Part shown: positions 1-40,665 of the stretch, one piece after another | Position numbering within the stretch: the stretch's first letter is position 1 | How the letters are laid out: every line of letters starts with the position of its first letter | IMG/VR virus record: IMGVR_UViG_2660238524_000003 | From: a virus | Lineage: Duplodnaviria > Heunggongvirae > Uroviricota > Caudoviricetes | Reading direction: 5' to 3' (one strand) | DNA length: 40,665 nt | Position numbers and translations under genes: made by a program | Notes under the pieces: generated by a model | What the model saw: the letters and a program-made list of their open reading frames with translations, nothing else | Told to the model about the DNA's origin: nothing | The model's database searches: none

Positions 1-1293
<1,293 letters not shown>

Positions 1294-1313
1294 TACCCAA
1301 TTTTTCTGAATCT

Positions 1314-1336
1314 AAAAAGCGCCTGCGGGCGCTTTA
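1314..1336 (+). terminator. weak stem-loop just after serS
   Basis: agcgcc-tgcg-ggcgct hairpin at 1318-1333, short T tract. Confidence 0.35.
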
Positions 1337-1409
1337 AGTAGAGGTTTAATCATTTGAAAATAAATGGATTTTATTTTTAAGTGTCCATATAACGTCCATC
1401 TTTGAATGC

Positions 1410-1449
1410 AAAAAGCCCACAGCTTCTATGCTGTGGGCTTTGTTTTTTG
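1410..1449. terminator. bidirectional rho-independent terminator
   Basis: 9-bp stem agcccacag/ctgtgggct (1414-1439) flanked by A5 upstream and T-rich run downstream. Confidence 0.6.
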
Positions 1450-1467
1450 GTGTCCTCATGAGTGAGG

Positions 1468-1504
1468 GAACCAAAAAGAAAACCCGCAGTTTTTACGCTG
1501 CGGG
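1468..1504 (-). terminator. terminator for hok-like transcript
   Basis: Hairpin cccgcag/ctgcggg at 1483-1504 followed on the - strand by UUUUCUUUUU. Confidence 0.45.
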
Positions 1505-1598
1505 CTTGTTGTTCACGTCAACTGGAAATAGGGTGCCTTTTCGACCTTTACCCTGGCAACCGATTGACGGGGAAGTTGCCTTCCCCGTCGCGGTTTCC

Positions 1599-1739
1599 TT
1601 ACTGCTTACACTGTAAGAACGCCGCAAACTCCGCTCCCCAGAAACTCATCCGTATTTCACACAGCGAACCGTGCAGCATCCAGATGATGAGGATTGCCGT
1701 CACGCAGAATGTGATGGCCGTAAGCGATTTTTGCGACAT
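1599..1739 (-). CDS. Hok/Gef-family small membrane toxin (type I toxin-antitoxin)
   Basis: 46-aa ORF read manually (MSQKSLTAITFCVTAILIIWMLHGSLCEIRMSFWGAEFAAFLQCKQ), below the ORF-track cutoff. Hydrophobic N-terminus and SLCEIR...AAF motif resemble Hok/HokA; AAGGAG 8 nt upstream of ATG. Confidence 0.6.
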   Translation of the reverse strand: MSQKSLTAITFCVTAILIIWMLHGSLCEIRMSFWGAEFAAFLQCKQ

Positions 1740-1842
1740 AGCGCTTGCTCCTTTTTCGGGGAGGCGCTAACCTATCACTTGCTGAGGGTAGATGGTTAGG
1801 GCCTCGGGTTAACGTTAAAGTTGACTCGGGGCCTTTCCACAT
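1657..1842 (-). CDS. mok-like overlapping leader ORF of the hok-like locus
   Basis: 61-codon ORF starting upstream of and overlapping the hok-like ORF in another frame, as mok does in hok/sok loci. Confidence 0.3.
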   Translation of the reverse strand: MWKGPESTLTLTRGPNHLPSASDRLAPPRKRSKRYVAKIAYGHHILRDGNPHHLDAARFAV

Positions 1843-1930
1843 CTGGCCTTCGGGTATTCCCTCCGACCATCAGCCGAAAGGCACCCGCACGTAATCTATC
1901 GCTTTTTTGTTACTCCGGCAATTCTGCCTG

Positions 1931-2191
1931 TTAATTCTGAGATAAAGGCAAACTCATCTGATTGTTTCCCCTGTGTGAAGCTGGCAGATCATGCCACGGG
2001 ATACCTTCTGAAGAGTGAACGCCGGAGGCGTGTTTTGATGTGAATTTATGGAAAGCTTCCAGTGTTGAGAAGCATACGCCGCATTCCAGATTGTTACACT
2101 GGTAATACTTTTGCCGCACGGTGTTTGAATCATTTTCCGGACGACTGGTGCGGATACGGGCAGATGCGCCACAAAGCGGACAACGGAACAT
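1931..2191 (-). CDS. ogr: Ogr/Delta zinc-finger late-gene activator
   Basis: MFRCPLCG...CNNLEC four-Cys zinc finger typical of P2 Ogr; AAGGGAGG RBS upstream of ATG 2191. Confidence 0.85.
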   Translation of the reverse strand: MFRCPLCGASARIRTSRPENDSNTVRQKYYQCNNLECGVCFSTLEAFHKFTSKHASGVHSSEGIPWHDLPASHRGNNQMSLPLSQN

Positions 2192-2231
2192 AGCGACCTC
2201 CCTTAACGTGGTGCTGCCTATTCTAAGTTGC

Positions 2232-3341
2232 TCACTCTGTTTCCGCTATCCATTCCGGGATTTTTGCCTCAAGCTCAAGCTGCGTGGTAAAACCGCTGTT
2301 ATCAATGGTGTGCTCGGCTTTTGCAATGATCCAGTCCTGATTATCAATCTCGCTTTTAAATCCTGTTACCGTGCCATGCATTTCGGGGTAGAGTTCTGCA
2401 CGTCCACGCGCCAGCGTGATGGAGAATGATGCGGCTCCGCGTTGTAGTTGCTGCCACTTTGCCGCCGCTGCGCGTCTTGCTGCCTGCTCGTTCTGATAAG
2501 TCTTGCGTAACACAAACACATTGCCTTCCGCGCCTTCCATATAATCACCTTCGCGGCTGCTGCTTTTCTCCTTTTTGGGTTTTGGCGGTTTACGGCGTTT
2601 CACGCTGACTTTTTTCTTTTTCCCGTAATTAAGATCAAGCCAGTAAGCGCGTACCCCCGTATACGCTTCGCGGTCAGCAATGCGGAACTGATGGCGATCG
2701 CCGCTGCTGCGTGTGATGGCAAACGATGGCAACGGCTGGCCCTGTGCGTTCACGCCACCGCCGGGCATGATGAATAACAGATTACCGCTTTTTACCGTGG
2801 TGATTGCGCCCAGCATTTCCGCCATGCGCGTAAGGAAGGACATGTCGCTTTCTTCGGTCTGGTCGGCGTGGTCGATTTCGATATCCATCAGCATTTCGCT
2901 GATTTGCGGTTTCAGACCATACCGATGAGCGATGGCGGATACCACACGCTCAACGGTCACATCATGCCAGGACACCTCACGTTTAACGTTAAATTCATCC
3001 CGAAAATCTGCGCTTCTGGCTGAAACAGTCAGCCTGTCCGGCGGTCCTTCGTGAGCGATTTCATCAACAATGTAAGTGCCTTTTTCTGTCAGCGGTTCTC
3101 CTTTCCAGCCAATGAGAACCGTCAGGCGCGCGCCCCGTGGCGGTAGCTGCAACTGACCATCCGCATCATCCAGCGTGATGGTGAGCTGGTCCGCCTCAAA
3201 TCCCCGGTTGTCGGTCAGTGACAGGCTCATCAGGCGCTCTGCCACGCCTGACAGCGTTTTACCCTCCGCGAGAATATCAAAATCCGGCATTTTCACGGGG
3301 TCTGTGCCCTGACTGAGCAATTGCATGGTGGTGTCGGTCAT
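2232..3341 (-). CDS. P2 gpD-like tail protein (late control gene D)
   Basis: Similarity to P2 gpD; start placed at ATG 3341 (MTDTTMQLL) with GGAGGGAGG RBS. The longer track ORF to 3473 is an upstream extension. Confidence 0.88.
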   Translation of the reverse strand: MTDTTMQLLSQGTDPVKMPDFDILAEGKTLSGVAERLMSLSLTDNRGFEADQLTITLDDADGQLQLPPRGARLTVLIGWKGEPLTEKGTYIVDEIAHEGPPDRLTVSARSADFRDEFNVKREVSWHDVTVERVVSAIAHRYGLKPQISEMLMDIEIDHADQTEESDMSFLTRMAEMLGAITTVKSGNLLFIMPGGGVNAQGQPLPSFAITRSSGDRHQFRIADREAYTGVRAYWLDLNYGKKKKVSVKRRKPPKPKKEKSSSREGDYMEGAEGNVFVLRKTYQNEQAARRAAAAKWQQLQRGAASFSITLARGRAELYPEMHGTVTGFKSEIDNQDWIIAKAEHTIDNSGFTTQLELEAKIPEWIAETE

Positions 3342-3498
3342 CTGCTCCCTCCCTGTGCGGCATGGTCGCATGTGCGTGCGGAGGGGGTTACTGCTTTTTG
3401 TTGTCGCCGTGGCGGGAGAACGGCGCAGGGGTGAGATTACGCGCGTGGTGGGTGATGATTGTTGCCGAATCATTTAACGGATACAAGGGGCTGAAGCT

Positions 3499-4683
3499 AT
3501 GAGTGAAACTCGTTTTCATGGTGCCCGTGTCACGGAAAGTACCGACCTGGTAACAGCGATTAATGATGTTGATTCCAGCGTTATCGGTATCGTGGCAACG
3601 GCGGATGATGCGGATGCGGAGCTGTTCCCGCTGAACAAGCCCACACTGCTGACCCGCGTCAATGACGTGCTGGGAAAATGCGGGACTACGGGGACGCTTT
3701 ATCGTGCGCTTAAGGCTATCGCAGACCAGGTGAGCACAAAAGTGATCGTCGTTCGCGTGGCTGAACACAAAGAAGAAGGCGGTAGGACGCAGGATCAACT
3801 GGTTATCGGTGGTTCTGAATCTGACGGCAGCTATACGGGGATGTATGCGCTGCTTGTTGCAGAGCAGGATGAAAGCATCGGATACCGTCCGCGTATTCTG
3901 GCCGCGCCGGAGCTGGACACGGAGGCGGTGACAAAATCCCTGTGCGTGATTGCGGGTAAACTGCGCGCGTTTGTGTATGCCACATGTCATGGTTGTAACA
4001 CGATGGCTGAGGCGATTACCTACCGCCAGAAATTCAACGAACGTGAGGTGATGCTCTTATGGCCTGACTTCATCGCCTACAACCCGAAAAGTGGCAAAAA
4101 CGAAACGTTCCCCGCGCCTGCTTATGCGTGCGGCCTTCGTGCGTACATTGACCATGAGCAGGGCTGGCACAAATCGCTGTCCAACGTTCCGGTTAAAAAT
4201 GTGCTGGGGATGTCGAGGCATGTGTTCTGGTCGTTACAGGCCGAAGACAGTGATGCCAACAGCCTCAACAACAAAGAAATCACGACCATTATTCGTCGTA
4301 ACGGGTTCCGCTTCTGGGGCAACCGCACACCGGAAACGAACGCCTACATCTTTGAGGTGTATACCCGAACCGCACAGGTGCTGGCTGATTCAATTGCGGA
4401 AGCGCAGTTTGAAACCATCGACAGTCCACTGACGCCTGCGAACGTGAAGGATGTTATCAGTGCCATCAGGGCAAAATTGGATTCGCTGGTTACTGCCGGG
4501 AAACTGATTGGCGCGGAGTGCTGGTATGACGTGGTGGATAACGGCACCACGGATTTACGTCAGGGGCGTGTGCGTATTCGCTACAAATATACGCCCGTTC
4601 CCCCGCTGGAAGACATGGAGCTTTACCAGACGTTTACTGATGAATTCTTTGGTCCCGCATTTGCGGTGCTGGGAGGTGCCTGA
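3499..4683 (+). CDS. tail sheath protein FI
   Basis: 394 aa with P2 FI-like sequence and size; AAGGGG RBS. Confidence 0.93.
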   Translation: MSETRFHGARVTESTDLVTAINDVDSSVIGIVATADDADAELFPLNKPTLLTRVNDVLGKCGTTGTLYRALKAIADQVSTKVIVVRVAEHKEEGGRTQDQLVIGGSESDGSYTGMYALLVAEQDESIGYRPRILAAPELDTEAVTKSLCVIAGKLRAFVYATCHGCNTMAEAITYRQKFNEREVMLLWPDFIAYNPKSGKNETFPAPAYACGLRAYIDHEQGWHKSLSNVPVKNVLGMSRHVFWSLQAEDSDANSLNNKEITTIIRRNGFRFWGNRTPETNAYIFEVYTRTAQVLADSIAEAQFETIDSPLTPANVKDVISAIRAKLDSLVTAGKLIGAECWYDVVDNGTTDLRQGRVRIRYKYTPVPPLEDMELYQTFTDEFFGPAFAVLGGA

Positions 4684-5195
4684 TGGCTGTACCAAAACAT
4701 CTTCGCTTTTTTACGTTGTTTGTGGATGGTGAAAACGAAGTGGGTAAAGTGACATCCGTCACGCCGCCCAAACTGACGCGCAAAACCGACAGCTATCGTG
4801 GTGGTGGCATGATGGGAGCAGTAAGTATTGATCTCGGTCTGGACGACTCCGCGCTTGATGCGAGCTTTGTCATGGGGGGAGCTGTTCGTGCACTGTTCCT
4901 TAAGTATGGCGGCACGATTGACGGCACGCTGCTGCGTTTTGCGGGTGAATATTACACCGATGCAGAAAGCGATCTGTATGAAATCGAGATGCGCGGGCGT
5001 GTGACGGAAATTGATATGGGGGAGGCCAAACAGGGCGAAGCCACATCACACACTTACGCTGTCAAAAACACCTACTACAAGCTGAGCGTTAACGATCGCC
5101 CGCTGTGGGAAATCGACCTGTTGAACCACATCTACCGGAAGGACGGCAAGGACATTGTGCCTGACCGCATTCGTTCCGCGCTTGGGCTTGGCTGA
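4683..5195 (+). CDS. tail tube protein FII
   Basis: 170 aa; start overlaps FI stop (TGATG), as in P2. Confidence 0.9.
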   Translation: MAVPKHLRFFTLFVDGENEVGKVTSVTPPKLTRKTDSYRGGGMMGAVSIDLGLDDSALDASFVMGGAVRALFLKYGGTIDGTLLRFAGEYYTDAESDLYEIEMRGRVTEIDMGEAKQGEATSHTYAVKNTYYKLSVNDRPLWEIDLLNHIYRKDGKDIVPDRIRSALGLG

Positions 5196-5250
5196 TAAGT
5201 AATATGCAGGCGGCGCAGTGCGTCGCCTCTGACTGAAAAGGAGACAACTG

Positions 5251-5625
5251 ATGAAAGATATCGATACTGAAACCCGGAATAACACCGTAGCGGATGATGT
5301 GACGTCAGGTGAGGATATGGCTGTCGAACGTGGTGTAAAACTTTCCCGGCCAATTGAGCGTGGTGCCGAAAAAATCACATATGTGGAGATCACCGGGGCT
5401 ATTGAGCAGGCGGGATCCCTGCGTGGTCTGTCGCTGTCTGATGTGCTGAATCTGAAAGCGGATACCATGTTCACGCTGTTGCCTCGCGTGACCTCGCCAC
5501 GACTGGATGAAGTGATGATTAAAAAAATGTCGTCACGCGATTTTATTCAGTTGTGCGCTGTGGCTGTAAATTTTATGAGCGAGCCAGACTCTGGCGCGAA
5601 GAGCGTGCAGGAGACGGCAGCGTAA
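5251..5625 (+). CDS. tail assembly chaperone E
   Basis: Position between tube and tape measure; AAAGGAG RBS. Confidence 0.85.
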   Translation: MKDIDTETRNNTVADDVTSGEDMAVERGVKLSRPIERGAEKITYVEITGAIEQAGSLRGLSLSDVLNLKADTMFTLLPRVTSPRLDEVMIKKMSSRDFIQLCAVAVNFMSEPDSGAKSVQETAA

Positions 5626-5789
5626 TCACCCTGGTGTGCTTTGAGCACATCGAAGATCTGGTGGCGGATATTGCCGCCATTTTCAACTGGTCGCCCGCCG
5701 AAATCTTCATGATGACGCCCGGCGAAGTGGTTAGCTGGCGTGAGCGGGCGGCACTTCGCAGCGGGAATGCAGATAATGAAGACTCTTGA
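5251..5789 (+). CDS. E+E' fusion by programmed -1 frameshift
   Basis: The -1 frame opens at 5523, right after its own stop (5520-5522), inside an A7 run (5521-5527), and stays open to 5789 ending ...WRERAALRSGNADNEDS. Matches the conserved E/E' arrangement of P2-like phages. Confidence 0.55.
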
Positions 5790-8583
5790 CATCCGGGTCG
5801 CTTTCAGCGCCGTTGACAGGCTGACCCGGCCTGCCGAAAACGCCCGCCGCCTGATGGGGCAGTTTGGTGACTCCATTCAGCGAACGCAGGGGGCGATCAA
5901 AAATCTCGAGCGTCAGGCGCGTTCATTTGAGCGCGCCCGCGACGCTGTCAGTAAAGCGGATGCGGGTATCGTGAAAGCACGACGCCAGCTTAACGCCCTT
6001 AATCAGTTACAACGCACGGGTACAGTGCTCAGCGAAAAACAACAAAAGCTGATGCAGCAGTTAAGCACCCGGCTTGAACGCCTGAATGAATCGCGCACAC
6101 GGGAAATTCAGAAAATGCGGGAGCTTGGCGGAGAACTGAAACGCCACGGCATTTCCCTGACAGGCAGCGATAACACCATCCAGCAGGCCATCAGACGCAC
6201 CGAACAATACAACAACCAGCTTGAACGCGAACGGCAGGCGCTTGCGCGTGTAACGCAGGCTCGTGAGCGGTATTCGCGCGCGCAGGAAACCGCGGGAAAA
6301 CTGAAAACAGGTGGTGCGCTGGCAATTGGTGCGGCAGCGGCGGGCGGCTATGCTGCCGGGCGTTTTTTGCAGCCCGCGATCGGGTTCGGCAAAGAGATGT
6401 CCCGCGTTCAGGCGCTGACGCGAATCGACAAAAACAGCCCGCAGTTTAAGGCGCTGCGTGAGCAGGCGTTAAAACTTGGCTCTGAAACACAGTTTACTGC
6501 GAGTGATGCCGCCAGTGGGCAGAGCTTTCTGGCAATGGCTGGTTTTACTCCGCAGGCCATTCAGGCCGCATTGCCCGGTGTTCTTAATATGGCGCTGGCA
6601 GGTGGCGTCGAACTCGGCGAGACGGCTGATATAGGCTCCAATATCCTCACACAGTTCAACCTGACAGCCGATCAAATGGACCGGGTTGGCGATACGCTGA
6701 CAGCGGCATTCACCCGGACCAATACTGATTTACGCGCGCTGGGCGAAACCATGAAGTATACCGGTCCGGTTGCCGCAAAACTTGGTATCAGTCTTGAAGA
6801 AGCGGCAGCCATGGCCGGGATGCTTGCCAATAATGGTCTTCGTGGAAGCGATGCTGGTACGGCCATGCGCGCAAGTCTGTCCCGCCTTGCATCACCGCCA
6901 AAAGCTGCGGCTGATGCGCTGAAAGAGCTGGGGGTGTCAGTTGCTGACGCCAGAGGCAAAATGCGCCCGATGGAGGATGTGCTGCTTGATCTCTATAAGG
7001 CGACACAAAAATACGGACAGGTGGACCAGGTTTCCTTCTTCAAGGACATCGCCGGAGAAGAGGCGTTCGTTGGTTTGCAGACGCTTGTTGCGGCGGCTGG
7101 TTCAGGAGAGCTGCAAAAACTGACCAGAGAATTGCAGGGGGCAAGGGGAGAGGCCGATCGCGTTGCAAAAGTAATGGCCGATAATCTTGATGGGGACCTG
7201 AAAAATCTCGACAGCGCATGGGAAGGTCTTCGTATTCGCATCAGTGATCTGGTTGACGGTCCGCTGCGTTCTGTCACGCAGTGGCTCACGCGGGTGCTTG
7301 AAAAAATCACCTCGCTGGCGCAGGCCCATCCGGTACTGACGCGCCAGCTACTGATAGCAGGCGGTGCGTTGCTGGCAATGACTGCAACGGTTGGCTCGTT
7401 GTCGCTGGCTATTGGTGTGCTTGCTGGCCCGCTGGCAAAACTGCGTCTTGGCTTTTCCCTCCTGACCGGTTCAATGAATGCTGTCAGACTCCTGCCAGCA
7501 CTATGGGGAATGGTGACGGGTTCCGTTTCGTTACTGGGGGGCGCTATCGGGGCGTTGTTCAGTCCGGTCGGCCTTATCGTGGCTGCGCTTGCCGGAGCTG
7601 CCGTTCTCATCTGGAAATACTGGGATCCCATCAGGGCATTTTTTGCCGGGGTGTTCAGCGGGATTATGGAAAGGCTGACCCCGTTGCGCGAAACCTTTGA
7701 ACGGTTTGGTCCTGTTTTTGACGCAATCGGGAGTGGGATCAGCCAGGTGTTTAACTGGTTTAAATCGCTGCTGTCTCCGATGGAGTCCAGCAAGGAAACT
7801 CTGGATAAATGTACCAGTGCTGGCGAGATATTCGGTAACGTTCTTGGCGGTGCGTTACAACTTGTTCTGACACCTGCAAAAATGTTGCTGGATACGCTGG
7901 CGTGGATACTTGAAAAGCTTGGTGTGCTTCCGGATGAAGCGGAAAGGGCGCGCAAGAAAATCGAAGACGCACAGCGTGCGGCCATTCTTCAGGACAAGGT
8001 TGCCTTGCTTCAGGGGGACCTGGCGAAAATCAATCCGCCGAAGCCTGTGGAAAATGGCAATGGCACCGGAGGTGATAACCCCAAAGACAATAAACCGCTC
8101 ACAGACAGCAATACCGGTACGCTGCGCAGACTCAGCAAAATTGCTGATAACACAGGTAAGCTGGTTGAGGAGACGAAAAAACGCATTGGCCCCGGCGATA
8201 TTGTCTTTAAAAACCTGCCCCGAGCACTTGCTGTTCGTGGGGAGTGGCAGGAGCGGAAGATTGCGCAGGTCAGTAAGCCTGCCCCCGCAATTAATATCAC
8301 ACCCGTGGTCCCGGCTCCGCTGCCTCCGGCGCTGGTCCCTGTTGTTGCGGCCAGCTCCCGCCCGGTGGCGGAGGCTATACGATCTCCAGTGGCATCAGTT
8401 CCTGTAACTTCCCGTAACCGGGAGCCTGTTGCCTCCGGATTTGGTGGTGAAATTCATGTTCATCTGCATAACGTTGTTACGCAGAATCCCCGCGAACTGG
8501 CGAAACTGGTCGGTGAAATGGTCAGGGCAGAAATGGAACGGCGCGCCCGTGCCGGGCGTGGCAGTTTTTACGATAAAGATTGA
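5767..8583 (+). CDS. tail tape measure protein T
   Basis: About 940 aa, coiled-coil N-terminus and Ala/Gly-rich hydrophobic core. Start ambiguous (GTG 5740, ATG 5767 or 5776). Confidence 0.9.
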   Translation: MQIMKTLDIRVAFSAVDRLTRPAENARRLMGQFGDSIQRTQGAIKNLERQARSFERARDAVSKADAGIVKARRQLNALNQLQRTGTVLSEKQQKLMQQLSTRLERLNESRTREIQKMRELGGELKRHGISLTGSDNTIQQAIRRTEQYNNQLERERQALARVTQARERYSRAQETAGKLKTGGALAIGAAAAGGYAAGRFLQPAIGFGKEMSRVQALTRIDKNSPQFKALREQALKLGSETQFTASDAASGQSFLAMAGFTPQAIQAALPGVLNMALAGGVELGETADIGSNILTQFNLTADQMDRVGDTLTAAFTRTNTDLRALGETMKYTGPVAAKLGISLEEAAAMAGMLANNGLRGSDAGTAMRASLSRLASPPKAAADALKELGVSVADARGKMRPMEDVLLDLYKATQKYGQVDQVSFFKDIAGEEAFVGLQTLVAAAGSGELQKLTRELQGARGEADRVAKVMADNLDGDLKNLDSAWEGLRIRISDLVDGPLRSVTQWLTRVLEKITSLAQAHPVLTRQLLIAGGALLAMTATVGSLSLAIGVLAGPLAKLRLGFSLLTGSMNAVRLLPALWGMVTGSVSLLGGAIGALFSPVGLIVAALAGAAVLIWKYWDPIRAFFAGVFSGIMERLTPLRETFERFGPVFDAIGSGISQVFNWFKSLLSPMESSKETLDKCTSAGEIFGNVLGGALQLVLTPAKMLLDTLAWILEKLGVLPDEAERARKKIEDAQRAAILQDKVALLQGDLAKINPPKPVENGNGTGGDNPKDNKPLTDSNTGTLRRLSKIADNTGKLVEETKKRIGPGDIVFKNLPRALAVRGEWQERKIAQVSKPAPAINITPVVPAPLPPALVPVVAASSRPVAEAIRSPVASVPVTSRNREPVASGFGGEIHVHLHNVVTQNPRELAKLVGEMVRAEMERRARAGRGSFYDKD

Positions 8584-8595
8584 GGAGTCATGGCC

Positions 8596-9084
8596 ATGAT
8601 GATGATCTACGGCATGTTTGTTTTTGAGCTGCGCACGCTGCCGCATCAGCAGTTACAGCAAAACAAAAGCTGGCGGCATGTGAAAAATGAACGCGTTAAC
8701 CGTTCAGCAAGCTGGCAGTATATCGGTGCAGGTGATGATCGCATCGTTCTTTCTGGTGTGCTTTATCCTGAAATTACAGGTGGCGAAGTGTCGCTGTCGC
8801 TGCTGACCACGCAGGCGTATACAGGACGACCCTGGCCTTTGATTGATGGCGTCGGGCAGATTTACGGCATGTATGTCCTGACTGAAACGAATACGACCCG
8901 CTCCGAGTTTGATCGCTACGGTAAGGCGAAAAAGATAGAATTTTCACTGACTCTTGAACGCTGTGATGAGGATTTGCGGGAGCGCCTGCAATCCTCATCG
9001 TTCAGTGATATGCTGTCCGGCTTCAAAGATAAGGTGACATCATCTCTTAACAGCGCGGCCAGTTCAGTTAAAGGGCTGTTCTGA
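8596..9084 (+). CDS. tail protein U
   Basis: MMMIYGMFVFEL... resembles P2 gpU; GAGGAG at 8583-8588 favours ATG 8596 over 8590. Confidence 0.88.
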   Translation: MMMIYGMFVFELRTLPHQQLQQNKSWRHVKNERVNRSASWQYIGAGDDRIVLSGVLYPEITGGEVSLSLLTTQAYTGRPWPLIDGVGQIYGMYVLTETNTTRSEFDRYGKAKKIEFSLTLERCDEDLRERLQSSSFSDMLSGFKDKVTSSLNSAASSVKGLF

Positions 9085-9092
9085 TTTAACAC

Positions 9093-9131
9093 AAAAACCG
9101 CTAATGGTCAGATTAGCGGTTTTCATTTTCC
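9093..9131 (+). terminator. terminator after U, convergent with invertase 3' end
   Basis: Hairpin aaaccgctaat/attagcggttt (9095-9122) followed by T-rich run. Confidence 0.5.
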
Positions 9132-9712
9132 TGAGTCTGCCCGGTTGTTTCTTCAGTCTGTATATCGCCTACAGGGTGATAACGATAAATCGTCGATGTG
9201 CCAATGCCGTAAATTATTGCCAGTTGTTTTCTGTCGTGCCCGTTTTTGATTAGCCTTGCTATTTGCTCATGCTGTTCTTTTGTCAGCTTCGGTCGACGTC
9301 CGCCTGTGCGCCCCCTTGCGCGCGCTGCCGCCAGCCCGGCCAGTGTACGTTCAACAATTAATTCACGTTCCATTTCAGCCAGGGCACCCATCACGTGGAA
9401 GAAAAAACGCCCCATTGGAGAAGATGTGTCTATGCTGTCGGTCAGACTGCGAAAATTAATCCCTCGCTCCCGTAGTTCCCCGACGAGAGAAATCAGATGT
9501 TTCATGCTTCGCCCGAGGCGATCCAGTTTCCAGACAACCAGCGTGTCACCTTTTTGAAGGCGCTTTAAAGCGCGTTTTAATCCCGGTCGGTCTGTCTTTG
9601 TCCCGCTTAATTTATCTTCAAATATTTGTTCACATCCTGCACAAACAAGAGCGTTTCGTTGCAGGTCTGTATTCTGGTCATTTGTTGATACCCTTACATA
9701 GCCAATCAGCAC
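9113..9712 (-). CDS. serine DNA invertase (Gin/Pin/Cin/Hin family)
   Basis: N-terminus LIGYVRVSTNDQNTDLQRNAL and the rest closely resemble Gin/Pin. Start placed at GTG 9712 (GGGAGA RBS), reproducing the family N-terminus. Confidence 0.92.
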   Translation of the reverse strand: MLIGYVRVSTNDQNTDLQRNALVCAGCEQIFEDKLSGTKTDRPGLKRALKRLQKGDTLVVWKLDRLGRSMKHLISLVGELRERGINFRSLTDSIDTSSPMGRFFFHVMGALAEMERELIVERTLAGLAAARARGRTGGRRPKLTKEQHEQIARLIKNGHDRKQLAIIYGIGTSTIYRYHPVGDIQTEETTGQTQENENR

Positions 9713-9766
9713 ACTGAATCTCCCGTCCAAAAGCGCAAATCATGCCATGCAGGCCAGAAACGGCCA

Positions 9767-9792
9767 TTATTTAAAACCTCGGTTTACGAGAA
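9767..9792. other. gix/hix-like crossover site (left)
   Basis: TTATTTAAAACCTCGGTTTACGAGAA, a 26-bp imperfect palindrome with the AAACC-NN-GGTTT core of Gin/Hin/Cin sites as recalled. Confidence 0.6.
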
Positions 9793-10488
9793 CTCGGCAC
9801 AAGCGGGGAGAAAATACCGTTACTCAGTACAGCGAATACCTGGACCAATCGACAAACATTCAGCGGTGGCCTTTCTGGGGAACTGTCCGGCAATGCCGCT
9901 ACTGCAACAAAGCTGAAAACAGCACGAAAAATTGCTGGAGTTGGTTTTGATGGTTCTAGCGATATTTCAATTAGTGCCAAAAATGTCAATGCATTTGCAC
10001 TCCGACAAACAGGTAATACTGTTAATGGTGATACATCCGTTGGATGGAATTGGGATAGTGGTGCATATAACGCCATGATTGGTGGTGCATCTGCATTAAT
10101 TCTTCACTTTAATATAAATGCTGGTAGCTGTCCTGCCGTACAATTCCGTGTGAATTATAAAAATGGTGGCATTTCCTACAGGTCGGCTCGTGATGGTTAT
10201 GGGTTTGAATTAGGTTGGTCAGATTTCTATACCACGACACGAAAACCTTCAGCGGGAGATGTTGGTGCATATACGCGGACAGAATGTAACTCAAGGTTTA
10301 TTACAGGTATTCGCCTTGGCGGTCTGTCATCTGTTCAGACATGGAATGGTCCCGGCTGGTCTGACAGGTCAGGTTATGTCGTTACGGGTTCAGTTAACGG
10401 AAACCGTGATGAATTAATTGATACAACACAGGCAAGGCCAATTCAGTATTGCATTAATGGGACGTGGTATAACGCGGGGAGTATTTAA
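9775..10488 (+). CDS. alternative tail-fibre C-terminal variable cassette, silent in this orientation
   Basis: Frame open from 9775 with no start codon; encodes ...[29 protein letters not shown]..., parallel to but diverged from the expressed H C-terminus. Confidence 0.75.
   Translation, partial: NLGLRELGTSGEKIPLLSTANTWTNRQTFSGGLSGELSGNAATATKLKTARKIAGVGFDGSSDISISAKNVNAFALRQTGNTVNGDTSVGWNWDSGAYNAMIGGASALILHFNINAGSCPAVQFRVNYKNGGISYRSARDGYGFELGWSDFYTTTRKPSAGDVGAYTRTECNSRFITGIRLGGLSSVQTWNGPGWSDRSGYVVTGSVNGNRDELIDTTQARPIQYCINGTWYNAGSI
9776..9878. repeat. left inverted repeat of invertible segment
   Basis: 9776-9845 is an exact reverse complement of 12531-12462; identity continues with one mismatch to 9878/12429. 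Confidence 0.9.
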
Positions 10489-10490
10489 CG

Positions 10491-11024
10491 ATGATGCACT
10501 TAAAAAACATTACTGCTGGCAACCCTAAAACAAAAGAGCAATACCAGCTAACAAAGCAATTTAACATCAAATGGCTTTATTCAGCTGATGGAAAAAACTG
10601 GTATGAGGAACAAAAGAATTTCCAGCCAGACACTTTGAAAATGGTCTATGACCATAACGGCGTTATTATTTGTATTGAAAAGGATGTTTCAGCAATTAAT
10701 CCGGAAGGCGCAAGCGTCGTTGAATTACCTGATATTACAGCAAATCGCCGGGCTGATATTTCGGGGAAATGGATGTTCAAAGATGGCGTAGTGGTAAAGC
10801 GAACTTATACCGAGGAAGAGCAGAGGCAACAAGCGGAAAATGAAAAGCAGAGCCTGTTGCAACTTGTCAGGGATAAAACTCAGCTATGGGACTCACAGCT
10901 ACGGCTGGGCATCATTTCCGACGAGAATAAACAAAAATTAACCGAGTGGATGCTCTATGCGCAGAAAGTCGAATCCACAGACACCTCCAGCCTGCCAGTA
11001 ACATTTCCCGAACAACCTGAATGA
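10491..11024 (+). CDS. tail fibre assembly protein, alternative copy
   Basis: 177 aa, MMHLKNI... paralogous to the 11053-11580 copy. Confidence 0.85.
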   Translation: MMHLKNITAGNPKTKEQYQLTKQFNIKWLYSADGKNWYEEQKNFQPDTLKMVYDHNGVIICIEKDVSAINPEGASVVELPDITANRRADISGKWMFKDGVVVKRTYTEEEQRQQAENEKQSLLQLVRDKTQLWDSQLRLGIISDENKQKLTEWMLYAQKVESTDTSSLPVTFPEQPE

Positions 11025-11027
11025 GAC

Positions 11028-11058
11028 AAGGCCCGATAACGGGCCTTAATTTTTATTC
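11028..11058. terminator. stem-loop between convergent assembly genes
   Basis: ggcccg-ataa-cgggcc hairpin (11030-11045) followed by T-rich run. Confidence 0.45.
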
Positions 11059-11580
11059 AGGCTTTTGTGGCCATTCAGGATTTGCCGTATCCACACGGTT
11101 GACCAGAACACTGTAGCGTTCCCATGCTTCCAGTCGTGTGCGTTCCTCGTCTGTTGCCATATTCAGCCTGACAGCGCGTTCCAGCGGCTGGATGACTGAT
11201 TCAGCTTCGGAAAGCAATGCGGCCTTTTGTGATTCGGCCTGTTGTTGCTGTTCGTCAGCCGTATAAATCCGTTTAACCACAGCTCCGTCCTTAAACATCC
11301 ACTTACCGGAATCATCGGTCCGACGATTGGCCGTTATATCGGGAACCTCGACGACGCTAAAACCTTCGGGATTAAGCGTGGAGGCATCTCTGGTGATGGC
11401 GACAATAATATTATTTTCATCGTAAACAATCTTTATGGTGTCTGGCTGAAAGTTTTTCACTTCCTCATACCAGTTTTTTCCGTCCTCAGAGTAAAGCCAG
11501 ATAACTCCGTGTTTCTTTGTTAACTCATACTGTTCCAGTGTTTTAGCATTACCCGCTTTTATGTTCTTTAAGTGCATCAT
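11053..11580 (-). CDS. tail fibre assembly protein (expressed orientation)
   Basis: 175 aa, immediately downstream of H on the same strand. Confidence 0.88.
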
Positions 11581-11581
11581 A

Positions 11582-13804
11582 TTAAACGCTCGCTACATTA
11601 TACCAGGTGCCATTTATATACTTTTGAACGGGTCTGTAATAAACACCCGCTATATTATCGGCAGAGTTAGACCCTGTATCCTGAACATTAATACCAGACA
11701 ATACATGACCTGAAGGGCACTGGAAATTCCATGTTCGCCAGTTGTTCACTCCATAATATTGCTGTGAACCAAGTCGAACATCTTTCACATAACGGGAATC
11801 AAAGTTACCGTAATCCGAGGGATTAACACGCCCCGTAATATTTATGGTCTTATTACTTTGAATGCTTCCGGGAACAAAGCGCATAACATGGACGTAATTA
11901 GCATAAACATCCAGATTACCATCGCCATTTTGTTTAAAGCCCGTGTCATTATCACCCAATACAATCGAATTACCGCCAAGAGCACTGGATGTTCCGATAC
12001 CCAGTGCACCATTCAGTTGACCACCAGATAACGGCAGTGCACCAACATCTCCTGCTGAAGGTTTTCTGGTGGTGGTGTAAAATTCGGACCAGTCGGCTTC
12101 AAAACCATAACCATCACGGGCTGAACGATAAAAAATACCGCCATTTTTATAATTAATCCGAAACTGAGCTGCAGGACAACTTCCGTCTCCCATATAAAAA
12201 TGAATAATTAACGTTGATGCACCACCAATATTTGCGTTATAGGCTCCGCTACTCCAGTTCCATCCAACTGCTTTATCATTCGCAACGGTGCTTCCTGTTT
12301 TCCCTAAGGCAAACGCACCAACATGACTTGCTTTTAATGTGATATCGGAGGAACCATCAAAAGCCACATTGCTTATTTTCCTGGCAGTTTTTAATTTTGC
12401 AGCTGTAGAAGCATTGCCGGATAGTTCACCAGAAAGGCCACCGCTGAATGTTTGTCGATTAGTCCAGGTATTCGCTGTACTGAGTAACGGTATTTTCTCC
12501 CCGCTTGTGCCGAGTTCTCGTAAACCGAGGTATTCGATAACGGCAGCAACGGTCGATTTCGCAAGAATATCCCGCCCGACTTTTGTCAGGGTTGCCAGGC
12601 TGGCGACATCATTCCCCGTAAAATACGGAAACTTGCCTGCCGCAGTAGTAAGTCCGGCCAGCGCCGTCAGGGTGGCATCTTTCGGTTGCTTACCCGCAAG
12701 CGCGTTAGTCATGGTGGTCGCAAAATTCGGGTCGTTGCCCAGCGCCGCAGCCAGCTCGTTCAGCGTGTTCAGTGCATCAGGTGACGAATCTACAAGGGCG
12801 GCAATCGCAGCCATAACGAAAGCCGTGCTTGCGATTTGGGTATTATTCGTTCCCTGTCGCGCAGTTGGTGTTGTTGGCGTTCCGGTCAGTGCAGGACTAT
12901 TTAAGGGCGCTTTCTTGTTCGTTTCATCCATTACCGCCTTAACAGCTTTCGATGTCGCGGCCAGTGTTTCAGACGTGCTGTTGGTGGCACTACTGAGCTG
13001 GACTATCCCTTTTTGTGCCGTCGTGGCGTCCTGAGCGGTATATTTTGCGTTAGCAAGGTCATACGCGGCCTTTACTGCTTTCGGCGTTGCAGCCTGCGTT
13101 TCAGACGTGCTGTTGGTGGCGCTACTGAGCTGGACAAGGCCTTTTCGCGTCGTGCTGGCATCCTGCGCAGTATATTTACCGTTAGCAAGGTCATACGCGG
13201 CCTTTACTGCTTTCGGCGTTGCAGCCTGCGTTTCAGACACGCTGTTAGTGGCGCTACTGAGTTGAACAAAGCCTTTTGCGGTCAGCGAGGCGTCCGGGTG
13301 ACGTCGTGACTGTTCATGCTCTTTCAGTTTGTCATCCACGTAATCCACTGTGGCCATCACCATGGTGTTATCCACGGTAAGCACCACGGTGGCAGTGCTG
13401 GATACGGTCAGAATGGTGCGAAATGTTTGTGCACGACCGGACCCTTCGGCAACGGCTGGCTTGTAACTTTCGGCAGTATTGCCCACCGCGATTAAATCGC
13501 CGTGCTCATCAAATACACCAATTTCCCGGATCCAGAATCCGCCCGTTTCAGGAGGAATAACCAGCTCCGCAATAATGCGGTTCTGATGTGTTGCGTCCAG
13601 GATGACGCGATTAACAGTATGTCGCCACACCTCATGCACCAGACGGGTCTGCTTACTGTCTGGTGTGGGCAACGTGCCGCCACCGTCGCCCACGGCCATA
13701 TGAGTCAGGCGGACAGGCTTACCATCTGGCGCGGCTGCCTGAGCTAATTTTTTGGCACCCGTATCGGTGATAACGGTTTTAAATTTACGTGTTGTGGTAC
13801 TCAT
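11582..13804 (-). CDS. tail fibre protein H
   Basis: 740 aa; N-terminus resembles P2 H. The C-terminal ~310 codons lie inside the invertible segment. Confidence 0.92.
12429..12531. repeat. right inverted repeat of invertible segment
   Basis: Reverse complement of 9776-9878; gix-like site at 12515-12540. Confidence 0.9.
12934..13330. repeat. three tandem 132-bp repeats inside tail fibre gene
   Basis: gtttcagac(g/a)... recurs at 12966, 13098 and 13230; encodes three 44-aa repeats (...[33 protein letters not shown]...). Confidence 0.75.
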
Positions 13805-13806
13805 GC

Positions 13807-14337
13807 TTAATCGTCCGGATAAATGGTAATGACTTCGCCGTCGTAAGTTGCTGCCGCCGCGAAAATATCTCCCTGAATCTCCTGAATGATATTCAGCCCT
13901 GTCATGTGGCGGCTGACCGGGCGGGCATCAGCAATCAACCGCTCCATTTCCAGATACATTTCCTCCGTCACGCCACTGTCCAGCGTGCCGACTTCAACGG
14001 TAAATGTTCCCGGTTCTCCGCCGAACTCCCACCACTCAGACACGCGAATGAGGTATCCCAGCGGCTCAATGGCCCGGCGCAGTGCGCTGATGGTCCCTTT
14101 GTGTCGGTGTATCAGCCATGCATCACGAATCACCTGTCGCTTTGTCTCTTCCGGCCAGTTGCGATCCCAGCGGTCAACGGAAAATGCCCAGGCGAGATAA
14201 GGCAGCAGATGCACCGGGCAGGTGTCCGGTGACCACAGCGTGTTGAGGTCTACCGGGATGTCTGTAATGCGCGCTCCGACAGCTTCGGCGCAACGCATGA
14301 AATTGCTGGCTGATGGCGGTAACAGTGAATTACTCAT
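13807..14337 (-). CDS. baseplate protein I
   Basis: Position and size as P2 gpI; start at ATG 14337 with AAGGTGG RBS. Confidence 0.85.
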   Translation of the reverse strand: MSNSLLPPSASNFMRCAEAVGARITDIPVDLNTLWSPDTCPVHLLPYLAWAFSVDRWDRNWPEETKRQVIRDAWLIHRHKGTISALRRAIEPLGYLIRVSEWWEFGGEPGTFTVEVGTLDSGVTEEMYLEMERLIADARPVSRHMTGLNIIQEIQGDIFAAAATYDGEVITIYPDD

Positions 14338-15226
14338 TACGCCCACCTTCGCTGATGGTGAATGACTCACAGCGCGCCGCCTGTATGTCGCTGATGGCCA
14401 TATTCTGTGTGGGTTCGATTATCTCCACGCGTTGCACGCCGTGCACATGAAGTGCGGCAGCAATGGCTGACAACGCCACGTCCTGACCAATAAGCCCCTG
14501 CTCAGCCAGCCACTTCCTGAACGACGATTCAGCCGCAGCCAGAATAGGTTCGGATTCCGGGCCGGGGTAAAAGTACAGTTTTGCATTCAGCCGCCATGTC
14601 ACGATGCTGGCGCTCTGTACGGTCAGTCGGTCGGCCACCGGGCGGGTATCCTCTGCATTCAGAACGGCGCGAACGGTATTAAGCAACGCCTCCGTTGCTG
14701 TGCCGTCGCCTTCAGTGGACAGAATGGAAACCGTCACACAGGCCGGAGACGGGCTGATGGCCCGCGCATCACGCACCAGACCGCTGGCGCTGCGTGCAAA
14801 ATACTCGTATGCACCTGACGGGCCAGCAACACTCAGGCCGTCATACGCCCGCTGCGCCCGCAGTCTCAGCGAGGTGTCGCTCTCCATCACCGCGTCGGTG
14901 GTATCCGTTGCCGGAGTGATAACCAGGCGCTTTGTGTTCATATTGCCCGCGAGGTTGTCCAGGTTTGTCCCTGAACCGTGGCTTAACATGCAGGCGCGTG
15001 CGCCCTCGTTAACCCGCTGGCGTAACAGCATTTCACGAAACGACATGGTTTGAGCGATAACGTTCAGGGGTTCTGATTCCAGCTCCAGCGCGGCGGAGAC
15101 GGCTTCACGCTGTTCGGCAGGATAGGACGCAATCATCATGGCCTTTGTGTCAGCCAGAATTGCCTCAAAATCAGGCTCCGCGATGATGGCGGGTTCCGGT
15201 AACTGGGAAAGATCAACAGCAGGCAT
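14330..15226 (-). CDS. baseplate assembly protein J
   Basis: 298 aa, MPAVDLSQLPEP... resembles P2 gpJ. Confidence 0.9.
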   Translation of the reverse strand: MPAVDLSQLPEPAIIAEPDFEAILADTKAMMIASYPAEQREAVSAALELESEPLNVIAQTMSFREMLLRQRVNEGARACMLSHGSGTNLDNLAGNMNTKRLVITPATDTTDAVMESDTSLRLRAQRAYDGLSVAGPSGAYEYFARSASGLVRDARAISPSPACVTVSILSTEGDGTATEALLNTVRAVLNAEDTRPVADRLTVQSASIVTWRLNAKLYFYPGPESEPILAAAESSFRKWLAEQGLIGQDVALSAIAAALHVHGVQRVEIIEPTQNMAISDIQAARCESFTISEGGRNE

Positions 15227-15229
15227 GAT

Positions 15230-15580
15230 TTACTCTCTCAGCGTGATGGTTAATTCAACATTCTGCATGGTCTGCATGACAGTGCCCGACAGCGTCACCC
15301 CGGCGCGGCCTCCTGCCTTCCAGACAACGTCGATGGCGTCCAGGGCAATGCGGGGTTCCCATCGTGTCAGCGCAATCACGGCAGCACTCATGCATTGCAG
15401 ACGCGTGGTGTTATTCATGGGTTCGTCAATCAAATCAGGCACAAGGCTGCCATATTCCCGTCGCATAACCCGGCTTGCCAGCGGGGTGATCAGGATGTCC
15501 CTGACTGACTGTTTCAGGTGCTCCATATCGTTCAGGTTTCCCGTCCCGTCCGGGTTCATTCCTGTGTAGCGGGTTGTCAC
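15230..15580 (-). CDS. baseplate wedge protein W
   Basis: MTTRYTGMN... resembles P2 gpW; GTG start overlaps V stop (GTGA), GGAGG RBS. Confidence 0.88.
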   Translation of the reverse strand: MTTRYTGMNPDGTGNLNDMEHLKQSVRDILITPLASRVMRREYGSLVPDLIDEPMNNTTRLQCMSAAVIALTRWEPRIALDAIDVVWKAGGRAGVTLSGTVMQTMQNVELTITLRE

Positions 15581-16158
15581 TGCGGGCCTCCTGTCGAATC
15601 GCTGCCACCTTTAACGCCACCGTGCTTATGCGTATGCACGGTAATGCCGTTTGAGGTGAAATTGCCGCCGCTGTGCGTGATATTGCCGCTCATCTTTCCC
15701 TCTTTTGTGACGTCAAGCGTCGCCGTTCTCAGAAGGTTTGTGCATTCCACGACGGGCGTATCCAGTGTCACGCTGACGGATGCCTGCAGGGTGGCTGTTT
15801 TCATGCCGCTGGCGCTCAGTGCGCCAGCGTCTGCGTCGTAGCGGAACACCGCGCCATCCGGCGCGCTGACCACGATTTCTTTCAGGCTTTTGCCGGGGGC
15901 CGGACTGGCATCACTCCACAGGCTGCCAATTATCATGGCGGTTTCCGGGTTGCCGCCAATGCAGGCAATTACCACCTGTTCGCCTGGTGATGGCGGCAGC
16001 CACACATTGAAGGCTCCCGCGCGCGTGGTGTTCCAGCGCAACCAGCCTGTTTCCAGTTCGCCGCTGCGAACGCGCACGCGCCAGGACTTCTCATCAACTT
16101 CAGAGATGATCCCGGTGCGGATGATGTTGCTCAGCAGTCGCATGAGTTCTGCGCTCAC
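15577..16158 (-). CDS. baseplate spike protein V
   Basis: C-terminal ...HTHKHGG... as P2 gpV; GTG start with GGAGG RBS, overlapping S stop. Confidence 0.88.
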   Translation of the reverse strand: MSAELMRLLSNIIRTGIISEVDEKSWRVRVRSGELETGWLRWNTTRAGAFNVWLPPSPGEQVVIACIGGNPETAMIIGSLWSDASPAPGKSLKEIVVSAPDGAVFRYDADAGALSASGMKTATLQASVSVTLDTPVVECTNLLRTATLDVTKEGKMSGNITHSGGNFTSNGITVHTHKHGGVKGGSDSTGGPQ

Positions 16159-16790
16159 CGTACAGCCTCCGCAATCCGGCCCAGCACCGTGTTATAAATC
16201 AGGCGCTCATCTGCCTGGCTGATACCCAACAGCTCACGTACCGGGTAATCGGTGAAAATGCCCGGCGCAACCTGATCGCGCTCACCGAACTGATGAACGC
16301 GTGCAATACGTGCGGCCACGCCGCTGTAACCCACCGTCACACCGGAGGCATCTGCACGGGCTTTCAGGTAGCGGGCGGTGCGCAGTTTTACGAACATGGG
16401 GACGCGCTTTGTGCTGTCCTGGTTGATGCGCCGGGTGCGTATTTCCAGAAAACGGTCGATGTCATCCCGGTAAAACGTGCGGATATTGTTTTTATCCTCA
16501 TCCCACCCGGTAATGGTTCGCCCGTATTTCCCTGTGTCGTGATGCCAGTTTTTCAGCGTGCGTGCTTCGTTATTCCAGATAAAGCGAATGCGCTCCTGTA
16601 TCCGGGTTACGCGGCGTCTGCGTGGTGTCCATTCGGTCCCGTCCGGCGCTTTTTGTGACCGGATACGTGCCTGCTGGGCGCGACGTAAATCCTGTGCCAG
16701 CTTTCTGGCGATGTTATTGATGGCCTGCTGATTCAGGCTGTCGCGGATAGCCTCAAAGGTTTCATCCACGCGGGTGAATGCCTTATCCAT
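16155..16790 (-). CDS. tail completion / virion morphogenesis protein S
   Basis: Position between R and V; start at ATG 16790. Longer than P2 gpS, so assignment is by synteny. Confidence 0.65.
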   Translation of the reverse strand: MDKAFTRVDETFEAIRDSLNQQAINNIARKLAQDLRRAQQARIRSQKAPDGTEWTPRRRRVTRIQERIRFIWNNEARTLKNWHHDTGKYGRTITGWDEDKNNIRTFYRDDIDRFLEIRTRRINQDSTKRVPMFVKLRTARYLKARADASGVTVGYSGVAARIARVHQFGERDQVAPGIFTDYPVRELLGISQADERLIYNTVLGRIAEAVR

Positions 16791-17250
16791 CGCTTTCACC
16801 CCACGTCACATCCTGGAATACATGCGACCAGTCGCCTTCGGAAGAAGGCAGACGGGGTTTTGGCTCCGGCAGGTGTTCTGCCTGCGGTGTGCCCTGACTG
16901 TTGCGCGTGATGCGAACGCGTTCCCGCAGGGGGAGCGTAAACAGGAGATCGGCGCTGTCATCGTCATTGATAACGGCAGAAAATTTGATGTCCTGATTAC
17001 GCTCCGGATTGAGCAACAACTGTGGCTGATTTTCGGATAACCACGCCAGCAGCGGCAGCGTGAGGTCGTCCAGCTCTCCGGCGTAATCCATGACAAACAT
17101 CACCATCTGATAGCGGTAAACAAACGAGGGCGCTTCTCCGGTCGTTTCAATGTTGCCGCTCTCCACGAAAATGGTGAATTTCTCGGGATTAGCCTGGCAC
17201 CACCGACACCCATGAAGCATGGACTCTCGCAGACTGTTTGTCTTAAGCAT
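16783..17250 (-). CDS. tail completion protein R
   Basis: 155 aa, MLK..SLR... resembles P2 gpR. Confidence 0.8.
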   Translation of the reverse strand: MLKTNSLRESMLHGCRWCQANPEKFTIFVESGNIETTGEAPSFVYRYQMVMFVMDYAGELDDLTLPLLAWLSENQPQLLLNPERNQDIKFSAVINDDDSADLLFTLPLRERVRITRNSQGTPQAEHLPEPKPRLPSSEGDWSHVFQDVTWGESDG

Positions 17251-17273
17251 CTGTTTTGCTCTCCTGCTCTTCC

Positions 17274-19151
17274 TTATGCTGCGGGATTATTGATTTCCAG
17301 CACCAGGCTGCCGATATCGACGCCGTACGCGGCATTTTTAGTGATATCAGTTAACGTCAGCGCATTCAGCCCCAGTGTCAGACTGTCTTTTATGACCTGG
17401 AATGCCGGGCCAGCCACTCCATTCAGTTTCGGAGTAACCGTGGCACTGCCGGCGGTGAACACCAGCTCCAGCGTCTGCCAGTCGTTACTGTAATTCCCGA
17501 ACTCGCCCAACTTTGTGTTTCCTGCTTTCTTGTGATGCATCAGATTCAGTTTGCCGTCTGTGGTCTGGGTGAAGAACGACATCAGGAACGGGTTACCAGT
17601 CCCGGTCATCGCCACGACGTCAGGTAACGCTACATCGGTATACAGATAAATTCCCAGACCGAACTGATTGTTGGTCAGTGCGCCTGACAGTCGAAACTTA
17701 CAGCTCAGTCTGCCACCCCGTGTCAGCAGGGAGACTGCGTCATCCACCGGGCGCGTCAGGGACCAGGCTTTATTGCTCTGCTTGGTGATCTTAAATACAC
17801 CCTCTGACAACTGAATTCCGCCATTCTTAATGCTCCAGCCCTGCGCAGCAGCATCTCCGGCTGTCGGCAACAGGGAGATTGTGCGTACGGATGCATCTTC
17901 AGACGGCCCCGATGGCGTGTCGCCGCCGGGCGAGGGTTTGATTTCCGGTGCCTTACCACTGATGAAGGCTAAGGTGCGACCGGCTACGTTCAGAATAGCG
18001 GTTGCCATACGATCGGGAATAATGCCACGACGCGCCCATGAGCTGAAATGCGTCTGGCGATTTGATGATACCCAGTTTTTGTTCGTTCGGGATGCCGAAC
18101 CGTAATATCCCTCACTTGCAGCATCCGGATCTTCCGTTGGTGCGTTGGTGGAGGTATTGTTGCCACTACCATCGGTCAGGAACGGCACAAAGAAAACGTT
18201 GTCGCTCTCCCTGTTTTTGTACGCCCCGTAAATGGTGTCGTACTGCGTGCCGTAGGTGTTTTTCCAGTAATACGTCGTGTCACCACAAATCCATGGCACA
18301 CTTGCCGCTCTGCCTCCATGACACTGCGTGTTAAACTCGGTAATGTCCGCACGAAACTGTTTCAGCATGGCCGTAAACAGCGGAGGTTGCTGTGAGTACG
18401 TAGCGGCGCTCATGTCAAATTCGCCCTGCATCCAGCATACGGCCAGCAGCATGTTTTTTGGGTTTTTCTGCAATGCGGCCTTCGTGCGCAAAATCAGGTC
18501 CTGATATAAAGGTTTACCCACACCCCAGCGAGCCGAATCCTGACTGGCTCCTGTGGACTCGCTGAATGTCCCCTCCGCGCCCTGGGTGAATGCCGAACCA
18601 CCACGACAGCATGGAACCAGTAAAATCCCGGCATTCTGTGGAATGTAAGGCAACAGGCGTTTGGCAATATGCAAGCCCTGTCCGACACAGCCATACTGCC
18701 CTTTGCTCAGGTCTGCATTCGGGTGATTCAGTGCGCTCATATCCTGAACATCATGCAGGCAGTGGTCTGCCGGAATGATGTCGTTAAATGCGCATGCTTT
18801 ACCACCGGGAGTCACTGTGTTGCGACGGGCCAGTTGCTTAATGCGTGGGTGGGGCGCATCGTAAGAATCCGGCAGCGGCATTCCCTCACCATATGACATG
18901 GCATTGGATTGACCAGCAAGTACCACCACGTAATACCACTCCGGCACGCTGCCGTGCTGGGGGGAATCAGGTGAGATGTCTGTAGTGCCATCGGCCACCA
19001 TTGCCTGCATTAGATACCACGGGGTGCCGGGTTCGTAGGCAACCCGCGTCTCCCCCTGAAGATGCCACCCTTTCGCAAGATGTTCATTCACCTTTTGAGT
19101 CAGTTCAGCCTGTGTCATGGCTGTAATCAGTGCAAAGTTCTTACTGGTCAT
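17274..19151 (-). CDS. SGNH-hydrolase esterase, sialate O-acetylesterase (NanS-p)-like cargo protein
   Basis: 625 aa; GQSN block-I motif (VVVLAGQSNAMSYGEG) of the SASA esterase family, with N-terminal extra domain and long C-terminal domain. No P2 equivalent between lysC and R. Confidence 0.7.
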   Translation of the reverse strand: MTSKNFALITAMTQAELTQKVNEHLAKGWHLQGETRVAYEPGTPWYLMQAMVADGTTDISPDSPQHGSVPEWYYVVVLAGQSNAMSYGEGMPLPDSYDAPHPRIKQLARRNTVTPGGKACAFNDIIPADHCLHDVQDMSALNHPNADLSKGQYGCVGQGLHIAKRLLPYIPQNAGILLVPCCRGGSAFTQGAEGTFSESTGASQDSARWGVGKPLYQDLILRTKAALQKNPKNMLLAVCWMQGEFDMSAATYSQQPPLFTAMLKQFRADITEFNTQCHGGRAASVPWICGDTTYYWKNTYGTQYDTIYGAYKNRESDNVFFVPFLTDGSGNNTSTNAPTEDPDAASEGYYGSASRTNKNWVSSNRQTHFSSWARRGIIPDRMATAILNVAGRTLAFISGKAPEIKPSPGGDTPSGPSEDASVRTISLLPTAGDAAAQGWSIKNGGIQLSEGVFKITKQSNKAWSLTRPVDDAVSLLTRGGRLSCKFRLSGALTNNQFGLGIYLYTDVALPDVVAMTGTGNPFLMSFFTQTTDGKLNLMHHKKAGNTKLGEFGNYSNDWQTLELVFTAGSATVTPKLNGVAGPAFQVIKDSLTLGLNALTLTDITKNAAYGVDIGSLVLEINNPAA

Positions 19152-19429
19152 TGTGTTACTCCCGTCTGGTGTGTCAGTTCGGCTATTCTCTTATCCAGTT
19201 CAGCAATGGCCCGTTTATCCGCGTTACAGGTTTCCAGTGCATCCAGAAGGCGGTCGCCCCATATTCCGAGGTTTCCCCATGTGGGTGGGTCAGGGAAGGG
19301 GGGAGGCGTTACCGGCATGGTCAGCGTCTGCGGTATAAGCCGGACTGACGGCGCTGGCCCTGGCGCGTTCTGCGTGCCTGCGCAACCTGTCAGTAAAACG
19401 AGCGTCAGGCAAAGCGTGGGCGCATTCAT
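19148..19429 (-). CDS. o-spanin lipoprotein (LysC/Rz1-like)
   Basis: Signal peptide with lipobox LLTGC; begins embedded in the LysB frame and extends past it. Confidence 0.7.
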   Translation of the reverse strand: MNAPTLCLTLVLLTGCAGTQNAPGPAPSVRLIPQTLTMPVTPPPFPDPPTWGNLGIWGDRLLDALETCNADKRAIAELDKRIAELTHQTGVTQ

Positions 19430-19685
19430 CTTTTGCAATATCGTTGCGTAGCTGTTCACGTCTTACCTCTCCGTCCTGATTGCGTTGCTGATTTTCCGCG
19501 CGGAGCTGAGCCAGCACCTGCTGCATATCCTGTACCCCGGCGCTGATGATATTCAGTGTGTCGACGGTACTTTTCAGGGTGCTGGCCTGCGCTTCGTTTC
19601 TGGCGTTCTCCCGGCCCAGCGACCACGACAGACGCATGGATGTAATCAGAAGGAAAGCGACGCCAAGCGTGGGCCAGAGCTTCAT
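19290..19685 (-). CDS. i-spanin (LysB/Rz-like)
   Basis: N-terminal TM helix (MKLWPTLGVAFLLITS) followed by a charged, Gln-rich coiled coil; ATGA overlap with endolysin stop. Confidence 0.75.
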   Translation of the reverse strand: MKLWPTLGVAFLLITSMRLSWSLGRENARNEAQASTLKSTVDTLNIISAGVQDMQQVLAQLRAENQQRNQDGEVRREQLRNDIAKDECAHALPDARFTDRLRRHAERARASAVSPAYTADADHAGNASPLP

Positions 19686-20074
19686 GCCGGATAGGCTCCG
19701 TGTGGTAACTGAAAATGCGGTCCGTCTTTCAGGGTCTTCCAGTCGCCGCCCCATTCCACCGGAATATTCAGTTCCTGGCTGGCCTGTCTGAATGCTGCTG
19801 CGATTTTTTCGTACAGCGGCCATTCCCATGACACCTGGTTGCCGACATAAGCCACAACATCCACGGCATGCCCTGTGAGATGGCGACTGTTCATGGTCTG
19901 GCTCTTGCCTGTGGTCACGAGCTGCTTCTGACGATAACGACTGCGCAATCCTTCGGTGATACCAAAATCCACTTCCGAGATTTCCAGCGCCCGTCGGGTC
20001 ACTTTCACCAGATCAGGATTTACACCCTGCAAATTCTTTTCGCTCCGGCTGCTGAATTTAAATGTGTTGCTCAT
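19682..20074 (-). CDS. endolysin, peptidase M15-type
   Basis: 130 aa with NSRHLTGHAVD zinc-peptidase-like motif; GAAGGAGAGGA RBS. Confidence 0.7.
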   Translation of the reverse strand: MSNTFKFSSRSEKNLQGVNPDLVKVTRRALEISEVDFGITEGLRSRYRQKQLVTTGKSQTMNSRHLTGHAVDVVAYVGNQVSWEWPLYEKIAAAFRQASQELNIPVEWGGDWKTLKDGPHFQLPHGAYPA

Positions 20075-20394
20075 TCGTTCCTCTCCTTCACCCTGCGATC
20101 AAATATTGCAATAACCTTGTCGCGTGCTTTCTCTGCGCCCATAAAACCGATTGAGGCACCAAAAAACGTCACTGCATCCTCAGGGATCCCGAAGAAGCGC
20201 AGCGACCCGGCCACGGCCATGGCAAGAACGCCGCACGCCAGCGATCCCGTTACGGTCTGAACCAGTGTTCGTCCGTCATAAAGACTCATCAGCGCGGAAA
20301 TGCTGACCGCCGCGCCTACTGCATACACCGTTGGCAGGTGGTCAAAGAGCCACGCAATAACCTGCTCTGTGATCCCTGTTTGAATGGTGCTCAC
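20071..20394 (-). CDS. putative holin
   Basis: 107 aa, two or three hydrophobic helices and basic C-terminus; GTG start with GGGGGGAG RBS just after the gpX stop. Confidence 0.55.
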   Translation of the reverse strand: MSTIQTGITEQVIAWLFDHLPTVYAVGAAVSISALMSLYDGRTLVQTVTGSLACGVLAMAVAGSLRFFGIPEDAVTFFGASIGFMGAEKARDKVIAIFDRRVKERNE

Positions 20395-20396
20395 TG

Positions 20397-20603
20397 CTAC
20401 TCCCCCCACAACTGAATCATTTCTCGTTTCTTCTTCTCCGGCTCCGGCATCTCCACTTCCTGCCCGGCGTCCAGAAATACCTGCTGACAGAGTCCGGGGT
20501 TGGCATCCAGCACCTTTTCGGTGACGCCCTGTGTCGTGCCGTAGTACCGGAAACAGAGCGAATCCACGGTGTCGCCTTCCAGTGCCTTCACTTTCATCAG
20601 CAC
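20397..20603 (-). CDS. tail protein X
   Basis: 68 aa, ...RYYG.T.GV.E.VL.ANPGL... resembles P2 gpX. Confidence 0.85.
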   Translation of the reverse strand: MLMKVKALEGDTVDSLCFRYYGTTQGVTEKVLDANPGLCQQVFLDAGQEVEMPEPEKKKREMIQLWGE

Positions 20604-21091
20604 AGCTCCGCAAACATTCGCGGTCGTCCCAGAATGTCAGAGATGGCCCAGCTCACATCGCGCCACAAATCCGATGTCTGTATATCCAGTGCGTCCGCCC
20701 GGCGGTCGCCCTTGTCCGTTGTGTCCGCATCGCGGTAACGCTCCAGAATCAGGGCGCGTGTGGCGGTATAAACAGCATTGCGCCAGTGCCAGAGATTGAC
20801 GCTTTCTCCGTTAATTACAGGGGCCGGAACATCGGCCAGCGTCTGATAGCCAGCCGCCTGTTGTTCCTGCTGCCATGCTTCCAGCTCGCGGGTAACGTGT
20901 GCTATGGCCCCGGTGGCGGTATGCAGCAGGCGGGAGGTGGTCACGCGGCCCGGCAGTCGTACCGCCAGACGCAGCTCGCGCAGCACAATATCCGGCCAGA
21001 ATGCACCCGCTGAAATACGGGTATCGCCATCATCGGTGTCGGTGATGTCGTCCTCTGCGGGGCCGGGGTTAGTTCTGGCAACCATACTCAT
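20597..21091 (-). CDS. head completion protein L
   Basis: C-terminal ...LWRDVSWAISDILGRPR... resembles P2 gpL; start at ATG 21091 with AGGAG RBS. Confidence 0.85.
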   Translation of the reverse strand: MSMVARTNPGPAEDDITDTDDGDTRISAGAFWPDIVLRELRLAVRLPGRVTTSRLLHTATGAIAHVTRELEAWQQEQQAAGYQTLADVPAPVINGESVNLWHWRNAVYTATRALILERYRDADTTDKGDRRADALDIQTSDLWRDVSWAISDILGRPRMFAELC

Positions 21092-21192
21092 GGGGTTCAC
21101 TCCTGAAAAAATCGGGCGGTGGGTGCGCGGTGTAAACGGTCACGGAGTCAAACCGGAACACCGCGCACGCCGCCCGCTGACGGGGTCAGTCG

Positions 21193-21993
21193 TTAACCGC
21201 GCTTTGCCTTCTGCGTCGCGGTGGTTTTTCGTGTTGCAGGCTTCCGCGTTGTCTTTTTACTTTTGCTGCTTTCGTCCTGCGCCTGCTGTGCGCTGGCGTC
21301 TTCTGGTTCGGCTGCGGAATCGGCTTTTTTCAGGGCGCGGGAAAGGGTTGCAATCTCGCGTTTCACACCTGCGTTCGGGTTCAGGTGCATCGCTTCGCGC
21401 AGCAGCTTCAGTGATGAGGCCATGTTGTCTGCATCGGTCAGGCCACGACGGGCAAAGGCACACGCCTTGCATAATTTGGCGCGCACTTCGTCCGGCATGT
21501 CCTGGTTGGCGATAATTTCCCAAAGTGTGTCCAGTGGTTCGATAAAGGCGGATAAATCCGCGTCGGCATCCGTCCCAGCCTGCGTCAGTACCGGGTTGCA
21601 GATTTCTTCGGTCAGTACCGTGGCAGCAGTACGGCCAAAGTTATCCGGCATGATGAGGTTGTGACGGACCACATATGCACCAATACGCAGCGCCAGCGGA
21701 AGATCGCCGCAGTCAATCGCCCACACCATCAGCGTGGCAATTACTTCGTCCTGTTGCCCGCCGTCAGCCTCCAGCGTTCCCTCAATCCAGCCGGAAAAGT
21801 CCGGCAACAACTCTTTTTTGATGGCGGCTTTCGCGCTTCTGGCCTGTATGGCCTTTAGCCTGGCCTGTGCCAGACGCAGACGATACAGCACCTCTTCATG
21901 CGCGGTACACGCGGCGTGGTCCACACCTTCATTCGCCCGGCCTGCGCGCTGTGCCATCACGTTCTGCCAGTGTTGTTGTGCAGGAGTAATCAT
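21193..21993 (-). CDS. terminase endonuclease (small) subunit M
   Basis: 266 aa, position and size as P2 gpM; GGAGAG RBS. Confidence 0.88.
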   Translation of the reverse strand: MITPAQQHWQNVMAQRAGRANEGVDHAACTAHEEVLYRLRLAQARLKAIQARSAKAAIKKELLPDFSGWIEGTLEADGGQQDEVIATLMVWAIDCGDLPLALRIGAYVVRHNLIMPDNFGRTAATVLTEEICNPVLTQAGTDADADLSAFIEPLDTLWEIIANQDMPDEVRAKLCKACAFARRGLTDADNMASSLKLLREAMHLNPNAGVKREIATLSRALKKADSAAEPEDASAQQAQDESSKSKKTTRKPATRKTTATQKAKRG

Positions 21994-22010
21994 TTTTTCT
22001 CTCCGTTACA

Positions 22011-22029
22011 GGCGGGCATGATGCCCGCC
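22011..22029 (-). terminator. stem-loop downstream of capsid gene
   Basis: ggcgggcat/atgcccgcc perfect hairpin between N stop and M start; no U tract, possibly an attenuator. Confidence 0.4.
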
Positions 22030-22038
22030 GTGAGTTGA

Positions 22039-23091
22039 TTAGCTGTCGGCGAACTTCAGGCCAGTGACCATCGCGCACTTGCCATAGTCTTCAACGACAT
22101 AAGCGTCATTGATGGACTGGTAGGTGGCGATGCGGTTGTATTCCGGCTCGTCTTTCATCAGGCGACGCATTGAACCTTTCTGCCAGTAAATCGACAGGTT
22201 GTTGAACGAGGTGATAAGCATCGTTGCATCCGGGAAGAACGGCGCAAGGAACACGCCCAGCCCGCCAATGGTGCGCGATGACAGGATGAGCTGCCCGGCA
22301 AGTAATTCCGCATTGGGATTCTGGCCGCTGATGCTGTTCAGCACGGGCAGACGCAGCGAGTTAAACAGGTTGCGCCCCATAATCACCGCGAGGTCGTCAG
22401 CTTCCTTGTGCCATTCATCCAGCAGGGATGAGCGCGCATCCTGTACCAGAGCATCGGCATTCGCATACTTACCCGCGTGCGCCACAGTGTTGTCCATGTT
22501 GCGGGAGGTCAGCGTCACGTCATTCATTACGCGCTCGCTGGCATCGGTTCTGATGTGCTCCAGCCAGCCCACGTTAACGTCCTGAAGCAGCTTGTTGGTG
22601 TGAAAATCAGACTCGTAGGCGTGGGATGTGCCGTTAAAGCCAATCATGATGCGATCAAGCGCTACCTGCCGGGCGATCTGTGTACTGATACGGGACTGAA
22701 AATCGCTGTGGGCCGCCCAGGTATCAAGCTGTGGGTACGAAATAAAGGTATCGTAGTTCACCTGTTCGCACTGGTACTGACGAGACTTCATATCGATCAC
22801 GTTATTCGGGTTACGGCGTTTGATGCCGTCATAACTGCTATTCGTGCGCGCAATTGGCCCGGTGGTGTCCAGGAGGATTTTTTCGCCTTTCTGGTCGGTC
22901 ACGCCGATCACGTTAATTCTTTTCGTAAATTCGGTACTTTCCTTTGAGGCGTTTTCAAAACGCTGCTGCACCGCGGGTTCCACGGTAAATCGCGATACCA
23001 GTGCAGATACCGGGATATTGTTAAGCGACGCCTGCTGCGCCATATAGCAACCCAGCTTGTTGCGGGTAATATCTGACATCACCAGATTCAT
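22039..23091 (-). CDS. major capsid protein N
   Basis: 350 aa, ...FTVEP...GVTD.KGEK... resembles P2 gpN; AAGGAG RBS. Confidence 0.92.
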   Translation of the reverse strand: MNLVMSDITRNKLGCYMAQQASLNNIPVSALVSRFTVEPAVQQRFENASKESTEFTKRINVIGVTDQKGEKILLDTTGPIARTNSSYDGIKRRNPNNVIDMKSRQYQCEQVNYDTFISYPQLDTWAAHSDFQSRISTQIARQVALDRIMIGFNGTSHAYESDFHTNKLLQDVNVGWLEHIRTDASERVMNDVTLTSRNMDNTVAHAGKYANADALVQDARSSLLDEWHKEADDLAVIMGRNLFNSLRLPVLNSISGQNPNAELLAGQLILSSRTIGGLGVFLAPFFPDATMLITSFNNLSIYWQKGSMRRLMKDEPEYNRIATYQSINDAYVVEDYGKCAMVTGLKFADS

Positions 23092-23114
23092 AAAAAATTT
23101 GCTCCTTTGTCTTA

Positions 23115-23951
23115 TCAGAAGTCAGCCAGCTGGTCGGAGGCTGCGCCCGTTGCGGTGAAGCGGTTCTGCGGATCGCCGTCCTGCGTGCGCAGTTTTTCCT
23201 TCAATGCTGTCAGCTCTGTGGTCAGTGACGTGATTTTCTGGCGGTCCTGCTGATGGCGGGTTTCCAGCACATTAAAACGGTCGATAATGTCGGCCTGTGA
23301 CGTTGCAACGCCTTCCACCGCTTCCTGAATTCGGGAGAAACTGGCGTCATCCGCTTTGCGGCCACGACCAATAATCCCCATTACGCGGTTAAACCACTGG
23401 GTGCCTTCTTCCTGGCGTTGTTCTGCCATTTCGATGATTTCAGACTCGATGGCTTCGGAGATAAGCGGTGCTTCACCCTGGATACTGTTGAACGTCATCA
23501 CCGCCTGACGTTGCTGTGCCGTGAATTTCAGGCGCTCAGTGCCCAGGCTTGCCGGGGTGTCGGTCATCGCCAGCCCGACCAGATAGGCGCGCCCGTTAAC
23601 GGAGAACTGCGGGTGCAGTTCGATACTGGAATAGATTTTCTTGCCGTCAGCGACAAGCTGCTTCATGCGCTCGGTCGGTTCGATTTCTGCATACAGCGCA
23701 GTACGTCCGGCCAGCGGACCTTCCGTAATGTCTTCCGTACTCAGTGCGGTGACATCGCCCATTGCGGAAAATTCGCTTGACGGACATGGCGAGAGATAGT
23801 GCTCAACGTTCACGCGGGCAGCGTAAACATCCGGGTTGAAGTTCTCGGCGGCTTCACGCAGATGCACCGGACTGATTTCACGGCCATCAACAGTTGATCC
23901 GGAGACAGCCACGCGAAACTTTTTGCGGGATGTCTTTTTTTCATTAGCCAT
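23115..23951 (-). CDS. capsid scaffolding protein O
   Basis: MANEKKTSRKKFRVAVSG... resembles P2 gpO; start at ATG 23951 with GAGGGG RBS. Confidence 0.88.
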   Translation of the reverse strand: MANEKKTSRKKFRVAVSGSTVDGREISPVHLREAAENFNPDVYAARVNVEHYLSPCPSSEFSAMGDVTALSTEDITEGPLAGRTALYAEIEPTERMKQLVADGKKIYSSIELHPQFSVNGRAYLVGLAMTDTPASLGTERLKFTAQQRQAVMTFNSIQGEAPLISEAIESEIIEMAEQRQEEGTQWFNRVMGIIGRGRKADDASFSRIQEAVEGVATSQADIIDRFNVLETRHQQDRQKITSLTTELTALKEKLRTQDGDPQNRFTATGAASDQLADF

Positions 23952-24105
23952 AGTTTTTGCCCCTCTGACTGGTTCTTCAGTCATGATGGCAAAGCGTAAC
24001 AGGCTGATACAAAGGGCTTTTGTTGTAAGAAAACAGTCAGAACAGAGGGTTAAGGAGAACAGTTTCGCGCGCGGGTAATCTTCCTGTAATTACTCAGGGG
24101 GAGCA
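23952..24105. promoter_or_regulatory. divergent late promoter region between O and P
   Basis: Inferred from synteny with P2 PO/PP; only partial TGT-N12-ACA-like dyads seen. Confidence 0.35.
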
Positions 24106-25857
24106 ATGATTCAGGACGCTTTTGTGCGCCAGCGTGCGCGGCAACTTTACTGGCAGGGTTATCCGCCCGCAGAAATATCACGTCTGATGGGAATAAACCC
24201 GAACACGATTTATGCGTGGAAAAAACGTGACCAGTGGGATGAAACGCCACCCGTGCAGCGTGTCACGCAGTCCATCGATGCGCGCCTCATCCAGCTTACT
24301 GAAAAACAGAATAAAACAGGCGGTGACTTTAAGGAAATAGACCTGCTGACCCGGCAGCTTAAAAAGCTGCATGATGGCCAGCCGGATGTGATGGCCGCAG
24401 GAAAGAAAGGCCGGGCGAAAAAACTCAAAAATCATTTCACGCCGGAACAGATTGCCGCACTGCGGGAAAAAATCATCAGCAGGCTGGAGTGGCATCAGCG
24501 GGGCTGGTTTGACTCCCTGACCCTTTGCAGGGAAGCCGGGATACGTAACAGGATGATCCTGAAATCCCGACAGATTGGGGCGACCTGGTATTTTGCACAG
24601 GAAGCACTGCTGATGGCGCTGCGTGACGATGTGGCGCAACCTTACCAGCGTAACCAGATTTTTTTGTCTGCGTCGCGTCGTCAGGCGTTCCAGTTTAAAA
24701 GCATTATTCAGAAGGCCGCGGCTGAAGTTGATGTGGAGCTGAAAGGGGGCGATAAAATCATCCTCTCCAACGGCGCAGAGCTGCATTTTCTCGGCACTTC
24801 TGCTGCGTCGGCACAGTCCTATACGGGCAATTTTTATTTTGATGAATTTTTCTGGGTCAGTCGCTTTGCTGAACTGCGCAAGGTGGCTGGCGCTATGGCA
24901 ACCCTCAGCGGACTGCGGCGCACCTACTTCTCCACGCCATCCACCGAAACGCACGAGGCATACGCCTACTGGAACGGCGACCGCTGGAACGAGAAAAAGG
25001 CCTCGCATAAACGCCAGCGTTTTTCTGTGGACTGGAAAACGCTGCATAATGGGCTTATCTGCCCTGACCGGACGTGGCGGCAAATTGTCACGCTGGAAGA
25101 TGTGGTTAATCACGGCTGGAAACACACCGATATCGACGAAATTCGTGATGAAAACACCGAAGACGAGTTCCTCAATCTCTATATGTGTGAGTTTGTCCGC
25201 GAAGGGGAATCGGCATTTAACCTGAATATCCTGATTGGCTGCGGTGTTGACGGATACGACGACTGGAAAGACTGGAAACCTTTTGCTCCCCGCCCGATGG
25301 GGAATCGTCCGGTATGGATTGGGTATGACGCAAACGGCAGTAGTGGCAACGGCGACAGCGGCGCTGTGTCCGTGGTGGTTCCTCCGGCTGTTCCTGGCGG
25401 CCGTTTTCGAACGGTGGAGACGCGACGCGTTCAGGGGCTGGAGTTTGAAGAACAGGCCAGAGTCATTGAAGAGTTCACGTGTCGCTACAACGTGGAACAC
25501 ATCGGCATTGATGTGACGGGCGGGAACGGGGAGGCTGTTTATCAGATAGTGAAGCGGTTTTTCCCTGCTGCTATTCCGTACACCTTCACGCTGTCATCAA
25601 AACGGTCGCTGGTACTGAAAATGCTGCAAATAATGCGTGCCGGGCGGTGGGAATACGATCGCGCCGAACGCGAGCTGGTCGCGGCCTTTAACGCCGTGCG
25701 TAAGGTGAAAACACCGGGCGGCTTTATCACTTACGAAACGGACCGCGCGAGGGGGATCAGCCACGGCGACCTTGCGTGGGCAACCATGCTTGCTGTCATT
25801 AACGAACCAATTGGCGGCGAAGGAGAAAACGAGCGTTTCATGGTTATGGAGTTCTGA
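24106..25857 (+). CDS. terminase ATPase (large) subunit P
   Basis: 583 aa, size and position as P2 gpP. Confidence 0.93.
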   Translation: MIQDAFVRQRARQLYWQGYPPAEISRLMGINPNTIYAWKKRDQWDETPPVQRVTQSIDARLIQLTEKQNKTGGDFKEIDLLTRQLKKLHDGQPDVMAAGKKGRAKKLKNHFTPEQIAALREKIISRLEWHQRGWFDSLTLCREAGIRNRMILKSRQIGATWYFAQEALLMALRDDVAQPYQRNQIFLSASRRQAFQFKSIIQKAAAEVDVELKGGDKIILSNGAELHFLGTSAASAQSYTGNFYFDEFFWVSRFAELRKVAGAMATLSGLRRTYFSTPSTETHEAYAYWNGDRWNEKKASHKRQRFSVDWKTLHNGLICPDRTWRQIVTLEDVVNHGWKHTDIDEIRDENTEDEFLNLYMCEFVREGESAFNLNILIGCGVDGYDDWKDWKPFAPRPMGNRPVWIGYDANGSSGNGDSGAVSVVVPPAVPGGRFRTVETRRVQGLEFEEQARVIEEFTCRYNVEHIGIDVTGGNGEAVYQIVKRFFPAAIPYTFTLSSKRSLVLKMLQIMRAGRWEYDRAERELVAAFNAVRKVKTPGGFITYETDRARGISHGDLAWATMLAVINEPIGGEGENERFMVMEF

Positions 25858-26903
25858 TGAGCAGAAAAAATAAAAAAGTGCGCATGAGTTCACGCATTGA
25901 TCTCGCTGATGCGCTCAGGAAAGAATCATCGCTCAGTGCATTCACATTTGATGGTCCTTATCGCCTGACCGGGCATGACCTGCTGGACAATATGTACTGT
26001 GCTGATAACGGGCGGTGGTATGAAACCCCGGTGGACTGGTACGGTCTGGCAAGAGCAGCCCGGCAAACGTCCTGGCATCAGTCTGCGCTTTACTTTAAGC
26101 GCAATGTATTACTCGGTTGCTACATCCCGCACCCGCTGCTTTCCCGGCAGGATTTCTCGGCGCTGGCGCTGGACTGGTTTGTGTTCGGTAACGCATTCCT
26201 TGAGCTTCGAAGCAATATGCTCGGCGAACCGCTTAAATTACGGCACGCCCTGGCGAAATACATGCGACGCGGAAGCGATCTTGAATCATGGTGGTATGTG
26301 CAGGATGGCAAGGACGCGTTTCAGTTTCGTCCTGGCAAAGTGTGCCACCTGATGAATCCGGATATTAACCAGGAAATCTACGGCATGCCGGAATATCTTG
26401 GCGCATTACTCTCGGCCAGCCTTTCTCATTCGGCGGACATGTTCAGAAAACTGTACTACGACAACGGATCCCACGCCGGGTGCATCATCTACATCGGTGC
26501 AGCGCAGGTAAACCGCGAAAGCATGGACTCCCTGAAAGAAACGCTACAGGGGGCACGTGGTGGTGGTGCGTTTAAAAACGTGCTCATTCATGCGCCCAAC
26601 GGGGGCAAAGAGGGGGTGCAAATTTTGCCGTTCCAGCAGATCACCGCAAAAGATGAATTCATGAATGTTAAGGCGGCATCCCGTGATGATGTGCTGGCTG
26701 CGCACCGCGTTCCGCCGCAACTGATGGGGGCGATGCCGGGCGAAAAAAGTGCGTTTGGCGATGTGGAGAAGGCAGCGCGGGTTTACGCAATTAACGAGCT
26801 GATGCCCGTTATGGAGGCTATGAAGCACATCAATGACTGGCTTGGCGAAGAGGTGATCCGTTTTAACTCTTATGCTCTTCTTGATGAAAAAACAGCCCCG
26901 TGA
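25857..26903 (+). CDS. portal protein Q
   Basis: 348 aa, size and position as P2 gpQ; TGATG overlap with P. Confidence 0.93.
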   Translation: MSRKNKKVRMSSRIDLADALRKESSLSAFTFDGPYRLTGHDLLDNMYCADNGRWYETPVDWYGLARAARQTSWHQSALYFKRNVLLGCYIPHPLLSRQDFSALALDWFVFGNAFLELRSNMLGEPLKLRHALAKYMRRGSDLESWWYVQDGKDAFQFRPGKVCHLMNPDINQEIYGMPEYLGALLSASLSHSADMFRKLYYDNGSHAGCIIYIGAAQVNRESMDSLKETLQGARGGGAFKNVLIHAPNGGKEGVQILPFQQITAKDEFMNVKAASRDDVLAAHRVPPQLMGAMPGEKSAFGDVEKAARVYAINELMPVMEAMKHINDWLGEEVIRFNSYALLDEKTAP

Positions 26904-26917
26904 TGGGGCTGTCCTTT

Positions 26918-27442
26918 TTACCAGAGTTGAACCATTTTCTGGGTGCCGTCAGGCTTGAGATTATCAATTTCAGAGAGAACGTAATATTGAATGGCTTCAC
27001 AAACGGTGGTGTAGGGTGAATTACCTTCTTTAAGTGGCACGATATTATTATTAACGCGAACCTGTATTTCATCGTTATACATTGCGATCGAAACAGGAGT
27101 GTGCACGAACGCGACTTCGCCAGGTGTGTCGTCAACCACCGTTTCAATACTAAAAGTCAGTTTTCGCTCATCATTGCTGCCCCGTGCTTTGGGGGTAGCG
27201 GCAGGGATCTGGGATAAAGGCATTCTGCGAAATCCTTCGGCTGCTTCCAGTCCGCATGAAACGTAATGCTGGCGATTACCGTCGCTATCTGTCCAGGTCT
27301 GTGATGGCAGCTCCAGCGAGATTTCATAAGCATCAACAATGCCCTGGGCAAGGCGTACAAGCGGGGTCAGATCTTCATTGCGGCGAAAGCTCTCCTTTAC
27401 CTGCTCCCGTTTTTCTCTTAACTGCTTGTAATTAATGACCAT
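26918..27442 (-). CDS. hypothetical protein (cargo between portal gene and cos-like region)
   Basis: 174 aa from ATG 27442 with GGAGG RBS 8 nt upstream; no family recognised. Confidence 0.6.
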   Translation of the reverse strand: MVINYKQLREKREQVKESFRRNEDLTPLVRLAQGIVDAYEISLELPSQTWTDSDGNRQHYVSCGLEAAEGFRRMPLSQIPAATPKARGSNDERKLTFSIETVVDDTPGEVAFVHTPVSIAMYNDEIQVRVNNNIVPLKEGNSPYTTVCEAIQYYVLSEIDNLKPDGTQKMVQLW

Positions 27443-27817
27443 AAGACAGCCTCCATTGATTTCTTTGCTCGTATTTTGCACTTATGAAGTATGGTCGGCA
27501 AGGTGCCGTATCGCTGACGCGCTTCGCTTGTCTGCTGCTTCGCCGGGGCATAAAAAATTTATGCCCCGGCTCTCCAGCTCCTGTATCAATCAGATAATTT
27601 CACGACGCCTTCCAGTTTATCGCCACCATCGACGGTCAGACTCTTACGCAATTCCACCGCGTTGACTGCATGTTCTCGCTGCCTCAGTGCGATTTTGACG
27701 GCCTTACCTTTCACCCCATCAAATCAAAAGCCCTCACGCCTTTTTCATGCTCAGCGTGAGAAATATGGCCATTCTGTTGTGTCTCTGCGACATCGTTCAG
27801 GGAATGCTATTTACCCC

Positions 27818-27835
27818 CTGAAACGCGGGCTGTTC
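27818..27835 (-). other. candidate cos-like sequence
   Basis: - strand GGTGACGGGGGAACAGCC loosely resembles the P2 cohesive end as recalled (GGCGAGGCGGGGAAAGCAC). Confidence 0.2.
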
Positions 27836-27941
27836 CCCCGTCACCTGCGCGCAGAAAAAGCGCGTTTTTTTGTGCACGCACGGATCCTTGACGGATCCAG
27901 CCGCCATGCGGGCCGGAAGGGTAAAAAGTCGTTCAAAAAAA

Positions 27942-27968
27942 TTGTGCAAATTTGTGCACTTTTGTGCA
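27942..27968 (+). repeat. three tandem 10-bp TTGTGCA repeats
   Basis: TTGTGCA at 27942, 27952 and 27962 (exact 10-bp phasing), just upstream of a TTGACC -35-like element. Confidence 0.7.
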
Positions 27969-27988
27969 GGTAAGCATGCCTATATATT

Positions 27989-28020
27989 TGACCGTGGCTT
28001 GCCTTTGATGTAGTTTATAC
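27989..28020 (+). promoter_or_regulatory. candidate promoter of cargo locus
   Basis: TTGACC followed ~17 nt later by TAGTTT/TATAC. Confidence 0.3.
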
Positions 28021-28068
28021 GTCACAAAAACCACAAAACGTGGTTATGATTTCTATGAGGGGGTTGAT

Positions 28069-28104
28069 ATGAAAAAAATGTATGATGAATTTGATGGTTT
28101 CTAA
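28069..28104 (+). CDS. 11-codon leader micro-ORF (MKKMYDEFDGF)
   Basis: GAGGGG RBS 6 nt upstream; followed 20 nt later by a strong terminator. Confidence 0.3.
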   Translation: MKKMYDEFDGF

Positions 28105-28123
28105 GCTACGTTGACCTCTAATG

Positions 28124-28151
28124 AGGCGGGGATTTGCTCCCCGCCTTTTTT
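28124..28151 (+). terminator. rho-independent terminator upstream of cargo gene
   Basis: gaggcgggga/tccccgcc 8-bp GC stem followed by T6. Confidence 0.7.
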
Positions 28152-28165
28152 ATGGATGAAATAGG

Positions 28166-28663
28166 ATGAACCCAATAACACTACAAATCATCAGCAATGC
28201 TATTGTTCTGCTTGGCGTTTTGGTTGCCATTGGAACCATTATCTACAATGTGCGTACCGCAAAAAAAACTCAAACGGCCAACTTTCTTTTTGAGAGTCGG
28301 CAAGATATGCAATATATAGAGTCATTGCATACCCTGAAACAAGTGCATCGTTCAGGCAAATCATTTCGTTCTTATGTTTTTCCTTGTGATGGTTGCATAA
28401 TAACAGATGAAGAAATGGCCGAGCGTCGAAAATTTCAATATATTTTAAATTTTTACGAGCGAGTTGCTGTAAGTATTCGTGAAGGTATTTATGATGAAAA
28501 AATGATAAAAAGAACATCTTACACAACAGTTGTAGAGACATATGATATTGCCGAGCCATTAATTAAAGCAATCAGAGAAAGCATTAATTCGGATACTACA
28601 TATCAAGAATTCGAATGGTTAGTAAGAAGATGGAAAGCTAATCCTTTACGGAAAAACAAATAA
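28166..28663 (+). CDS. membrane-anchored hypothetical protein (cargo gene 1)
   Basis: 165 aa; N-terminal TM helix (ITLQIISNAIVLLGVLVAIGTIIY) then a charged domain; AT-rich codon usage unlike the phage core. Confidence 0.7.
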   Translation: MNPITLQIISNAIVLLGVLVAIGTIIYNVRTAKKTQTANFLFESRQDMQYIESLHTLKQVHRSGKSFRSYVFPCDGCIITDEEMAERRKFQYILNFYERVAVSIREGIYDEKMIKRTSYTTVVETYDIAEPLIKAIRESINSDTTYQEFEWLVRRWKANPLRKNK

Positions 28664-28874
28664 TGTTTTACCCTTTAATTTACAAGTAACACAGGGGGAA
28701 GTGTGACACAGAATCCGTTTTCATTTTATGACTTTTTGGGCTATCTAATTCCAGGTGGGTTATTCCTGTTTATCCTTTTTTTGTTTTCTATTGAAATTAA
28801 CCCTGTTTATATAGAAGGTATTCTTAACCATATCCTGAAATATAAAGAAATAATAAGTGTATTTATATATGTGG

Positions 28875-28882
28875 TATTAATC
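28875..28882. repeat. IS1 target-site duplication (left copy)
   Basis: TATTAATC immediately left of the IS1 end. Confidence 0.85.
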
Positions 28883-28897
28883 GGTAATGACTCCAAC

Positions 28898-29401
28898 TTA
28901 CTGATAGTGTTTTATGTTCAGATAATGCCCGATGACCTTGTCATGCAGCTCCACCGATTTTGAGAACGACAGTGACTTCCGTCCCAGCCTTGCCAGATGT
29001 TGTCTCAGATTCAGGTTATGCCGCTCAATTCGCTGAGTGTAACGCTTGCTGATTACGTGCAGCTTTCCCTTCAGGCGGGATTCATACAGCGGCCAGCCAT
29101 CCGTCATCCATACCACGACCTCAAAGGCCGACAGCAGGCTTAGAAGACGCTCCAGTGTGGCCAGAGTGCGTTCACCGAATACGTGCGCAACAACCGTCTT
29201 CCGGAGCCTGTCATACGCGTAAAACAGCCAGCGCTGGCGCGATTTAGCCCCGACGTATCCCCACTGTTCGTCCATTTCCGCGCAGACGATGACGTCACTG
29301 CCCGGCTGTATGCGCGAGGTTACCGACTGCGGCCTGAGTTTTTTAAATGGCGGAAAATCGTGTTGAGGCCAACGCCCATAATGCGGGCGGTTGCCCGGCA
29401 T
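28898..29401 (-). CDS. insB: IS1 transposase InsB
   Basis: 167-aa ORF recognised as IS1 InsB; made as an InsAB' frameshift fusion. Confidence 0.9.
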
Positions 29402-29595
29402 CCAACGCCATTCATGGCCATATCAATGATTTTCTGGTGCGTACCGGGTTGAGAAGCGGTGTAAGTGAACTGCAGTTGCCATGTTTTACGGCAGTGAGAG
29501 CAGAGATAGCGCTGATGTCCGGCGGTGCTTTTGCCGTTACGCACCACCCCGTCAGTAGCTGAACAGGAGGGACAGCTGATAGAAACAGAAGCCAC
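29320..29595 (-). CDS. insA: IS1 InsA
   Basis: 91-aa ORF ([23 protein letters not shown]...) recognised as IS1 InsA. Confidence 0.9.
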
Positions 29596-29650
29596 TGGAG
29601 CACCTCAAAAACACCATCATACACTAAATCAGTAAGTTGGCAGCATCACC

Positions 29651-29658
29651 TATTAATC
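29651..29658. repeat. IS1 target-site duplication (right copy)
   Basis: TATTAATC immediately right of the IS1 end. Confidence 0.85.
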
Positions 29659-29721
29659 GTTCTATCATATATTTCAGGTCACTTCATATCTATTCTATCA
29701 TCCTGTTTAATTGAAAAATAC

Positions 29722-30321
29722 ATGAACAGTAAACTTGGGTATCCTTCAATTTATCTGTTTTCTAAAAGAAGCTCCCTGAAAATAAAACGACATAATACTA
29801 AGTTCAGTATAGTTAATTTTATTCGTGGAGTTTTTTTATTTCCTGTATCAGCTTTTGATAAAGCAGAACATCATAAAACCACACTGCATTCTATACTTAT
29901 TAAAGTCTTTTGGCCGCAAATACGAGATGGTTATATAAATGTTTTTTCTGTATCTACGCTATATCGACGTAAGGGCTTGAGGGGCGATCTTTTTCGCCTT
30001 GCTTATCATTATGTGTATGAACATTCTAAAAATCATCAGGTGAAAATGCAAAACTATGTTGCTTTGTATGGTTTTTGTAGAAACATTACATTTGTTTTTC
30101 TCGCTTCAGTCTGGTTGCTTATGTTCCTGCTCCTTCTATCCTTTTTAATAGATATAAATATCAGACTGTTACCTTTTTGTTTTCTTCTCTTGTTTTGTAT
30201 TGCTGCATCCCGAGTATTTTATTATGGTTTTGTTAAGTATTATCGCCGCTATTCTCTTGAGGTTTTAATGGCATTTGCGGTACTTCAGCACGATAAAAAA
30301 ACTTCGGCAATTTCATCATGA
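29722..30321 (+). CDS. C-terminal ORF of the IS1-split membrane protein gene
   Basis: 199-aa ORF from an internal in-frame ATG; C-terminal TM helices; no obvious SD. Confidence 0.5.
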   Translation: MNSKLGYPSIYLFSKRSSLKIKRHNTKFSIVNFIRGVFLFPVSAFDKAEHHKTTLHSILIKVFWPQIRDGYINVFSVSTLYRRKGLRGDLFRLAYHYVYEHSKNHQVKMQNYVALYGFCRNITFVFLASVWLLMFLLLLSFLIDINIRLLPFCFLLLFCIAASRVFYYGFVKYYRRYSLEVLMAFAVLQHDKKTSAISS

Positions 30322-30332
30322 TTTGAAACATT

Positions 30333-30355
30333 GGCACCCTGTTAGCAAGGGTGCC
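30333..30355. terminator. stem-loop between convergent cargo and partition genes
   Basis: ggcaccct/agggtgcc 8-bp stem. Confidence 0.35.
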
Positions 30356-30404
30356 AGAATGATGTGTTGGTCTGTATTTTATTAGTTCACATACAATTAT
30401 CAGA

Positions 30405-30719
30405 TTATTCTGGGAATAAGGTCTGAATATTCTTTTTTATTTTATAAAAATTGCATTCAACTCCGCTAGGCTGATTATCCTGGTATGTTTCCTTGATGCT
30501 AACGGTATTGAAGGGGAGGTTGTCCTCTGGCCATTCGGCCATCCAGTAGGCAAATGCTGGGTTGCGCTTTATGAGCGCTAGCCCAGCCAGAAAGGCCGCG
30601 CGTTGCGCGCGGCTGCGTTCGGAGGCTGGCAGGCTATCGAGGTAATTGCACGCCTCCTGTTCACTCTTGACGGCGGCGGGCTTCAGATAGAAACTTATCC
30701 GTCTGGTTGGTGTCGTCAT
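30405..30719 (-). CDS. ParR/StbB-like centromere-binding adaptor
   Basis: 104 aa from ATG 30719 (AAGGAG RBS), directly downstream of the ParM-like gene; ...LDSLPASERSRAQRAAFLAGLAL... resembles R1 ParR as recalled. Confidence 0.65.
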   Translation of the reverse strand: MTTPTRRISFYLKPAAVKSEQEACNYLDSLPASERSRAQRAAFLAGLALIKRNPAFAYWMAEWPEDNLPFNTVSIKETYQDNQPSGVECNFYKIKKNIQTLFPE

Positions 30720-30723
30720 TGGT

Positions 30724-31683
30724 TTACTCCTTGTCCATTGCGTACAGCCCATTAACCAGAGCAAACTGTGGCACCCCGTCCGCGATGAAAGTCGCATTAA
30801 CTCCGCAGACTTCGCGGATAGCGGGTGCCACAATCTCCGCCCCTCCACCGACAACCATCACCCGCCCGTAACCCGAAAAAACCGCCAGCGCGCGGATCAC
30901 GCGTTGTTTCAGTGTTTCTTCCTTTTCACGAATAACCGCCATCAGGCTGGCGTAATGCGCGTCATTGTGGATGTGCTGGCGCAGCCAGGCTTCATCATGG
31001 CGATGTTCGATAATGGTATTGGCGATGTGGTGACTGGTGCGCATACCGTTAGTGGCCATCACCGACAGTACGGCATCGGCCATCAGGGAAACGCCTACGT
31101 GTGGATCGCAAAACACCTGGCTGATACCTGCCAGTTGCCCTTGAACCTTTGCCACATCCAGCGTGGTTCCGCCTAAATCCACAATCAGCAGGGATTCAAA
31201 CGGACTCATGTCAGCCAGTGCTTTAAAGCCAGCCGGAATGGATTCAGGCATAACCCGCACGTTACGGATAGTGAATGCTTCGCCGTTCTGGTATTCCACC
31301 GGGCGCATAACGTTCGCTTTTTTGCGGTTGATGTTGGCCATGTCCGGCTGTGCGTTTGTGTCGAAATACTCGCTCAGTGGCAGGGTGACAACCACATCCA
31401 CCTCCTGTGGCGTGATGCCTGATTTGACCAGCGCGTGATGAATGGCGATTACATTCACATCGCTGTACTGGTATTGCGTGTCGGTCGTCTGGACAAAGCG
31501 ATCGCTAACCGGATCAAAACCATAGCGCACGCCATCAAGCATGTAGTTCGCGGGCTGCATGCCACCGAACGGCGCAGACCATTCCGACTTGAAGCTGTTC
31601 GGGCTGATGGCGTTGCGGCGTTCGCCATTCTCAGTCCATGCCAGCTTGATGTTGGTGGAGCCGTCGTCGATACAAATTTTCAT
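30724..31683 (-). CDS. ParM/StbA-like actin-family partition ATPase
   Basis: 319 aa; N-terminal MKICIDDGSTNIKLAW and later blocks (VMPESIPAG, IVDLGGTT, VGGGAE) match the ParM/StbA actin fold. Confidence 0.85.
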   Translation of the reverse strand: MKICIDDGSTNIKLAWTENGERRNAISPNSFKSEWSAPFGGMQPANYMLDGVRYGFDPVSDRFVQTTDTQYQYSDVNVIAIHHALVKSGITPQEVDVVVTLPLSEYFDTNAQPDMANINRKKANVMRPVEYQNGEAFTIRNVRVMPESIPAGFKALADMSPFESLLIVDLGGTTLDVAKVQGQLAGISQVFCDPHVGVSLMADAVLSVMATNGMRTSHHIANTIIEHRHDEAWLRQHIHNDAHYASLMAVIREKEETLKQRVIRALAVFSGYGRVMVVGGGAEIVAPAIREVCGVNATFIADGVPQFALVNGLYAMDKE

Positions 31684-31714
31684 GTCGCTTTTCCTTATGT
31701 TGATTAATTAATCG

Positions 31715-31826
31715 TTTACGGGATTCTGAAATCCCGTTTTTGCCTGTTTTGTGCGCGCTTCATATATCGCTGCGCGTTTTTTGCTCATTTACGGGATTCG
31801 TAAGTCCCGTTTCTGTCTGTTTTTTG
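31715..31826. repeat. two ~39-bp palindrome-containing direct repeats upstream of the ParM-like gene
   Basis: TTTACGGGATTCTGAAATCCCGTTT (31715-31753, intergenic) and TTTACGGGATTCGTAAGTCCCGTTT (31788-31826, within the 3' end of gene A), 73 bp apart. Confidence 0.6.
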
Positions 31827-34582
31827 TTTCCACTGGTCAGGCCACCCCGCAGCAGGTCTGCTTTGCGGCTGGCGCGTTCAGTGGTTTCACTGATTCTCTG
31901 TGCGTGCTCTGCGTCGCGGATGGCGCGCAGCATGTCAGAAAGCACGGTAACGGGTGTTTTCATGGTGTTCTGGCCCTGCTGAAGTGTGGATGCCAGGCGT
32001 GCGGCGGCTTCAGGGTCTGATGCCCCCAGCTGTGCCAGATAGCTGGCGACCGGGTTATGGCGGATCTCCGTGCTGCTTACGCCATGATTACGGCTCAGGC
32101 GCTGCCAGAGCTGCGTGATTCGGCTGTCCGGGCGGGTATCCGGTTTGCGTACAATTTCAAATCCCTGCGGTGCAATGATGCTGCCGTCAACGTACAGACT
32201 GCCGCCCCGTAACAGGTGCTGCATCTGTTGTTCACCGATATGCAGGCCGAGAGATTCAGCAGACTCCCGCCATTCTTTAGCGAGTAATTCGTGGTTATCA
32301 GGCAAAGGCCGCTGCTGTTTGCGGCTCTGTGTCCAGCTCTGCATTTCATCGCTGCTGTTTTTTGCCTGTTTGTCACGAAGCGAACGCATCAGCGCCCGGC
32401 GTTCGTGTCGTTTCAGTGAGCGCATCCATTCGTTCACTTCAACGCCGTCAGGGAGCTGCGGCCACGGTGCTGGCCGTTCTTCCGGCTGTTCTGTCCCGTT
32501 GTTGTCCGTTTCCTGTACACGGGGACAGTTATTGCCACGAGTCCAAGGGGCGGCAGGGCCGCCCTGAAGGTCAAAACCATTTTCGCGGGCGCTGTCTTCC
32601 GCTTCCGGTTTACGTCTTACCAGCTTCCAGTTATCCGGATGCGTGCACACACGGGAGGATTCCCCGATGAGTGGTGACCAGATCCCGTAAATCTGTACGC
32701 TCTGTTCGCCGTAATCGTTCAGCTCATCTGCGAGGTCGTAGGCGGTGCGAATCAGGTAGTCCTTGCGTGGAACAAGCACGCCACCCTGTTTTTCAATGTA
32801 GGTGGCAAAACACCCGGCATCGGCGGCAGCGAGTACCGCATCCATTGCATCATCTTTCAGCCGTTGCGGGCCTTCCGGATTGCGTGCCATCTGGCTGGCA
32901 AGGCGGCGCAGTTCACGCCACACCTGACGGGAGGGGATGCCAAAGAACTGGAACTGACGGACCCGGTGAAGGCGCGCCCAGCCGATGGCGCGCTCCACGC
33001 TCTCGGCCATTGATTTTCCGGTTTCGTGGTCCACGCGTGGCTTGCCCGTTTTCGGGTCGATGCCATCCACGGCGCGGCTGTCCAGGTTCTTTCCGATGTA
33101 GGTGGCGATGTAGCTGGTTGGCGTGCCTTTTGAGCCGTCGACATACTCCACCTTAAAGCGCGGAGTAATATCATTGCCCAGCTCGTGGCGGTCTTCCTGA
33201 ATGGCAATATCGCGGGTATGGGACACAATGGTGTCGATTTCTTCCGGATGTGCAAAGACCATCATATGCCAGTGCACGGTGCCGTCATGATGAGGCTCCA
33301 CCGTGCGGATGCCATACCAGCGCAGGCCGTCGCGGTTCAGTTTTTTGCGGACCGCCGCAAAAAACGTGTTAACCAGGTAATCGCTGGAGTCGCGCATTGT
33401 GGCCCCGTTCCATTTGGGATTCGGATGACCGTTCTCCGTTGTGGCGTGGTATTTTGACGGGCAGGTGACAGTCAGAAACACCGCTTTGTCGCCACGGGCT
33501 TCGGCCAGAAGTTCCAGTCCCTTCATGGTGGCCATCATTTCTGCCTTACGGTGAACCGGGTTACTTACTCCCGCGTAATACACTGTCTCGAGATCAATCG
33601 TGAACCCGTCTTCATTTTCCAGCATGAAACTTTTCAGGAAATCGCGTGTTTTCTCGCGCTGTGCGCGAAACTCGCTTAACGCGTCCTGGCTCAGATAGGG
33701 TGATGTTTTTCTGGAAACCAGACAGGCGGCGCGGAGTTGTTCTTCTCTCCACTCGCAACGTAACAGCCACAGTTTGCGTTTCCACCATTCCGCACAGGTC
33801 AGGCGAAGGATTGCGCCCGGCAGCAGCTCCGTGTCCGGTTCGTTCCTCCGGTCTTTGTCTGTTGTCAGTGCGTCATAATGTGGAGGCATGGCGTGCAGGT
33901 GTAACGCCATGCGGGCCAGCATCTGATACGCCTTCAGGGTTACATCCATGGTCAGCTCGCCATCGGTCGCGCCAAAGCCATCGCAGAGTTTTTCGAAGGT
34001 GCTGCTGAACATCGCCGCCGTCATGGTGGCCAGCGTCTGTATCTGGTGTTTGTTGAGCTGCGGCAGGTAAAGCAAATCGTCCAGGCGTTCGCGTCCGGCA
34101 AGGGAGCGATAACCCGGTGTCAGCCAGCGTCCGTCAGTGCTATCCAGACGTTCGAATATTTTGCGCAGGGTTCCGCGTGCATAGCGTTCCGCCTGCCAGC
34201 TCTTTTTGCCTTTCCGGCGATCGGCTTCCTGTTTTTTGCGCAGGAAGGAGAGGTGGCGAATAAGCGGATCGCGCAGATAGGACGGCAGCAGGCGCAGCGA
34301 GGCCATGGCTTCATCCACCGCGCCACGTGCCTGTTTTCTGGCGTCTCCTGCCAGTGTGATGGTTTTGTCCTGTTTTTCCTGTGCGTCCAGGCTTTTATTA
34401 ATCAGGTTGCCCAGCGGCGTGGCTGAGAACGCCGCATCAGCCATTTCCTGGCGGCGCTCGTTCTCTGCCCGGTAGGCATCCAGCCAGGAGGAAAGCGCGG
34501 ATTCAGGAGCGGGGATCCCCGTTCCTTCACGCCCCACTGCGTGGCGCGGTTGTTGCCAGTCCCTGAGGTACTCTGCCGTCAT
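31760..34582 (-). CDS. replication initiation endonuclease A (rolling-circle)
   Basis: 940 aa; H-x-H metal motif (HWHMMVF) and position as in P2-like phages. Confidence 0.88.
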   Translation of the reverse strand: MTAEYLRDWQQPRHAVGREGTGIPAPESALSSWLDAYRAENERRQEMADAAFSATPLGNLINKSLDAQEKQDKTITLAGDARKQARGAVDEAMASLRLLPSYLRDPLIRHLSFLRKKQEADRRKGKKSWQAERYARGTLRKIFERLDSTDGRWLTPGYRSLAGRERLDDLLYLPQLNKHQIQTLATMTAAMFSSTFEKLCDGFGATDGELTMDVTLKAYQMLARMALHLHAMPPHYDALTTDKDRRNEPDTELLPGAILRLTCAEWWKRKLWLLRCEWREEQLRAACLVSRKTSPYLSQDALSEFRAQREKTRDFLKSFMLENEDGFTIDLETVYYAGVSNPVHRKAEMMATMKGLELLAEARGDKAVFLTVTCPSKYHATTENGHPNPKWNGATMRDSSDYLVNTFFAAVRKKLNRDGLRWYGIRTVEPHHDGTVHWHMMVFAHPEEIDTIVSHTRDIAIQEDRHELGNDITPRFKVEYVDGSKGTPTSYIATYIGKNLDSRAVDGIDPKTGKPRVDHETGKSMAESVERAIGWARLHRVRQFQFFGIPSRQVWRELRRLASQMARNPEGPQRLKDDAMDAVLAAADAGCFATYIEKQGGVLVPRKDYLIRTAYDLADELNDYGEQSVQIYGIWSPLIGESSRVCTHPDNWKLVRRKPEAEDSARENGFDLQGGPAAPWTRGNNCPRVQETDNNGTEQPEERPAPWPQLPDGVEVNEWMRSLKRHERRALMRSLRDKQAKNSSDEMQSWTQSRKQQRPLPDNHELLAKEWRESAESLGLHIGEQQMQHLLRGGSLYVDGSIIAPQGFEIVRKPDTRPDSRITQLWQRLSRNHGVSSTEIRHNPVASYLAQLGASDPEAAARLASTLQQGQNTMKTPVTVLSDMLRAIRDAEHAQRISETTERASRKADLLRGGLTSGNKKQTETGLTNPVNEQKTRSDI

Positions 34583-34588
34583 AGTGAT

Positions 34589-34954
34589 TTACTTCGTCAT
34601 GCCATTCAGGGTGTCGCGGCAGACTGTAGCCAGCCGCTGAATTTCCAGCACGGTGTCTTCTGTGTCGGCATGGCGATGTGTGATGCGGATGCTGTCGGCA
34701 ATCACATCGACGATTGCAGAGGATGGGCGCTGGTAAATGCCAATAACGGACGGGGTGCCACCTTCAATGCGGTAAAGCCTGTAATTTCCCTCGTGGCTGT
34801 CAATCATGTAGCGACCATCAATAACAATCTTTCCGTCAGCGAGCTGCGGTACAGGCAGGGATTTCAGGTACATGTCATAACGATCACGCACGCGAGCGGC
34901 AAGATCACGTTCTGTATTGAGCAGGTATTCAAGAAAGTCGTTGGCGAGAATCAT
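34589..34954 (-). CDS. hypothetical early protein
   Basis: 121 aa, AAGAGGA RBS, immediately upstream of A. Confidence 0.55.
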   Translation of the reverse strand: MILANDFLEYLLNTERDLAARVRDRYDMYLKSLPVPQLADGKIVIDGRYMIDSHEGNYRLYRIEGGTPSVIGIYQRPSSAIVDVIADSIRITHRHADTEDTVLEIQRLATVCRDTLNGMTK

Positions 34955-35026
34955 TGCGGCAATCCTCTTGTTACAGATGTGCGAAGGCCTCCCGCCGCAA
35001 GGTGCAGGAAAGGCCCGGAACAGGAA

Positions 35027-35257
35027 TTAATGGAGTTTGTTTTGCTGCTGGATGAGCTGTTGAAGCTCGTGCAGATCATCCGCCAGATAGCTGAAAACAG
35101 AGGCGGAATAAATGTTTGATAGTGCGTGGCTGCGCTCATGCAGCATATTGATGTGCATGATTTGCGCGACGCGTGATGCGCGGGAAAGTCTGCGGTTGAT
35201 TTCAGTCTGGATGTGACGACGCTCCGCGATAGCGCGGTGCTGTTTGCGGTTTGCCAT
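35027..35257 (-). CDS. hypothetical early protein (basic, 76 aa)
   Basis: ORF with AAGGGG-type RBS embedded in the adjacent repeat element. Confidence 0.5.
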   Translation of the reverse strand: MANRKQHRAIAERRHIQTEINRRLSRASRVAQIMHINMLHERSHALSNIYSASVFSYLADDLHELQQLIQQQNKLH

Positions 35258-35579
35258 GGTGTGGCCCCTTGTGTAGTAAGTTGTGAAAACTCACCATCCA
35301 GAGCTGCGAAACTGTGGGTGGCGAGACGTACGAGGTTCGCAGTACCGGCTACACAAGAACCCGGCCCGACCGAAGTCGGCCCCGTACGCCCCGCCATAAT
35401 TCTGACGCGAAAAAAACGTGGCAATACAGTACGCACAAAAAAACCGCTGGCGCGGTTGTGCGCTTGTGTAGTCAGCAGGCTGCGAAACCCGGCACCCGTT
35501 TTATGAGGTGCAGCGGAAATGTAACCTGACTGATTGCGGCATGGCAAGCGGTTTTTTTGTGTGTGCATGCTCTGGTTTC
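35258..35579 (-). ncRNA. structured non-coding element with nested complementary repeats
   Basis: About 320 bp without a credible ORF. CTTGTGTAG and GCTGCGAA(A)C each occur twice direct (35268/35463; 35303/35479) and once inverted (35349-35357; 35335-35342). Confidence 0.4.
35433..35457 (-). terminator. intra-operon rho-independent terminator
   Basis: aaccgc-tggc-gcggtt hairpin followed on the - strand by UUUUUUU. Confidence 0.6.
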
Positions 35580-35879
35580 TTACTGGTTCAGAAAAAAATC
35601 AAAAACCTTGTCAATACGTTGCAGCAGCTCTTGCTGTATTGCTTCCGGCGTTTCCGGTTCGCCTGGCACCTCCAATGTCGCGCAGAAATCAGCGATTTCA
35701 TGATGGAGCGTCAGGCGAATGGCAGGAGCCGTGGTTCTGGCGTGCTCCAGCTCATCCAGCAATGCCAGCGCAGCAGACGGCGAGAGCATTGCGCGAAATG
35801 CCAGTAATTTTTGAGGTGTTGCCATTCGTTGCAGGGCAAATGCCAGTTCGCGTAGCTTCTGGTGGTTGATGGTGCTCAT
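35580..35879 (-). CDS. hypothetical early protein
   Basis: 99 aa; ATGA overlap with upstream gene. Confidence 0.55.
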   Translation of the reverse strand: MSTINHQKLRELAFALQRMATPQKLLAFRAMLSPSAALALLDELEHARTTAPAIRLTLHHEIADFCATLEVPGEPETPEAIQQELLQRIDKVFDFFLNQ

Positions 35880-36142
35880 GTTCTGGCTTCCTTCAGTAGC
35901 TGGTTAAACATGTGAGTAAGTGGATTGCTACACCCGAACGGCATCGGGTTTACGTGGTAAGAAGCCTGGCCTCCAGTTTTGCGAGCGCGACCACCTGTGC
36001 TGCGGTTTGTTCTGATGACTAAGCCGCCGCGCCAAAGTTGGCGTAACTCAGCATTAATGGCTGTGGTTGGAGTATTCAGTGCTGCGGCGATCTCTCCGCC
36101 GCTACACCCCGGATGAGTAGCGATGTAGTCCAGAATGGTCAT
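35876..36142 (-). CDS. hypothetical small protein, possible winged-helix DNA binding
   Basis: 88 aa; ...GCSGGEIAAALNTPTTAINAELRQL... helix-turn-helix-like; ATGA coupling. Confidence 0.5.
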   Translation of the reverse strand: MTILDYIATHPGCSGGEIAAALNTPTTAINAELRQLWRGGLVIRTNRSTGGRARKTGGQASYHVNPMPFGCSNPLTHMFNQLLKEART

Positions 36143-36342
36143 CTGCGTGGCTCCTGTACCTGTCGGATAAGGTTTACCCGCGCCACATTAGTGGCGCAGA
36201 AGTAAGTGCCGTCAGTGAGGTAGATGTGGTGTGCATCCTTTTCCGAACGATGTTTGTCGATAGTGGTAATCAGGCGTTCGTCGACCTCGTATTCGCGCCC
36301 TCTGGAGGTAAAGCGAACGACGGGAAAATGCTTAATTGCCAT
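36139..36342 (-). CDS. hypothetical early protein
   Basis: 67 aa; translationally coupled. Confidence 0.5.
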   Translation of the reverse strand: MAIKHFPVVRFTSRGREYEVDERLITTIDKHRSEKDAHHIYLTDGTYFCATNVARVNLIRQVQEPRR

Positions 36343-36365
36343 TGCGCCCCCTTTGTCCAGTAACT

Positions 36366-36776
36366 CTATGCGTTAAATACGGTGCACTGTGCGTCATCAA
36401 TGAATGCGACTTGAGAGCGCTCTATCAGGCGGAGATTTGTCAGAATTTCTGATTCCCTTATGGGGTGAGGAGTGATCAGGTATTTATCCTGTAACCCGGC
36501 GATAATGGTGTATCGCTGTAGCTCCGAGCCAATTGTGTAAATAAGGCGTCCGGTGTTAGACAAATCCAGTCCGGTGACTGGTTGTGTTCTGAGAACCGCC
36601 AGTTCAGCATCCTGTTTTGCGATAATTTCGGCTGCTTCTGCCGTGACTCTTGCGACTATCAGTGTGTGGGTTGCGACGTCCATATGATTATTTGCTATGG
36701 CTTTTTTCGCTACTTCGTTTTCTGTCTTTGAAATTTCTTTCAGTGCTCTGATGATACCTTCTTCTTTTGCGTGCAT
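36366..36776 (-). CDS. hypothetical early protein
   Basis: 136 aa ORF on early-operon strand. Confidence 0.5.
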   Translation of the reverse strand: MHAKEEGIIRALKEISKTENEVAKKAIANNHMDVATHTLIVARVTAEAAEIIAKQDAELAVLRTQPVTGLDLSNTGRLIYTIGSELQRYTIIAGLQDKYLITPHPIRESEILTNLRLIERSQVAFIDDAQCTVFNA

Positions 36777-36869
36777 TTTTGTATCTCCGTTATTTGCGTG
36801 TGCGAATACCTCCGTTAATACGGATGGTTTTCACGTTTTCTTATTTAATTTGATGTTTTATTTGTATCG

Positions 36870-36983
36870 TTATTCACCAGTGAAAAAACGTTCAATCTTT
36901 TTTACTGAATGAATAATTCGCACAATGCCAATTGCGCAGACCACTGAAATAATCAGAACAATCCATGACATAAATATACTCAT
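36870..36983 (-). CDS. 37-aa hydrophobic peptide (MSIFMSWIVLIISVVCAIGIVRIIHSVKKIERFFTGE)
   Basis: Read manually; ATG overlaps the stop of the upstream gene (ATGA); single predicted TM helix. Below track cutoff. Confidence 0.3.
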   Translation of the reverse strand: MSIFMSWIVLIISVVCAIGIVRIIHSVKKIERFFTGE

Positions 36984-37222
36984 GCGATATTCCCCAGCTT
37001 ATACGGTTCAATATGTTCCCCGCATTCTGCGGCACAGATCAGCTCGGAAAGTTCGTTAAGTGCATCCAGATCATCAGCGTAAAAAGCCACGTCATACAGA
37101 CTCCGGATTGCCCTGGTCAATGAGTCACGGGCTGCACGTTCAGCATGAGCGCCTGATGCACTTAAGCGAAAATAAAAACGCTCAAGTGCTTTGTTAATGA
37201 GAGTTTTATATTCTTTGCCCAT
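36980..37222 (-). CDS. hypothetical early protein
   Basis: 80 aa from ATG 37222 (AAAGGG RBS); track ORF extends to 37273. Confidence 0.5.
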   Translation of the reverse strand: MGKEYKTLINKALERFYFRLSASGAHAERAARDSLTRAIRSLYDVAFYADDLDALNELSELICAAECGEHIEPYKLGNIA

Positions 37223-37233
37223 CGCAACGCCCT

Positions 37234-37512
37234 TTAATCTGCTTTCTGAATTTCTGCTTCTGAATCCATACAAATAATTTCGATATAGGGTTCATCGCCA
37301 TTAGTCTTACGTGCTTTTTCCGCTTCGCTAATGATTTCGTGTACAGTCTGGTACGGAAGTTCTACGGTCAGGCGCGTGCCGTTCAGATAAACGTAAGTAG
37401 CTGCATTTTTTTCGGATGGAACAACTCCGTCAATGGCTGATGCGCGTAATAACAGTTCACCGCGAAAATCAATAAAACGGATAAATACACCTTGTGCATG
37501 CTCTTTGGTCAT
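37234..37512 (-). CDS. hypothetical early protein
   Basis: 92 aa from ATG 37512 (AGGTG RBS). Confidence 0.5.
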   Translation of the reverse strand: MTKEHAQGVFIRFIDFRGELLLRASAIDGVVPSEKNAATYVYLNGTRLTVELPYQTVHEIISEAEKARKTNGDEPYIEIICMDSEAEIQKAD

Positions 37513-37522
37513 AAAGCACCTG

Positions 37523-37873
37523 TTATAAATCAGCCTGTTTAATAAAACTTTGCCCGTGAAGCAGACGATCAACCGTGCGAAGTGCTTCGTATAATGTGAA
37601 ATCCTGCCCGAACTGATTGTCGCCGTTGCTCAGTGCAAAAATGCGGTTTCCGGTAAATGGGTTGCGCTGGCATCTGTGAACCACGATTCCTGCTTTTTCA
37701 ATCAGCCAAGTGTGTTCACCAATTTGTTTTACTGGGTAGCCATCCGGCGTTGCGTGTGTTTCGCTCAGGCTGTAGCGAGAGTTGCTACGTGATGCACTGG
37801 TAGCGAAACGGTTAGCATGGCGTTCCGCACCGTTGCGGAAGCGCTGCTGTGAAGAATTGCGCTGTAGTTTCAT
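37523..37873 (-). CDS. hypothetical early protein
   Basis: 116 aa ORF. Confidence 0.5.
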   Translation of the reverse strand: MKLQRNSSQQRFRNGAERHANRFATSASRSNSRYSLSETHATPDGYPVKQIGEHTWLIEKAGIVVHRCQRNPFTGNRIFALSNGDNQFGQDFTLYEALRTVDRLLHGQSFIKQADL

Positions 37874-38010
37874 ATTAAAACTCTGTACCTTCGGTAAGGT
37901 GTACTCGTGTCACCTTGTATTGATTTGTGGTATTTTTTTTGTGTGTCTAGGACTTGGACTGGCCGGTTCAGGTCCTGGCTTATGTTTAATTAAATTGTTA
38001 AGAGGTTTTC

Positions 38011-38202
38011 ATGTCAGAAGATAAAAAAGTTGTTAATTTGTTGAGTGAACTTAGTGCTGCTCTGGATAACATTAACCCTCCCAGGGTAAAAACGACGGGT
38101 GATAAAGACGCATTAAACACAGAGATTCATATATTACTGGCGTTAGTAACTGACAAAATTCAGCGTAAATACCCACCTGTCACACAACTGGTTGATTTTT
38201 AA
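38011..38202 (+). CDS. hypothetical 63-aa protein on the opposite strand
   Basis: AAGAGG RBS 6 nt upstream of ATG; hairpin right after its stop. Confidence 0.45.
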   Translation: MSEDKKVVNLLSELSAALDNINPPRVKTTGDKDALNTEIHILLALVTDKIQRKYPPVTQLVDF

Positions 38203-38208
38203 TTTGAT

Positions 38209-38631
38209 TTATGCCGGGCTGCTCCCGGCATCTTCTAGCTGCCATAATGTCTCGTCACCTGATAGAGCAAAACGAAATGAGTGAAGTATATCCCCCCGAG
38301 AGAAGCTCACGGCTACAGCTGCGGGAAAGTCAAATATAATCCCACCTTCATTTTTAAAACGATTACGCAATTGATAGGCTATCGGTTTGATTTGTGCAGG
38401 AAGAGTATCTATATCTCTTCCATTGACAACAGAATCTTTGTTTTCAAGTACTGATTTAGCGATTAGATATAGATGCCAGTAACTGGTTACAATTGTTACT
38501 CCTGTGATGTGTCGTAAATTAATTGCAATTCGTCCGTTATTATGTTTTTCCGCAAGGTATTTCAGGTTATCAATTAATGCTTGGTCATTTTTTGAAATAG
38601 TTATTGTGAAATCTGACGTGTTTGTTTTCAT
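38209..38631 (-). CDS. hypothetical early protein
   Basis: 140 aa from ATG 38631 (GAGG RBS); the longer track ORF to 38874 overlaps the upstream gene out of frame. Confidence 0.45.
   Translation of the reverse strand: MKTNTSDFTITISKNDQALIDNLKYLAEKHNNGRIAINLRHITGVTIVTSYWHLYLIAKSVLENKDSVVNGRDIDTLPAQIKPIAYQLRNRFKNEGGIIFDFPAAVAVSFSRGDILHSFRFALSGDETLWQLEDAGSSPA
38211..38231. terminator. hairpin between convergent genes
   Basis: atgccggg-ctgct-cccggcat 8-bp stem; weak U tracts. Confidence 0.35.
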
Positions 38632-38635
38632 ACGA

Positions 38636-39157
38636 TTAGTTGCCTCTGTTGTTTCTGAGTTGGTCCAGTTTTGAGCTTCTGCCTGTATAAACTCGCTTAC
38701 CGTTAATGGTCTGGCAGTCTTCTTTATTAGCTGGAGAGAACTTCCTTTTCTGGCGGTCATACGTCCAGTAACTTTTCCAGTTGTGCCATTCTGGGGGCTC
38801 GTGCTCTGGTAGCTCATCAGCCAACTTGTCCCACTCTTTGGCGTTAAACCACCATACTCCGTCTGAGTTTTCATCTTCCGGGTTTGTGCGCGTCTTGTGT
38901 CCCGGCATTTGACCGCGATGAATGGCTACGCGCAGTGCAGATTTTGTTAGCCCAATATATGCCGCGCCTTTTTCCAGAGAGCAAAGCCCGGCGATCGGAC
39001 CATCCAGCCGCAAAGTCGCTCCTTTTTTGTAGGAACGCTTTTTCTTGTTTTCTTCGTGCTCGTCGTCGTTGGCGGCATCAATGGATCCGCTGAGTGCGTC
39101 ACTTTCCTGAAGTGGTTGGTGGTCAGATAACTCTTTATCGGCAATGAAGTCCCGCAT
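38636..39157 (-). CDS. first early-operon gene, possible Cox/Apl-like HTH regulator
   Basis: AAGAGGA RBS; helix-turn-helix-like segment (AAYIGLTKSALRVAIHRGQMPG); divergent from the repressor gene. Longer than P2 Cox, so function is inferred from position. Confidence 0.5.
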   Translation of the reverse strand: MRDFIADKELSDHQPLQESDALSGSIDAANDDEHEENKKKRSYKKGATLRLDGPIAGLCSLEKGAAYIGLTKSALRVAIHRGQMPGHKTRTNPEDENSDGVWWFNAKEWDKLADELPEHEPPEWHNWKSYWTYDRQKRKFSPANKEDCQTINGKRVYTGRSSKLDQLRNNRGN

Positions 39158-39216
39158 TTGTTATCCTCTTGCGTTGGTGCGCTTGTCGCGCCTTGTGATG
39201 GTTTGTTTTGGCTTGT

Positions 39217-39240
39217 AAAGATAACCAAAAGGTTATCTTT
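39217..39240. promoter_or_regulatory. operator-like palindrome in divergent promoter region
   Basis: AAAGATAACC-AAAA-GGTTATCTTT perfect 10-bp arms; additional GGTTATCTT half-site at 39264-39272. Confidence 0.55.
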
Positions 39241-39261
39241 GTGCGAGAGGTTAATACTCAA

Positions 39262-39603
39262 ATGGTTATCTTGTCAATAGACTACGCAAAAAAGTTACGT
39301 CAGATACGTAAGGCGGAAGGGTTAACACAAAAGCAGTTTGCGGATATTACTGGGTTGTCTTTGGCAACCATAAGGAATTACGAATCGGGGCAAAAGAACG
39401 CTAGAGCAAAAATCGTTGAGGCGGTTCTGCAAGTCGATCGCTTTGAAAAATACATGCTGTGGCTAATAAAAGATAAGACGCTACCTGTCGCCGGGCAGAT
39501 TGCTCCGGCTCTCTCTCTTGATGGATCTATTCAGTCGGAGGGCGATCAGGTTTCAATCGGTATTACCCAAAAATCACCCCGATCAGGCCGCAATGTTGGC
39601 TGA
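39262..39603 (+). CDS. immunity repressor, HTH XRE-family
   Basis: ...LRQIRKAEGLTQKQFADITGLSLATIRNYESGQ... helix-turn-helix; start ATG 39262 with GAGAGG RBS. Confidence 0.8.
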   Translation: MVILSIDYAKKLRQIRKAEGLTQKQFADITGLSLATIRNYESGQKNARAKIVEAVLQVDRFEKYMLWLIKDKTLPVAGQIAPALSLDGSIQSEGDQVSIGITQKSPRSGRNVG

Positions 39604-39672
39604 CTCTACACATTGAGCGAATTACATATCGCAAGGAGTGTTTAGTTAATTTATCCGTTGGAGGGGCTAATC

Positions 39673-40665
39673 ATGTCGATTAAGCAACTCAAAGACGGAC
39701 GTTATCAGGTCGATGTCAGACCGCAGGGGGCGGAAGGAAAGCGGATTCGAAAAATCTTTGCCCTGAAATCAAAGGCTCAGGAGTTTGAGAAGTATGTGTT
39801 ACAGAACTTTCATGACAAGCCATGGCAGGCTAAGCCAGCTGATCAGCGGCGATTATCAGAGCTGCTTGATGCGTGGTGGATGCTTGATGGGCGTAATCAG
39901 GCTTACGGGGATAGCTACAGGGTTAGGCTAGGGAAGGTTGTTCGTGAAATGGGAGATCCTCGCGCCAGTCAGATGACGCGAAAATTTATGCTTGAATATC
40001 GGTCAGAGAAATTACAGGCCGGATTAATGCCGTCCAGTATTAATCGTGACTTATGCGTACTGTCTACCATGTTCACGGTGCTGATTGAAGCTGAGGTCTT
40101 TCACAACGCGAACCCTGTACGCGGTATACGAAAACTGAAAGTTCAGAACACAGAGATGGCCTTTCTTTCTGATGATGAGATTGAACGGCTTCTTGAGCGA
40201 CTGGAGGGTGATGTGCGTCGTGTTGCCATTCTGTGTCTTTCTACTGGTGCCCGATGGAGTGAAGCATCGGAACTACGTGGAGAGCATATCGTTGGCAACC
40301 GGGTGACGTTCTTTAACACCAAAAACGGAAAATCCCGTTCGGTTCCTGTGGCGGATTCGGTCGTGCCTCTGATTAAAACCCGTCGAACGGGGTTATTGTA
40401 TCAGGTTGATTATCTGAAGTTCCGGGAGATTCTTCAGGAGGTGAAACCGGATTTGCCGAAGGGGCAGGCTACGCATGTCATGCGTCATACATTTGCCACA
40501 CACTTTATGATGAATGGCGGAAATATTGTTACGTTGCAACGAATCCTGGGGCACGCAACGATTCAGCAAACAATGACGTACGCTCATTTTTCGCCGGACT
40601 TTTTACTGGACGCGATCAACTTTAATCCGCTGGCTGAAAGTGTCCATAAACTGTCCATCGATTAG
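39673..40665 (+). CDS. int: tyrosine integrase (P2 Int-like)
   Basis: C-terminal catalytic region ...HVMRHTFATHF...LGHATIQQTMTYAHF...; start ATG 39673 with GGAGGGG RBS; stop at the last window bases. Confidence 0.9.
   Translation: MSIKQLKDGRYQVDVRPQGAEGKRIRKIFALKSKAQEFEKYVLQNFHDKPWQAKPADQRRLSELLDAWWMLDGRNQAYGDSYRVRLGKVVREMGDPRASQMTRKFMLEYRSEKLQAGLMPSSINRDLCVLSTMFTVLIEAEVFHNANPVRGIRKLKVQNTEMAFLSDDEIERLLERLEGDVRRVAILCLSTGARWSEASELRGEHIVGNRVTFFNTKNGKSRSVPVADSVVPLIKTRRTGLLYQVDYLKFREILQEVKPDLPKGQATHVMRHTFATHFMMNGGNIVTLQRILGHATIQQTMTYAHFSPDFLLDAINFNPLAESVHKLSID

What the first reader, a model, noticed from the sequence alone, without database searches (positions are those of the whole stretch)
30405..31826. 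ParM/ParR-like actin-type partition cassette inside an integrated P2-like prophage
A ParM/StbA-like ATPase and a small ParR-like protein follow replication gene A on the same strand. Two copies of a ~39-bp element containing the palindrome ACGGGATT...AATCCCGT flank the region upstream of the ParM-like gene, one intergenic and one in the last codons of A, which could be a centromere/operator. Canonical P2 has no partition system, so this lineage may be able to persist as a plasmid or use the actin homologue otherwise.
Basis: partly seen in the sequence, partly recalled or inferred. Interest (0 to 1): 0.7.

Follow-up and report, generated by a model that had tools for sequence, protein, structure and literature searches.

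The report
ParMRC partition module in P2-like prophage
A widespread integrated P2-like E. coli prophage (P88 type) carries an intact plasmid-style actin (ParM/ParR) DNA-segregation cassette, with a conserved pair of palindromic sites, welded to its replication gene; the genes are already annotated in databases, but why an integrating phage keeps them has not been studied.

Summary
On the minus strand, gpA (34582..31760) is followed by a 319-aa ParM (31683..30724; about 55% identical to R1 ParM by inspection of the alignment, motifs intact) and a 105-aa ParR (30722..30405; PF10784; profile hit to pB171 ParR). Two 42-nt repeats lie 73 bp apart. Each holds ACGGGATT-N4-AATCCCGT. One is intergenic; one is in the last codons of gpA.

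The window is a P88-like (Xuanwuvirus) prophage next to host serS. The cassette occurs in 1304 of 5426 complete E. coli genomes, at 1442 chromosomal and 2 plasmid places. It is present in exactly the 14 phage records with this gpA type. parM is under purifying selection (dN/dS 0.03-0.14). The gpA-parM-parR order also occurs in P2-like prophages of Hafnia, Plesiomonas, Serratia and Enterobacter, whose ParMs form clades apart from plasmid ParMs (53% identity or less).

GGG-N10-CCC pairs spaced 72-73 bp recur upstream of parM in three divergent lineages. This supports a bipartite centromere or operator.

Best reading: a type II partition module acting on excised, replicating phage circles, as AlpAC does in prophage CGP3. 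Plasmid lysogeny is poorly supported. PGAP, RefSeq and PHROGs already annotate the genes; I found no functional study.

The parts
30724..31683 (-). parM: 319-aa actin-fold cytomotive ATPase (ParM/StbA family)
   Evidence: Pfam StbA_N E 2.7e-82 and ParM_N (C-terminal domain) E 1.1e-68. Full-length alignment to R1 ParM 1mwk, E 1.1e-92, with nucleotide-binding motifs conserved. PHROG 691 'partition protein' E 6e-90. dN/dS 0.03-0.14 against relatives.
30405..30722 (-). parR: 105-aa ribbon-helix-helix adaptor (StbB/ParR family). Its start codon lies 4 nt after the parM stop. The N-terminal strand is RRISFYLKP and the conserved C-terminal tail is N-I-x-x-LFPE.
   Evidence: Pfam Plasmid_stab_B E 8e-29. 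PHROG 2515 E 1e-54. A profile of 8 ParR sequences hits pB171 ParR 2jd3 at E 2.5e-14. Alignments.
31712..31753 (-). Proximal 42-nt repeat unit in the gpA-parM intergenic region. It contains the perfect palindrome ACGGGATT-N4-AATCCCGT at 31718-31737, with its GGG 52 nt before the parM ATG. Candidate ParR-binding half of a bipartite parC or operator.
   Evidence: Found at -52 in 76 IMG/VR loci. Arms nearly invariant, central 4 nt variable.
31785..31826 (-). Distal 42-nt repeat unit inside the last ~20 codons of gpA. Its palindrome at 31791-31810 has one mismatch here and is perfect in most relatives. Its GGG lies 125 nt before the parM ATG, 73 bp from the proximal site.
   Evidence: The equivalent second site is at -128 in Hafnia and -131 in Plesiomonas.
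31684..31711 (-). Leader of parM: a conserved AT-rich GATTAATTAATCAA box (31700-31713 on the + strand) and the Shine-Dalgarno AAGGAAA (31690-31696). TTAATCAA plus the SD are shared with the Hafnia and Plesiomonas loci.
   Evidence: Sequence. Nearly invariant in 76 unique upstream variants. No sigma-70 match of 9/12 or better here.
31760..34582 (-). gpA: P2-type rolling-circle replication initiator (940 aa). It is the gene to which the cassette is strictly linked, and it carries the distal palindrome in its 3' end. A P2-type ori nick motif lies at about 32530-32555.
   Evidence: Pfam Phage_GPA E 4.9e-131. 30% identity to P2 gpA. The P2 nick-site sequence matches window 32530-32555. Linkage of gpA type with parM.

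Best explanation
This is a complete, selectively maintained type II (ParMRC-type) DNA-segregation module. It is a core part of the replication block of P88-like (Xuanwuvirus) P2-like phages, not variable cargo.

Shown:
- ParM is an intact R1-type actin-like ATPase.
- ParR is a ribbon-helix-helix StbB/ParR adaptor, apparently translationally coupled to parM.
- Upstream lie two conserved 20-bp palindromes 73 bp (seven helical turns) apart, straddling the gpA stop codon.

Inferred mechanism:
1. ParR dimers bind the two palindromes, and possibly the A-tract DNA between them, to build a segrosome.
2. The conserved ParR C-terminal tail captures the ends of ATP-ParM filaments.
3. The filaments elongate by insertion and push palindrome-bearing DNA molecules apart.

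Inferred setting: the genes follow gpA on the same strand, with no gene-strand terminator and no recognisable promoter of their own. They are therefore probably expressed with the early replication operon. They would act on the excised, circular, rolling-circle-replicating phage genome by spacing, positioning or evenly distributing the circles. That would aid replication or packaging, or the inheritance of excised circles, as shown for AlpA/AlpC of prophage CGP3. The module is probably not there to maintain a plasmid prophage.

The confidence given (0.55) is for the whole statement including the inferred setting; the identity of the module as a ParM/ParR cassette on its own I would put at about 0.9.
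For: - Family identity.
- Strict linkage to the phage replication gene. The 14 phage records with gpA at 85% identity or more are exactly the 14 with ParM. The other 370 gpA-bearing phage records (gpA below 60% identical; 43% or less among those listed) have none.
- The gpA-parM-parR order is conserved in P2-like prophages of Hafnia, Plesiomonas, Serratia and Enterobacter. gpA and ParM diverge in parallel: Plesiomonas gpA is 56% identical and its ParM 62%.
- Phage-borne ParMs form two clades with 100% bootstrap, separate from plasmid ParMs, which are 53% identical or less.
- Purifying selection on parM: dN/dS 0.03-0.14.
- The palindrome pair is conserved in position and spacing in three lineages (-52/-125, -55/-128, -59/-131) against a background of 0.1-0.6 motifs per kb.
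- 110 of 120 IMG/VR loci with the exact palindrome have it at these positions before parM, and 5 more are cut at contig ends beside gpA.
- The arms are conserved, the central 4 nt are free, and arm changes are uncompensated. This fits a protein-binding site better than an RNA stem.
- The site is not the replication origin. The P2-type nick motif lies about 750 bp away.
- The usual state is integrated: 1442 of 1444 places in E. coli.
- Functional precedent: AlpAC of the integrated prophage CGP3 is induced early, binds repeats upstream of its operon, and is needed for full levels of circular phage DNA (PMC4446434).
Against: - No experiment or expression data exist for this cassette. ParR binding to the palindromes, filament formation and the timing of expression are all inferred.
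- Only two sites are visible. R1 has ten 11-bp iterons and pSK41 has tandem 20-bp repeats (PMC5016525).
- No sigma-70 promoter was detected between or beside the sites, unlike the R1 parC-promoter arrangement.
- On the opposite strand both repeat units score as intrinsic-terminator-like: a hairpin followed by a T-run.
- Clade B prophages (Serratia, Enterobacter) have parMR but a different upstream repeat layout.
- Truncated parM products are common in the protein collection (clusters of 649 and 555 members). The gene can therefore decay in resident prophages.
- The CGP3 precedent showed only a two-fold effect.
Confidence: 0.55

Rival explanations
1. Facultative plasmid prophage. After infection or excision the phage genome can be kept as a low-copy episome, replicated by gpA and partitioned by ParMRC. 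This would make the lineage a latent phage-plasmid.
For: A complete partition cassette lies next to the replication initiator. One 34,461-bp circular 'plasmid' record, pZ1323PEC0009-2, is an entire P88-like phage genome with int, cox, gpA and parMR. Phage D6, a P1-like plasmid prophage, uses a StbA/ParM homologue that is 48% identical.
Against: 1442 chromosomal against 2 plasmid places in 5426 complete E. coli genomes. Only 1 phage-sized circle appears among 72,556 PLSDB records, and of the other hits, those I inspected are assembly fragments or captured fragments. The integrase, Cox and att site are retained. A separate circular contig can also arise from spontaneous induction in the sequenced culture. 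I know of no evidence that P2-type rolling-circle replication by a cis-acting initiator supports copy-controlled plasmid maintenance (background knowledge).
Confidence: 0.13
2. The repeated elements are not a centromere. They are tandem intrinsic terminators (or RNA hairpins) on the antisense (+) strand. They would stop transcripts from the convergently oriented lysogenic-conversion cargo genes from running antisense into gpA. ParR would then bind elsewhere or nowhere.
For: Both units match the terminator pattern on the + strand: an 8-bp stem, a 4-nt loop and a T-rich tail. They account for 2 of the 7 terminator-like sites in 1.8 kb, against 2.4 expected. The hairpins are more stable than shuffled sequence, z about -2.3 to -2.8. 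The cargo genes at 28166-30321 are on the + strand, and the hairpin after them has no T-run on that strand.
Against: In Hafnia and Plesiomonas only GGG-N10-CCC and the 72-73 bp spacing are kept. The stems shrink to 3-4 bp and there is no T-tail, so terminator function is not what is conserved. Arm substitutions are never compensated. The sites lie 1.3 kb beyond the cargo genes, and one is inside a coding region. There is no Rfam match. The two roles are not mutually exclusive in the E. coli lineage.
Confidence: 0.12
3. A lysogen-expressed accessory ('moron') function. ParMR made from the integrated prophage would act on other DNA. Examples are destabilising or excluding plasmids or phages with a cognate centromere, or ParR serving mainly as a transcriptional repressor.
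For: The cassette borders the variable cargo region that corresponds to P2 tin/old. parR itself is mosaic, with two alleles that diverge after codon 19 or so. Centromere-based incompatibility is known for type II systems (Dam and Gerdes 1994, cited in PMC5016525; PMC9426499).
Against: No PADLOC defence-model hit. parM and the palindromes are invariant core features of the lineage, whereas the true cargo varies. The closest plasmid ParMs are 53% identical or less, and their loci lack the palindrome pair, so no cognate plasmid target is evident. No promoter for lysogenic expression was detected.
Confidence: 0.1
4. A non-functional relic of an old plasmid-phage recombination that is simply hitch-hiking.
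For: Truncated parM products are frequent in the protein collection. Many resident P2-like prophages are defective, for example gpM has an internal stop in strain 4/1-1.
Against: dN/dS is 0.03-0.14. Motifs are intact. Synteny is retained across at least five genera at 54-62% ParM identity. The cassette is present in all inducible or isolated phages of the lineage, such as P88 (PMC5285337).
Confidence: 0.03

Closest known systems
ParMRC (parA/stb) type II partition locus of plasmid R1/NR1
   Same: Same gene order, parC-parM-parR. ParM aligns end to end with R1 ParM (E 1.1e-92; about 55% identical by inspection) and all nucleotide-binding motifs are present. ParR belongs to the same Pfam family and has a conserved C-terminal tail like the ParM-binding tail of R1 ParR (R1 ParR sequence from memory). 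The repeated sites lie immediately upstream of parM.
   Different: The R1 centromere is ten 11-bp direct iterons in two blocks flanking a strong autoregulated promoter (PMC5016525). Here there are two 20-bp palindromes 73 bp apart, one inside the upstream gene, with no recognisable promoter. The carrier is an integrating rolling-circle phage, not a low-copy theta plasmid.
ParR of plasmid pB171 (PDB 2jd3)
   Same: The only solved structure hit. The ParR profile matches over the full length at E 2.5e-14, covering the N-terminal ribbon-helix-helix and the helical domain.
   Different: The single-sequence match is weak (E 0.012). The phage ParR is shorter (105 aa against 130 aa). Its DNA target has not been determined.
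AlpA/AlpC/alpS of Corynebacterium glutamicum prophage CGP3
   Same: An actin-like ATPase plus a DNA-binding adaptor, encoded by an integrated prophage. The adaptor binds repeats upstream of its own operon. The genes are early after induction and are required for full levels of circular phage DNA (PMC4446434). This is the functional model adopted here.
   Different: The adaptor gene comes first (alpA-alpC) and there are 24 short TTAAnnG repeats. The host is Gram-positive and the phage type is unrelated. Sequence relationship to AlpC/AlpA was not tested here. The window proteins are orthodox R1-type ParM and ParR.
StbA-type partition protein of phage D6 (P1-like plasmid prophage)
   Same: The only other phage record with a detectable ParM homologue (47.8% identity, annotated 'StbA type plasmid stability protein').
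   Different: D6 is a 91-kb phage. That it lysogenises as a plasmid is background knowledge for P1-like phages. There the partition role is the classical one. The window phage is a 34-kb integrating P2-like phage.
Phage P2 (Peduovirus P2) region downstream of gene A
   Same: Same overall early-operon layout and the same position between A and the portal gene Q. The ori nick motif lies inside gene A.
   Different: P2 has orf91, tin and old there and no partition genes. P2 gpA is only 30% identical and lacks the C-terminal ~145 residues that carry the distal palindrome.

Membership tests
Type II (ParMRC) partition system | Actin-fold ParM/StbA ATPase with phosphate-1, phosphate-2, catalytic and adenosine motifs | tested here: met
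   Pfam StbA_N 274.9 bits (cut-off 24.6) and ParM C-terminal domain 230.8 bits (cut-off 27.4). Full-length alignment to R1 ParM with DDGSTNIK, PESIPAG, DLGGTTLD and GGGAE conserved.
Type II (ParMRC) partition system | Small ribbon-helix-helix adaptor ParR encoded directly downstream of parM in one operon | tested here: met
   Pfam Plasmid_stab_B 99.7 bits (cut-off 25). The profile hits pB171 ParR at E 2.5e-14. The start codon is 4 nt after the parM stop and is preceded by AAGGAG.
Type II (ParMRC) partition system | Centromere parC: an array of repeated ParR-binding sites immediately upstream of parM, normally overlapping the operon promoter | tested here: inconclusive
   Two conserved palindromes lie at -52 and -125, and the same layout occurs in three lineages. 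There are only two sites, they are palindromic rather than tandem iterons, no promoter was detected, and binding cannot be tested here.
Type II (ParMRC) partition system | ParR C-terminal tail binds ParM; ParM forms dynamically unstable filaments | not testable with these tools
   A C-terminal N-x-x-x-LFP motif is conserved in all phage-borne ParRs despite a divergent middle region. This is suggestive only.
Type II (ParMRC) partition system | Stabilises an autonomously replicating low-copy replicon on which it resides | tested here: not met
   The carrier is an integrated prophage: 1442 of 1444 places in complete E. coli genomes are chromosomal, and the window is flanked by host serS. Stabilising activity itself was not testable.
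Phage-plasmids (P1, N15, D6 type) | Lysogeny as an extrachromosomal replicon with plasmid replication and partition genes, usually without chromosomal integration | tested here: not met
   Integrase, Cox and chromosomal att are present. There is one phage-sized circular record among 72,556 plasmids. No plasmid-type Rep is seen in the annotated prophage genes, where gpA is the only replication initiator annotated.
AlpAC-type prophage actin system (CGP3) | Prophage-encoded actin-like protein plus adaptor, expressed early on induction and needed for efficient replication of circular phage DNA | not testable with these tools
   The gene content and the position at the end of the early replication operon fit. 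Expression and phenotype are unknown. Homology to AlpC/AlpA was not tested.
Anti-phage defence cargo of the P2 tin/old hotspot | Match to a known defence-system protein model; variable presence among related phages | tested here: not met
   No PADLOC hit for ParM, ParR or three neighbouring ORFs. parMR is invariant in the lineage, while the genes downstream of it vary.

The most novel reading that the evidence does not exclude
P88-like phages are facultative episomes. After excision, or after infection of a cell lacking a free attB, the genome persists as a low-copy circle replicated by gpA and actively segregated by ParMRC. About a quarter of E. coli strains would then carry a latent phage-plasmid with an actin spindle whose centromere is partly embedded in the replication gene.
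Probability: 0.12. Interest if true: 0.75.

Novelty: new member of a known kind. Interest (0 to 1): 0.42.

Why it matters
The cassette sits in about 24% of complete E. coli genomes. It is under strong purifying selection and has been linked to the P2-type replication initiator across several enterobacterial genera. Yet an integrated prophage has no obvious need for a plasmid partition machine.

If it positions or segregates excised phage circles, it would be, as far as my searches show, the first such case studied in a Gram-negative host, and a genetically very tractable counterpart of CGP3 AlpAC. P88 is inducible with mitomycin C (PMC5285337). It would also show that a well-understood actin-like motor is a regular part of a temperate phage's replication cycle.

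It offers a compact, possibly minimal two-site centromere for studying ParR-ParM coupling.

It also raises a practical question: whether prophage-encoded ParM and ParR cross-talk with the ParMRC systems of IncF and R1-type resistance plasmids in the same cells.

Tried and rejected
- Replication origin. I asked whether the palindromes are the P2-type ori. They are not. The P2 nick-site motif (annotated in NC_001895) maps to window ~32530-32555, about 750 bp upstream.
- Known RNA element. No Rfam match at E up to 1.
- Defence system in the P2 hotspot. No PADLOC hits.
- Own promoter. The consensus scan found no sigma-70 site of 9/12 or better in the gpA-parM gap. By eye I found no Ogr-type TGT-N12-ACA motif either.
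- Large 'plasmid' hits as evidence of episomal life. pC-Ec2-KPC is an IncC plasmid that captured prophage pieces through IS26. The Shigella record is a linear IS1-ridden fragment. pZ1323PEC0009-2 is not in the E. coli genome collection, so I could not check its chromosome for a second copy.
- The search for related loci with the single ParM protein returned only 3 near-identical loci. I obtained the divergent lineages through the protein search and contig look-ups instead.
I replaced it with a profile search of PDB sequences.
- Literature. Searches for P88, Xuanwuvirus, Peduoviridae, P2-like or CP-933T together with ParM or partitioning found no study of this cassette. O157 proteome and transcriptome supplements gave no usable data on these two genes.
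- RNA-stem covariation. Arm substitutions are uncompensated, so I dropped an RNA-structure reading.
Full report
**1. What is there**

Everything in the finding lies on the minus strand. Replication gene A runs 34582..31760 (940 aa, Pfam Phage_GPA E 4.9e-131). A 76-bp gap follows. Then comes a 319-aa ORF at 31683..30724 that matches both halves of the ParM model (StbA_N E 2.7e-82; ParM C-terminal domain E 1.1e-68).

This ORF aligns from residue 2 to 316 with the crystallised R1 ParM (1mwk, E 1.1e-92). The phosphate-binding, catalytic and adenosine motifs (DDGSTNIK, PESIPAG, DLGGTTLD, GGGAE) are all intact.

The second gene starts at ATG 30722, 4 nt after the parM stop and 8 nt after an AAGGAG. 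It ends at 30405 (105 aa). The longer 149-aa ORF from TTG 30854 overlaps parM and is only a mechanical extension. The protein belongs to Pfam Plasmid_stab_B (StbB/ParR; E 8e-29). A profile built from eight phage, ICE and plasmid homologues hits the solved pB171 ParR over its whole length (2jd3, E 2.5e-14). PHROGs already hold both proteins as 'partition protein' families.

**2. The repeats**

The repeat finder returns a two-copy family of 42 nt at 31712-31753 and 31785-31826. The copies are 83% identical with start-to-start spacing of 73. Each contains ACGGGATT-N4-AATCCCGT. The copy at 31718-31737 is perfect and the copy at 31791-31810 has one mismatch.

With up to three mismatches these are the only two matches in the 40.6-kb window. 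Chance expectation is 0.19, and 2 of 100 shuffles reached two.

**3. Where the window comes from**

Window 1-1293 encodes host serS (protein 100% identical). The whole window matches the chromosome of E. coli 4/1-1 from serS to the phage integrase at 99.99%. The one exception is an IS1 insertion at 28884-29650. In strain 4/1-1 the prophage lies between serS and dmsA. So this is an integrated prophage.

It is a P88-like phage (genus Xuanwuvirus, family Peduoviridae). The cassette region is 96-100% identical to 14 phage records, including P88, Citrobacter phiSM, 520873 and P884B11. RefSeq annotates the genes there as 'plasmid segregation protein ParM' and 'partition protein'.

**4. Distribution**

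- The 1.6-kb cassette is found in 1304 of 5426 complete E. coli genomes, at 1442 chromosomal places and 2 plasmid places. PGAP annotates it as ParM plus 'plasmid partitioning/stability family protein'.
- In PLSDB only 7 of 72,556 plasmid records match at the DNA level. I inspected three of them.
  - One is a 34,461-bp circle that is an entire P88-like genome.
  - pC-Ec2-KPC is an IncC plasmid with IS26-captured prophage pieces.
  - The Shigella record is a linear IS-ridden fragment.
  - The rest are 0.27-1.4 Mb records that I did not inspect.
- At the protein level there is a clear gap. Phage-borne copies are 95% identical or more, while thousands of plasmid ParMs are 53% identical or less.
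- Among phage records, only the 14 P88-type genomes and the P1-like phage D6 (48%) encode a detectable ParM.
- The 14 are exactly the records whose gpA is 85% identical or more to the window's. The other 370 gpA-bearing phages (gpA below 60% identical; 43% or less among those listed, including Fels-2, with P2 itself at 30%) lack ParM.
- P2 itself has orf91, tin and old after A.

**5. An old association with P2-type replication genes**

The protein search found ParMs of intermediate identity. Their contigs show the same gpA-parM-parR order in P2-like prophages. In each case a portal, terminase and capsid block lies just beyond.

| Host | ParM identity |
|---|---|
| Hafnia | 62% |
| Plesiomonas | 62% |
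| Serratia | 59% |
| Enterobacter | 54% |

Homologues at 52% identity or less sit on plasmids or ICEs, next to Rep3, ParA and Tra genes.

In a neighbour-joining tree of 105 full-length ParMs, the phage-borne proteins form two clades, each with 100% bootstrap support: E. coli type + Plesiomonas + Hafnia, and Serratia + Enterobacter. Their union has weak support (57%).

Plesiomonas gpA is 56% identical to the window's gpA over residues 1-696. The initiator and ParM have therefore diverged together. Between E. coli-type copies, parM has dN/dS of 0.03-0.14. The cassette is thus a long-standing, selected core component of this phage lineage. It is neither a recent plasmid capture nor variable cargo.

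The variable region begins inside parR. Identity to P88 falls from about 99% to about 60% after codon 19 and stays low through the cargo genes. The N-terminal strand (RRISFYLKP) and the C-terminal NI..LFPE are nevertheless kept in both alleles.

**6. Are the palindromes a centromere?**

Direct binding cannot be tested here, so I used comparison.

- In all E. coli-type loci, GGG-N10-CCC motifs lie 52 and 125 nt before the parM ATG.
- In Hafnia they lie at -55 and -128. In Plesiomonas they lie at -59 and -131. The spacings are 73, 73 and 72 bp.
- The surrounding DNA is not alignable between these lineages. In Hafnia an extra ORF separates gpA from parM. In Plesiomonas the distal copy again falls in the last codons of gpA.
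- Background density of the motif in these loci is 0.1-0.6 per kb.
- The clade B prophages and the plasmid and ICE relatives have no such pair. Clade B has a different long inverted repeat that shares the GGCAAAAA(C/T)GGGA half-site.
- In IMG/VR, 120 loci carry the exact E. coli-type palindrome. In 110 of them it is at -52 and/or -125 of a parM gene. Five more are cut at contig ends beside gpA, and five are unrelated.
- Across 109 upstream regions (76 unique) the 8-bp arms are almost invariant. The central 4 nt vary freely (TCAG, TAAA, CACA, CACG). Occasional arm changes (CCC to CCT, ATT to ACT) are never compensated on the other arm. This sample was selected for having one exact copy, which inflates the apparent conservation.

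The pattern fits a protein-recognised dyad better than an RNA stem. The sites are not the origin: the P2 nick-site sequence maps to window ~32530-32555, about 750 bp away.

ParR is the obvious ligand, because type II centromeres lie just upstream of parM (PMC5016525). That assignment remains an inference.

The layout also differs from the textbook cases. R1 has ten 11-bp iterons flanking a promoter, and pSK41 has contiguous 20-bp repeats. Here there are two dyads seven helical turns apart, with phased A-tracts between them. No sigma-70 promoter of 9/12 or better is present.

**7. A rival reading of the repeats**

On the + strand, antisense to the genes, both units look like intrinsic terminators: an 8-bp stem, a 4-nt loop and a T-rich tail. 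The hairpins are more stable than shuffled sequence.

The convergently transcribed cargo genes at 28166-30321 could send transcripts this way. However, in Hafnia and Plesiomonas the stems shrink to 3-4 bp and lack T-tails, while the GGG/CCC triplets and their spacing persist. Terminator function is therefore not what is conserved. A secondary role in the E. coli lineage is not excluded.

**8. What the module probably does**

The normal state of this phage is integrated, and an integrated prophage needs no partition. The cassette follows gpA on the same strand, with no gene-strand terminator and no evident promoter of its own. The simplest expectation is co-expression with the early replication operon after induction or infection.

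The closest functional precedent is AlpA/AlpC of the integrated Corynebacterium prophage CGP3. That system is an actin-like protein plus an adaptor that binds repeats upstream of its operon. It is induced early and is needed for full amounts of circular phage DNA, with a two-fold effect (PMC4446434).

I therefore favour a role on excised, rolling-circle-replicating circles. ParR on the dyads would capture ParM filaments, and the filaments would separate or position genome copies for replication, packaging or inheritance.

The plasmid-prophage idea rests on a single phage-sized circular record, and such a record can also arise from spontaneous induction. A lysogen-expressed 'moron' role, such as incompatibility or defence, has no support:

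- There is no PADLOC hit.
- No cognate plasmid relatives are evident.
- The cassette is invariant rather than variable in presence.

A dead relic is contradicted by the selection and synteny data. Truncated parM variants are nevertheless common in the protein collection, as expected if the function serves the phage rather than the host.

**9. Novelty**

The genes are orthodox members of the ParM and ParR families, and PGAP, RefSeq and PHROGs already label them as such. From memory, similar labels date back to the O157 CP-933T annotation, but I could not verify this with the tools.

I found no paper that analyses the cassette in P2-like phages. The P88 paper does not mention it.

Three things are added here. 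First, the strict linkage to one gpA lineage. Second, the phage-specific ParM clades. Third, the conserved bipartite dyad that straddles the gpA stop codon.

I rate it a new, uncharacterised member of a known kind. The biology is moderately interesting and the experiments are easy to do.

Noticed in passing
window 28884-29650: An IS1 copy (InsA/InsB ORFs at 29595..28898) is inserted here. It is absent from the otherwise 99.99% identical prophage of E. coli 4/1-1. It splits a 281-aa hypothetical gene (PHROG 12528) into pieces at 28703-28963 and 29722-30321, and the flanks show a 9-bp overlap consistent with target duplication.
   Followed up: yes
window 26918-30321: The region between portal gene Q and parR corresponds to the P2 tin/old cargo position. 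It holds a DUF4760 protein (28166-28663), a 187-aa ORF (26918-27481, PHROG 5091) and the IS1-split ORF. None matches a PADLOC defence model. Relatives carry different genes here: DUF3800, HicAB, a KAP NTPase, SSB.
   Followed up: partly
window 30405-30665: parR is mosaic. Identity to phage P88 drops from about 99% to about 60% after codon 19, while the N-terminal strand and the C-terminal LFPE tail are kept (56% aa identity overall). About half of the E. coli genomes with the cassette carry the window-type allele (667 of 1304 cover at least 80% of the query).
   Followed up: partly
window 9113-12544: A DNA-invertase-like gene (9113-9730, minus strand; annotated 'recombinase family protein' in strain 4/1-1) lies beside 507-bp inverted repeats (9763-10269 and 12038-12544, 77% identical) that overlap tail-fibre and tail-fibre-assembly genes. 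This looks like a Gin/Cin-type invertible host-range segment.
   Followed up: no
window 31760-32190 (gpA residues ~797-940): The C-terminal ~145 residues of gpA have no counterpart in P2 or in Fels-2/Klebsiella-type gpA; matches in those phages stop at residue ~796. This region is also not conserved in the Plesiomonas homologue. This lineage-specific tail carries the distal palindrome.
   Followed up: partly
window ~32530-32555 (minus strand): The sequence GCCGCCCCTTGGACTCGTGGCAATAACTGT closely matches the annotated P2 ori nick site (GCCGCGCCTCGGAGTCCTGTCAATAACTGT). The rolling-circle origin is therefore probably here, inside gpA.
   Followed up: partly
window 17274-19151 (minus strand): A 625-aa DUF6645 gene sits between the tail-completion genes and the lysis cassette. 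This is probably additional cargo and was not examined.
   Followed up: no
window ~1599-1739 (minus strand): By correspondence with the annotated 4/1-1 record, a Hok/Gef-family toxin gene lies just inside the prophage end next to host serS, followed by ogr.
   Followed up: no
L009 5860-5990 and L010 5860-5990: Serratia and Enterobacter P2-like prophages (ParM clade B) have a different upstream architecture. It is a long inverted repeat, GGGAAC-(G/A)A(A/T)ATAGAAAAAT ... ATTTTTCT(A/G)TTTC-, with a spacer of about 26-30 bp. It shares only the GGCAAAAA(C/T)GGGA half-site with the E. coli type.
   Followed up: partly
L008 (Plesiomonas shigelloides GCA_009183595.1, contig WEKF01000002.1, 32,167 bp): This parMR-bearing P2-like phage is assembled as its own 32-kb contig that ends about 140 bp beyond the 3' end of int. 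That is compatible with a mixed integrated and excised population or an episome. I could not resolve which.
   Followed up: no

Follow-up and report, generated by a model that had tools for sequence, protein, structure and literature searches.

The DNA analyzed in this work is a stretch of 40,665 nucleotides from a virus of the Caudoviricetes (IMG/VR record IMGVR_UViG_2660238524_000003), referred to here as the window. In database searches it matched best to whole genomes of P2-type phages in the genus Xuanwuvirus (P88, P884B11), with up to 100% identity, and the closest entries are entire Peduoviridae / Xuanwuvirus genomes, 33-40 kb in size; judged by its sequence, the element is a P2-type prophage of Escherichia coli that resembles P88 (Xuanwuvirus). 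An integrase gene and an HTH repressor gene are found at the right end of the window, the prophage C repressor is at 39262-39603, and the order along the minus strand is cox, small ORFs, a MarR-type wHTH gene, an Ead/Ea22-like gene, the RNA module that is the subject of this work, a gene encoding a 76-aa protein, orf121, gpA, and ParM. The product of the replication gene A, a 940-aa protein, matches Pfam Phage_GPA with an E-value of 4.9e-131, and the order orf121-gpA is likewise annotated in PV468777 and in P88. The possibility that the window represents a P4-like satellite, an element defined by the alpha primase and sid/delta/psu genes and by the absence of capsid and tail genes, was ruled out, given that the 940-aa protein is a P2-type gpA and that the best records are complete Xuanwuvirus phages.

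The stretch between the Ead/Ea22-like gene and the 76-aa gene (35258-35579) had been described in an earlier note as a non-coding element in which two short sequences each occur twice as direct repeats and once in inverted orientation, allowing two mutually exclusive pairings, one of them over the ribosome-binding site of the 76-aa gene, with a rho-independent terminator between the alternative partners. All of these sequence features were recovered when both strands were read again and searched with a repeat finder. The first repeat, CTTGTGTAG, is present on the plus strand at 35268 and 35463, and its reverse complement CTACACAAG lies at 35349-35357; the second repeat, GCTGCGAAAC, is present at 35303 and 35479, and its near-complement GTTCGCAG, which is one A short as the note had remarked, lies at 35335-35342. 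The terminator, formed by the hairpin AACCGCGCCAGCGGTT and seven T, is located between the upstream copies and the complement, and the downstream copy of the first repeat overlaps the AAGGGG motif. A 9-mer that occurs twice directly and once inverted within 322 bp was obtained in 0.27% of 20,000 dinucleotide shuffles, and the element carries in addition a second, independent set of repeats that is collinear with the first. Because all the flanking genes are on the minus strand, the element was read on this strand.

When the whole window was scanned against Rfam at the gathering thresholds, exactly two matches were obtained, which are adjacent and on the minus strand: isrK, and 35 nt past this leader, the C4 antisense RNA (Table 1). 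The two sets of repeats are thus what is called the a and b boxes in systems of the C4 type, and seqA, seqB and seqC in the terms used for phage P4. A permissive Rfam scan also revealed a sub-threshold match to c4-a1b1 (RF03163, 'a1, b1 targets of C4 antisense RNA'; 20.5 bits, E 0.017) over the upstream repeat copies. The predicted promoter of the leader matches the consensus at 9 of 12 positions and is nearly invariant across 43 relatives, and the transcription start predicted from it, G 35511, is position 1 of the isrK model. This model consists of three hairpins, the last of which is an intrinsic terminator; the terminator of the leader corresponds to this 3' hairpin, and among relatives its stem is invariant and the length of the U-run varies by 1-2. 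A second promoter-like site, at 35424..35396, would place the start inside the closing stem of C4, and was taken as a chance occurrence or as a reflection of the conservation of the C4 5' end.

Table 1. Position of the RNA elements, boxes and genes of the module within the window
Feature	Position	Strand	Basis and remarks
205-codon eta-like ORF	34951..35568	-	Covers the leader, C4 and site 2 and extends into the epsilon-like gene in another frame
Predicted constitutive promoter (PLE / PisrK equivalent)	35518..35547	-	-35 TTGCCA 35547-35542, 18-nt spacer, -10 TACATT 35523-35518; consensus scan
IsrK / seqA-like leader RNA, target site 1	35437..35511	-	Rfam RF01394 (isrK), 65.2 bits (gathering threshold 50)
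a1 box GUUUCGCAGC	35488-35479	-	Within a hairpin loop of the leader
b1 box CUACACAAG	35471-35463	-	In the leader, followed by the terminator
Leader intrinsic terminator	35437..35457	-	Stem-loop AACCGC-GCCA-GCGGUU 35457-35442; seven U 35443-35437, beginning inside the 3' arm; terminator scan
C4 / CI-type antisense RNA	35314..35401	-	Rfam RF01695, 83.2 bits (gathering threshold 45), E 4.7e-15, model positions 1-87 of 87
b' box CUUGUGUAG	35357-35349	-	Loop of the second C4 hairpin
a' box CUGCGAAC	35342-35335	-	Single-stranded joint of C4
Target site 2 (seqC equivalent)	35265..35312	-	a2 and b2, right after C4; sequence
a2 box GUUUCGCAGC	35312-35303	-	Sequence
b2 box CUACACAAG	35276-35268	-	Overlaps the Shine-Dalgarno AAGGGG 35270-35265
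76-aa 'derepression protein', P4 epsilon anti-repressor homologue	35027..35257	-	Pfam PF25738, 32.7 bits (cut-off 27)
Downstream cargo, same transcription unit	31760..34954	-	orf121 34589-34954; P2-type replication gene A 31760-34582

The C4 RNA is composed of a 17-bp closing stem, a first hairpin, a second hairpin, a single-stranded joint and a 3' tail with the sequence CCACCC. Folded alone, it has a minimum free energy (MFE) of -47.7 kcal/mol with a z-score of -4.46. The three helices of its scaffold are paired in 100% of 36 distinct relatives, with compensatory changes at four pairs. A closing stem like that of a tRNA is visible and conserved, and the CCACCC tail is invariant. Right after C4 lies site 2, and the Shine-Dalgarno (SD) sequence that overlaps its b2 box ends 7 nt ahead of the ATG (35257) of the 76-aa gene. 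This gene, the first one after the RNA module, is presumed to be the regulated gene. Its product shows 29% identity to the P4 protein epsilon (BLASTP, E 4e-9) and belongs to the same Pfam family, in which P4 epsilon itself scores 170 bits; among relatives 44% of the substitutions in the gene are synonymous as compared with 22% expected, and its message is C-rich and G-poor, with a C/G ratio of 1.5-2.25. According to PMC8628076, which cites Liu et al. 1997, P4 uses epsilon to inactivate the repressor of P2; by analogy with its homologues, the 76-aa protein would act as an anti-repressor.

The statement of the earlier note that the element lacks a credible ORF is doubtful. A 205-codon ORF, which begins 11 nt past the stop codon of the upstream gene and upstream of the predicted promoter, covers the whole element; since it overlies both RNAs, the region cannot be called free of ORFs. 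Its frame is kept open in 32 of the 36 distinct relatives, and the four exceptions carry indels or a point mutation that cause frameshifts or a stop, with the RNA elements intact. The ORF scores 26.0 bits against Pfam Phage_ASH (residues 16-108), exactly at the cut-off of 26, as compared with 82.4 bits for P4 Eta; it also matches several PHROG families with E-values of ~1e-15 (residues 4-112), and PGAP labels the region 'ash family protein' or 'similar to ash family protein'. The Phage_ASH match at the cut-off could merely reflect the same-frame translation of a homologous RNA. A BLASTP comparison of the 205-aa product with P4 Eta was not significant (E 1.5), so that the profile matches and the conservation of the frame are the only links between the two; in a direct sequence comparison, the ORF and P4 eta (199 codons) follow the same frame across both RNAs, and the difference in spacer length, 72 nt, is a multiple of three. 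Within the hypervariable boxes of the relatives with an intact ORF, there are no stop codons in the frame of the ORF, as compared with 51 and 30 in the other two frames.

From these data the region could be viewed as the plain 5' part of a gene for an Ash/Eta-family protein, in which the repeats would be incidental to coding; the PGAP labels, the Phage_ASH and PHROG regulator family matches and the open frame are in its favor. Nevertheless, we consider this explanation very improbable. The region scores above threshold with two covariance models, which take structure into account; changes at the variable positions come in sets of three that preserve base pairing, which no protein constraint explains; four relatives have a disrupted ORF and intact RNA elements; and no protein-level constraint was detected on the half of the ORF that overlaps the epsilon-like gene, the C-terminal half, where 29% of the substitutions are synonymous and 23% are expected. 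In P4, the equivalent ORF was first named as the cI protein, and the immunity factor later proved to be an RNA. Our reading is that the conserved property would be the act of translating the N-terminal part of the 205-codon ORF, as reported for P4, where the translation of eta from an upstream promoter prevents termination (Forti et al. 1999, as summarised in a passage of PMC10111431).

The conservation of the pairings, a check that the earlier note had proposed, was analyzed in 80 loci from IMG/VR that encode close relatives of the 76-aa protein, among which there are 43 distinct upstream sequences; 44 related prophages were included in the comparison of the boxes, and the pairing and ORF counts were made over 36 distinct relatives. 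In the alignment the scaffold is nearly invariant, and almost all of the variation falls in the six boxes: the box (pairing) columns differ at 0.338 per site as compared with 0.094 for the scaffold, i.e. ~3.5 times more. For each site, pairing was counted over 16 pairs (b' with b, and a' with a), which gives 576 cells. Between site 1 and C4, 100% of the cells are paired and 10 of the 16 pairs show compensatory changes; between site 2 and C4, 96.5% of the cells are paired and 9 of the 16 pairs show compensatory changes. When the partners were slid by 1-3 columns as a control, 30-56% of the cells could pair. In addition, RNAalifold without any guidance recovered the pairing of site 1 with C4, holding 11 of its 13 covarying pairs. 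The pairing potential is therefore kept among relatives by compensation, and the same nucleotides of the C4 RNA are able to pair with either site.

The relatives fall into 11 specificity types, in which nine b' and five a' variants are combined in various ways and always accompanied by targets that match them; some of these types share one box and differ in the other, which indicates that the boxes change or recombine independently. In a crude duplex calculation, the cognate duplexes were 10-12 kcal/mol more stable than the non-cognate ones. Given that the relatives are close kin that represent 11 types, the cells counted above are not independent events, and the robust part of the covariation consists of the 11 distinct, fully matched triplets. 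The exact b'/a' string of the window was found in 40 IMG/VR stretches, all of them with an epsilon-like gene and P2-type neighbours; gpA is present at every one of these loci that reaches far enough downstream, and the alpha and integrase proteins of P4 gave no match at any IMG/VR locus carrying the exact string. A possible cross-immunity between helper phages and satellites was also considered and is not supported in this sample: among 80 P4-like satellites there are eight b' and three a' variants, none of which is shared with the nine b' and five a' variants described here.

The control by RNA of translation or termination through mutually exclusive pairings, as suggested in the earlier note, is thus supported by homology to two Rfam families and by covariation; the interpretation was broadly right at its level of generality. 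Taken literally, the note described a purely cis-acting leader switch, in which the C4 loops pair with site 1 or with site 2 in one transcript, setting read-through and the access to the ribosome-binding site without a processed RNA acting in trans. The 272-nt leader, in its MFE fold as in the consensus from RNAalifold, has C4 paired with site 1 in cis and the SD sequence left free, so a cis switch would fit this result as well, and it has been reported that the read-through transcript of Gifsy-1 adopts alternative cis structures (PMC4825925). On the other hand, processing and an action in trans are established for the homologous RNAs of P4, P1 and Gifsy-1 (PMC4825925, PMC3632133), and the closing stem and CCA-like tail that are needed for processing are conserved. 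Furthermore, the boxes diversify ~3.5 times faster than the scaffold into 11 matched types, as under a pressure for heteroimmunity; this focused diversification fits an immunity determinant and not a private cis switch, and it is the strongest argument, albeit an indirect one, for an action in trans. A switch acting exclusively in cis seems to us unlikely.

We favor the view, to which we assign a probability of roughly three in four, that the stretch serves this P88-like prophage of the P2 type as its RNA module for immunity (or 'anti-immunity'); its counterpart by homology would be the PLE-seqA-cI-seqC region of P4, and its construction is that of the c4 region of P1. By analogy with these systems, the module most likely keeps the anti-repressor gene and the replication gene silent in lysogeny. 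In P1 and P4, RNase P cuts out the C4/CI stem-loop, whose 3' end is trimmed; in the P4, P1 and Gifsy-1 systems, the central stem-loop is excised as a small RNA that is also a trans-acting immunity factor, and the downstream effect is a translational block with Rho-dependent termination, in contrast to a purely cis attenuator. If promoter activity, RNA processing, action in trans and Rho-dependent termination are as in these homologues, in a lysogen the constitutive promoter would start transcription at ~35511, and most of the transcripts would end at the intrinsic terminator to yield an IsrK/seqA-like RNA of ~75 nt that contains site 1 (a1, b1). The read-through transcripts would hold the C4/CI stem-loop, to be excised as a stable small RNA whose b' loop and a' joint would pair with a2/b2 on the read-through transcripts, either of its own phage or of a superinfecting one. 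This pairing would cover the SD sequence of the epsilon-like anti-repressor gene, and the untranslated C-rich message would then be expected to be terminated by Rho, as happens in P4-type systems at timm, a Rho-dependent terminator within the first gene that acts when this gene goes untranslated; as a consequence, we propose that the anti-repressor, orf121 and gene A would not be made from the internal promoter. During lytic growth, the transcripts from the early promoter would carry the start of the eta-like ORF, whose translation across the leader, C4 and site 2 would let the transcripts escape from both the terminator and the antisense block; this role of the ORF in read-through is suggested by the homologues, having been shown for eta in P4.

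Site 1 competes for the same nucleotides of C4; hence, we propose that the ratio between the leader and C4 could tune or lift repression. The role of this site differs between the published homologues: termination in P4 requires it, and in Gifsy-1 it acts as a trans-activator, so that its effect here may be of either sign. It is conceivable that an activation of the IsrK type is dominant, i.e. that the short leader opens the read-through transcript in trans and turns on the translation of the anti-repressor, the module being mainly a trigger for induction. The leader matches isrK above the threshold and, with boxes identical to those of site 2, is able to titrate C4. In Gifsy-1, the translation of anrP rose >100-fold with IsrK in trans, extra IsrK switches on the anti-repressor and induces the prophage, and prophage induction required the isrK promoter (PMC4825925). 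P88 was recovered following mitomycin C treatment (PMC5285337), yet there is no plausible LexA box in the window, where CTGT-N8-ACAG has a single match, located within gene A and no more than expected by chance. Against such a dominant role, the effect reported in Gifsy-1 runs via a small ORF inside the C4-like region, and the SD sequence of the gene regulated here is within b2, which is a repressive layout like that of P4 kil and of P1 icd. Activation as the dominant mode appears to us quite unlikely; it is compatible with the main explanation instead of being exclusive of it, and both effects may coexist.

With a query coverage of at least 80%, the module is present in 1162 of 5426 complete E. 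coli genomes (~21%). Its left boundary is at ~35561-35565, where the homology with P88 begins, and at least five different upstream junctions are observed in relatives. No C4 or isrK match was found in the early regions of P2 and 186, and P88 has both. A literature search retrieved no paper on such a module in P2-type phages, and in a 2026 survey of P2-like viruses (PMC13100340) there is no mention of antisense, anti-repressor/derepression, Xuanwuvirus or satellites. The module, as yet uncharacterised, consequently places a well-known system in a new host lineage. The class of mechanism is already known from P1, P4 and Gifsy-1, and its understanding is unchanged; what is added to the earlier note is the identification of a named and experimentally studied system (P4 seqA/CI/seqC, P1 c4, Gifsy-1 IsrK) and the overlying eta-like ORF.

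These results have a bearing on annotation, since approximately one in five complete E. coli genomes label the stretch as 'hypothetical protein' or 'ash family protein' where two RNA genes are warranted, and the P88 reference shows it as a CDS on the wrong strand. They also suggest that a common group of P2-type prophages, unlike P2 and 186, controls an anti-repressor and a replication gene by antisense RNA, which bears on prophage induction and on which prophages exclude each other; an RNA-gated anti-repressor route is probable in this very common group. Besides, the 11 matched sets of boxes, some of which share one box, are a natural collection of candidate orthogonal pairs of RNA regulators and targets. 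A broader scenario, which we regard as possible but rather doubtful, is that the P88-like prophages, the kind that P4-like satellites exploit, carry their own P4-style kit, in which an RNA module would gate an epsilon-type anti-repressor and the replication operon. This would represent an RNA-based second layer of the lysis-lysogeny decision on top of C/Cox and a route of induction that P2 lacks, with at least 11 heteroimmune specificities arising by independent swaps of the a and b boxes, which would also be kept free of stops in the eta-like frame; the tools that P4 uses for hijacking (epsilon and CI) and the regulation of the helper would have a common origin.

The system of P4 is among the closest known ones. 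IsrK has been described as a structural homologue of P4 seqA, with the processed RNA derived from the read-through transcript lying downstream (PMC4825925), and IsrK and C4 correspond to seqA and CI of P4 (PMC3632133, PMC10111431). The P4 reference genome gives isrK and C4 in the same order upstream of epsilon, with a promoter of the layout TTGCCT-18 nt-TATAGT at the same place ahead of the isrK match. In both cases the two boxes of the RNA match one upstream and one downstream site, and the downstream b box contains the SD sequence of the first translated gene, which in P4 is that of kil, held in the b2 box UUCACAGGAGG. Also in both cases, an ORF of ~200 codons (205 here, 199 in P4) starts upstream of the promoter, continues in the same frame through both RNAs and matches Phage_ASH, and a gene of the epsilon family and then a replication gene are found downstream. 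There are differences too. Here the module is carried by a full P2-type phage that has gpA as well as genes for capsid and tail, whereas P4 is a satellite with the alpha primase; the spacer between the leader and C4 is 35 nt here and 107 nt in P4; and the first regulated gene is here an epsilon homologue in a frame other than that of the eta-like ORF, whereas P4 has in this place kil, which forms the end of eta and is in frame with it. The sequences of the boxes are unrelated, none of them being common to the 80 P4-like satellites.

The immI region of P1/P7 shares with the module the RNA family RF01695 and the presence of a' and b' in the RNA and of a1/b1 and a2/b2 in the transcript, the latter reflected in the weak c4-a1b1 match. 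In P1, the b2 box covers the ribosome-binding site of the first gene, icd, and the final target is an anti-repressor; the heteroimmunity of P1 and P7 arises from differences in the boxes, which finds a parallel in the 11 box types reported here. In contrast to the order c4-icd-ant of P1, no icd or ant homologue was seen at the locus among the Pfam and PHROG matches, and the gene with its SD sequence in b2 belongs to the epsilon family; an icd-like intermediate ORF is absent, and a small epsilon-type anti-repressor takes the place of Ant. Moreover, the module is located here inside the early replication operon of a P2-type phage, and its leader has its own terminator of the IsrK type.

The isrK-orf45 (STnc1160)-anrP region of Gifsy-1 has a leader of the IsrK family with its own promoter and a leaky terminator (PMC4825925), both of which are predicted here. 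Just downstream of this leader, Gifsy-1 produces from the read-through transcript the processed RNA STnc1160, which its authors compared with P4 CI (PMC4825925); in our case a similar processing would be expected from the homologues. An anti-repressor-like gene downstream and alternative pairings between the leader and the downstream region are further similarities (PMC4825925). Gifsy-1 is, in contrast, a lambdoid prophage of Salmonella with another anti-repressor, which is reached by translational coupling from orf45, and what has been published for IsrK is an activating effect in trans, no demonstration of a repressive C4-like RNA having been given there (PMC4825925).

As far as the arrangement of phage N15 is concerned, the likeness resides in a processed RNA of the same structural type that controls an anti-repressor operon in a temperate phage; the differences are that N15 is a linear plasmid-prophage and that its downstream genes are others. 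In work attributed to Ravin et al., 1999, the anti-immunity locus of N15 / phiKO2 is said to encode a small processed RNA, CA RNA, that controls the antA-C anti-repressor operon. N15 is also among the phages listed as having structurally similar systems (PMC3632133). Taken together, the defining features of C4, of isrK and of the P4-type immunity layout that can be read from the sequence are present in the module described in this work, the promoter of the leader being a predicted one.

What the Pfam family PF10554 (Phage_ASH) describes is the translated eta or old "cI protein" reading frame, which overlies the seqA and CI RNAs in phage P4; the score against its profile is 82 bits for P4 Eta and 59.7 bits for the old P4 cI coding sequence. 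The true epsilon protein of P4 is a member of a different family, PF25738, with a score of 170 bits. In a large survey of P4-like satellites PF10554 was taken as the "epsilon" marker (PMC8628076); since the family represents the eta/cI frame and epsilon belongs to PF25738, this marker tracks the RNA immunity region, which is also present in phages that are not satellites, such as the prophage in the window. The same stretch of RNA genes is labelled "hypothetical protein" or "ash family protein" in E. coli RefSeq entries, and in the reference record of P88 (NC_026014) a hypothetical protein is placed at 5033-5221 on the opposite strand, exactly above the isrK and C4 matches (5028-5225); this is probably a spurious annotation.

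Features of the probable immunity region and its surroundings
Feature	Sequence	Position	Strand	Remark
Left boundary of the module	window	about 35561-35565		
Inverted repeat, 21 nt	window	arms 35544-35564 and 35431-35451		90% complementary
Second promoter-like site	window	35396-35424	minus	TTGCCA - 17 nt - AATTAT
Counterpart of the P4 eta/"cI protein" region	window	35308-35568	minus	PF10554
ParM actin-like segregation gene	window	30724-31683	minus	directly after gpA
isrK match	P88 (L002, NC_026014)	5028-5102		
C4 match	P88 (L002, NC_026014)	5138-5225		
eta/old "cI protein" ORF region	P4 (L003)	8168-8767	minus	PF10554

The RNA module behaves as a mobile cassette. From ACAAAAAAACCGC onward everything is common to the relatives, and the upstream junctions are unrelated and of at least five kinds; each of them supplies an in-frame ATG, 17 or 20 nt ahead of the left boundary. 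The alleles of the replication gene gpA that adjoin the module are only 70-89% identical. Behind gpA, the ParM gene is followed by a partition gene, as annotated in records of related phages; in an integrated P2-type prophage this arrangement suggests a possible ability to persist in the manner of a plasmid. We found no plausible LexA box in the window, because the sole match to CTGT-N8-ACAG lies within gene A and is expected by chance; P88 was nonetheless recovered following mitomycin C treatment (PMC5285337).

Read on the minus strand, the upstream arm of the inverted repeat is ACACACAAAAAAACCGCUUGC; it shows complementarity to the leader terminator over the 3' half and the U-run. Given that this arm lies 5' of the predicted leader start at 35511, it would be carried solely by RNAs begun at the early promoter. 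The repeat could be a promoter-specific anti-terminator; alternatively, the arm could be just an A-tract UP element adjoining the -35 region. The repeat is invariant among the relatives, so covariation is uninformative on its pairing, and P4 has no counterpart of it. The -10 element of the second promoter-like site is the invariant AAUUAUGG, with which the C4 RNA begins; this sequence includes an AUG in frame with the eta-like ORF. This stretch could be conserved as a promoter, for RNase P cleavage or, by analogy with orf45 of Gifsy-1, for an internal translation start.

Among the P4-like satellites sampled from IMG/VR (L124-L203), eight b' loop variants and three a' variants occur in mixed pairs. 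None of these variants is common to the satellites and the P88-like phages, and in both groups the specificity boxes are diversified in the same combinatorial way.

Follow-up and report, generated by a model that had tools for sequence, protein, structure and literature searches.

Lysis in some small phages is brought about by a single peptide, such as phiX174 E or the 37-aa LysM of phage M, and these peptides demonstrate that one transmembrane (TM) helix by itself can suffice for the specific inhibition of an essential membrane enzyme. Other phage membrane-associated functions are directed at competing phages, T4 Imm being one of the phage proteins that block DNA injection by secondary phages. 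Among P2-related phages, the GenBank entry of phage 186 states for fil that 'overexpression blocks cell division' and annotates Dhr against host DNA replication. In Bacillus, the SPO1 early protein gp56, which has 79 residues and a single TM segment, blocks division via DivIC/FtsL (10.1101/2020.02.06.938217). HK97 gp15 is a YebO-family inner-membrane superinfection-exclusion moron that is located in the tail operon and has its own expression from the prophage (PMC3594210). Type I toxins are likewise small, with a single hydrophobic helix and a charged end, and some of them reside in prophages, while MgtS and MgtR are chromosomal proteins of about 30-50 aa that act by binding larger membrane proteins (PMC12648545).

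The DNA analysed here is a window of 40,665 nucleotides (IMG/VR record IMGVR_UViG_2660238524_000003), which is a P88-like (Xuanwuvirus, Peduoviridae, P2-related) E. coli prophage and whose positions 33300-40665 are 100% identical to one RefSeq-annotated prophage stretch. According to the annotation of that identical stretch, a gene for a 37-aa peptide, MSIFMSWIVLIISVVCAIGIVRIIHSVKKIERFFTGE, sits between a Cox-family gene and the gene for the replication endonuclease gpA, on the same strand as both, with the integrase and HTH repressor genes divergent, which confirms the early-operon location proposed in the initial annotation. The order on the peptide strand is Cox-family gene, DUF4761, a 92-aa gene, DUF4754, the peptide gene, six small genes (including MarR-like and Ead/Ea22-like genes) and gpA. 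ATGA overlaps are the norm among the genes of this operon, and its layout is of the P2/186 early lytic operon type, as read from the P2 and 186 GenBank entries. The peptide gene runs from an ATG at 36983-36981 to a TAA at 36872-36870 on the minus strand, the strand having been left out of the initial annotation. The stop codon of DUF4754, TGA at 36982-36980, shares bases with this ATG to form an ATGA, so that the reported overlap of the peptide start with the upstream stop proved correct (Table 1).

Table 1. Features of the peptide gene and its immediate surroundings; positions are those of the 40,665-nucleotide window.
Feature	Position	Strand	Basis or remark
37-aa small membrane protein gene (predicted), including stop codon	36870..36983	(-)	ORF list; annotation of identical DNA; frame-specific purifying selection
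ATGA overlap of DUF4754 stop codon and peptide start codon	36980..36983	(-)	Sequence; 68/68 unique variants and all divergent lineages
Shine-Dalgarno-like GGGGAA within DUF4754 coding sequence	36990..36995	(-)	7-12 nt upstream of the peptide ATG
Predicted hydrophobic transmembrane helix IFMSWIVLIISVVCAIGIVRII, codons 3-24	36912..36977	(-)	Hydropathy; helix model; conservation in divergent members
Basic C-terminal tail HSVKKIERFFTGE, codons 25-37, predicted cytoplasmic	36873..36911	(-)	Positive-inside rule (inference); motif conservation
T6 run, codons 32-34 of the peptide gene	36883..36888	(-)	Shortening to T5 produces the 45-aa variants, whose tail is unrelated
DUF4754 gene, 80 aa, obligate upstream partner of the peptide	36980..37222	(-)	Pfam PF15946, E=2.8e-54, full-length match
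AT-rich 93-nt spacer downstream of the peptide gene	36777..36869	(-)	Fast-evolving; mosaic junction with next gene

The peptide gene is not a new discovery, since it is already present as an annotation in RefSeq, GenBank and UniRef. The RefSeq entry, WP_000021715.1, on DNA 100% identical to the window, is named 'hypothetical protein'; the phage P88 ortholog, gp07 (YP_009113050.1), is 89% identical, occupies the same place after DUF4754 and is called 'membrane protein'; phage vB_EcoM-569R5 carries it as 'putative membrane protein', and UniRef A0A0C5EDM7 as 'Prophage membrane protein'. Hence the statement that the ORF fell below the ORF-track cutoff holds for the track used in the initial annotation but not for public annotation, where the gene had been called, and the implication that it had been overlooked does not stand. 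More than 1000 contigs carry the exact peptide sequence, and the 1.4 kb surrounding the gene are matched in 1398 of 5426 complete E. coli genomes as well as in several isolated P88-type phages. No mention of the WP and YP accessions, of DUF4754 or DUF4761, or of 186 fil and dhr was found in the literature searched, and the P88 papers, judged by title and abstract, have host range or prophage typing as their subject.

Because 80 ORFs of at least 20 aa occur within 4 kb in the ORF list, the length of this ORF alone is not above chance, and its conservation was therefore tested. The variant set comprised 68 unique DNA variants from 91 related loci at 83-100% identity; its IMG/VR loci were the best 80, all close relatives, and a scan of genome contigs added 2 loci. 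All 68 unique variants keep the ATGA and the ATG, and 67 have an open frame, which is also intact in the deep lineages described below, so that the conservation in related phages on which the initial annotation had made its proposal depend was indeed found. The encoded product has 37 aa in 59 variants, 45 aa in seven and 30 aa in one (phage Chuche), and one variant (phage 503458) carries a frameshift after codon 10. The 45-aa variants occur in different backgrounds, including the isolated phage PhiR44_2.

Variable sites in the peptide ORF are distributed over codon positions 1, 2 and 3 as 10, 4 and 16, and make up 31% of the ORF compared with 62% of the adjacent spacer. Pairwise dN/dS was 0.22 in the peptide frame versus 1.64 and 1.01 in the other sense frames, with DUF4754 as a positive control at 0.05. 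Tree-aware parsimony counted 47 synonymous events and 42 non-synonymous ones, the expected synonymous share being 23% (omega about 0.27, p=1.6e-9), and gave an omega of about 1 in the other two sense frames; these selection statistics rest on closely related, recombining sequences because the family is shallow, a phmmer search of 1.84 billion representative proteins having returned only 9 peptide clusters (50% identity). Two antisense frames had an omega of about 1.1, and the third reached 0.32 but has a stop in the consensus; its low value is mimicked constraint, as expected where wobble positions coincide. We conclude that the peptide ORF truly codes for a protein and is under purifying selection, which is seen in no other frame. 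A chance ORF was rejected on the grounds that frame, start and stop are kept and that the synonymous excess appears in that frame only. The 103-116-aa 'long DUF4754' proteins in databases, considered as possible fusions with the peptide, were rejected as frameshifted, N-extended or chimeric calls; most of them run into the third frame, which is open at 36892-37035, and in that frame omega is about 1 and stops occur.

These data also bear on the explanation that translation itself is what matters, with the ORF acting as a spacer or relay against polarity or tuning downstream expression, or simply present by chance. Relay ORFs do exist in the family, as the 186 GenBank entry notes that translation to the end of orf84 is necessary for gene A translation, and ATGA overlaps are usual in this operon. 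Yet the amino-acid sequence is constrained in this frame only (omega 0.22-0.27), and in deep lineages, with DNA identity of 62-74% and pS of 0.43-0.75, the peptide stays 49-65% identical. Moreover, the ORF is no ribosome relay into the next gene, because a 93-nt untranslated spacer follows it. We regard this explanation as scarcely credible.

Turning to expression signals, the Shine-Dalgarno-like site always contains the GGG, and in 67 variants this is followed by a G or an A. Divergent lineages carry purine-rich GAGGAG, AGGGGA or GAGGTGG at this position, despite differing DUF4754 residues there. No mRNA structure occluding the peptide start site was found (z=-0.71 versus shuffled sequence); as no structure sequesters the start, independent initiation at the Shine-Dalgarno-like site could occur, and the case for coupling is the overlap itself. 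Scans for promoters and terminators around the gene gave matches at chance level only, the one antisense promoter-like site lies within chance expectation (5 matches against 5.0 expected), no Rfam family overlaps the locus, and no terminator on the operon strand was found in the downstream spacer. Homology to phage P88 stops inside this spacer, at about 36796.

The description of the product as a hydrophobic single-TM peptide was well founded. Its Kyte-Doolittle 19-residue maximum of 2.83, starting from residue 3, is the highest among the window's 293 six-frame ORFs of 30-60 aa, and AlphaFold2 models it as one continuous helix over residues 2-34 (pLDDT 92). No charge lies N-terminal of the helix, and the C-flank carries R22, K28, K29 and R32 against E31 and E37; the tail is net-positive in every lineage, including the ERRK, KRHK, KHHK and PRRK ends of the 41-aa forms and the tail of a Salmonella version. 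The topology of membrane proteins is set by the positive-inside rule, and the sequence predicts an N-out/C-in orientation that would leave almost nothing exposed in the periplasm. By size and by the modelled helix, the peptide is thus predicted to be a small single-pass inner-membrane protein.

When compared with Pfam, PHROGs, NCBIfam, PADLOC and PDB sequences, the peptide gave nothing above noise. A Pfam scan at E<=1 returned only PET117 and DUF6007, both sub-threshold chance matches, and PADLOC on the neighbour genes returned one weak match at chance level. By sequence comparison, therefore, the peptide falls outside the Hok, Ldr, TisB, Ibs and Fst toxin families, the YebO/HK97 gp15 family and the catalogued division inhibitors. 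A possible beta-clamp-binding motif in the tail (IESLF, IERFF) was discarded as poor, having no Gln and being off register.

Host killing had been suggested for peptides of this kind. One way in which it might occur is non-specific membrane damage, in which a type I toxin- or holin-like peptide oligomerises and depolarises or permeabilises the inner membrane. The peptide resembles type I toxins (Hok/Gef, Ldr, TisB, Ibs, Fst; about 20-50 aa) in size, in its single hydrophobic helix and in its charged, basic C-terminal end (PMC12648545). It differs from them in that it matches none of these or other toxin families in Pfam and none in NCBIfam, and in that its gene is embedded in an operon through an ATGA. 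No Rfam antisense RNA family is found at the locus and the one antisense promoter-like site is at chance level, but an uncatalogued sRNA antitoxin may exist. This operon is read at lytic onset, when depolarisation would be expected to abort phage production. The position-specific conservation described below exceeds the need of a generic pore-former, and the window phage presumably has a separate late lysis system, an assumption that we base on the P2 family. Taken together, we judge a membrane-damaging toxin to be very unlikely. Such presumed late lysis genes, in a temperate dsDNA phage, would set this locus apart from the phages of phiX174 E and LysM.

A second suggestion in the initial annotation was inhibition of cell division, for which the 186 proteins are the nearest positional precedent. 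Like the peptide, Fil and Dhr are small accessory proteins encoded by overlapping genes in the early lytic operon downstream of the Cox/Apl switch gene. Their 19-residue hydropathy maxima, by contrast, are 1.26 (Fil) and 0.49 (Dhr) versus 2.83 for the peptide, and the conserved part of Fil is a soluble 47-residue N-terminal domain. Homology to 186 Fil (PF10893/DUF2724) was rejected, with no PF10893 match at E<=1 and an hhalign probability of 0.6%; the conserved Fil core, PSFASLL...HGWI...GKRWHP...LL.GL, corresponds to residues 1-47 and is missing from the peptide. A 6/10 identity between the Fil C-tail and the peptide was also set aside, since C-tails are not conserved among Fil proteins, which have at least two different ones, this being one of them. 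SPO1 gp56 resembles the peptide by analogy only, being likewise small, with one TM segment, and encoded among the clustered early genes of its phage; it acts on host inner-membrane machinery. It is unlike the peptide in having its TM segment at 37-59, an N-in/C-out topology, an essential extracellular C-terminus and a Gram-positive host (10.1101/2020.02.06.938217).

In the corresponding explanation, the peptide would bind FtsW, FtsI, FtsL, FtsB, FtsQ or FtsN and block septation during phage replication. The position of fil and dhr in the analogous operon and the gp56 precedent (10.1101/2020.02.06.938217) speak for it, and the conserved small-residue TM face would suit packing on a bitopic divisome protein. 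However, the peptide has neither homology to Fil nor its 47-residue core and matches no division-inhibitor family in Pfam, and the topology of gp56, with its essential C-terminus outside the cell, is opposite to that of a peptide predicted to expose almost nothing there. Division inhibition, an idea drawn from analogy, appears unlikely. On the broader suggestion, a host-killing or division-inhibitor role is plausible by analogy, and the sequence is equally compatible with toxicity or with a benign modulatory, anchoring or exclusion role.

We then considered deeper relatives of the peptide and of DUF4754. The peptide family is found in Escherichia, Citrobacter and Salmonella only. Divergent forms of 41 aa, at 49-65% identity, are MSVFLSWVILIISVLMAIGIMRIIEALKNIESLFTGEERRK, MNILISWLILILAIICAVGTMRIINGIKTIESLFTGDKRHK and MSIFMSWVVLVLAIIFAIGIVKIITVIKAIEALFTGDKHHK. 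Directly in front of every divergent peptide gene is a DUF4754 gene (80 aa), which it overlaps by the 4 nt of an ATGA; an SD-like purine run is present as well, and the locus is the early operon of a P2-like prophage. The DUF4754 copies at these loci are 27-41% identical to that of the window. The 92-aa neighbour, which is upstream of the pair in the window, is downstream at the divergent loci, and the flanking gene order changes. A profile search for DUF4754 relatives gave matches confined to Escherichia, Shigella and Salmonella and added two lineages, L105, with a 41-aa coupled ORF, and a Salmonella locus with an uncalled ATGA-coupled ORF of 50 aa (53 aa in a second copy, L104), MNCGIPVSVCFSWTVFALSIIAAIAIVRLWRAISKPDKSTDNVINKHNHK. 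The TM core of the Salmonella ORF aligns with the window peptide with a score of 65, versus 16-24 for control TM peptides (block-shuffle p about 2e-4), and its tail is unrelated. The ATGA overlap is present in lineages L094, L098, L099, L100, L103 and L105, of which L100 is a recombinant that joins a window-type DUF4754 to a divergent peptide type. Since every DUF4754 lineage found is followed by a coupled, predicted TM peptide while the neighbours shuffle, sequence comparison identifies DUF4754 and the peptide as a two-gene cassette conserved in every such lineage.

Within the helix, the residues conserved across the family are S6, W7, L10, [S/A]13, A17, G19 (Ala in the Salmonella version) and [R/K]22, and six family sequences, down to 49% identity, share 15 invariant positions, a pattern that argues for position-specific conservation rather than generic hydrophobicity, as does the pN of the peptide, lower than that of DUF4754 in most deep pairs. 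Most E. coli lineages retain the tail motif K..IE.[LF]FTG[DE]; L105 has a looser form of it (IKDLFTDE), and Salmonella and the frameshift variants have another tail altogether. From these alignments, the constant part of the peptide is the TM core and not the tail. Because L105 has only the looser form and Salmonella and the seven frameshift variants have lost the motif, a role of the tail, including DUF4754 binding, would not be universal.

The cassette raises the question of whether DUF4754 is the effector and the peptide no more than its tether or activator at the inner membrane, the coupling providing 1:1 synthesis. The AlphaFold2 model of DUF4754 is a helical hairpin with helices at 4-48 and 52-66 (pLDDT 89) and no membrane segment, and no fold match to it was found in PDB or BFVD at E<=0.001. 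A small soluble hairpin of this kind, without a membrane segment of its own, would accord with a membrane anchor, as would the strict linkage with a 4-nt overlap in all six lineages amid shuffled neighbours and the persistence of IE.[LF]FTG[DE] down to 49% identity. Against this, Salmonella and the T-run frameshift variants combine a different tail with an intact DUF4754, DUF4754 evolves faster than the peptide (pN in deep pairs 0.24-0.54 versus 0.19-0.27 for the peptide, which is slower in five of the six pairs), and natural recombinants mix the types. A tight co-evolving complex of the two proteins fits poorly with the much faster divergence of DUF4754, and we consider a pure anchor role rather unlikely, if a reading to be kept in mind.

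Superinfection exclusion offers a further explanation, in which the peptide would stop DNA injection by a secondary phage during lytic growth, by analogy with HK97 gp15. Both are small phage inner-membrane proteins of enterobacterial phages, the peptide by prediction; small inner-membrane phage proteins with such a function are documented, and the predicted membrane location and non-essentiality fit. Unlike gp15, which is a prophage-expressed YebO moron, the peptide has no match to YebO or to another Pfam family, and its gene has no flanking promoter or terminator above chance and is ATGA-embedded within the repressed early operon. Because the gene sits in a repressor-controlled early operon without a promoter of its own, the peptide would not protect the lysogen. 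An exclusion function of this type therefore seems, on present analogy, distinctly unlikely.

In summary, we are highly confident that the locus contains a real, selected gene which encodes a hydrophobic helix and which is joined to DUF4754 by a stop-start overlap in the early operon. For its function, the explanation that we prefer combines this selected gene and its early, coupled expression with specific helix packing against an inner-membrane target in an accessory role, and for this combination as a whole we hold the chances to be evenly balanced. As in P2 and 186 biology, the peptide would be made only upon derepression of the early promoter, at infection or induction. Initiation would be mainly by ribosomes terminating on DUF4754, which would yield roughly matched amounts of the two proteins. 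The peptide would then insert in the inner membrane with its tiny N-terminus outside and its basic tail in the cytoplasm, and its anatomy points to helix-helix packing via S6-W7, [S/A]13-xxx-A17, G19 and R/K22, that is, through a small-residue face with an interfacial Trp and Arg. The target would be an inner-membrane protein of host or phage, to which the peptide may bind together with cytoplasmic DUF4754 or as its tether, thereby adjusting host envelope or membrane physiology in early lytic development; division, wall synthesis, transport and DNA entry are the candidate processes. Such a role would be accessory and not essential, because the tail is altered (PhiR44_2, Chuche) or the ORF disrupted (503458) in isolated phages.

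Of the known systems, MgtS and MgtR provide the mode of action that we consider most likely for the peptide. They differ from it in being host stress-response genes with their own regulation and in having no sequence relationship to it; the mechanism proposed for the peptide is built on anatomy and analogy. In a stronger form of helix packing, the TM helix of the peptide would specifically inhibit an essential enzyme of the host inner membrane or a component of the divisome, and the peptide would form with DUF4754 a two-protein early host-takeover module; we consider this unlikely. If true, a temperate dsDNA phage would here encode the equivalent of the 'protein antibiotic' peptides known from small lytic phages.

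The present analysis extends the public annotation by the purifying selection on the gene, its invariant cassette with DUF4754, the uncalled Salmonella copy and the constant TM core, as well as by the result that neither Fil nor the type I toxins nor YebO are related to the peptide. Phage membrane proteins that are small and cross the bilayer once are well known as a class, and the practical value of these additions is modest, as they concern a common E. coli prophage gene outside curated families that is typical of prophage "dark matter". Should the peptide be merely a weak accessory factor, nothing would change. If it does have a specific essential membrane target, it would provide a compact tool or antibacterial lead as well as a function for DUF4754, and an inhibitor of this kind would be present in the prophages of roughly one in four complete E. 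coli genomes.

The 37-aa membrane peptide gene contains a T6 homopolymer at codons 32-34 (window 36883-36888, minus strand), which is T5 in 7 of the 68 unique variants of the region, and this replaces the conserved FTGE end of the peptide with an unrelated 12-residue tail. The sequences downstream of the run differ among the T5 variants, and the change from T6 to T5 could have arisen repeatedly by slippage, or it could be an old polymorphism that recombination has spread. A second open frame of 47 aa overlaps the gene pair (see the table), and no selection on it was seen (omega ~1). Many of the 103-116-aa database proteins designated 'DUF4754' were found to be frameshifted reads that enter this second frame.

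Features of the early operon and of related loci
Feature	Location	Strand	Remarks
Second open frame, 47 aa	36892-37035	-	Overlaps most of the peptide ORF as well as the terminal part of DUF4754
136-aa gene, phrog_9338	36366-36776	-	Next gene directly downstream of the peptide
isrK Hfq-binding RNA (RF01394)	35437-35511	-	Rfam gathering-level match, 65 bits
C4 antisense RNA (RF01695)	35314-35401	-	Rfam gathering-level match, 83 bits
Other very small hydrophobic ORFs	L087 398-505; L094 3039-3149; L098 1522-1611		Located between cox and DUF4761 in related P88-type early operons
Unannotated ORF, 50 or 53 aa	L103 3240-3392 (Salmonella enterica CP191473.1) and L104		ATGA-coupled to DUF4754

Phage P88 itself lacks the 136-aa gene, and because homology between the window and P88 ends at approximately 36796, within the AT-rich spacer that follows the peptide, this spacer is a mosaic recombination junction. 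The stretch carrying the C4 and isrK matches resembles a c4/ant-like module for immunity or antirepression, in the style of P1/P7, inside a P2-like prophage. Both matches lie within the early operon, with a 76-aa ORF of the 'derepression' type (35027-35257) on one side and an Ead/Ea22-like gene on the other.

Some genomes (E. coli matches H1-H4) harbor an IS1 insertion in the part of the early region that surrounds the peptide gene, and one predicted protein (P0060) displayed both IS1 transposase and DUF4754 Pfam matches. In locus L100 (GCA_900536625.1, 1-1795), a Mu-type transposase gene (HTH_Tnp_Mu_1, Mu-transpos_C) takes the place of integrase, repressor and cox and precedes a gpA-type early region together with the genes for DUF4761, DUF4754 and the peptide, an arrangement that could represent a hybrid or an adjacent element; here, a window-type DUF4754 is paired with a divergent peptide type. 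A DUF4754 gene with 98% identity to the E. coli prophage version was present in a contig labelled Vagococcus sp. WN89Y (NZ_JBQPOM010000071.1), an assembly that is likely contaminated or mislabelled. The attributed host, Vagococcus, is Gram-positive.

The Salmonella ORF of L103 and L104 is a divergent homolog of the 37-aa peptide that was overlooked by gene callers. The hydrophobic ORFs between cox and DUF4761 include a 35/36-aa family (MCGMDKLDLMLIVILSINFGYLLSGAILMCGGKRK and MCDLSKAELIAIILFAIDFGFLLSGAILLPAINRKN) and a single 29-aa ORF (MGSILFIITAFFISGFFMGRLYERNQKIR), which showed no relation to the 37-aa peptide and are not present in the window. Small TM peptides appear to recur in P88-type early operons.

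Follow-up and report, generated by a model that had tools for sequence, protein, structure and literature searches.

The small gene orf63, encoded head-on among the early genes of a P2-family prophage, is, as judged from sequence comparison, a real protein-coding gene. Together with its convergent neighbor orf140, it forms a mobile, dispensable accessory cassette positioned directly behind cox in the P2-like prophages of E. coli and Salmonella. The gene probably possesses its own promoter, which would fire against the early operon.

The window (the whole 40,665-nt stretch of DNA that was analyzed) is a near-complete prophage of the P2 family that belongs to the P88/Xuanwuvirus type and has dmsA next to its integration site. 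An earlier note on this DNA, made from the sequence alone, had pointed to a 63-codon + strand ORF with an AAGAGG Shine-Dalgarno (SD) sequence among - strand early genes, and the coordinates confirm this (Table 1). The ORF is flanked by DUF4761 and by orf140, both on the - strand, with orf140 following cox. Due to an in-frame TAA at 37999-38001, it cannot extend further upstream. The product of orf63 is already annotated as a hypothetical protein in GenBank and RefSeq. The region is 100% identical in three deposited phage genomes, where the 192-nt + strand ORF is also called a hypothetical protein; when GenBank phages were searched for the cassette, just three near-identical E. coli records were found. 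In other Xuanwuvirus phages, the match to the window ends at about 37880-37890. Taken alone, a 63-codon ORF in AT-rich DNA is of no significance, and dozens of ORFs of this size are present in the ORF list of the window. What raises orf63 above chance is the conservation of both its protein and the surrounding architecture in distant prophages.

Table 1. Features of the orf63 locus, in coordinates of the window.
Feature	Position	Strand	Description
gpA	31760-34582	-	followed by a series of small - strand early genes
DUF4761	37523-37873	-	left neighbor of orf63
Putative sigma-70 extended -10, TGTGGTATTTT	37926-37936	+	TG at 37928-37929, hexamer TATTTT at 37931-37936
Leader stem-loop	37947-37978	+	14 pairs (4 G.U); begins 2-4 nt from the putative mRNA 5' end
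Dispensable cassette	37951-38638		leader stem-loop, orf63, 3' hairpin, orf140; limits from deletion variant L054
Shine-Dalgarno AAGAGG	38000-38005	+	5 nt before the orf63 ATG
orf63	ATG 38011 to TAA 38200-38202	+	63-aa coding sequence, ORF call
orf140	38209-38631	-	140-aa ORF, second gene of the early (Pe) operon
3' stem-loop, ATGCCGGG-CTGCT-CCCGGCAT	38211-38231	+	8-bp GC-rich stem, -13.7 kcal/mol
cox	38636-39157	-	173-aa Cox-family gene, upstream neighbor of orf140 in the early operon
C repressor	39262-39603	+	
int	39658 onward	+	integrase

Direct searches (Pfam, PHROGs, NCBIfam, PADLOC, and a word-indexed search of 5.8 billion proteins) returned only close copies, at least 96% identical for orf63 and at least 98% identical for orf140. 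No family was found for orf63 in Pfam, PHROGs, NCBIfam, or PADLOC, and Orf140 had no match in Pfam, PHROG, NCBIfam, PADLOC, or PDB; the defense-system models of PADLOC matched neither of the two proteins. Profile searches of the PDB with both proteins gave best E values of 0.63 and 0.059, nothing significant. An exhaustive HMMER search of 1.84 billion representative proteins with orf140 as the query revealed one remote homologue, P0014 (138 aa, E = 2.7e-7, 33% identity over 126 aa). At its Salmonella loci, the genes are ordered int-C-cox-(58 aa)-orf138. A 62-aa ORF converges on orf138 there, and its product shows 40% identity to Orf63. Two IMG/VR clades carry the same arrangement: orf136 with a convergent 60-aa ORF in clade L034, and orf146 with a convergent 62-aa ORF in clade L046, where the pair sits behind a 192-aa Cox related to that of the window. 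Two scans of genome contigs gave no hits and a metagenome scan gave the E. coli type only, so that no further clades were added. The homology search that the earlier note had proposed for the 63-aa product thus leads to homologues of 60-62 aa in three further clades, and the lack of conservation in related prophages, which it had named as refuting, does not hold in the decisive sense, as homologues are present in four deep clades.

Across the four clades, amino acid identity amounts to 25-45% for the small protein and 24-36% for the large one, and the two diverge in parallel (r = 0.93, 10 pairs). The small protein retains the motifs M[SN]ED.K[IV][IV].LL, A[LI], and KYP, and in all clades but one it also has a PPR loop. 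The SD of orf63 is TAGAGG or AAGGGG in other alleles and, at unchanged spacing, AAAGGG or AAAGGA in Salmonella-type cassettes. Among the Salmonella copies, the small gene has a dN/dS of 0.31-0.38 and the large gene one of 0.27-0.58. It is the four-clade homologues, the conserved start, length, and motifs, and this dN/dS of the small gene that identify orf63 as a real gene.

In E. coli, the cassette is present in 270 of 5426 complete genomes, always on the chromosome. The alleles examined, including those of ST131 and UTI89/NU14, are at least 99% identical over the cassette block. Six of them differ at three sites in orf63 and at five in orf140; the adjacent DUF4761 has 43 variable sites in the same six alleles, mostly at third codon positions. 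No purifying signal was seen among the E. coli alleles, with two non-synonymous substitutions and one synonymous in orf63, and with four of the five substitutions in orf140 falling at codon positions 1 or 2. Substitutions this few mean that E. coli alone cannot prove selection. Rare E. coli copies are truncated or frameshifted.

Both products appear to be soluble. Orf63 has a pI of 4.6-5.6 across clades and no hydrophobic segment, the 19-residue Kyte-Doolittle maximum of the small protein being 0.3-0.8. Its AF2 model, built from a six-sequence alignment, contains two helices (residues 3-21 and 29-53) at a pLDDT of 72.6, and a Foldseek search with this model against PDB and BFVD returned no match. 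Orf140 is near-neutral to acidic (pI 5.2-6.9), and no HTH or other DNA-binding match was found in it. A single-sequence AF2 model of Orf140 reached a pLDDT of 42 and could not be used.

Rather than a lone insert, orf63 is one half of a convergent pair. Homologues of either gene adjoin a homologue of the other, always convergent, with their stop codons overlapping or 6 nt apart. In the window, orf140 starts 4 nt past the cox stop and terminates at 38209-38211, so that 6 nt separate its stop codon from that of orf63. One exception was found (L014), in which the 5' half and the promoter of the small gene are replaced and orf138 is intact, which means that the pairing is not obligatory in every lysogen. 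The cassette always occupies the beginning of the early operon; its large gene runs in the sense of the operon, and its small gene converges on it. There, the pair follows cox-like genes of 67+68, 86, 104, 109, 135, 167, 173, and 192 aa, which represent at least six architectures, as told apart by gene lengths and Pfam patterns, not by alignments. Repressors, integrases, and host flanks differ as well.

The limits of the cassette are given by a variant without it (L054, E. coli PRO_A-1504-6M-A_ESBL), which has the same C repressor and lacks the interval listed as the cassette in Table 1 and, with it, both genes. At the junction, GTGTCTAG is joined to GTTGCCTCTG at a TAG microhomology, and the Cox protein is 12 residues longer. 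We considered whether this variant might represent the ancestral site before any insertion, in which case the promoter would not be part of the cassette. A deletion is more parsimonious, since Cox has lost its stop codon there and gained 12 odd residues, and since the -10 motif is conserved in unrelated intergenic regions of Salmonella. Phage P88 also lacks the cassette, and its DUF4761 comes 37 nt after cox. The GC content is 0.382 in 37951-38635, compared to 0.49-0.50 in the flanking genes and 0.52 in the window. In UTI89 and strain 1190, the same cox-cassette block is combined with a different C allele, and the breakpoint is near 39187. The varied cox contexts, the low GC content, and the absence from P88 and from the deletion variant together argue for the behavior of a mobile cassette.

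Upstream of the small gene, four diverged types of intergenic region can be told apart (E. coli, Salmonella A, Salmonella B, and L046; clade L034 carries the Salmonella B type). The only blocks common to all of them are the SD and the motif TGTG[G/C/T]TAT[T/G/C]TT, which lies 66-74 nt before the ATG in every type. In the 40.6-kb window, TGTGnTATnTT occurs once, compared to 0.30 expected occurrences. We read it as a putative extended -10 element, and placing the start 7 nt after the hexamer gives a predicted orf63 transcription start near 37943. The T run directly past the -10 varies from T6 to T8 among alleles. A simple consensus promoter scan called no + strand promoter at orf63, a miss explained by the poor -35. 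The suggestion of the earlier note that orf63 has its own promoter antisense to the early operon is thus probably correct, as far as a conserved extended -10 can tell.

Repeats of the C operator, AAAGATAACC-N4-GGTTATCTTT and GGTTATCTT, are confined to 39217-39272, and none were found near the putative orf63 promoter. Control of this promoter by C was considered and appears unlikely, given the location of the operators and the fact that the cassette joins many immunity types. The role of a regulator, which the earlier note had also envisaged for orf63, finds no footing either in its protein, which has no DNA-binding domain, or in its putative promoter, which has no C operator.

The predicted mRNA of orf63 is bracketed by two stem-loops. 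Having four G.U pairs, the leader stem-loop forms on the + strand RNA only: in E. coli, its folding energy is -20.5 to -21.8 kcal/mol on the + strand versus -7.8 on the - strand (z = -2.8). In each of the five cassette variants, a leader stem-loop occupies positions -63 to -73 relative to the ATG, and the energies of the 5'-end stem-loops range from -11.6 to -20.5 kcal/mol across the intergenic types. With the start placed 7 nt past the hexamer, the mRNA of every type would begin with this stem-loop at its extreme 5' end.

At the other end, a hairpin is found 8-22 nt past the stop codon of the small gene in all clades, with differing sequences, and it falls in codons for the non-conserved C-terminal tail of the large gene. 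The hairpins of Salmonella and L046 contain G.U pairs on the strand of the small gene, and that of L034 has a U-rich tail, UUCCUUUU. The hairpin that the earlier note had placed after orf63 does exist, but it falls within the final codons of orf140 (opposite strand) and is a weak terminator in E. coli, with the poor U tail CUUCU and a z of -1.5 versus shuffles, which is not exceptional. In a sliding 40-nt fold over about 790 nt of each of the five cassette variants, the leader and 3' stem-loops were the two strongest local structures in E. coli and Salmonella B, and both ranked among the top three in Salmonella A, L034, and L046. A bidirectional terminator was considered and ruled out, as the hairpins have no U tract on the - strand. 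The A-rich run past the 3' hairpin on that strand means that there is no intrinsic terminator for the early transcript.

Between orf140 and DUF4761, there are 335 nt without a - strand ORF. The early transcript must cross them antisense to orf63, so transcription from Pe and expression of orf63 should interfere with each other; interference of convergent promoters is documented for pR and pE of the P2-like phage 186 (PMC7708051). We propose that, in the lysogen, C represses Pe and orf140 would be silent. There, orf63 would have an immunity-independent extended -10 promoter of its own, giving rise to an mRNA of about 290 nt, which the stem-loops at both ends should stabilize. This mRNA would be translated into a small acidic two-helix protein that may act by binding another protein. 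Upon infection or derepression, transcription from Pe would run antisense through the whole of orf63 to reach the replication genes, and orf63 would be shut off via polymerase collision, promoter occlusion, and RNA duplex formation. The Pe transcript would also yield Orf140, which is probably a functional partner of Orf63 or its antagonist. The two genes would make up a phase-switched pair, with a lysogen-phase function (e.g. exclusion or host modulation) and an early-lytic counterpart, or with the reverse polarity.

We see about an even chance that orf63 is expressed in the lysogen independently of immunity, is turned off under Pe transcription, and encodes an acidic protein-binding product coupled to an Orf140 made only in the early lytic phase. 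More tentatively, and with considerable doubt, we suggest that orf63 and orf140 constitute an undescribed phase-switched module, in which a lysogen-only effector is opposed by an early-lytic neutralizer and convergent transcription acts as the switch. In the literature, the RefSeq protein ids are uncited, the phage records appear only as entries in surveys, and a description of the pair was not found.

Among known systems, the cassette works most like the morons of phages, including old, tin, and fun(Z) of P2. It is likewise AT-rich, present or absent at one site, and dispensable, and it likewise has its own promoter-like and terminator-like elements (both predicted) and is plausibly expressed from the repressed prophage. 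Presence/absence polymorphism at one position and a deviating base composition, by which morons are recognized, were both found here. The idea of a moron, raised in the earlier note, fits the low GC content, the presence/absence polymorphism, and the bracketing stem-loops. The cassette also differs from the P2 defense hotspot, which is located between gpA and gpQ, next to cos (Rousset et al. 2022, PMC9122126): it lies between cox and the early genes, and PADLOC gave no hit. In contrast to morons, the small gene lies head-on inside an essential early operon and not between late genes, and it is paired with a gene of the operon that was invaded. No homology of the cassette to old, tin, fun, or any PADLOC model was found.

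Alternatively, the main function might be that of a transcription or RNA brake, residing in the convergent promoter and a stable antisense RNA and not in the protein. In the lysogen, the orf63 RNA would then pair with leaky Pe transcripts, or its polymerase collide with them, or both; this would uncouple cox-orf140 from the replication genes and stabilize lysogeny. Known cis-antisense pairs include RNA I-RNA II of pAD1 par/Fst, lambda oop versus cII, and P22 sar versus ant. They are likewise convergent, with overlapping 3' ends and a shared stem-loop at the junction; however, they have a small partner that is a non-coding RNA, or a toxin in the form of a hydrophobic peptide, whereas both partners in the cassette are soluble proteins under purifying selection. 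An Rfam search of 37600-38700 gave no RNA family. Conservation of the amino acid sequence while the DNA has diverged, a constant ORF length, and a dN/dS below 1 are not what a brake predicts, as a cis-antisense RNA has no need of a conserved reading frame, and the SD is conserved as well. A brake would further leave the constant company of the orf140 family with the small gene unexplained, and close relatives manage without the cassette, which is dispensable. The geometry does suit it, with the promoter facing Pe head-on from about 1.25 kb downstream, an untranslated stretch of 335 nt that the early transcript must cross antisense to orf63, and an orf63 mRNA bracketed by stem-loops that should make it stable, and such interference is established between pR and pE in phage 186 (PMC7708051). 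We consider a brake unlikely as the main function; it can coexist, as a second function, with the preferred reading of a lysogen-expressed Orf63 coupled to Orf140.

We regard as rather improbable that the two proteins form a toxin-antitoxin or abortive-infection pair, in which Orf140 would be a growth inhibitor produced when Pe fires and Orf63 an acidic antidote pre-loaded in the lysogen. As in type II toxin-antitoxin systems of prophages, the mobile element, here an AT-rich cassette in a prophage, encodes a small acidic protein in tight linkage with a larger partner, and the geometry would put the two genes in opposite expression phases. However, type II systems are co-transcribed, autoregulated operons, whereas the genes of the cassette are convergent in every clade and not bicistronic. 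No recognizable toxin or antitoxin domain was found with Pfam, NCBIfam, PADLOC, PHROG, and PDB, family members included; this covers DNA-binding antitoxin domains and known toxin folds, and neither protein matches any toxin, antitoxin, or defense model. Of type I systems, which combine a hydrophobic peptide with an antisense RNA, the convergent 3' overlap alone is matched. The L014 variant retains orf138 with a truncated, promoter-less small gene, Orf140 is itself near-neutral to acidic, and a toxin would be placed in the phage's own essential early operon, all of which argue against such a pair.

The putative orf63 promoter could also serve the establishment or maintenance of lysogeny in the manner of 186 pE or lambda pRE, sending a + strand transcript through orf63, then antisense to orf140 and cox, and on into C and int, with Orf140 as a CII-like activator. 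In phage 186, cII comes directly after apl, just as orf140 comes directly after cox. The 186 pair pR/pE (and lambda pR/pRE) likewise has a promoter inside the early lytic unit that faces the repressor and integrase genes (PMC7708051). The orf63 promoter has this geometry, facing C and int from within the early unit, and the 3' hairpin of E. coli is a weak terminator. Yet pE and pRE are activated by CII, they lack an ORF of their own, and their transcripts run into the repressor gene. In contrast, an extended -10, as is typical of promoters that need no activator, marks the putative orf63 promoter, which is followed by a conserved ORF with its SD and, in every clade, by a stem-loop past the stop codon, with a U-rich tail in L034. 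The promoter also lies downstream, not upstream, of the candidate 'cII-position' gene, and Orf140 has no HTH or other DNA-binding match. Moreover, the cassette accompanies many unrelated immunity modules, and close relatives without it still lysogenize. Such a promoter is therefore very unlikely to be the explanation.

Finally, the reading of orf63 as a chance ORF or annotation artifact in AT-rich inserted DNA, yielding no product, would agree with the near-identical copies of the direct search, the rare frameshifted variants, the lack of a purifying signal within E. coli, and the many similar-sized ORFs in the region, but it is effectively refuted by the 25-45% identical homologues in three other clades, with the same length, start context, SD, and position, and by dN/dS below 1.

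About 5% of complete E. coli genomes have the cassette, including those of pandemic ST131 and the model uropathogen UTI89, as do many Salmonella prophages. Its position marks the cox-proximal start of the P2-type early operon as a second site of accessory-cargo exchange, besides the gpA-gpQ hotspot, and its layout offers a compact natural example of how convergent transcription may switch expression. If the proposal of an effector and its neutralizer is true, the pair would provide, for example, a superinfection exclusion, anti-satellite, or host-modulating activity that is disarmed on induction.

The block formed by orf63 (the small + strand gene), its convergent partner orf140 and their stem-loops, which follows cox in the early operon, has been lost naturally at one of the compared loci. 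In E. coli PRO_A-1504-6M-A_ESBL (locus L054, 1537-2094), the whole cassette is precisely deleted, the missing segment being equivalent to window positions 37951-38638 and the deletion junction consisting of a TAG microhomology. The same event removed the stop codon of cox, with Cox lengthened from 173 to 185 aa. Most of the block is also missing from a second genome among the 272 matching genomes.

Degenerate copies of the small gene are present in Salmonella. At locus L014 (3737-4123), the promoter and the 5' half of the gene are replaced and a 40-aa ORF is left, with orf138, the Salmonella homologue of orf140, intact. At locus L022 (842-1054), the stop codon is lost, giving a 70-aa product.

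Upstream of orf63, a T run at 37932-37940, overlapping and lying 3' of the predicted -10 hexamer, comprises six, seven or eight T residues depending on the allele; a change in its length would alter the position at which transcription begins with respect to the leader stem-loop. The gene is flanked by the two copies of an imperfect direct repeat of 22 nt (77%), CTGGCTTATGTTTAATTAAATT at 37975-37996 and CTGGTTGATTTTTAATTTGATT at 38188-38209, each of which adjoins one of the two orf63 stem-loops. This repeat may be a chance occurrence in AT-rich DNA.

On the other side of cox, the repeats within 39217-39272 are likely to be operators of the C repressor. In UTI89 and strain 1190, the C allele and the operator region are strongly diverged (window 39187-39603 compared with loci L010 and L053/UTI89), with a recombination breakpoint near 39187, within the Pe/Pc switch region. 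Despite the diverged C allele, the cox-orf140-orf63 block is the same in both strains.

Elsewhere in the prophage, the cargo of the gpA-gpQ hotspot includes a plasmid-partition pair, which is unusual in an integrated P2-like prophage. The 76-aa early gene overlaps an Ash-family remnant or ORF (34951-35568), the annotation of which differs among records.

Predicted C operators, hotspot cargo and an early gene of the prophage
Feature	Coordinates	Strand	Location	Assignment
Perfect palindrome AAAGATAACC-AAAA-GGTTATCTTT	39217-39240		between cox and C	predicted C operator
Additional GGTTATCTT copy	39263-39271		between cox and C	predicted C operator
gpA-gpQ hotspot	26900-31700		window prophage	
IS1 transposase ORF	28898-29401		gpA-gpQ hotspot	
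DUF4760 protein	28166-28663		gpA-gpQ hotspot	
ParM/StbA + StbB-like pair	30405-31683		gpA-gpQ hotspot	plasmid partition
76-aa gene	35027-35257	-	early operon	elsewhere annotated 'derepression protein'

On the - strand, 37874-38208 constitutes 335 nt of the early operon with stop codons in all three - strand frames and a mild excess of C over G (71 C, 54 G). This untranslated gap could impose Rho-dependent polarity on the early transcript ahead of the replication genes.
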